Below are positions 1 through 17,354 of a stretch of DNA of 17,354 nucleotides, piece after piece. Numbering within the stretch: position 1 is the stretch's first letter; each line of letters opens with the position of its first letter. The stretch lies in assembly GCA_963787445.1 (NCBI GenBank), contig CAWBCT010000009.1:1-17354 (forward strand). The letters run 5' to 3'. The translations under genes were made by a program, and so were the position numbers. The DNA comes from an uncultured archaeon. GTDB lineage: Archaea > Micrarchaeota > Micrarchaeia > Micrarchaeales > CABMGC01. The notes beneath the pieces were generated by a model. That model saw only the letters and a list, made by a program, of their open reading frames with translations. It ran no database searches and was not told where the DNA came from.

Positions 1-2
1 TA

Positions 3-395
3 TTATTTTTCTTTGTTGTATGCATTGAAGTAATGCTTTCCGCGGAGTATGAACTGCTGCTCTATCTTCTTAGGCGAGAAGTACCTATTAGTGAACTCCA
101 CCACCTTCTCCCTGCTGTAGGCCTTGCAGCTGTATACGTCTATGCTTATGAAATTCTTCCTTGATAGGGTGTGAATAACTATCGATGAATCTGCGAGAGG
201 CACCCACCCGCTGAGACCAGCCTTGTCTGGGAAGGATTTCCTGTCGGTCCTGAAGATTGAGGGAGGGGCCTGCTTCTTCATGCCTATGAAGTCGACTAGG
301 TTGTCCAGATAGCTGTAGCAGTGGTCGAGCTCGCCGCACACCTCGGGCTTGCAGTCGTAGCAGTCGAGCAGCAGCTCGTAGCCGAACACCCTCAA
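3..395 (-). CDS. speD: S-adenosylmethionine decarboxylase family (pyruvoyl-dependent) proenzyme
   Basis: G-x-E-LLLD N-terminus, GLSGWVPLADSSIVIHT (family G.S...L.ESH...HT) and ISIDVYSCK with the conserved Cys. The start is uncertain: TTG at 395, with an out-of-frame ATG at 421. Confidence 0.8.
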   Translation of the reverse strand: MRVFGYELLLDCYDCKPEVCGELDHCYSYLDNLVDFIGMKKQAPPSIFRTDRKSFPDKAGLSGWVPLADSSIVIHTLSRKNFISIDVYSCKAYSREKVVEFTNRYFSPKKIEQQFILRGKHYFNAYNKEK

Positions 396-477
396 CTGCT
401 TAGCTTTCTTGGCCGTGCCATCACAGAAAGAATAGAGAGCCCTAAACTTAAATAGCTTGGGCTTTCCTTTCGGATCC

Positions 478-699
478 CTAACCCAATATTTCTATTACCT
501 TGTCCCTGCTAGTGGTGCCTTTTATTATCTTTATGTTCGCCTTTTTCACATTGAAATGTGATGAGAGGGTGGCGATAACGGCAATGTTTGCTCGACCCTC
601 CATCGCTTTTTCTCTAATTTTGAGTTTGTAGCTTACAGGGGTCAGCTTCTCCAGCGTTTCGACTTTGGAATTGGGAACTACTCTTAAGTTTATTATCAT
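478..699 (-). CDS. DUF167/YggU family protein
   Basis: RVVPNS...EKAMEGRANIAVIATLS.HF.V....I.II.G.TSRDK matches the DUF167 pattern; 73 aa. Confidence 0.9.
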   Translation of the reverse strand: MIINLRVVPNSKVETLEKLTPVSYKLKIREKAMEGRANIAVIATLSSHFNVKKANIKIIKGTTSRDKVIEILG

Positions 700-753
700 C
701 TCAGCATCTTGTGTGTAGTTTTACTAAACTTTAAGACCTGCAAGAGATATAAG

Positions 754-1554
754 TCAAGGAAGCATTTTCTCCCTTCGTATCAGCCTGTCTGAGAGCGCAA
801 GGAGCAGCAGCGCCACGAAGAGTATTATGACTGCCTGGCCAAACTCCACGAGTATCGCAGTGCCAAAGGAGAACACGAATGGGATGAAGTATCCGGGTAT
901 CACTCCGACCAACCCGAGGCTCACGGCAAGCGGCTGGTTGCCTCCGGCCCTGTTCTTCTGAAGTACGCTGAACGTCATCATCATTGTTATGATGAAGGCC
1001 ACCGTTGATACTGCTATAAGCGCGCCGATGCCCAGGATAATCAGCATTATTGGCAGGTAGGTTGTTCCGAAGCTCGCAAAGGAGTACAGCAGGTTCAGAG
1101 CCCCGAAAGTCAGCAAATAAGACGCCGCTATCAACAGGGCGGCCTTCAGGTATCGTGCGTATATGTCACGCTGGCTCATCCCCAACGAGATGAGATACTC
1201 AAGGACACCGTTGTTCTTGTCATAAACGAACAAGATCACCATCGGGGTTGTCAGCATCAGCATCGGCATCACGGTGAACGGGACTGCGAGCAAAGGCAGG
1301 CCCAGGCTGCTGTTGGCGCCTGTCTCGGCGCTCATGATCGCGCCGATATTTACGCCATGGCTTGAAGAGTTTGTAGAGTTTGAAGGGTTTGAAAGGTTGG
1401 TGTAAGTGGGGCTGAGAAAAAGGAGCACTCCGAGCCCTATGATTATCGCTATTGCAATGTAGAACTTATTGATGCCCACGGCCCTCTTTGCAGTGACTAT
1501 TATCTGGTTTTCCTTGAGCTCTACGCCCTTGCCCTCATTTTGTGGTTTTGCCAT
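754..1554 (-). CDS. ABC-2 type transporter permease
   Basis: About 6 hydrophobic segments and YDKNNGVLEYLISLG (EkexGtlE-like motif); start overlaps the stop of the upstream ATPase. Confidence 0.8.
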   Translation of the reverse strand: MAKPQNEGKGVELKENQIIVTAKRAVGINKFYIAIAIIIGLGVLLFLSPTYTNLSNPSNSTNSSSHGVNIGAIMSAETGANSSLGLPLLAVPFTVMPMLMLTTPMVILFVYDKNNGVLEYLISLGMSQRDIYARYLKAALLIAASYLLTFGALNLLYSFASFGTTYLPIMLIILGIGALIAVSTVAFIITMMMTFSVLQKNRAGGNQPLAVSLGLVGVIPGYFIPFVFSFGTAILVEFGQAVIILFVALLLLALSDRLIRREKMLP

Positions 1555-2423
1555 TACTTACCACCATCACCAAACAGTTCCTGAAGGGGATTGTCGAGCT
1601 CCTTCATCTCCGTAACAAGTATGCCCTTTTCAATTATCTTTCTTAGGGCAAGGCCTGCCTCTTCTGGCTTCGATACGTTGAGCACGTAGTAGCCGCTGCT
1701 GTCCTTCTTCGCGTCAACGATCTTCGTGATGTCCTTGGAGGCCTTTATCCCCACTCTATAATCCTTCGACCGGACGTTCGCAATCTTGTCAAACAGAGCC
1801 AGCTTGCCATCCTTTATCAGTATAAGATTCATGCCTATGTCAGTGGCTTCGTAAAGATTGTGCGAAGAGTAAAGTACCAGCTTATCTTTGCTAAGTTTCA
1901 GTATGAGATCCCTTATCTCCTTGGAAAGGCCGGGATCGAGGTTTGCAGTCGGTTCGTCAAGCAGGTAGACGTCCCTGTCCTTGAGGAAGACCTTTGCTAT
2001 GGACACCCTCTTCTTCTGGCCCTGCGAAAGATCTATCACCCTCTTGTCCCGCAGTTCATTGAGGCCTAGCAGATCGATTGCCTTCTCCGGATCTCCCCCT
2101 TCCATCCCGGCATAGAACCTAAGTGCATTATATACTGTCATCTCCTCCGGGAGCGCATTGTAGTGCGAGAGGTAGTTTATGTTGCTTCTAAAATCATTTG
2201 AGGATTTTATGTCCTTTCCATCAAGAAGTATCCTGCCCGAGATGGGCTCCAGTATGCCCGCTATTGTCCTGAAAAGCGTAGTCTTTCCCGCACCGTTAGG
2301 TCCAAGTACAACATATACGGATGATTCCTTTGCAGTGAAGCTGATGTTATGCAATACTGGCTTGCCATTGTAGCCCGAGTCAACGTTATCCAATTCAAGC
2401 GTATGCAAAAAGACACCAGACAC
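1554..2423 (-). CDS. ABC transporter ATP-binding protein (CcmA/multidrug exporter-like)
   Basis: Walker A GPNGAGKTT, signature LSQGQKKR, Walker B LLDEPT, H-loop SSH. The real start may be the TTG at 2408. Confidence 0.95.
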   Translation of the reverse strand: MSGVFLHTLELDNVDSGYNGKPVLHNISFTAKESSVYVVLGPNGAGKTTLFRTIAGILEPISGRILLDGKDIKSSNDFRSNINYLSHYNALPEEMTVYNALRFYAGMEGGDPEKAIDLLGLNELRDKRVIDLSQGQKKRVSIAKVFLKDRDVYLLDEPTANLDPGLSKEIRDLILKLSKDKLVLYSSHNLYEATDIGMNLILIKDGKLALFDKIANVRSKDYRVGIKASKDITKIVDAKKDSSGYYVLNVSKPEEAGLALRKIIEKGILVTEMKELDNPLQELFGDGGK

Positions 2424-2505
2424 GATACATGCTCGTTTAAAGCTTTTAGTTGCATGCTAAAGATGCATGTCTGCCAGCCACGTGATAAATGAGGAGAAGG
2501 TGAAC

Positions 2506-2519
2506 AGTGGACTCGGCGG
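2506..2519 (-). repeat. tRNA-Ala-like 3'-end fragment, copy 1 (putative att remnant)
   Basis: AGTGGACTCGGCGG; the minus strand reads CCGC-CGAGTCC-A-C, i.e. T-stem 3' half, acceptor 3' half with U70, and A73. The 11-bp core is shared with 3331 and 5028. Confidence 0.65.
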
Positions 2520-2615
2520 ACTTCCGTATTTGAGTACGTTGTACTAACACGTGCATAAACGGACAAACACCATTAGAATATAGTTTTCATTCGGGGTACC
2601 ACACAAAAATATATT

Positions 2616-2966
2616 CTATCTGCTTTTATAGCCAAAACGTCTTTCATATTCTTTATGAGAGAACCATTCTAATAGAATGGAAACAATTTCTACATCAGAA
2701 CCTTGAAGAGTATAAATCAAACGCCATCCATTTGGCAAGTCGTATTTCCTAAGGTTTGTAATGGAAAACTGTTGTAAGTATGTCTTAGGCCAGAGTTTAC
2801 TTGGTAACTTTATTCCTATTAGAGGATTTTCCTTTAAGTCGTCTATAGCCCTCTGTATGTAAGATGCCAGTTCCTTCTCTTCGAACTTGCCAGACTTTAA
2901 CTCTAAGAAAGAGTTGTAGAGTGATTGGTCTATAAATACAACTTTCTTTATTCTATCACTTTTCAC
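2616..2966 (-). CDS. RelE/ParE-superfamily toxin-like protein
   Basis: 116 aa with AIDDLKENPLIG...LRKYDLPNGWRLIYT...VSILLEWFSHKEY, typical RelE-fold spacing; GTGA overlap with the upstream small gene. Confidence 0.7.
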   Translation of the reverse strand: MKSDRIKKVVFIDQSLYNSFLELKSGKFEEKELASYIQRAIDDLKENPLIGIKLPSKLWPKTYLQQFSITNLRKYDLPNGWRLIYTLQGSDVEIVSILLEWFSHKEYERRFGYKSR

Positions 2967-3247
2967 ACAATCACGCCTTCCTTCCTTATCTTTTCGGCAA
3001 GTTTAGGGTTCCAGAGCCATGTGATTGTTTTATCCTCTTCGACTATTATCTTGCCTGAATATTCTAGATAATCAAGAATGGTTACAAAGGTAGTCCACAT
3101 AACTTTCTTAGGAAGTAGATGCCATATTTGCGTTATTGTCTTGTCGCTTTTATATTTGTACAGTGCCTTTTCCACCATTAATATGGTGTCCAATCGTGGC
3201 AATCTATCTAAGTTCCTAGGTTTGAATTCCATTAGTTCCTTTTCCAC
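2963..3247 (-). CDS. putative antitoxin / small winged-HTH DNA-binding protein
   Basis: 94 aa; TITQIWHLLPKKVMWTTFVTILDYLEYSGKIIVE resembles a wHTH; translationally coupled upstream of the RelE-like gene. Confidence 0.6.
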   Translation of the reverse strand: MEKELMEFKPRNLDRLPRLDTILMVEKALYKYKSDKTITQIWHLLPKKVMWTTFVTILDYLEYSGKIIVEEDKTITWLWNPKLAEKIRKEGVIV

Positions 3248-3255
3248 TTAATCAA

Positions 3256-3287
3256 CTGATAAATATATCAGATGATAAATATATAAA
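3256..3287 (-). promoter_or_regulatory. TATA box plus candidate autoregulatory operator of the TA operon
   Basis: TTTATATA (minus strand, 3280-3287); direct repeat TGATAAATATAT at 3257-3268 and 3273-3284; palindrome CTGATA-AATA-TATCAG at 3256-3271. Confidence 0.55.
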
Positions 3288-3328
3288 CTTTTGGTTGGAG
3301 AGTCAGAACCGCTTCTTCGTAAAATAAA

Positions 3329-3341
3329 AGTGGACTCGGCG
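3329..3341 (-). repeat. tRNA-Ala-like 3'-end fragment, copy 2 (putative att remnant)
   Basis: AGTGGACTCGGCG, identical to 2506-2518; intergenic. Confidence 0.65.
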
Positions 3342-3563
3342 TATGTATCCAACTGAGTTCACTGTACAAGATTATGGTGGCTTTCTTATGTTAATTTAGC
3401 TTTTAACGAAAGATAAAAAGGCCCTGCAGTAAGACGACGGTTATATATTTGATTTCGGTTTAAGAACATTATGGACTATGGGGCAAAGTTTGAACCAAAA
3501 GGTAACAGAATTATTCATGGTACAGGATTACTTAATTAACATGCCTCTAAAGTTCTTATCAGA

Positions 3564-4892
3564 GTGTTGCCGATGGAGAAGAACAAATTAATCAGTATTC
3601 CAGTAGCAACTGCTGTGGGGCTAGGAGCCATAATCGGCGCAGGGATATTCGTACTTAGCGGCACTACTATAGCATTAGCCGGAGCCGATGCCCTCTTCGC
3701 ATTCGTAATAGTAGGGATTGTGGCTCTGATACTTGCCTTTGAGCTTGGCGAACTCAGCTCCCTCATGCCTAATGAAAAGGGTGCATCATATTCGTACACG
3801 TATAAGGCATTCGGAAGCAGGGTGGGGTTCATAACAGGTATATTCAGGTACCTCAGCCTTGCCATTTCTATCTCCGTGGTCTCGTTGGGTTTCGGGGCCT
3901 ATCTTGCGAGCATTCTTGGAATGTCCGTAAACGCCTATTCGATACCATTCGGAATAGTTCTTATAGGGATACTTTCAGCTGTAAACCTTATTGGAGTTAA
4001 AAAAGCCGCCGAAGCTGATTCAGTCCTTGTTGTGATAAAAATATTGATTCTCTTAATATTCATAGGCTTTGCAATCGTGGTTGCGCTGGCGGATCCATCG
4101 TCTACTGCGTCGCATTTCGCTTTCAGTGCATCCACGGGAAGTCTCAGTGACATCTTCGTGGCAGGCATTGCCATAATCTTCGCCTATTCGGGCTTCCAGT
4201 CCATAGCCAGCATATCTGGAAGGATAAAGGGAGGTGCGACTGGGGCTTCAAAAGCCCTAATCGCGGCTGTGTTGATAAGCTTAGTGCTATACGTGCTGGT
4301 AGTGTTTGGATTGCTGCTGCTTCAACCGGCATCGGCATACACGATCTCGGCAGACCCGTTGACTTCCGCATTGGCCGGCACTAGCTCATCCTCATGGCTT
4401 TTGATCCTTGTAGGCATTGGTGCACTGATAGCGACAGCATCAGCAACACTTGCTTCAATATTGACCGCTTCAAGATCAATCTACCAGATGAGTGCTGATG
4501 GTCTGCTCCCAAAGATACTGATGAAATTCAACAAGGATAAGGGCACTGCAGAAAACGGTGTAATCATATCTGCAGTGATAGGGGTTGCCATGTTATTTGC
4601 AGGAAACATATACATCATAGTCTCCATAGTTACTTTCAGCCTAATGTTCGACTATCTGCTTTTAGGATTTGATATCATTCACTTCAGGAGGCAGGGCCGC
4701 AAACCAAGCTTCAGAATGCCATTCTACCCATACCTGCCGGTGATAGGCGTAATAATTCTGATAATCTTCTTCGTAAGCCTGCCAACTGAGGTGCTTGCGG
4801 TAGGCATAGCGATGACCGTAGCCTTAGTGCTATTATACCAGTTTCTCAGTAGGTCAAAGAGCAAGAATGGCAAATTTGTAAAGCTGTTTTGA
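3564..4892 (+). CDS. APC-family amino acid/polyamine permease
   Basis: GAIIGAGIF (TM1 motif), ELSSLMP..GASYSY, FAYSGFQ, SRSIYQMSADGLLPK, FRMPFYP; about 12 TM segments. The start is probably the ATG at 3573. Confidence 0.93.
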   Translation: MLPMEKNKLISIPVATAVGLGAIIGAGIFVLSGTTIALAGADALFAFVIVGIVALILAFELGELSSLMPNEKGASYSYTYKAFGSRVGFITGIFRYLSLAISISVVSLGFGAYLASILGMSVNAYSIPFGIVLIGILSAVNLIGVKKAAEADSVLVVIKILILLIFIGFAIVVALADPSSTASHFAFSASTGSLSDIFVAGIAIIFAYSGFQSIASISGRIKGGATGASKALIAAVLISLVLYVLVVFGLLLLQPASAYTISADPLTSALAGTSSSSWLLILVGIGALIATASATLASILTASRSIYQMSADGLLPKILMKFNKDKGTAENGVIISAVIGVAMLFAGNIYIIVSIVTFSLMFDYLLLGFDIIHFRRQGRKPSFRMPFYPYLPVIGVIILIIFFVSLPTEVLAVGIAMTVALVLLYQFLSRSKSKNGKFVKLF

Positions 4893-5027
4893 TAACCTTT
4901 CTTTGCTTTCCAAAACCTACGTTTAGTTAGGGATTCAGACTTATTTGGTGATGGACGTGGAGTACATTCGATTATTCTAGATTCATGATAACGGTCAGAC
5001 GACACGTGAGCGTGGGTTCGGGTTCAA

Positions 5028-5041
5028 TGGACTCGGCGGGA
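5028..5041 (-). repeat. tRNA-Ala-like 3'-end fragment, copy 3 (putative att site)
   Basis: TGGACTCGGCGGGA; the minus strand reads TCCCGC-CGAGTCC-A, the longest fit to a tRNA ...AATCCCGCCGAGTCCA end. Confidence 0.7.
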
Positions 5042-5109
5042 GCCCATACCTTCGCTTCTGATTATCAGGATATATAACGATATATATCTATTCTGATAAA
5101 GCATATTAT

Positions 5110-5634
5110 ATGGACTGGGCTTCTTTCCTGAGCGTTCCTATTGCGCTACTCTTATCATTACTGTTGGCCTTTTGCATATCCTTCATGCGGGCAAGAGGGC
5201 AGATTGATCATGATGAAGATAGCCTCCTCTTCTCGAATCTTGTGGCTGTGGCTTCCATCTTCCTGGGCATAGTCCTATTTTTAATGACCTTAGCCGCATC
5301 GAAAGGAGCAACAGCACTCTGCACTCCACAGACAAGCAGCAGTATAACGAACAACAGCATAGTAGCCCAGAACATGAGCGCGAGGATCAGCGGATGCATA
5401 AGTGGTGTGAGTCCTCTGCTTAGTGCATTAGGCGCCAGCGTAGTGATATACATAGCCGCGCTCTTGATGCTATCCGTAATATTCAGGCCCGTGCTTTACT
5501 CTGACTTTGAGAATAAGAGCCCGCGAGAAAAGTTTGCACGTGGGATGATAATATGGAGTATTTCATTTCTCACAGTAATATCTGCGCTGTTCATGATACT
5601 AATTTTTCTGCTTTACATCACTACAGGTGCTTGA
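5110..5634 (+). CDS. hypothetical membrane protein (4 TM)
   Basis: Four hydrophobic stretches with a Ser/Thr/Asn-rich loop containing two Cys; AT-rich TATA-like region upstream. Confidence 0.7.
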   Translation: MDWASFLSVPIALLLSLLLAFCISFMRARGQIDHDEDSLLFSNLVAVASIFLGIVLFLMTLAASKGATALCTPQTSSSITNNSIVAQNMSARISGCISGVSPLLSALGASVVIYIAALLMLSVIFRPVLYSDFENKSPREKFARGMIIWSISFLTVISALFMILIFLLYITTGA

Positions 5635-5661
5635 ACGTACAAGAGTTTATTCTCCAAGAAA

Positions 5662-6461
5662 ATGCAGTTAAGAAGATTTAAGGAATTAGACCTGGCAAGA
5701 AGCGATTTAAGAGCCAGTATCATCTTACATAAAAACAAGCTTTATCCTCAGTCTATATGGTGTTTGGAGCAGGGAATAGAGAAAACCTTCAAGTTCTTTG
5801 GCAATACGATTGCAGGGTTGGATGATAAATATTACGCCAACAAAGTGAGCCATAAGCCAAGCAAGATTTATCGTGAAGTTTATGACAGACTGGCTAAAGC
5901 TGCCAGAGAAAAGGCCAACATGCAGGCTGGGAGTGACGACCTGAAACAAATTGCAGCTTTATTTAGTCGCCTTCAAGAAGAAAGGGCAGATAGTCTTCAG
6001 AGAAAGGCAGACGATTCTACAGCTATGGATCAGCTCGATATAAGCGATGACAGAAGATTAGGGATATTCATAGAGACGTTCTACAAATTCTTTAAACCTT
6101 TTGAGGAGGGAGAAGGTGGCCCAGCCACCTCAAGGAGATGGACAGATTGCACAAAATCGACATGCAACTTCCCGATAAGGATAGAGAGTATGTAAACGGA
6201 GTTCAGAAGGATACTGCCTTGTGGTACATAGTAAATGAGTTCAATGACTACTCTGAATCCCTGGCAGCATTATCCAGGATTGCAGAAGGACCAGCATCTA
6301 AGAGTAGATATATTAAGAATGGAGAATCACCATTGGATTTGTTCAAGAAAGAGACGCCAGTAGTGAGATATACGCCGAACCTTGTGGCAACAACACTGAA
6401 GATTATATTCGACTTGGAAGAGTTAATGAACGCTTATTATAAGTGGGCAGCATTAAAATGA
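5662..6461 (+). pseudogene. HEPN-domain protein, frameshifted near 6105-6137
   Basis: ORF 5662-6195 begins with the HEPN-like ARSDLRASIILHKNKLYPQSIWCLEQGIEKTFK...VSH. Overlapping ORF 6138-6461 (-1 frame) supplies the C-terminal SRY motif. Confidence 0.6.
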
Positions 6462-6471
6462 GTGATTGCGT

Positions 6472-6645
6472 ATGGTAAACTGTATGTTCGGGGACTGCAA
6501 GCAGCGCGGAGAGTTCAGGTTTGAGGTGCCGAGCCATGAGAAGAACGGAGTTTACTGCGAGGGCCATCTCTCCAGCCGATTGAGGCTTGGACTACAGAAG
6601 GACGGGATCCTGGAAGGAGTCTCGATAAAGATTACGGCGCTCTGA
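6472..6645 (+). CDS. small 57-aa putative zinc-binding protein (not in ORF track)
   Basis: Translated by hand: MVNCMFGDCKQRGEFRFEVPSHEKNGVYCEGHLSSRLRLGLQKDGILEGVSIKITAL*; C-x4-C...C-x2-H; GAGTGA SD-like sequence just upstream, 10 nt after the HEPN stop. Confidence 0.65.
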   Translation: MVNCMFGDCKQRGEFRFEVPSHEKNGVYCEGHLSSRLRLGLQKDGILEGVSIKITAL

Positions 6646-7069
6646 CACTTTGCCATGAGTCAAACTTCCTGACGTGCTCCTCTGGCAACGTGAAAGATAA
6701 GGTATATCTAACGTCCGTGTGAGAAACGGTACCGATGTTATATCCTTGTTGCGGCAATATTTCTTCCCTTGATGCGCTCTTTGAGAACTTGATCTGCTTA
6801 GTAGAGATTGAGAGATGGAATGGTCGCTTTGTCCTCAGTTGCTTTGAGTAATATAGCCATATCTCAGTTAATCCCGCGTCGCCATGTACTTTGAAAGCGC
6901 CAGTATACTCCTTAAGTCCTTTCAGTTTAATTACTACATTTATGCTTGTTGCGCTGCCACCAGACGCATGGCCTAAGCGTCTGTTTGATCTGGAATTATA
7001 AGTCAATCGTCTTTTTACCCAACTCTTATAGAGAACGTCCTCCTTTGGTTTCCAACCGAACAGGCCCAT
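6632..7069 (-). CDS. hypothetical basic protein
   Basis: 145 aa, 4 nt downstream of the nuclease gene on the same strand (operon-like). Confidence 0.65.
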   Translation of the reverse strand: MGLFGWKPKEDVLYKSWVKRRLTYNSRSNRRLGHASGGSATSINVVIKLKGLKEYTGAFKVHGDAGLTEIWLYYSKQLRTKRPFHLSISTKQIKFSKSASREEILPQQGYNIGTVSHTDVRYTLSFTLPEEHVRKFDSWQSVRAP

Positions 7070-7073
7070 CGAG

Positions 7074-7724
7074 TCATTCCTCTTTCACAGCGTCTCCCAG
7101 AGCAAGTTTATCAACATTGATTCGGATTGGTCTAAACTCAATCTTACCTTTGTCAATTACTCGTTCTATGGACTTCTGAGTCGGAGTAAGCGATGCACCT
7201 CCAGTCTTTATATCAATGAATGTTATCTTTGTTACATCCCTCTTCAAAAGGCCCTCGAACGCTATGAGGTCTACTGGCTGAGGGCGGATGAAGCAAATAT
7301 CAAAAGGATTGATTCCAGTATATTTTGTTGCGATCATAGGCAACATCTCTCCAAGACGACCGACGTATTGGGATTTCATTGAGCGCAAAGCTCGTGCAGT
7401 GTGTTCATCGTTAACTTTCTTGTTTGCGAGAAATGTGTTACTTTTGAATGATTTGAGCTCGTCTACTTTACGATTGTATTTGTTTGACCAATCCTTATCG
7501 TATGATTCGAGTTTGTACTTCCACTTCTCTCTTTCTTCCTTGACTTTCGTGTTTCCTTTTGCAATTATTTGCGATGCCTTTGTGAGTATATTATCTGGTG
7601 CGTTTTTCAAGTAGAAAGGAGGTGAATCATGTAGGGATATTATCTCTTCGCAGTTTGGGCATAATATATACAGATTTCTTGCCTCTTTCAAACCCTCTAT
7701 GAAGCTATCTGCCGTATTGCCCAT
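7074..7724 (-). CDS. PD-(D/E)XK nuclease related to archaeal Holliday junction resolvase (Endonuc_Holl-like)
   Basis: SMKSQYVGRLGEMLP...NPFDICFIRPQPVDLIAFEGL...ITFIDIKTGGASLTPTQKSI...I.KGKIEF; N-terminal CPNC and a coiled coil. Confidence 0.85.
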   Translation of the reverse strand: MGNTADSFIEGLKEARNLYILCPNCEEIISLHDSPPFYLKNAPDNILTKASQIIAKGNTKVKEEREKWKYKLESYDKDWSNKYNRKVDELKSFKSNTFLANKKVNDEHTARALRSMKSQYVGRLGEMLPMIATKYTGINPFDICFIRPQPVDLIAFEGLLKRDVTKITFIDIKTGGASLTPTQKSIERVIDKGKIEFRPIRINVDKLALGDAVKEE

Positions 7725-7728
7725 TTAA

Positions 7729-8346
7729 TCAACCATTAAGCGTTGCGTTGCTCGCGATAAAATAATAGGTCGCTGATGCAGGGCTCGCAGGATAGCAAGT
7801 GTAATCTGTCCAGCCATACGTCTTGTTCAACTGAGTTGTGCAATAATACTCGGAGCTATTAGACGGCGGAGTATTCCCCCAATAGTCCGCGGAGCTGCTG
7901 TGGCATGTGCCGTTGATAGCCGCATAGTATCCATAGGCTCCGACTCCACAGTAGTAGAGTACCGAAAGATGGCCAGTAAATAAGTAGGAGCTGCCATACT
8001 GCCAGACTCTATTCGGCTGGTTTGGCAAGACAAGCGGCAGATAATACTGGGTCTGATTGCTGGAAAAGTATTGATACATCTCGTCATTGACTCCGTTTTG
8101 GAGATCGTACAGCTCTGTGTAGTTTAACCCATATAAATCCTCAAGCTCGGCGCGGACTGATATGGTTTTGTTGAGATAGCTCACTGGATTCGCGTCTATC
8201 TGTGGGATACTAACGGCTGACTGAGTAAGCTGAGAGATGCTTGGCAGTTTGCCCGATGCCAGGTTTGAGATTGCCGTTGGATTGCTGTAAAGATAATAGC
8301 CAATGCCGAGCAGCACGATGATAACTATTACTACGCCCCAGTTCAT
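7729..8346 (-). CDS. membrane-anchored secreted protein, possible OB-fold, Cys/Tyr-rich C-terminus
   Basis: N-terminal TM helix, VSIPQIDANPVSYLNKTISVRAEL, four Cys and many N-x-S/T sequons. Confidence 0.7.
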   Translation of the reverse strand: MNWGVVIVIIVLLGIGYYLYSNPTAISNLASGKLPSISQLTQSAVSIPQIDANPVSYLNKTISVRAELEDLYGLNYTELYDLQNGVNDEMYQYFSSNQTQYYLPLVLPNQPNRVWQYGSSYLFTGHLSVLYYCGVGAYGYYAAINGTCHSSSADYWGNTPPSNSSEYYCTTQLNKTYGWTDYTCYPASPASATYYFIASNATLNG

Positions 8347-8422
8347 ACCATCAAATATAGAATAGACCAGAGGGAATAAAAAGATAACCTCACTTTAAAT
8401 AATCGACAAAGGAGATGGAATT

Positions 8423-9028
8423 ATGGCAACAAACCAGAAGAAGTCGCACTTGTGGATAGTCTTGTTCATATTTGCGATAGCCTTTGGATTGTTTGCACCG
8501 CTTCTTGGTAGAGAGATAACAGAATATACAAAGAAGAAGGACTCCGCTGACTTTGAACATGACGAGTACGTGAACGCGATAGTGAATTCGCTGGTATTAG
8601 GATTGATACTTTATGTTGGACTCTTTGTGTTCGGTATTATTTGTTTTGGGTTCGTTGAGCTCGTGTATTTCATAATGTTTGTAGCCTTCTGGATGGCAAC
8701 CAAGAACATAGCGATATCAAAGACAAAGAAGAAGGCGGTTGAGGAGGACAGCACGCACTCTGGGAGGGTTGCGATCTTAGTTGTGTCATCCTTGTCCGTG
8801 CTGGTTCCAATACCTGCTTTGATGGCAGTACTCGGCATGGGCATCTTAATAAAAAAGGATTTGAAGAGGTTTAGTACAGCCCAGTTCGTTCTAACTTGCC
8901 TGATTAGCTTCATGCTGGCGATACTGCTTGATGTCTCATTATTTATAGGGTATAGTCTTATCCTGCTCCTGGCTTACATAGCTATAAGCATCATATTCTT
9001 TATTTGGAAGCGAGAGATTAGAAAGTAA
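8423..9028 (+). CDS. hypothetical multi-pass membrane protein
   Basis: 201 aa, about 6 hydrophobic segments, GGAG SD-like sequence upstream. Confidence 0.7.
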   Translation: MATNQKKSHLWIVLFIFAIAFGLFAPLLGREITEYTKKKDSADFEHDEYVNAIVNSLVLGLILYVGLFVFGIICFGFVELVYFIMFVAFWMATKNIAISKTKKKAVEEDSTHSGRVAILVVSSLSVLVPIPALMAVLGMGILIKKDLKRFSTAQFVLTCLISFMLAILLDVSLFIGYSLILLLAYIAISIIFFIWKREIRK

Positions 9029-9031
9029 GAA

Positions 9032-9745
9032 TTAGGCCTTCGCTTCCAGCCTATCAAGCATCTCCAACTGGCCCGCAGTCTTGAGCTGCTTCTGAATATA
9101 GACGTAGTGCTCGAGCATGTCTTTCCTGGCCCAGCCCATGTAGGCCTGGATGAGCTCGGGAGGGTAGCCCTTGTTTATGAGCATGTTATAGGCCCTGAGA
9201 TGGCGCAGGTTATGCGGAGTGATGCCGTGATCCTCGTAGATGTTCTTATCGTCGGTCATGTTGGCTCTGAAGTTATGCTTGAGCACCTGCGAGAGGTTAG
9301 CTGCTGCCTGATATCCTCCGAGCTTCGCGAACTTCTTGCCCAGGCCACGCTCATCCTGGACTCCGCGCATGATGTCATCCCATCTCTTAGCGTCGTAGCC
9401 TTCCAGGGGCAGGTTTGCCACGCTCTTTCCCCTCTCTCCGAGCACCTTAAAGCCCCTGGATGATCCTCTGTGGTAATCCTCGAGGTGAGCCTTCATCTTG
9501 CTCCTGGAGGGCAGCTCCACGCCACACTCAAGGCACTTGAAGGAGGGGTTTATGAAGTGCTTTTCGTTTATCTTCTCGATGTAGGCGATCCTACGTCCCT
9601 TGTGCACCTTCTCATAAGCTATTATCCTATCGGAGTGCAGGGCCTCGCCGAGCCTGGCCCCTGCAAGGTAGAGGAACAGGAAGAGCTTGGTGAGGATAGT
9701 AGGGTAAGGATAAGACCTTATCTTGCCCTGCTTGTTGGCCTCCAT
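9032..9745 (-). CDS. tyrosine recombinase, catalytic domain only, with inserted C2H2 zinc finger
   Basis: GARLGE (R31), NEK (candidate K62), HNLRH (H178/R181), MGW (W205), HYVY (Y214); C71-x2-C-x12-H-x4-H92. The frame stays open upstream to about 9929. Confidence 0.85.
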   Translation of the reverse strand: MEANKQGKIRSYPYPTILTKLFLFLYLAGARLGEALHSDRIIAYEKVHKGRRIAYIEKINEKHFINPSFKCLECGVELPSRSKMKAHLEDYHRGSSRGFKVLGERGKSVANLPLEGYDAKRWDDIMRGVQDERGLGKKFAKLGGYQAAANLSQVLKHNFRANMTDDKNIYEDHGITPHNLRHLRAYNMLINKGYPPELIQAYMGWARKDMLEHYVYIQKQLKTAGQLEMLDRLEAKA

Positions 9746-9881
9746 ACGCCTGAATCCTGCAACGGCTATGCCCCATATCTCCTTGCTGACGTCGTCAGAG
9801 CCTGCATAGATAGAGGTTATTGTCGTGAGTTTGAGCCTTTGTCTGTCCTCGTTTAAACACCTATATAAACTATAAATATGG

Positions 9882-9947
9882 CCTCTAAAACAGCCTGTTT
9901 TGTCGTCGTTTTGTCGTCGTAAAACAGTCTAACTAGACTTTTAGAGG
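9882..9947. repeat. repeat cluster upstream of the recombinase
   Basis: Tandem GTTTTGTCGTC x2 (9897-9918); inverted CCTCTAAAA (9882-9890) / TTTTAGAGG (9939-9947); TAAAACAG x2; AGTCTA-AC-TAGACT palindrome. Confidence 0.8.
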
Positions 9948-9982
9948 AAGAATGATTTTGTGTGTACAGAAAGTCATTCTTC
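9947..9982. repeat. 13-10-13 inverted repeat (candidate recombination site or hairpin)
   Basis: GAAGAATGATTTT-GTGTGTACAG-AAAGTCATTCTTC; 12 of 13 arm positions are complementary. Confidence 0.8.
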
Positions 9983-10013
9983 AAAACCGCCTACTAGCGC
10001 CGCCATTATCACC

Positions 10014-10419
10014 TTAGCCTATTGGGACCACTATCCCGTCCCACTCTTCATCCTCACTGTCTTTGGCCTTGTCTTTCTTCAGTCTGTACTTCCTGCAAGG
10101 CTTTAGGCTGGGCCACTATTATTCTTGTCCATCTGAAGGTCCATGAACACAATCTCAGAGATAGCACCCTCACTTCTACACGGCCGCTGGGGTATCCTTC
10201 GTATACTCCATGAGAGCGGTTAGGCCTCGCATTCTTCGTTACCTGGTTGTATGCCTTGCCTGTGGAAGTCCTCTGAGGCTCTGAGAATGCATAGCAGTCA
10301 TCCCTGAGCTTAAAGGACGCTGAAACCCTCGGGAAACCCTCTGAAGGTTCTCTGGGGAATTTTTCAGAGAAAAGGCTGGGAATCACCTCTGAGCGATTCT
10401 GCTGCATCTCTCTCGTCAA
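10014..10419 (-). pseudogene. hypothetical gene, probably frameshifted
   Basis: ORF 10054-10419 overlaps the upstream stop (TTGA). A protein-like tail CRKYRLKKDKAKDSEDEEWDGIVVPIG* in another frame ends at 10014. Confidence 0.35.
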
Positions 10420-10628
10420 ACTGTTTCTCTTCCCTGATAAGGGGCTGTTAGACCCTCGGGGCTCGGTGGGCCGATGTCTCGAGCTTCAGAGCCATCTGGC
10501 TTCTCTGAGACCTTCAGAGGTACAACTTGCTCTGAGTCAAGAAGGAATATCACATCGATGGCCTTATCATCTTCGGAGGCCTGAACGCAGAGACAACGAT
10601 CGCTGCCTATTATCTTAACAATCCTCAT
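10416..10628 (-). CDS. hypothetical protein (possibly degraded)
   Basis: 70-aa ATG ORF co-oriented with the element's leftward operon. Confidence 0.4.
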   Translation of the reverse strand: MRIVKIIGSDRCLCVQASEDDKAIDVIFLLDSEQVVPLKVSEKPDGSEARDIGPPSPEGLTAPYQGRETV

Positions 10629-10773
10629 AAATCATTAGCCAGTGATCTCACCGACCGATAGACCCTGTGCTGATCACCAGATAGAGCATTGTCTCTTGGA
10701 GTCGTCTTGACATTTCACGCTCGGCCTTTATTTGAGGTCGCATAGTCTCTCGCCTTAAGTAGCCTTCTCGACC

Positions 10774-11366
10774 TCAGCTTTGATGAAATCCTGGCTTCAG
10801 TTCCATATTCCATTGTCCTTCATAAAAAGTCCTGCATACCATCATCCCATAAACATCATACGAACTCTTTACCGCATGCCAGATAAAGGAAACCGTCCTG
10901 AAGGCCTCAAGCTGCCCTCTTCCTTCATCGCCGCAATACTCCTGGTATGCCGCGTCATCTGGCACGTGCTCATCGCGGAGCTCCTGAATCAGCGCAGACT
11001 TGGGAAGGTATCTATGGCGCTGAGCAGGGCCCTTATCTTGCCCTGGATGGGGAGCTCGGGCGTGGGAGGCTGGGTTATCCTGATGCAGACGTTTCGATTA
11101 AGGGCCAGGGTTATCGGGCAGGCTGGCCCTGGCGCGGTAATGCCCGATTGAGAAGCTCACAGTATTGCCGTTCAGTTCCACGTCATCCATGTTATCCCTC
11201 TTTGAGTCCTTGAGCAGCACCCATGCCGCAATCCCAGAGCCCGCGCCTACCGAAGCCACGCACAGCCGCGCATAATGGCGCTTGTGGCGCTCAAGGCGGC
11301 CCCTGTAGCAGCAAGCGTAAGGCCTGCCGAAAGGGCTGCTATTGCGAGTTTCTTGGAGGTGTTCAT
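10774..11366 (-). pseudogene. multiply frameshifted secreted/membrane protein gene
   Basis: MNTSKKLAIAALSAGLTLAATGAAL (signal/TM-like), then consecutive protein-like blocks in changing frames: GIAAWVLLKDSKRDNMDDVELNGNTVSFSIGHY / NVCIRITQPPTPELPIQGKIRALLSAIDTF / KSALIQELRDEHVPDDAAYQEY. Confidence 0.4.
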
Positions 11367-11437
11367 GGAGTTTTGAACCTCTGAAGTTTGCCCGCTTTGG
11401 CTACTTTGGGCAGTATCTTTAGCCTCTCCTGTTGTTT

Positions 11438-13050
11438 TCATATCGCTACACGAAGGGTTAGTGGAAGTGCCCAAAGTGCCCATCTGAACTTGCTTACCCT
11501 CCTGTTTGCCGCTGTCCTGCTTTGTCCACTTGTATCTGTTTCGCGTTGATTTTGTCTCCTCTTGACATCCAGGCGTATGCCAGAGAAGACTCTGCCCTTG
11601 AATCTTAGTAGCATCTTACCGAAAGACATGCGGGCCCCTCCCTTCAATCTGCCAATCAAGCCAATCGAACAAGTCAGCAAAGTCGCTGTCCTTATTCTCA
11701 AACTCATCGATTATTTGCTGCTTGGGAAGGTACGACTCTGGCCACTTTGAGTAGCAACGCTCAAAGACACCTTCATGCTCTTTGTTTCGGTATCACCCCC
11801 AACATCGTTTTGCAAGTCGTTCGACATTGGTGTCCCGAGACCCGCGTTCTCCATTATGCCTCCGACTACTCTCGCCCACTCTGGGAAGCTTGCGAATGGT
11901 TGGCTGCCAGGCTTCATGCCTTTCTCCACCCAATCTCTGATAAGAGCGTAGATCAGCGCTACAGTATCTCGCTTCTTTTCTCGGCTACCCACTGATGCAG
12001 GTTCGGATTCTCAAACTTTCTGGCGTTAGGATCACAGCGAAGAATAGGTTGATGAAAATGCTCCTCATGCTCGTCAGGAGTGTAGGTGATACCGACATTA
12101 GCGCTTCATTGATATCTCGAGCACGTTGGGATATGTTGCCATTCTATTACTTCCAAGAATCCTGTCGGTAATGACCTCGCTCGTCAAGATAGCCTCAAGC
12201 GCAGCACAATTCAGATACCCTTTATTATTGGCGAGTGCATTCGTAGCATCCGGATGATTACTGCAAGTGGCCAGTATCTTCTTTCTGAACTCTTCGTTGT
12301 CGCATTTCTGCTCGCTCGATATGGCAGGATCTTCTATGGCATTGCCCTCGTATACGAATGCCCGGTATGCCTGCGCAGTAGTCTTTTCCTGCTCGCGCTT
12401 GGTTTGCTGTATAAAATCTAACGGGTGTCCTGGCTGTTTCATGGTTGTATAACTCTCGGCAGTACGGCGTGATCAAGTCCGCAATGGCGTTAGCCCTATC
12501 TTGCTGGCCAACAAAGCAGAACTCCTTGTATATCTCGTTTATCAGAGTTTTGCCATCCTGCAAAGACATATCGAGCCTTACGTCGGGTGCATCGGCTGGC
12601 GTCCAGAATCTCAACTTCTCATCATAGCCTTTCTTTTGGAAACTCAAGTTTCCCATTCTTGAGTAGTGGTTTAGGAACTGTGTAGATTCGTTCTATTATT
12701 GGCAGCTTCGCGATGAATTGGTCGGAGCTCTTAAGGATAGCTGATGCAGAACTTCCGCTAATGCTTTTCTTGATAAAGCCGATTTCCTCGCCGTCTCTTG
12801 AAAGGATTTTTCCAATTATAAAATCGTTCTCTATCATTGTGATGAACGCGTCTTATCTACCGCTCCAGCCCAAGATTTTTGCGTCGTCTCCCTTCTTTCT
12901 TGTTGTTTATGGCTCCATATTTAGTCTGACTATCTCACGTCAGCCAGCGGCGAGGATGGTGTATGGACGTAAGTGGTAGTATTCGCCTATCGACACCGCA
13001 ACGTCGCCTATCGGATTGCCGTCTTTAGGAACCTCTATTCTTGGTTTCAT
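11438..13050 (-). pseudogene. phage/plasmid primase-associated P-loop ATPase (putative replicative helicase), fragmented
   Basis: ATG at 13050; collinear fragments give GYDEK...EFCF...DRANAIADLITPYCR...TPVRFYTANQARAGKD...NEEFRKKILA...LEAILTSEVITDRILGSN...LIRDWVEKG..P...FASFPEWARVVGGIME...FGKMLLRFKGRVFSG, a motif order I recognise from viral primase-linked ATPases. Confidence 0.7.
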
Positions 13051-13063
13051 GTGTTTATAAAGT

Positions 13064-13261
13064 TCATTCAGTCGGTCTGCCTTCACGGGAAACTGCTTGA
13101 TCATCTCGCCAATAACCGCATAATCTCTTGATAAGGCTTCGCGAGAATTGATTCTCAGACAGAAGTGTATCGATATCCTCTCCCTTTTTAAGGGCGTCTC
13201 GAATGTGATTTATGCGCATCACATCCTCGAGTGAACCAGATCGGCCATCATAGCACCTCAA
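13064..13261 (-). CDS. small hypothetical protein
   Basis: 65 aa, overlapping the upstream stop; ends 13 nt before the ATG of the ATPase pseudogene. Confidence 0.4.
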   Translation of the reverse strand: MRCYDGRSGSLEDVMRINHIRDALKKGEDIDTLLSENQFSRSLIKRLCGYWRDDQAVSREGRPTE

Positions 13262-13440
13262 TCCGAACCACCGTAGAAATAGCGATCGCCACTTCTGGGT
13301 ATGGGCTCGGTTGCTTGATGAACAACAAGCCGTCCTGGACGGCAGTTAAGTGCCTTCCCTGCTACGCGGATAAGTAGAGGCCTTATCATTGTAGAGCACT
13401 TTGAGCTTTTTGCCCATATACTCGTTCCATTTTGTTCCAT
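13258..13440 (-). CDS. small hypothetical protein (possibly frameshifted)
   Basis: ATG ORF in the same operon, GAGGAG upstream. Confidence 0.4.
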   Translation of the reverse strand: MEQNGTSIWAKSSKCSTMIRPLLIRVAGKALNCRPGRLVVHQATEPIPRSGDRYFYGGSD

Positions 13441-13458
13441 TTTCCACTTTATCTCCTC

Positions 13459-13692
13459 TTAATCATTCATAATGCTGTTTAGTGCGTAGGCTATGCTTCT
13501 GTCAGAGCTCACGCGGCCCTTGAGCCGTGCAAGGATAGAGGCCTTCTTGATGAAGAGTTGTCGTTGCAGTTTCCTAAGCGAGTCGGCGTAGCGCTGGTCT
13601 GTAAGCTCGGATAGGAACACACGGTCGCGCTCGATTAGCCTGTAAAGTTCACCGCACATCTGCTCGAGTTCTGCCTGGAGTGCCATGATCAT
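13459..13692 (-). CDS. small helical/coiled-coil hypothetical protein
   Basis: Strong GGTGAGG SD; ATGA overlap with the upstream ORF. Confidence 0.65.
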   Translation of the reverse strand: MIMALQAELEQMCGELYRLIERDRVFLSELTDQRYADSLRKLQRQLFIKKASILARLKGRVSSDRSIAYALNSIMND

Positions 13693-13826
13693 GTCCTCAC
13701 CATTTGAACTTGCACTTTAACCTTTAATTTCTCCAGGAATGCCGAGATGAGAGGATCATCCGCGAACTCCTCGGGATGCGTTATGGCCCAGCGCAGCGCC
13801 TTCTTTTCTTCTGGTAATAGGGGCAT
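13689..13826 (-). CDS. 45-aa hypothetical protein (not in ORF track)
   Basis: MPLLPEEKKALRWAITHPEEFADDPLISAFLEKLKVKVQVQMVRT*; starts 3 nt after the RHH stop and its TGA overlaps the next ATG. Confidence 0.6.
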   Translation of the reverse strand: MPLLPEEKKALRWAITHPEEFADDPLISAFLEKLKVKVQVQMVRT

Positions 13827-13829
13827 TGT

Positions 13830-13996
13830 TTAACCTTTTTTCCTGGTGGTAATCTCTGCCGCCTTTTGAATGAGGAATTTTCTGCATAAGGCGGATATCG
13901 AGGAGAATCCCTCTGCTCGAAGCGATCTATCGCTTGGAGCGTTTCCTTATCAAGTGTCAGAGGCATCGTCTTCTCAATCATTTGCTGTTTTGTCAT
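13830..13996 (-). pseudogene. ribbon-helix-helix (CopG-like) regulator with a 1-nt frameshift near 13920
   Basis: MTKQQMIEKTMPLTLDKETLQAIDR / RAEGFSSISALCRKFLIQKAAEITTRKKG*; the joined sequence gives beta strand, helix, G-x-x-S turn, helix; 167 nt, one base short of a full frame. Confidence 0.65.
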
Positions 13997-14091
13997 TTCC
14001 TTTCCCTTTACGTTCAAATTACGCTAAACATATAACAATAGATAACTATATATATCTTGCGTTGAATCTATGTTTAGTTTCCGTTAGTGAT

Positions 14092-15066
14092 ATGATGCCT
14101 ATGAGCGAGAAAAGTGAAAAACAAATGGTCGAGGGTGAGCTGGCGAGACCAGCACAAAACCCACTACTCTTAAGCGAGGACCTTGAGTTATATCCTATGT
14201 CAATCACTCAAGCCCAGTTCGAAGCTCTTCAGATCTTACTCGTAAACAAGCAAAGTAGAACTACCAAATCAATACAGAGAAACATAGAATATAGCTACAT
14301 AACGCATTTCTTAGAGGAGATATTTGAAGAAGTAAATAAAGCAGCAAACAAATTACTTGATGAACGTCGCAGAACCTATGATAAAAAGATATGGTCTTCG
14401 GATAAGAATTACCAAAAAACCGAGGATAAGATATTAGATGAAATAACTAAGAAGCGTTCCGAATTGATAACCGCTGTGATCAAGAAGCACGGAATAACAG
14501 AACCATTATTGAAGAAGGAGATTGATATTTTCATATCCGAGTCGGCCGACTCTGATAACGATGGATTTGCTAAAGATTTTCAGAATTTTAAGAACTTCAT
14601 GCTTACTACGGACAAGTATGGAAACGTTGAGTCAAAGAGAACCAAGGCAGTGAGTGCAATAAATAAGAGCTCAGGGTACAAGATACCAAGTTATGAAACA
14701 ATAAGTAAGGGGCTTTCGAAATTGAAAGAAGATGGATATGTTGATTATCTTAAGAAGGAAGATCAGACGGAAACGGCAGAGATAAGAACCAACGCTTCTG
14801 GCTTGTGGTCTATAGCAGATAACTTTCATAAAGTATGGAATCAAAAAAGACTAAGCATACTCGAGGATTATCAAAAAATTGTGAAGGCCACACTTGACGA
14901 TACCTATCATCCAGTTTATCATCTTGTTGAGAAGTATGGTACGCGAATCTTAGACTTCTACCAAATCAAAATAAGAGAAAGGAGCTCTGAGAGTTTAAGC
15001 CCCGAACCATTATCCTCAGTTTACTTAGAGCATCTTCAAGAAGTATCTCAGTTAGTAAGAGACTAA
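14092..15066 (+). CDS. putative winged-HTH regulator with large insertion
   Basis: SITQAQFEALQILLVNKQSRTTKSI (helices 1-2) ... IPSYETISKGLSKLKEDGYVDY ... GLWSI (recognition helix and wing); divergent from the RHH gene. The real start is probably 14092-14101, not 13870. Confidence 0.65.
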   Translation: MMPMSEKSEKQMVEGELARPAQNPLLLSEDLELYPMSITQAQFEALQILLVNKQSRTTKSIQRNIEYSYITHFLEEIFEEVNKAANKLLDERRRTYDKKIWSSDKNYQKTEDKILDEITKKRSELITAVIKKHGITEPLLKKEIDIFISESADSDNDGFAKDFQNFKNFMLTTDKYGNVESKRTKAVSAINKSSGYKIPSYETISKGLSKLKEDGYVDYLKKEDQTETAEIRTNASGLWSIADNFHKVWNQKRLSILEDYQKIVKATLDDTYHPVYHLVEKYGTRILDFYQIKIRERSSESLSPEPLSSVYLEHLQEVSQLVRD

Positions 15067-15072
15067 CTCGTA

Positions 15073-15777
15073 TCAGCTAACTTTATTTATGAAGGTAACC
15101 ATCTCTATTGGATTTTGAGGAGAGTCATATGTTGACTCTATCTTATATCTTGAGGCTATTTTCCCACTAATCTGCTCCAGAATCTTAGTGTGAGTCTTCA
15201 TGGCTCCACGTGCACTCGTTATTATTAGAGAATTAGGTACATTAGCATTTATGCGCAGCAATATTAGAGCAGCGGTCTCTTCAATCTCATCCTCTCCAGC
15301 AGTTATAAAGACAACGTCCCTCTCTACATTCTTCAATACATCAGTAACTTTATCTATAATTTGTTGGGTGGAAGAGGTAGTATCAATCAAAGATCCGATA
15401 TACTTGCTCAGAACGTTACTTGATACGTATTCAGCTATGTGCAAGCCAGGTATATCATACTTCTTTACTATTTTACTTCGGAGCTTCTCTATGTTTGGTT
15501 TATCATTGTTTTTAGTATAGCCACGAAGAGTAAGTCCGAGTTGTATTTGTATCCTAAGATTTGGGTCCTTCACGTACATCTCATAGAACTTCCAGGAGGG
15601 CGTGTCTCTTTGCGCTTTTATCCTGAGAATTATACTCGGATCCTCTATAAATGCAATATCTTTGTTCTGAAATTTGATTACAAGTGCCTTGATCTGCTCG
15701 GCTGTTAGTTTTATTATTGCAGTAGTAACGCCTTCTGCTATCTTAGCAGTGGGATCATCAGAGGTAGCCATCCCCAT
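15073..15777 (-). CDS. hypothetical protein
   Basis: Intact 234-aa ORF overlapping the upstream small gene; GAGGAG SD. Confidence 0.75.
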   Translation of the reverse strand: MGMATSDDPTAKIAEGVTTAIIKLTAEQIKALVIKFQNKDIAFIEDPSIILRIKAQRDTPSWKFYEMYVKDPNLRIQIQLGLTLRGYTKNNDKPNIEKLRSKIVKKYDIPGLHIAEYVSSNVLSKYIGSLIDTTSSTQQIIDKVTDVLKNVERDVVFITAGEDEIEETAALILLRINANVPNSLIITSARGAMKTHTKILEQISGKIASRYKIESTYDSPQNPIEMVTFINKVS

Positions 15778-16006
15778 ACTCCTCTATGTAGCCAAGTATG
15801 CTTATCTCATTATCGCATATTATTACTGTGCTTCCAGGTAAGATTAGCATCTCGTCTAACTTTATCGGAGTGTCGATGTATTTATCTATAAGTTTCTTGC
15901 CGTCTTTATCAAGTACAAATACGCCATCGGACTTGTAGTCTAAACCTTCCAGTAGTGCAATCTTGGTAGGAGTATCATATGTCTTTAGAGAAACAAGCTC
16001 AGTCAT
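15758..16006 (-). CDS. small acidic hypothetical protein
   Basis: 82-aa ATG ORF with AT-rich promoter-like upstream region; coupled to 15073-15777. Confidence 0.7.
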   Translation of the reverse strand: MTELVSLKTYDTPTKIALLEGLDYKSDGVFVLDKDGKKLIDKYIDTPIKLDEMLILPGSTVIICDNEISILGYIEEYGDGYL

Positions 16007-16078
16007 GCAATTACCTGTATTTAAACATATTGTAAAGTTTAACGTATATATTTATTTACTTTTCCTTCGCCCTAAGGC

Positions 16079-17260
16079 TTACTTCATCTCTTTGTATATC
16101 TCCTCGAAGAGAGATTCATCCTTTATCGCCTTTGCCAGGACCCGCTTTACGAGTTCCTTGTTCTTTAGGATGTCGTTTATGCCCTTTATCTCAATGAGAG
16201 CGTTGCAACGCGCACAGTGATAGGCACCCAGGATGTTCGGGAACTTGCACTGAGGGCATTGTTTTGTTTGCAGCTTGGTCTCGTGTTCCTCAACAACCAT
16301 GCCATCCATCTTGAGCAGCGCATTATCAACAGTCTTGCCAGATAGGTGCACGTACTTGGCCGTCATGTTGCTCTTCTTGCTCCATCCCATAATCTCACGG
16401 AGCACTCCCTCTGGGATCTCGGATGCCATTCGCGAGGCTGCCGAGTGCCTAAACAGATGCAAGTGCACACGCTTGTTTATCCCAGCCCTCTTTGTTATGT
16501 CCTTAAGGTTCAGCCTGAGAGCGTCGTATTCGTGGGGTTCGTTATGCTCAAAATCCCGCCAGAGAAAGTCATTCTGCGAAAGCGCCTTGATCTTGTCCTG
16601 ATTCATGTAATCAGCCATGTACCCAGCAGAGAAAACTATGGGAATTCTACGCGGTTTTGTCTTACTAACGTTTACGATAATGTAAGGAGGATTATCGAGT
16701 AGGTTTACGTCCTTCTTTCTCATGCCCAGCAGCTCCGCAGCTCTGAGGCCACGCTCGAACAGTAGGCTAAGCTGTGCGCGGTCTCGCTTGTTCTTGCACG
16801 CGTCAAGCAGCTTGAGGATATCATCCTCACTTATCAAGTCAGTTGGGAGTATCTGATCCTGCTCCTTTAACGTTGTTTTGAGCCAGCGCACGGCCTCGGG
16901 AAAGAACTCGTCGTTTCCATAGCAGTGCTTGTAATAGGCCTTTACAACAACCCTAACCTGGCGCTTTGTTTCCTGGGCCATATTCAGGCTCTCTATCTTA
17001 GCGAAGGCACGCTCCACGTCCTTCTTTGTGGCCGTTGGCATCTCCACGCTGCCTATTGCATCAGCGTACTTCTCAAAACAGTAAATGTGCTTGAGCAGAG
17101 TGTTAGGCTTGCTGCCTCTGCTCCTCAAGTAAGAAACGATATCATCGAAGGCCTCCTTGTTAGTCTGAGGATAAGAATTGTTGGCATGAATCCTCTTGAG
17201 CAGCATGTCTATCTGCTGAGTTGGTATCCTGTCAAGTGTCTGCATCTCTGCCTTTTGCAT
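16079..17260 (-). CDS. tyrosine integrase with N-terminal core-binding domain and C-terminal zinc ribbon
   Basis: RGLRAAEL, VSKTKPR, HLHLFRH, MGW, KYVH catalytic motifs; CPQC...CARC. Confidence 0.95.
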   Translation of the reverse strand: MQKAEMQTLDRIPTQQIDMLLKRIHANNSYPQTNKEAFDDIVSYLRSRGSKPNTLLKHIYCFEKYADAIGSVEMPTATKKDVERAFAKIESLNMAQETKRQVRVVVKAYYKHCYGNDEFFPEAVRWLKTTLKEQDQILPTDLISEDDILKLLDACKNKRDRAQLSLLFERGLRAAELLGMRKKDVNLLDNPPYIIVNVSKTKPRRIPIVFSAGYMADYMNQDKIKALSQNDFLWRDFEHNEPHEYDALRLNLKDITKRAGINKRVHLHLFRHSAASRMASEIPEGVLREIMGWSKKSNMTAKYVHLSGKTVDNALLKMDGMVVEEHETKLQTKQCPQCKFPNILGAYHCARCNALIEIKGINDILKNKELVKRVLAKAIKDESLFEEIYKEMK

Positions 17261-17282
17261 GGATTTATAGTGTCCTCGGCAT

Positions 17283-17298
17283 TATTTAAAGATTTCGG
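17283..17298 (-). promoter_or_regulatory. archaeal BRE/TATA promoter of the integrase (leaderless)
   Basis: Minus strand CCGAAATC-TTTAAATA ending 23 nt before the ATG at 17260. Confidence 0.65.
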
Positions 17299-17354
17299 AT
17301 AAACCGAAGCCCTAAGCGAAATGCAGCAAAAAGCTTGTCGTCGTAATCAAGATT

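Follow-up and report, generated by a model that had tools for sequence, protein, structure and literature searches.

Small integrase-less gene units bounded by copies of a tRNA-Ala 3' end in a micrarchaeal genome

The window analyzed here, a 17,354-nt stretch of DNA from an uncultured micrarchaeon, contains three repeats matching the 3' terminus of a tRNA-Ala(TGC) gene of the same genome. They are best explained as att-site duplications that arose as elements integrated site-specifically, one after another, at this terminus. The tRNA features and genome sizes suggest that the source is a DPANN-like archaeon. The repeats delimit two small units, one with a predicted toxin-antitoxin (TA) pair and the other with an amino-acid permease gene, which are followed by a large integrase-bearing element. 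On balance, we favor the view that the small units are non-autonomous att-bounded cassettes, stacked by serial integration and comparable to bacterial CIMEs. The features of the window are as follows.

2508..2519, + strand: core copy 1, 12 nt, reverse complement of the tRNA-Ala(TGC) 3' end
2519..2548, + strand: F1-type arm of unit 1, GACTTCCGTATTTGAGTACGTTGTACTAAC, matching the consensus gAC.TC...tGAGTacGaTgTACaAAc common to 15 sites
2616..2966, - strand: ParE/RelE-like toxin, 116 aa (Pfam ParE_toxin PF05016, 23.8 bits, marginal against the cut-off of 23)
2963..3247, - strand: candidate antitoxin, 94 aa, the upstream ORF, with a 4-nt overlap with the toxin start
3297..3330, + strand: P'1-like arm closing unit 1 on the right, …CTTCTTCGTAAAATAAAAG, which aligns with P'1 arms of L011, L014, L021 and L029
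3331..3341, + strand: core copy 2, 11 nt; 13 nt are common with copy 1 if the preceding AG is counted
3342..3371, + strand: diverged F1-like arm of unit 2, …CTGAGTTCACTGTACAAGA
3564..4892, + strand: APC-family amino-acid permease, 442 aa (PF13520 AA_permease_2, E 6.4e-46)
5027..5041, + strand: core copy 3, 15 nt, identical to positions 1-15 of contig C2
5042..17354, no strand: integrated element E3, at least 12.3 kb, reaching the contig end
9032..9745, - strand: short or partial tyrosine-recombinase ORF, 237 aa, the match being limited to the C-terminal catalytic part
16079..17260, - strand: tyrosine integrase, 393 aa (PF00589, E 7e-23), starting 94 nt from the contig end
17328..17354, + strand: last bases of the contig, …CTTGTCGTCGTAATCAAGATT, resembling a 'TGTCGTCnTAA' arm

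The 11-mer TGGACTCGGCG occurs exactly on the + strand at positions 2508, 3331 and 5028, always between genes as judged from the ORF list and the sequence, and a copy with one mismatch is found at 9357. Dinucleotide-preserving shuffles (n=200) contained 0.13 matches to the 11-mer on average, and none of them (0/200) contained four or more. In the entire 1.05-Mb genome the 11-mer is found only at the locus of the window (contig C9 and its near-duplicate C1) and at C2:2-12, the latter copy being part of a tRNA-Ala(TGC) gene that occupies C2:1-74(-) at the end of contig C2. The window takes up all of contig C9, so the tRNA gene is found on a different contig. Its 3' end, ...GGGTTCGAATCCCGCCGAGTCCA, with G3:U70 and A73 present, is identical to repeat copies 1, 2 and 3 over 12, 11 and 14-15 nt, respectively, and core copy 1 covers part of the T-stem 3' strand, the acceptor 3' strand and A73. 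The window was also searched directly: ARAGORN reported no tRNA in it, and Rfam returned nothing at E<=1 except a spurious miRNA match. A split or partial tRNA with CCA at 5000-5041 (+) was considered as a candidate and dropped after the minus-strand tRNA-Ala had been found on C2.

Copies 1 and 2 bound unit 1 (0.82 kb), the genes of which have the arrangement expected of a type II toxin-antitoxin pair of the ParE/RelE superfamily, a prediction made from their sequences. Homologues of the toxin are present in 98 of the 248 genomes of the order. The candidate antitoxin has no Pfam match and clusters with ORFs located upstream of toxin homologues in L020, L022 and L024. Inverted self-matches reveal a palindromic stretch at 3248-3285, upstream of the antitoxin, which could be an operator of the TA genes. 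Unit 2 (1.70 kb) spans 3331-5041, from core 2 to core 3, and carries the permease gene on the + strand, whereas the TA genes are on the - strand. A conserved arm adjoins the left copy in both units, and the TA unit has an arm at its right end too. The P'-core-F1 junctions of the window span 2472-2548 and 3297-3371. The GC content of the TA unit is 36-38% compared to 47-54% in the left flank, and only 83-222 nt of non-coding DNA are left at each end of the units. An integrase or its remnant was found in neither of the two units (Pfam; tblastn with five integrases and one unannotated E3 ORF, E<=1e-3). The two haplotypes (C1 and C9) contain the same cassettes, and no polymorphism of either unit was observed. 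The TA genes of unit 1 are widespread without the arms: a tRNA-Ala core lies within 1.5 kb in 3 of the 29 best loci, and the homology of the TA genes to those of relatives ends before the arms.

The first-pass annotation of this DNA had described three intergenic copies in the same orientation, each bracket enclosing a single functional unit (a RelE-like TA pair and then an APC permease), and had predicted a minus-strand tRNA-Ala with the G3:U70 determinant and A73 just beyond the right end of the window. The copies stand at the exact positions given above, and 0/200 shuffles reach their count; the ORFs and Pfam matches agree with one unit per bracket, and the predicted tRNA exists, albeit on a separate contig. 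It had also placed a cargo and integrase block after the third copy, which proved to be the boundary of E3 with an empty site in public contigs. To the right of copy 3, integrase-like genes are located at 9032-9745(-) and 16079-17260(-). A 398-aa ORF at 13870-15066, which it probably counted as a recombinase, matches nothing in Pfam or PHROGs.

The evidence for the empty site comes from public contigs of four runs (X1-X4) that hold positions 1-5041. In three of the four (X1, X2 and X4) base 5041 of the window is joined straight to the body of the tRNA, and this junction corresponds to the end of contig C1 and the start of contig C2. Depth is zero over nearly all of 5212-17354 in all four runs; these runs are contigs at a depth of 2-7, and uncovered parts of the window are not evidence on their own. 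Three further runs (X5-X7) share 8-15% of the words of 2400-5400. Because public contigs join 5041 to the tRNA and do so without 5212-17354, we regard 5042-17354 as a recently inserted integrase element. Core copy 3 is the tRNA gene's own 3' end in the empty-site form, and in contig C9 it is the distal att repeat of the 12-kb element E3. The right end of C9 presumably joins the tRNA on C2, and with this presumed joint E3 has the marks of a tRNA-targeted island: an intact tRNA, a distal direct repeat, a tRNA-proximal integrase and an empty site. The 'TGTCGTCnTAA' arm is found just left of the tRNA-Ala core in L015, L016 and L017, and because of a likeness to it, seen by eye and unscored, positions 17328..17354 are probably the tRNA-proximal arm of E3. 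E3 may be two elements combined. It lacks viral hallmark genes and cannot be called a virus or a plasmid because PHROGs, searched with 10 E3 ORFs, matched the short integrase alone. An SSV-type integrase gene with an internal att site was considered for the 237-aa ORF, within which the copy at 9357 lies, and was rejected: the flanks do not extend the match. The copy at 9357 is probably due to chance, with 0.13 matches expected per window.

The 393-aa integrase belongs to a family found in 70 of the 248 genomes of the order. A tRNA gene adjoins the integrase in 26 of the 29 best loci (Ala 6, Gly 4, Thr 4, Glu 3, Val 3, Pro 3, Asn 2, Gln 1), and in relatives the integrases of this family are located 70-160 nt from tRNA genes. 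Over its full length, the window integrase is 40% and 33% identical to the integrases of the L029 and L027 elements, respectively, which reside at tRNA-Ala genes of relatives. The Protein Atlas assigns it to archaeal tyrosine integrases, some of which have zinc ribbons. A scan of genome contigs with the integrase returned just three distant bacterial matches, a search of viral contigs two weak ones, and tblastn in the source genome located the family on C9 only.

The conserved arms are not limited to the window. The F1 arm lies to the right of each core and the P'1 arm to the left (consensuses derived from 15 and 12 sites, respectively), and they recur in 21 integrase-less units of 0.56-1.97 kb at tRNA-Ala genes of relatives, where such units are found in stacks. 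The same arms are present in elements of 4.6 and 8.8 kb, whose integrases are 33-40% identical to that of the window: the L029 element has F1 and P'1 arms and a 394-aa integrase, and the L027 element has F2 and P'2 arms and a 399-aa integrase. The arm families come in pairs, and both are present in integrase-bearing as well as integrase-less units. No integrase-bearing element with F1 arms was found in the source genome. The cargo of the units is diverse and includes TA modules (frequently), Fic proteins, transporters and small enzymes. Just 8 of the 248 genomes contain the strict F1 pattern; a search with it found nothing in viral contigs and 9 loci in metagenome contigs, where the only true F1 site is that of L095, at a contig end, and the other loci were rejected as chance matches inside genes. 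Some of the exact 11-mers in relatives may be due to chance as well, for example that at 5049 of L012, which is within an ORF.

Two kinds of comparison bear on the movement of whole units. An integrase-less Fic unit is present in three genera with 85% nucleotide identity and an identical right junction, while its flanks are barely alignable; its proteins are 87.5-90.5% identical across the three genera, compared to 44-56% for a chromosomal neighbor. In one genome this unit adjoins an intact tRNA-Ala(CGC) gene and in the two others a 45-nt fragment of tRNA-Ala(TGC). A PIN toxin is 90% identical between two genera. Within one genus, a pair of genomes differs by whole units, with the change occurring at the cores: L016 and L017 share 92% identity over a stretch that starts at core 1 and continues for 38 nt beyond core 2; the cargo of unit 2 does not match, and similarity resumes for the final 88 nt up to core 3. 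That homology in relatives breaks exactly at the repeats is what the first-pass annotation had asked to be checked, and the decayed integrase remnants that it named as contrary evidence were found in none of the small units, including the 21 small intervals of relatives (0/21; tblastn, E<=1e-3).

If the small units are cassettes of the kind that we favor, they would be non-autonomous derivatives that keep putatively working att sites, an archaeal counterpart of CIMEs. The general plan of a unit is a core with the F1 arm to its right, a single gene or operon, and then the P' arm to the left of the following core. Such cassettes would depend on the integrase of an incoming element acting in trans. 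Alternatively, recombination between outer cores could excise a cassette together with the neighboring element, i.e., by accretion and cis-mobilisation. Each newcomer at the tRNA would displace the older units outward, and TA cargo may help a unit to persist. The more specific claim of the first-pass annotation, that nearby recombinases mobilise the cassettes in trans, is not supported by the data: the contigs of runs X1-X4 (depth 2-7) contain no excised circles and no excision or deletion joints at the repeats, and the array exists without a nearby integrase, since it is present without the 12-kb element. Because of the contig depth of 2-7, rare excised forms would not show in these runs. Most arrays may be immobile at present because an integrase of the family is found in the assemblies of only 4 of the 16 relatives with arrays.

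The main competitor of this explanation is that each unit is a fossil, a large island stripped by deletion of its integrase and most of its cargo, which was never transferred as a small unit and is now immobile; the rationale would be that streamlined genomes delete DNA fast and that TA genes resist deletion. We consider this unlikely, yet it deserves the most attention among the rivals. Integrase-bearing elements with the same arms do exist (L027 and L029), TA-type cargo is common in the units, the integrase family is absent from 12 of the 16 genomes with arrays, and mobility of the window units was not seen in X1-X4; moreover, the accessible text of PMC8371274 and PMC6563490 reports that archaeal elements can integrate in tandem and can lose the integrase once integrated. 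However, stripping by deletion does not sit well with units in which both arms are intact and integrase remnants are found in 0 of 23 cases, nor with whole-unit differences that change at cores in a same-genus pair. Nor does it fit well with the Fic unit, which carries no integrase, shows 85% nucleotide identity and the same right junction in three genera with hardly alignable flanks, and is located at two different tRNA-Ala genes.

A true integron-like platform, where a resident integrase would capture promoterless cassettes through folded single-stranded sites and express them from one promoter, is in our opinion very improbable. The resemblance on which the first-pass annotation relied when it proposed an integron-like array stands as an architectural analogy: the arrays consist of TA-rich units of 0.6-2 kb with 1-2 genes and conserved boundary sites, and archaeal metagenome genomes are reported to hold integrons, according to the available part of PMC9668308. 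Nevertheless, the P'-core-F1 junctions, as single-stranded DNA, fold no better than shuffled sequences (8 folds of 4 junctions, both strands, z from +0.25 to -1.4), and since no attC-like hairpins were found among them, the array is not an integron. Likewise, there is no resident integrase with an attI site at the array head, as the array is present in C1 and in runs X1-X4 without E3, hence without an adjacent integrase, and integrases of the family are borne by elements beside many different tRNAs. Nor are the cassettes co-oriented and promoterless: one unit of the window is encoded on the + strand and the other on the - strand, and a possible operator palindrome precedes the TA genes. As for the idea that a GC-rich 11-mer recurs by chance, or is a conserved regulatory motif with no link to recombination, we give it practically no weight. 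A control with the reversed pattern gave mostly no matches but 1-3 in some genomes, so that stray copies do occur, yet for the three copies of the window this idea is refuted: the shuffles do not reach their count, the 11-mer is lacking in the rest of the genome save the tRNA, the copies are on the same strand with conserved flanking arms, and Rfam finds nothing at the repeats.

The closest known parallel of the proposed cassettes is provided by Streptococcus CIMEs, which have lost integration genes and kept attL and attR (Pavlovic 2004, Bellanger 2011, as presented in PMC5704250). The window units are likewise bounded by att repeats, contain neither an integrase nor its remnant, and have related autonomous elements with the same att sites (L029 and L027) in relatives. 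CIMEs also stack in tandem with an incoming integrase-bearing element at a tRNA 3' end, and excision of the composite can move them, according to the part of PMC5704250 devoted to them. In contrast to CIMEs, the host here is archaeal, and so is the integrase family, which has a zinc ribbon. With 0.56-2 kb and a single gene or operon each, the units are also far smaller, and they form a family that recurs across genera and is marked by conserved arms of 30-40 nt; genes for conjugation were not found. Tycheposon islands of Prochlorococcus share with the array a streamlined host, repeated integration at one tRNA that pushes older elements outward, scattered partial tRNAs and niche or defence cargo; as far as the consulted portion of that report describes them, tycheposons carry integrase and replication modules, and their remnants have fragmented integrases and unclear boundaries (bioRxiv 10.1101/2020.12.28.424599), whereas the units described here are cleanly bounded, with both arms and no integrase fragments.

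Archaeal tRNA-integrated elements, as portrayed in the accessible text of PMC6563490 and PMC8371274, show the same tyrosine integrase, tRNA 3'-end target, direct repeat, tandem re-use of the site and occasional loss of the integrase. The smallest of the cryptic integrated elements of Thaumarchaeota is given there as 2.6 kb, and these elements encode an integrase by definition (PMC6563490); the available portions of the two papers make no mention of arrays in which integrase-less units of ~1 kb carry conserved arms. The att identity is short here (11-15 nt) compared to an example of 44 bp in the accessible part of PMC9897764. With chromosomal integron cassette arrays, finally, the array shares small 1-2-gene units, recombination sites belonging to the units, frequent TA genes and diverse cargo, but it has no IntI, attI, attC hairpin or common promoter, and recombination here is presumably between double-stranded attP and attB at a tRNA gene.

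Archaea with small genomes are regarded as host-dependent and as having few ways to acquire genes. Should integrase-less units of ~1 kb truly move between tRNA sites and genera, they would provide a route for the gain and loss of single genes, and the idea of accretion and cis-mobilisation, which comes from bacterial ICEs, would apply to much smaller archaeal units as well. A bolder possibility, which we put forward tentatively and with less than even confidence, is an order-wide cassette system based on tRNA att sites, in which minimal units without a recombinase are captured, stacked, swapped and passed between genera. The unit of such a system would be a ~30-nt arm, one gene or operon and a ~35-nt arm, and its enzymes would be the tRNA-specific integrases of larger elements. 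Such a system, if it exists, would be an archaeal functional counterpart of integron arrays that operates by double-strand attP x attB recombination, and it would be a main route of single-gene exchange in reduced genomes.

The compact site, with an 11-nt core, two arms of 30-40 nt and a GTAC-N3-GTAC motif in the arm, offers a defined substrate for investigating how archaeal integrases recognize a tRNA end. For annotation, the lesson is that repeats of tRNA ends, too short for tRNA finders, can flag the boundaries of mobile units. As a separate observation, the same genome contains further small units bounded by tRNA ends, with VapBC, DUF2283 and AbiEii as cargo.

The 11-mer TGGACTCGGCG matches the window exactly at 2508, 3331 and 5028, each time on the + strand and between genes, as the first-pass annotation had claimed; in 200 dinucleotide-preserving shuffles of the window its mean was 0.13 matches and none of the 200 reached four. 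Identity extends over slightly longer stretches, AGTGGACTCGGCG between copies 1 and 2 and TGGACTCGGCGG between copies 1 and 3. A one-mismatch occurrence at 9357-9367, inside an ORF for a 237-aa integrase-like protein and on the strand opposite to that gene, is not prolonged by its flanks and is probably due to chance. ARAGORN found no tRNA genes in the window. Across the genome (19 contigs, 1.05 Mb, 82% complete, contamination 5.4%; the window is the entire contig C9), the 11-mer is confined to this locus, including its duplicate on contig C1, and to C2:2-12. There lies, at C2:1-74(-), the tRNA-Ala(TGC) gene that had been predicted, with its 3' end ...GGGTTCGAATCCCGCCGAGTCCA, G3:U70 and A73. 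The match to this end is 15 nt long for copy 3 (5027-5041 = C2:1-15), 12 nt for copy 1 and 11 nt for copy 2. The copies divide the window as follows:

Left flank: AdoMet decarboxylase, DUF167 and ABC ATPase genes
2508-3341: unit 1, a ParE/RelE-like toxin (PF05016, 23.8 bits, cut-off 23) plus a 94-aa ORF that overlaps it upstream
3331-5041: unit 2, an APC permease
5042-17354: the integrase element E3, with a Holliday-junction-resolvase-like nuclease, a 237-aa partial integrase, many small ORFs and a 393-aa tyrosine integrase

The GC content of unit 1 is 36-38% vs 47-54% in the left flank, and only 83-222 nt of non-coding DNA is present at each end of the units. A palindromic stretch at 3248-3285, upstream of the candidate antitoxin gene, produces inverted self-matches in toxin-antitoxin (TA) loci of relatives and is likely the operator of the TA operon. 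None of 10 E3 ORFs compared with PHROGs had a virus-indicating match.

C1:14959-19982 is 99.56% identical to C9:1-5026, so the assembly contains the window's left 5 kb in two copies. C1 terminates with ...GGGTTCGGGTTCA exactly at the tRNA junction, and C2 starts at the base that follows in C9. Four public runs of a single soil-metagenome study (X1-X4), stored as contigs, contain window positions 1-5041 at or near 100% identity, and their depth over 5212-17354 is zero nearly throughout. In three of the four (X1, X2 and X4), a contig runs on beyond 5041 into the tRNA body, TTCGAACCCGCGACCTTCCGCTTGCAAAGC, and therefore an empty-site form exists. In this form, "copy 3" is the tRNA gene's own end, and downstream of the tRNA lie copy 2 at 1.7 kb and copy 1 at 2.5 kb. 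Two contigs reaching past 5041 have zero differences from the C9 haplotype, which implies that the insertion of E3 is recent or reversible. The C1/C9 duplication looks like two co-assembled strains, with and without the 12-kb element. Contigs from X1 and X3 start one exactly at 3331 and another at 2505 after four unmatched letters; such ends at the cores could be graph branches reflecting variants or could merely reflect low depth.

Of 201 genomes in the same order (0.4-1.4 Mb), 140 contain the 11-mer; in most of the 201 a reversed control pattern does not occur. Same-strand pairs within 10 kb occur in at least 16 relatives (17 with G006) among the 150 listed of 272 matches. Of 19 regions examined, L019 (from G006), which has two tRNA-like genes and no array, was excluded; L025 and L026 represent the same array in sister genomes. 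Counting exact cores and two one-mismatch cores with clear arms, the core-to-core intervals in relatives comprise 21 of 0.56-1.97 kb and three of 4.5, 4.6 and 8.8 kb; at least one core (L012, 5049) lies within an ORF and may be due to chance. The choice of regions is biased to well-assembling DNA, and many tRNA-Ala genes of relatives lie at contig ends, so that large elements are probably under-counted. Several tRNA-Ala genes in L018, L019 and L029 lack an ARAGORN call and appear intron-bearing or truncated; in G006, an AAA_14/DUF4143 ATPase gene separates two such tRNA-like copies spaced by 1.7 kb.

To the right of partial copies, at the position of the tRNA body, the sequence sorts into arm families. 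The F1 arm, gAC.TC...tGAGTacGaTgTACaAAc, is found at 15 sites, among them copies 1 and 2 of the window and a 0.85-kb unit beside tRNA-Ala(CGC) of the same genome, and only 8 of 248 genomes have its strict pattern; the F2 arm, TCCYTGCAG...TGCAGTCCCAT, is found at seven sites. To the left of the next core lie the arms P'1, G.GATTCATACC...CTTCCTCGTAAAG.GAAAA, and P'2, GGAAGTCCAT...CCACGAAGGAAATGTTA. The pairing of F1 with P'1 and of F2 with P'2 holds in small units as well as in L029 and L027, which carry integrases, and unit 1 of the window combines an F1 arm with a P'1-like arm. Several relatives have a hairpin before the outermost copies that is also found after intact tRNA-Ala genes, as serial integration predicts. 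One exception is core 989 of L020 (G015:C3), where the tRNA-Ala-trailing hairpin is mid-array rather than at the outer edge, which simple serial integration does not account for.

The small units might be eroded large islands or might move as such. The decayed integrase remnants that the first of these readings would leave between repeats were not detected in any small unit by tblastn (E<=1e-3) when five integrases and an E3 ORF without annotation served as queries. In L016 and L017, from two species of one genus, unit 1 is 92% identical over a stretch that begins at the first core and ends 38 nt beyond the second, unit 2 carries unrelated cargo between the same arms, and homology returns for the 88 nt ending at the third core; synteny thus breaks at the repeats, as had been anticipated. 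A Fic unit shared by three genera retains 85% nucleotide identity over 1.06 kb (protein, 87.5-90.5%), while a conserved ORF across tRNA-Ala(CGC) from it shows 44% identity in a comparison of two of these genomes and 56% inside a genus; in one genome the unit adjoins an intact tRNA-Ala(CGC), and in two other genomes its neighbour is a ~45-nt tRNA-Ala(TGC) fragment. The Fic-unit identity, its two sites and the L016/L017 cargo difference point to movement of the small form. No joints at repeats were seen in the low-depth contigs of X1-X4, so mobility of the two units in the window itself is only putative. The TA genes of unit 1 are also common without arms (a core is nearby in only 3 of the 29 best loci), and their homology to relatives ends short of the arms. 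Among 30 of the 66 ORFs of at least 60 aa in relatives' arrays, TA-type cargo comprises ParE/RelE pairs homologous to the window's, PIN, PIN_2, Fic and DUF2283; the remainder includes PfkB, radical SAM, AlkZ-like glycosylase, UbiA, pyroglutamyl peptidase, RibD_C, SLOG, PCC, ArsR and an IS200 transposase.

These data support the units being an att-bounded cassette array built by accretion. Mobilization in trans is hypothetical, and "integron-like" is acceptable as an analogy only, since the junctions show no attC-like folding. In the portions of the literature consulted, tandem re-use of tRNA sites and integrase loss are described in archaea (PMC8371274, PMC6563490), accretion and cis-mobilizable elements, which have lost integration genes and kept attL and attR, in streptococci (PMC5704250), and tycheposon islands in Prochlorococcus (bioRxiv 10.1101/2020.12.28.424599). 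The smallest archaeal cryptic element in the part of PMC6563490 consulted is, in contrast, 2.6 kb and integrase-bearing, and no account of archaeal tRNA genes with stacks of ~1-kb units that lack an integrase and have conserved arms appears in the texts that our search reached.

The 393-aa protein, whose gene starts 94 nt from the contig end, is over its full length 40% identical to the integrase of L029 and 33% to that of L027. Of 248 genomes of the order, 70 encode a member of its family, and in 26 of the 29 best loci the integrase starts ~70-160 nt from a tRNA gene, with eight amino-acid specificities represented, which indicates a tRNA-targeting family with sub-specificities. The family is present in the assemblies of only 4 of 16 array-bearing relatives. 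A second, Xer-like recombinase family (283 aa) also adjoins tRNA-Ala in relatives (L028:3748-4599 and L029:4505-4897, one copy intact and one an N-terminal fragment) and has two homologues in the window's genome, C14:32487-33236 and C17:104-880. Within E3, a tandem TTTTGTCGTCG TTTTGTCGTCG TAAAACAG at 9898-9930, ~155-185 nt upstream of the 237-aa integrase-like ORF, is similar to the arm beside tRNA-Ala cores in L015-L017 and to the window's right end; E3 may be a fusion of two elements with a decayed inner core.

Other small units in the same genome, delimited by copies of tRNA 3' ends, are:

C5:86964-87885: 0.85 kb, VapB and PIN, at tRNA-Ala(CGC), with an F1-like arm
C14:18871-19850: 0.85 kb, DUF2283 gene, next to tRNA-Arg(CCT), with a ~55-nt tRNA copy as its boundary
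C11:7790-9243: 1.3 kb, AbiEii, between degenerate and intact tRNA-Arg(CCG)

tRNA-Thr(TGT) is present in three full copies, C4:4395-4466(-), C4:12024-12095(+) and C10:19164-19235(+), and a fourth, 12-nt end copy lies at C5:10451, which suggests further element-borne or duplicated tRNA genes.

Follow-up and report, generated by a model that had tools for sequence, protein, structure and literature searches.

A compact tyrosine recombinase of Micrarchaeota with a C2H2 finger motif in its catalytic domain: evidence for a single-domain family

What is encoded by an open reading frame that carries all the catalytic residues of a tyrosine recombinase, holds a C2H2 zinc-finger motif within the catalytic domain and has little in front of it: the remnant of an ordinary integrase, or a member of a family of its own? 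Tyrosine recombinases usually clamp DNA between core-binding and catalytic domains, and the C2H2 finger, a common fold of eukaryotic proteins, is seldom met in prokaryotes. The reading frame lies on a 17,354-nucleotide contig of an uncultured micrarchaeal archaeon (the window, by which we mean this whole stretch of DNA), which makes up the whole of contig C9; the assembly, with a completeness of 82%, amounts to 1.05 Mb in 19 contigs. The original prediction, made from the window alone, had proposed a distinct recombinase subfamily in which the finger may stand in for a DNA-binding domain. The features on which it was based are as follows.

9032..9745, minus strand: called ORF, 237 aa (P0001), small tyrosine recombinase, catalytic domain
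Catalytic codons, minus strand: R31 9653-9655, K62 9560-9562, H178 9212-9214, R181 9203-9205, W205 9131-9133, Y214 9104-9106
9470..9541, minus strand: C2H2 motif FKCLECGVELPSRSKMKAHLEDYH, residues 69-92, with ligands C71, C74, H87 and H92

The ORF presents R, K, HxxR, H/W and Tyr in the order which defines the tyrosine recombinase superfamily. The full R-K-HxxR-W-Y set read from the window (R31, K62, H178-x-x-R181, W205 and Y214) is not only present but conserved in the family: in a 72-row alignment of relatives K62, H182, W205 and Y214 are invariant, while R31, E34, H63, H178, R181 and R184 are conserved in at least 90% of the rows. The Pfam model for these enzymes, PF00589 (Phage_integrase), covers only residues 167-219 of P0001 (E 2e-8, 34.6 bits against the Pfam cut-off of 27.1 bits), and it matches 65 of the 72 aligned relatives at E<=0.1.

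The relatives themselves tell whether the small size is a matter of truncation. A word-indexed search returned one, P0002, of 251 aa and 53% identical over 224 columns, and an exhaustive phmmer search of 1.84 billion representatives returned 88 proteins at E<=1e-3, with 44 at <=1e-10 and three at <=1e-30. As the family set we took 78 of 89 proteins, those of 190-360 aa, excluding five fragments shorter than 190 aa and six long proteins, of which at least three (P0043, P0053 and P0076) are multi-finger proteins that had matched via the finger segment. The 78 representatives are 196-354 aa long (median 274.5), with a median of 61.5 residues ahead of Arg I; the HxxR histidine is missing in four of them (P0068, P0081, P0088 and P0089), and the 72-row alignment was obtained by removing these four and the partial P0016 and P0024. 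Homologues that are ordinary full-length integrases, of which the ORF would be a shortened copy, were thus not what we found: the family itself is compact. Judged from these sequences, the single-domain proteins form a tyrosine recombinase family of their own, as had been proposed, and a truncated ordinary integrase is not the explanation; P0004, a full-length finger-bearing member, aligns structurally to residues 102-283 of XerA only.

Existing annotation says little about these proteins. Members are called merely 'site-specific integrase', 'integrase' or 'hypothetical protein', the named ones being from Micrarchaeota, and Ca. Micrarchaeum acidiphilum ARMAN-2 encodes one as a 'hypothetical protein'. 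NCBIfam has no match for P0004, and the Atlas clusters related to it (231-260 aa, mostly archaeal) bear a generic name or none; in one viral cluster near it 16% of members have a zinc ribbon. Among 401 genomes of the phylum searched with a profile, seven gave full-length matches (E<=2e-50), the window genome included, all within the same family or order; the other matches were mostly C-terminal and fell on ordinary integrases 343-472 aa long. Besides the window genome, the finger is present in G177, G171 and G184 and absent from G021, G265 and G141. An N-terminal fragment of the family gene is found in G071 and another family-gene fragment at G000:C10. Scans of viral contigs with two alignments, and of genome contigs with a 5-row alignment, confirmed no relative.

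AlphaFold2, run on the 72-row alignment, modelled the window protein with pLDDT 92.0 and pTM 0.86, and the model of P0004 reached 93.2 and 0.87. Compared by VIA-align with 48,161 PDB representatives, both models found XerA (5hxy_A) as the top match: P0001 with Z 11.5 and rmsd 3.5 over 159 aligned residues (model 1-232 on chain 111-283), P0004 with Z 11.8, its residues 6-263 falling on chain 102-283 only. XerH, Cre, IntI, TelA, lambda Int and Tn1549 Int follow at Z 8.8-11.5, always through the catalytic domain alone; the chains at Z>=8, which are recombinases, topoisomerases IB and protelomerases, number 19 for P0004 and 15 for P0001. Foldseek against the PDB also returned recombinases, at E merely ~0.01. 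In the P0004 model the catalytic domain is preceded by a short strand and a single helix (15-32). Since intact members have only ~60 residues, essentially one helix, ahead of Arg I, the core-binding domain is, on these models, absent from the family. The earlier remark that the ORF has no room for an N-terminal domain is therefore borne out for the family, even where it is intact, but it had been judged on an ORF which is itself truncated at the 5' end.

How much of the gene is then missing from the called ORF? The frame remains open upstream of M1, the family alignment continuing with DDVSKEIWGIAVAGFRR, and beyond it the following features are found.

9746..9796, minus strand: same-frame upstream coding sequence DDVSKEIWGIAVAGFRR, homologous to the family N-terminus, no start codon
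9797, minus strand: extra base and frame shift, a two-frame junction in tblastn; omitted in the X3 contig
9798..9860, minus strand: family N-terminal motif KAQTHDNNLYLCRL (9839-9798) in the other frame, by tblastn and alignment
9862..9879, minus strand: two TATA-like boxes, TTTATATA and ATATTTATAG, upstream of the gene, from sequence

With the N-termini of six relatives as queries, tblastn matched 'DVSKEIW...' in one frame from 9793 and, for four of the six, KAQTHDNNLYLCRL or part of it in a second frame within 9839-9798; as the matches in the two frames meet at 9797, one extra base at this position is indicated. Contigs of three public runs were compared with 8900-10300. The X3 contig, 196 nt long and from a run of another study, covers 9777-9942 with five other letters and skips both base 9797 and the base at 9830, although as a single contig at a depth of 2.9 it is weak evidence for the frameshift. 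There is no ATG, GTG or TTG where the start of P0002 maps, and the only canonical start in the KAQTHDNNLYLCRL frame is a GTG at 9858-9860, abutting the TTTATATA box; the two TATA-like boxes presumably form an archaeal promoter. The window copy is probably defective at its 5' end, or otherwise the assembly is wrong at 9797. Small parts of the window occur as contigs in three public DNA runs, and no RNA run is listed.

The motif F-x-C-x2-C-x12-H-x4-H begins seven residues past K62, so that its predicted location just after the candidate catalytic lysine, at 9470-9541, is accurate. C71 and C74 are the sole cysteines of the protein, and the spacing F69-x-C71-x2-C74-x3-L78-x5-M84-x2-H87-x4-H92 agrees with the classical C2H2 consensus (aromatic/hydrophobic-x-C-x2-4-C-x3-hydrophobic-x5-hydrophobic-x2-H-x3-5-H). 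Profile scores are low: PF00096 (zf-C2H2) gives 13.3 bits against a cut-off of 25.2 bits, other single-finger Pfam C2H2 models give E 0.013-0.13, every C2H2 score is under its cut-off, and a PDB sequence search returned zinc-finger matches alone, all insignificant (E 0.29-7.6). Through residues 58-112 of the query, the whole-library phmmer search drew in the long multi-finger proteins P0043 (E 1.5e-11), P0053 (3.4e-9) and P0076 (5.4e-6), these values being summed over hits to several fingers. Within the family a C2H2-type motif is found at the same alignment position in 15 of the 78 representatives, so the motif of the window protein is, by this comparison, no chance occurrence.

In the model of the window protein strand 51-71 bears K62 and leads into a turn that holds C71 and C74; next come a strand of two residues (77-78), helix 81-91 bearing H87, then H92, and a return strand 99-113. 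The finger block is predicted as beta-beta-alpha with pLDDT 94-96. With the helix between the two long strands, the finger of the model caps the tip of a much-extended beta2-beta3 hairpin, the hairpin region to which it had been assigned originally; the model of P0004 agrees. We measured the segment at the hairpin tip between the equivalents of H63 and P113 in all 78 rows, and it is highly variable.

17 residues or fewer: 43 of 78 rows
23-28 residues: 3 of 78 rows
At least 30 residues, with a C2H2-type finger: 15 of 78 rows
At least 30 residues, with a different insert (net charge +1 to +8): 17 of 78 rows

The finger segments carry a net charge of +3 to +8. Twelve of the 15 fingers fit the strict regex C-x2-C...[H/C]-x2-5-[H/C], the matched ligands being all His, and three have variant spacing. 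In a clade of 13 finger rows every member has C96, C99 and H112, and at least 90% have H118, while the positions of the finger helix that usually contact bases differ among members. On a maximum likelihood tree (insert columns removed, quick search, SH-aLRT support only) finger rows occupy three places, namely the 13-row clade (support 93), P0001, which is sister to the fingerless P0002 (100), and P0004, a distribution that takes at least three gains or losses. P0001 and P0004 are alike in the sequence that flanks their fingers (KHF-I/V-NP-S/T-F/Y-K/R-CL-E/K-C), a resemblance that may point to common descent with losses. P0002, the closest homologue, has neither Cys nor His at the finger position, the ligands having been lost or never had; the finger is therefore dispensable for the fold. 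Conservation of the Cys/His ligands, which had been named as a check on the proposal, thus holds for the 15 members with a finger, most clearly in the 13-row clade, and does not extend to P0002 and 62 others. The notion that the finger substitutes for the missing DNA-binding domain fares worse, as 63 of 78 members have neither finger nor core-binding domain. Taken over the aligned family, the finger is facultative, one among several alternative modules at the hairpin tip.

Simple tyrosine recombinases consist of core-binding and catalytic domains, and insertions in the catalytic domain are known from integron integrases and SNJ2-type enzymes, as the main text of Smyshlyaev et al. (PMC8138268) describes. 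Among known systems XerA (5hxy, 4a8e) is the best structural match (Z 11.5/11.8, rmsd 3.3-3.5 over 159-167 residues) and shares the catalytic residue set, with Trp or His as the fifth residue and the Tyr nucleophile. In contrast to XerA, of which only residues 102-283 are matched, the family has no core-binding domain (in simple Xer-like recombinases an N-terminal helical domain of ~100 aa) and is sporadic (7 of 401 genomes), while XerA has no hairpin insert; the XerA model NF040815 gives the window protein 19 bits against a cut-off of 220 bits, and none of the four PF00589 genes of the genome reaches that cut-off. The position of the finger has a precedent in the IntTn916 subgroup, where an insertion between beta2 and beta3 is reported to shape the DNA substrate (PMC8138268, main text); Tn1549 Int (6emy_A) matches the models with Z 8.8-9.6. 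Unlike the finger, however, the insertion of these enzymes is a beta segment without metal ligands, and they are bacterial and have arm-binding and core-binding domains. IntI (2a3v, Z 9.5-10.1) has a catalytic-domain insertion that alters substrate recognition (PMC8138268, main text), but it is helical and elsewhere in the domain, and IntI retains its core-binding domain. SSV1-type integrase (3vcf) is likewise a recombinase of archaeal mobile elements with the same catalytic fold, although the structural match is weaker (Z 6.6-7.3). SSV-type integrases are reported to have a long N-terminal domain and attP within the gene (PMC7253208), whereas here the N-terminal coding part is contiguous save for one base and the window holds no tRNA gene. 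Small viral recombinases such as Sputnik virophage V10 (226 aa) are of comparable size and were matched by Foldseek in a viral library, but only at E 9e-4 to 1e-2 and 10-15% identity, and no finger was noted in them. Full-text literature searches returned no description of a zinc-finger insertion in a tyrosine recombinase, and in the main text of PMC8138268 the word 'zinc' occurs zero times.

The DNA upstream of the gene is rich in repeats, and the original prediction had offered the enzyme as a candidate for acting on a cassette array or on the adjacent palindrome. There is no such array: apart from short matches in two copies, the window has neither a repeat family nor a tandem array. What is present is listed below.

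9882..9947, no strand: repeat-rich region with the inverted repeat CCTCTAAAA/TTTTAGAGG (9882-9890 / 9939-9947), a palindrome and an iteron
Within 9882..9947: small palindrome AAAACAG-C-CTGTTTT, upstream of the gene
9897-9918: tandem iteron GTTTTGTCGTC, two copies, upstream of the gene
9947..9982, no strand: imperfect palindrome of 36 bp, 17-nt arms, 88% complementary
17335..17346, plus strand: TTGTCGTCGTAA, direct repeat of 9911-9922, exactly two matches in the window

Sequence similar to the 36-bp palindrome continues in the loose end of the X3 contig, and four other elements have no comparable counterpart near the gene. For TTGTCGTCGTAA shuffling gives a mean expectation of 0.06, one of 200 shuffles reaching two copies; the two could be an att pair around a 7.4-kb segment which holds a larger integrase gene, in which case the small gene would lie just outside that segment. 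A 25-nt repeat (9968-9992 / 16563-16587) was discarded, its second copy lying within the large integrase gene and its 13-nt exact core being about what chance gives in 17 kb. What looked like an att junction in L063 is in fact an intergenic region that has diverged, with the same Cas4-like gene beyond it.

The GTC-repeat 10-mer of the iteron beside the gene, TTTGTCGTCG, recurs in related elements. The G177 element has three copies in a stretch of 82 bases. The G171 element has a single copy, after which a palindrome follows, and a single copy is also found in the G071 remnant, where it stands 10 bases away from the 3' end of a tRNA-Glu. Within the G171 lineage it lies 868-869 bases past the stop codon in four contigs from metagenomes, and two more have variants that differ by one base or by more. 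It is absent from the fingerless elements L052 and L055, which have long flanks, and GTCGTCG does not occur in the 7.1 kb of the finger-bearing L062. Near the gene, then, four finger lineages have it, one finger locus does not and two fingerless loci do not, all few and related; the 13 finger-bearing metagenome loci were retrieved with a finger-clade query, so that their count is biased towards fingers. Since TTTGTCGTCG is genome-wide no commoner than its reversed control, only its clusters and repeated placement carry weight, and we regard the association of iteron and gene as a lead only; it makes a link with the adjacent palindrome conceivable but does not tie the iteron to this enzyme.

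We favour, with a probability of roughly 0.6, the reading that the gene is a 5'-damaged site-specific tyrosine recombinase of an undescribed single-domain family (~250-290 aa) that belongs to mobile elements of Micrarchaeota (DPANN). Such an enzyme would cut and rejoin DNA through a 3'-phosphotyrosine at Y214 and may drive its element's integration, excision or resolution. The hairpin tip would be a swappable accessory module for DNA contact, being a C2H2 finger, a basic insert or nothing, and in finger-bearing members the finger would add sequence-specific contacts beside the crossover site. The copy in the window would have lost its frame near the 5' end inside a decaying element, and for both these reasons may no longer work.

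What would the small enzyme do for its element? The window also encodes a larger tyrosine integrase, as follows.

16079..17260, minus strand: larger tyrosine integrase, 393 aa, PF00589 E 7.2e-23

The contig ends 94 bases past the start of this gene, which lies ~6.3 kb from the small one and whose product is 28% identical to the large integrase of G177. The latter (403 aa with a C-terminal zinc ribbon, L054 9665-10876) lies 39 bp from a tRNA-Phe, after which host genes follow, and the small finger-bearing enzyme of G177 is encoded ~6 kb inside the element. With the large integrase at the tRNA boundary in G177 and the same pair of genes in the window, integration may be the job of the larger enzyme, and it is possible, though on the whole unlikely, that the small one is a second, non-integrative recombinase, such as a multimer resolvase or an invertase, while the larger one integrates at the tRNA. 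This would fit the variable orientation of the small gene, which differs between the window and G177 both relative to the large integrase and relative to the iteron, and also its place in relatives, where it overlaps the stop or start of a membrane-protein ORF in mid-operon, not at the end of the element, and follows giant surface-protein-like ORFs (900-1950 aa), with small membrane ORFs between in three cases. On the other hand, L052, L053 and the 27-kb contig of G265 have no further PF00589 gene, though these contigs are incomplete and a second integrase could lie beyond them, the G265 element adjoins the host genes uvrA, uvrB and uvrC, and an invertase is disfavoured by our finding no inverted repeats that bound an invertible segment. 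The contigs of relatives otherwise encode D5-type primase-helicases (DUF5906, D5_N, Pox_D5), a Cas4-like nuclease, Hjc and an AAA ATPase; L052 also encodes a separate C2H2 protein. In the window itself ARAGORN found no tRNA gene and Rfam nothing at gathering scores, nor at E<=1 in 9700-10700. The idea that the contig ends inside a tRNA gene was abandoned, as a pattern of the last bases with a guessed T-loop matched one of 91 family genomes (two mismatches), at a place without a tRNA, and did no better than its reversed control (three matches). The first 5026 bases of the window are identical to the end of contig C1, and all 28 relatives of its AdoMet decarboxylase come from DPANN or archaeal MAGs, most of them titled 'Candidatus Micrarchaeota'.

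Whether the window gene is still a gene at all divides us evenly: it may just as well be a pseudogene, a remnant without function on an island in decay. Both the additional base at 9797 and the lack of a start codon where P0002 starts point this way, as do the remains of the family gene in G071 and G000:C10 and the state of the DNA between the two recombinase genes (10000-13800), which has broken reading frames only: Pfam matched none of the fragments, and PHROGs gave one significant match (E 4.2e-6) and one marginal (E 0.0098), with one fragment matching positions 1068-1133 of a 1229-position PHROG. Against it stand 237 open codons with all catalytic residues and the four finger ligands intact, the internal ATG at 9745, which could yield a catalytic-domain-only protein, and the chance that the frameshift is an assembly error. 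As for the finger, that it reads the GTC-repeat iterons (TTTGTCGTCG) beside the crossover in place of core- and arm-binding domains, lineages retargeting their elements by swapping the hairpin-tip module between finger, basic inserts and nothing, is a rather improbable extension of the preferred reading. Only a little less doubtful is a purely structural or protein-contact role, in which the finger would stabilise the hairpin or help protomers to synapse and read no DNA. Such a role would explain why it is dispensable in close relatives, why unrelated inserts replace it elsewhere in the family, why the usual base-contact positions of its helix vary and why L062 does without the motif; yet fingers and alternative inserts alike are nearly all net basic, and they sit at the site where IntTn916-type insertions touch and shape DNA, according to the main text of PMC8138268.

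On our preferred reading of the gene as one of a family of small recombinases, these enzymes would do with a catalytic domain and one helix, and would carry interchangeable modules on the very hairpin that bears the catalytic lysine. Zinc-finger retargeting of tyrosine recombinases is of interest in recombinase engineering, and if the finger does read DNA, it would be a natural case of it. The family would besides be the marker of a group of micrarchaeal mobile elements about which little is known.

The window carries a second, larger integrase of 393 aa at the contig's end, and just past the start of its gene lies a direct repeat of 12 bases found beside the small recombinase gene:

9911-9922, first copy of the 12-base repeat
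16079-17260, minus strand, second integrase (393 aa)
17335-17346, second copy of the 12-base repeat

These two copies may represent the att pair of an integrated segment of 7.4 kb. A tRNA gene was looked for at this end of the contig and could not be shown. At 10000-13800, a stretch of about 3.8 kb, the minus strand contains nothing but short, interrupted reading frames. One of these fragments, 11714-12010, aligns to positions 1068-1133 of a PHROG that spans 1229 positions and whose function is unknown; the stretch resembles the remains of at least one large gene of the element. Elsewhere in the window, we note, at 2616-3247, a ParE-like toxin ORF (PF05016, E 6.6e-5) with a small partner ORF upstream and, further on (7074-7724), a protein of 216 aa belonging to the family 'endonuclease related to archaeal Holliday junction resolvase' (PF10107, E 1e-17).

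The first 5026 bases of the window are 100% identical to the final 5026 bases of a different contig in this assembly (G000:C1, 14959-19982), and this end-to-end overlap is redundancy in the assembly. A 26-residue remnant of the recombinase family was also seen in L002, a locus on a further contig (G000:C10:20086-23178), with 68% identity over residues 177-207; translations of the surrounding ORFs look markedly more GC-rich. The contig that holds L002 may be chimeric or of foreign origin, the estimated contamination of the assembly being 5.4%.

Another remnant of the family is found in genome G071, close to tRNA-Glu and to an AdoMet decarboxylase gene resembling the one at 3-395 of the window:

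L010 (G071:C6) 1480-1797, N-terminal fragment of the recombinase gene

It terminates in a degenerate finger (CLEC..., with the His shifted). A further group of small recombinases, ~222-230 aa long, is encoded in genomes G147 and G103 (loci L011 and L021); they match the profile only weakly (E 7e-12 to 7e-8) and adjoin virus-like membrane and structural ORFs; in G103 there are three identical copies, 26 kb apart. Other Cys/His proteins were observed in elements with fingerless recombinases, namely a separate protein of 116 aa that contains a C2H2 motif (L052, 11508-11858) and, in the G265 element, a protein with an IS200-like Y1 transposase domain and a Cys/His-rich tail (L055, 13422-13985).

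Repeats and hairpin-like sequences are present in related elements with the finger-bearing recombinase:

L053 9500-9545, strongly conserved hairpin-like segment GCGCAG...CTGCGC after a small membrane ORF, also at the equivalent place in metagenome contigs L063-L072
L054 (G177:C1) 6007-6200, three TTTGTCGTCG iterons, then several GTGTAAC(A) repeats

Two metagenome contigs terminate within or just past the hairpin-like segment. The L054 repeats are located within an ORF of 872 aa that has no Pfam match, in its low-complexity tail; possibly this tail does not code for protein, and the region may be an origin or an att-type site.
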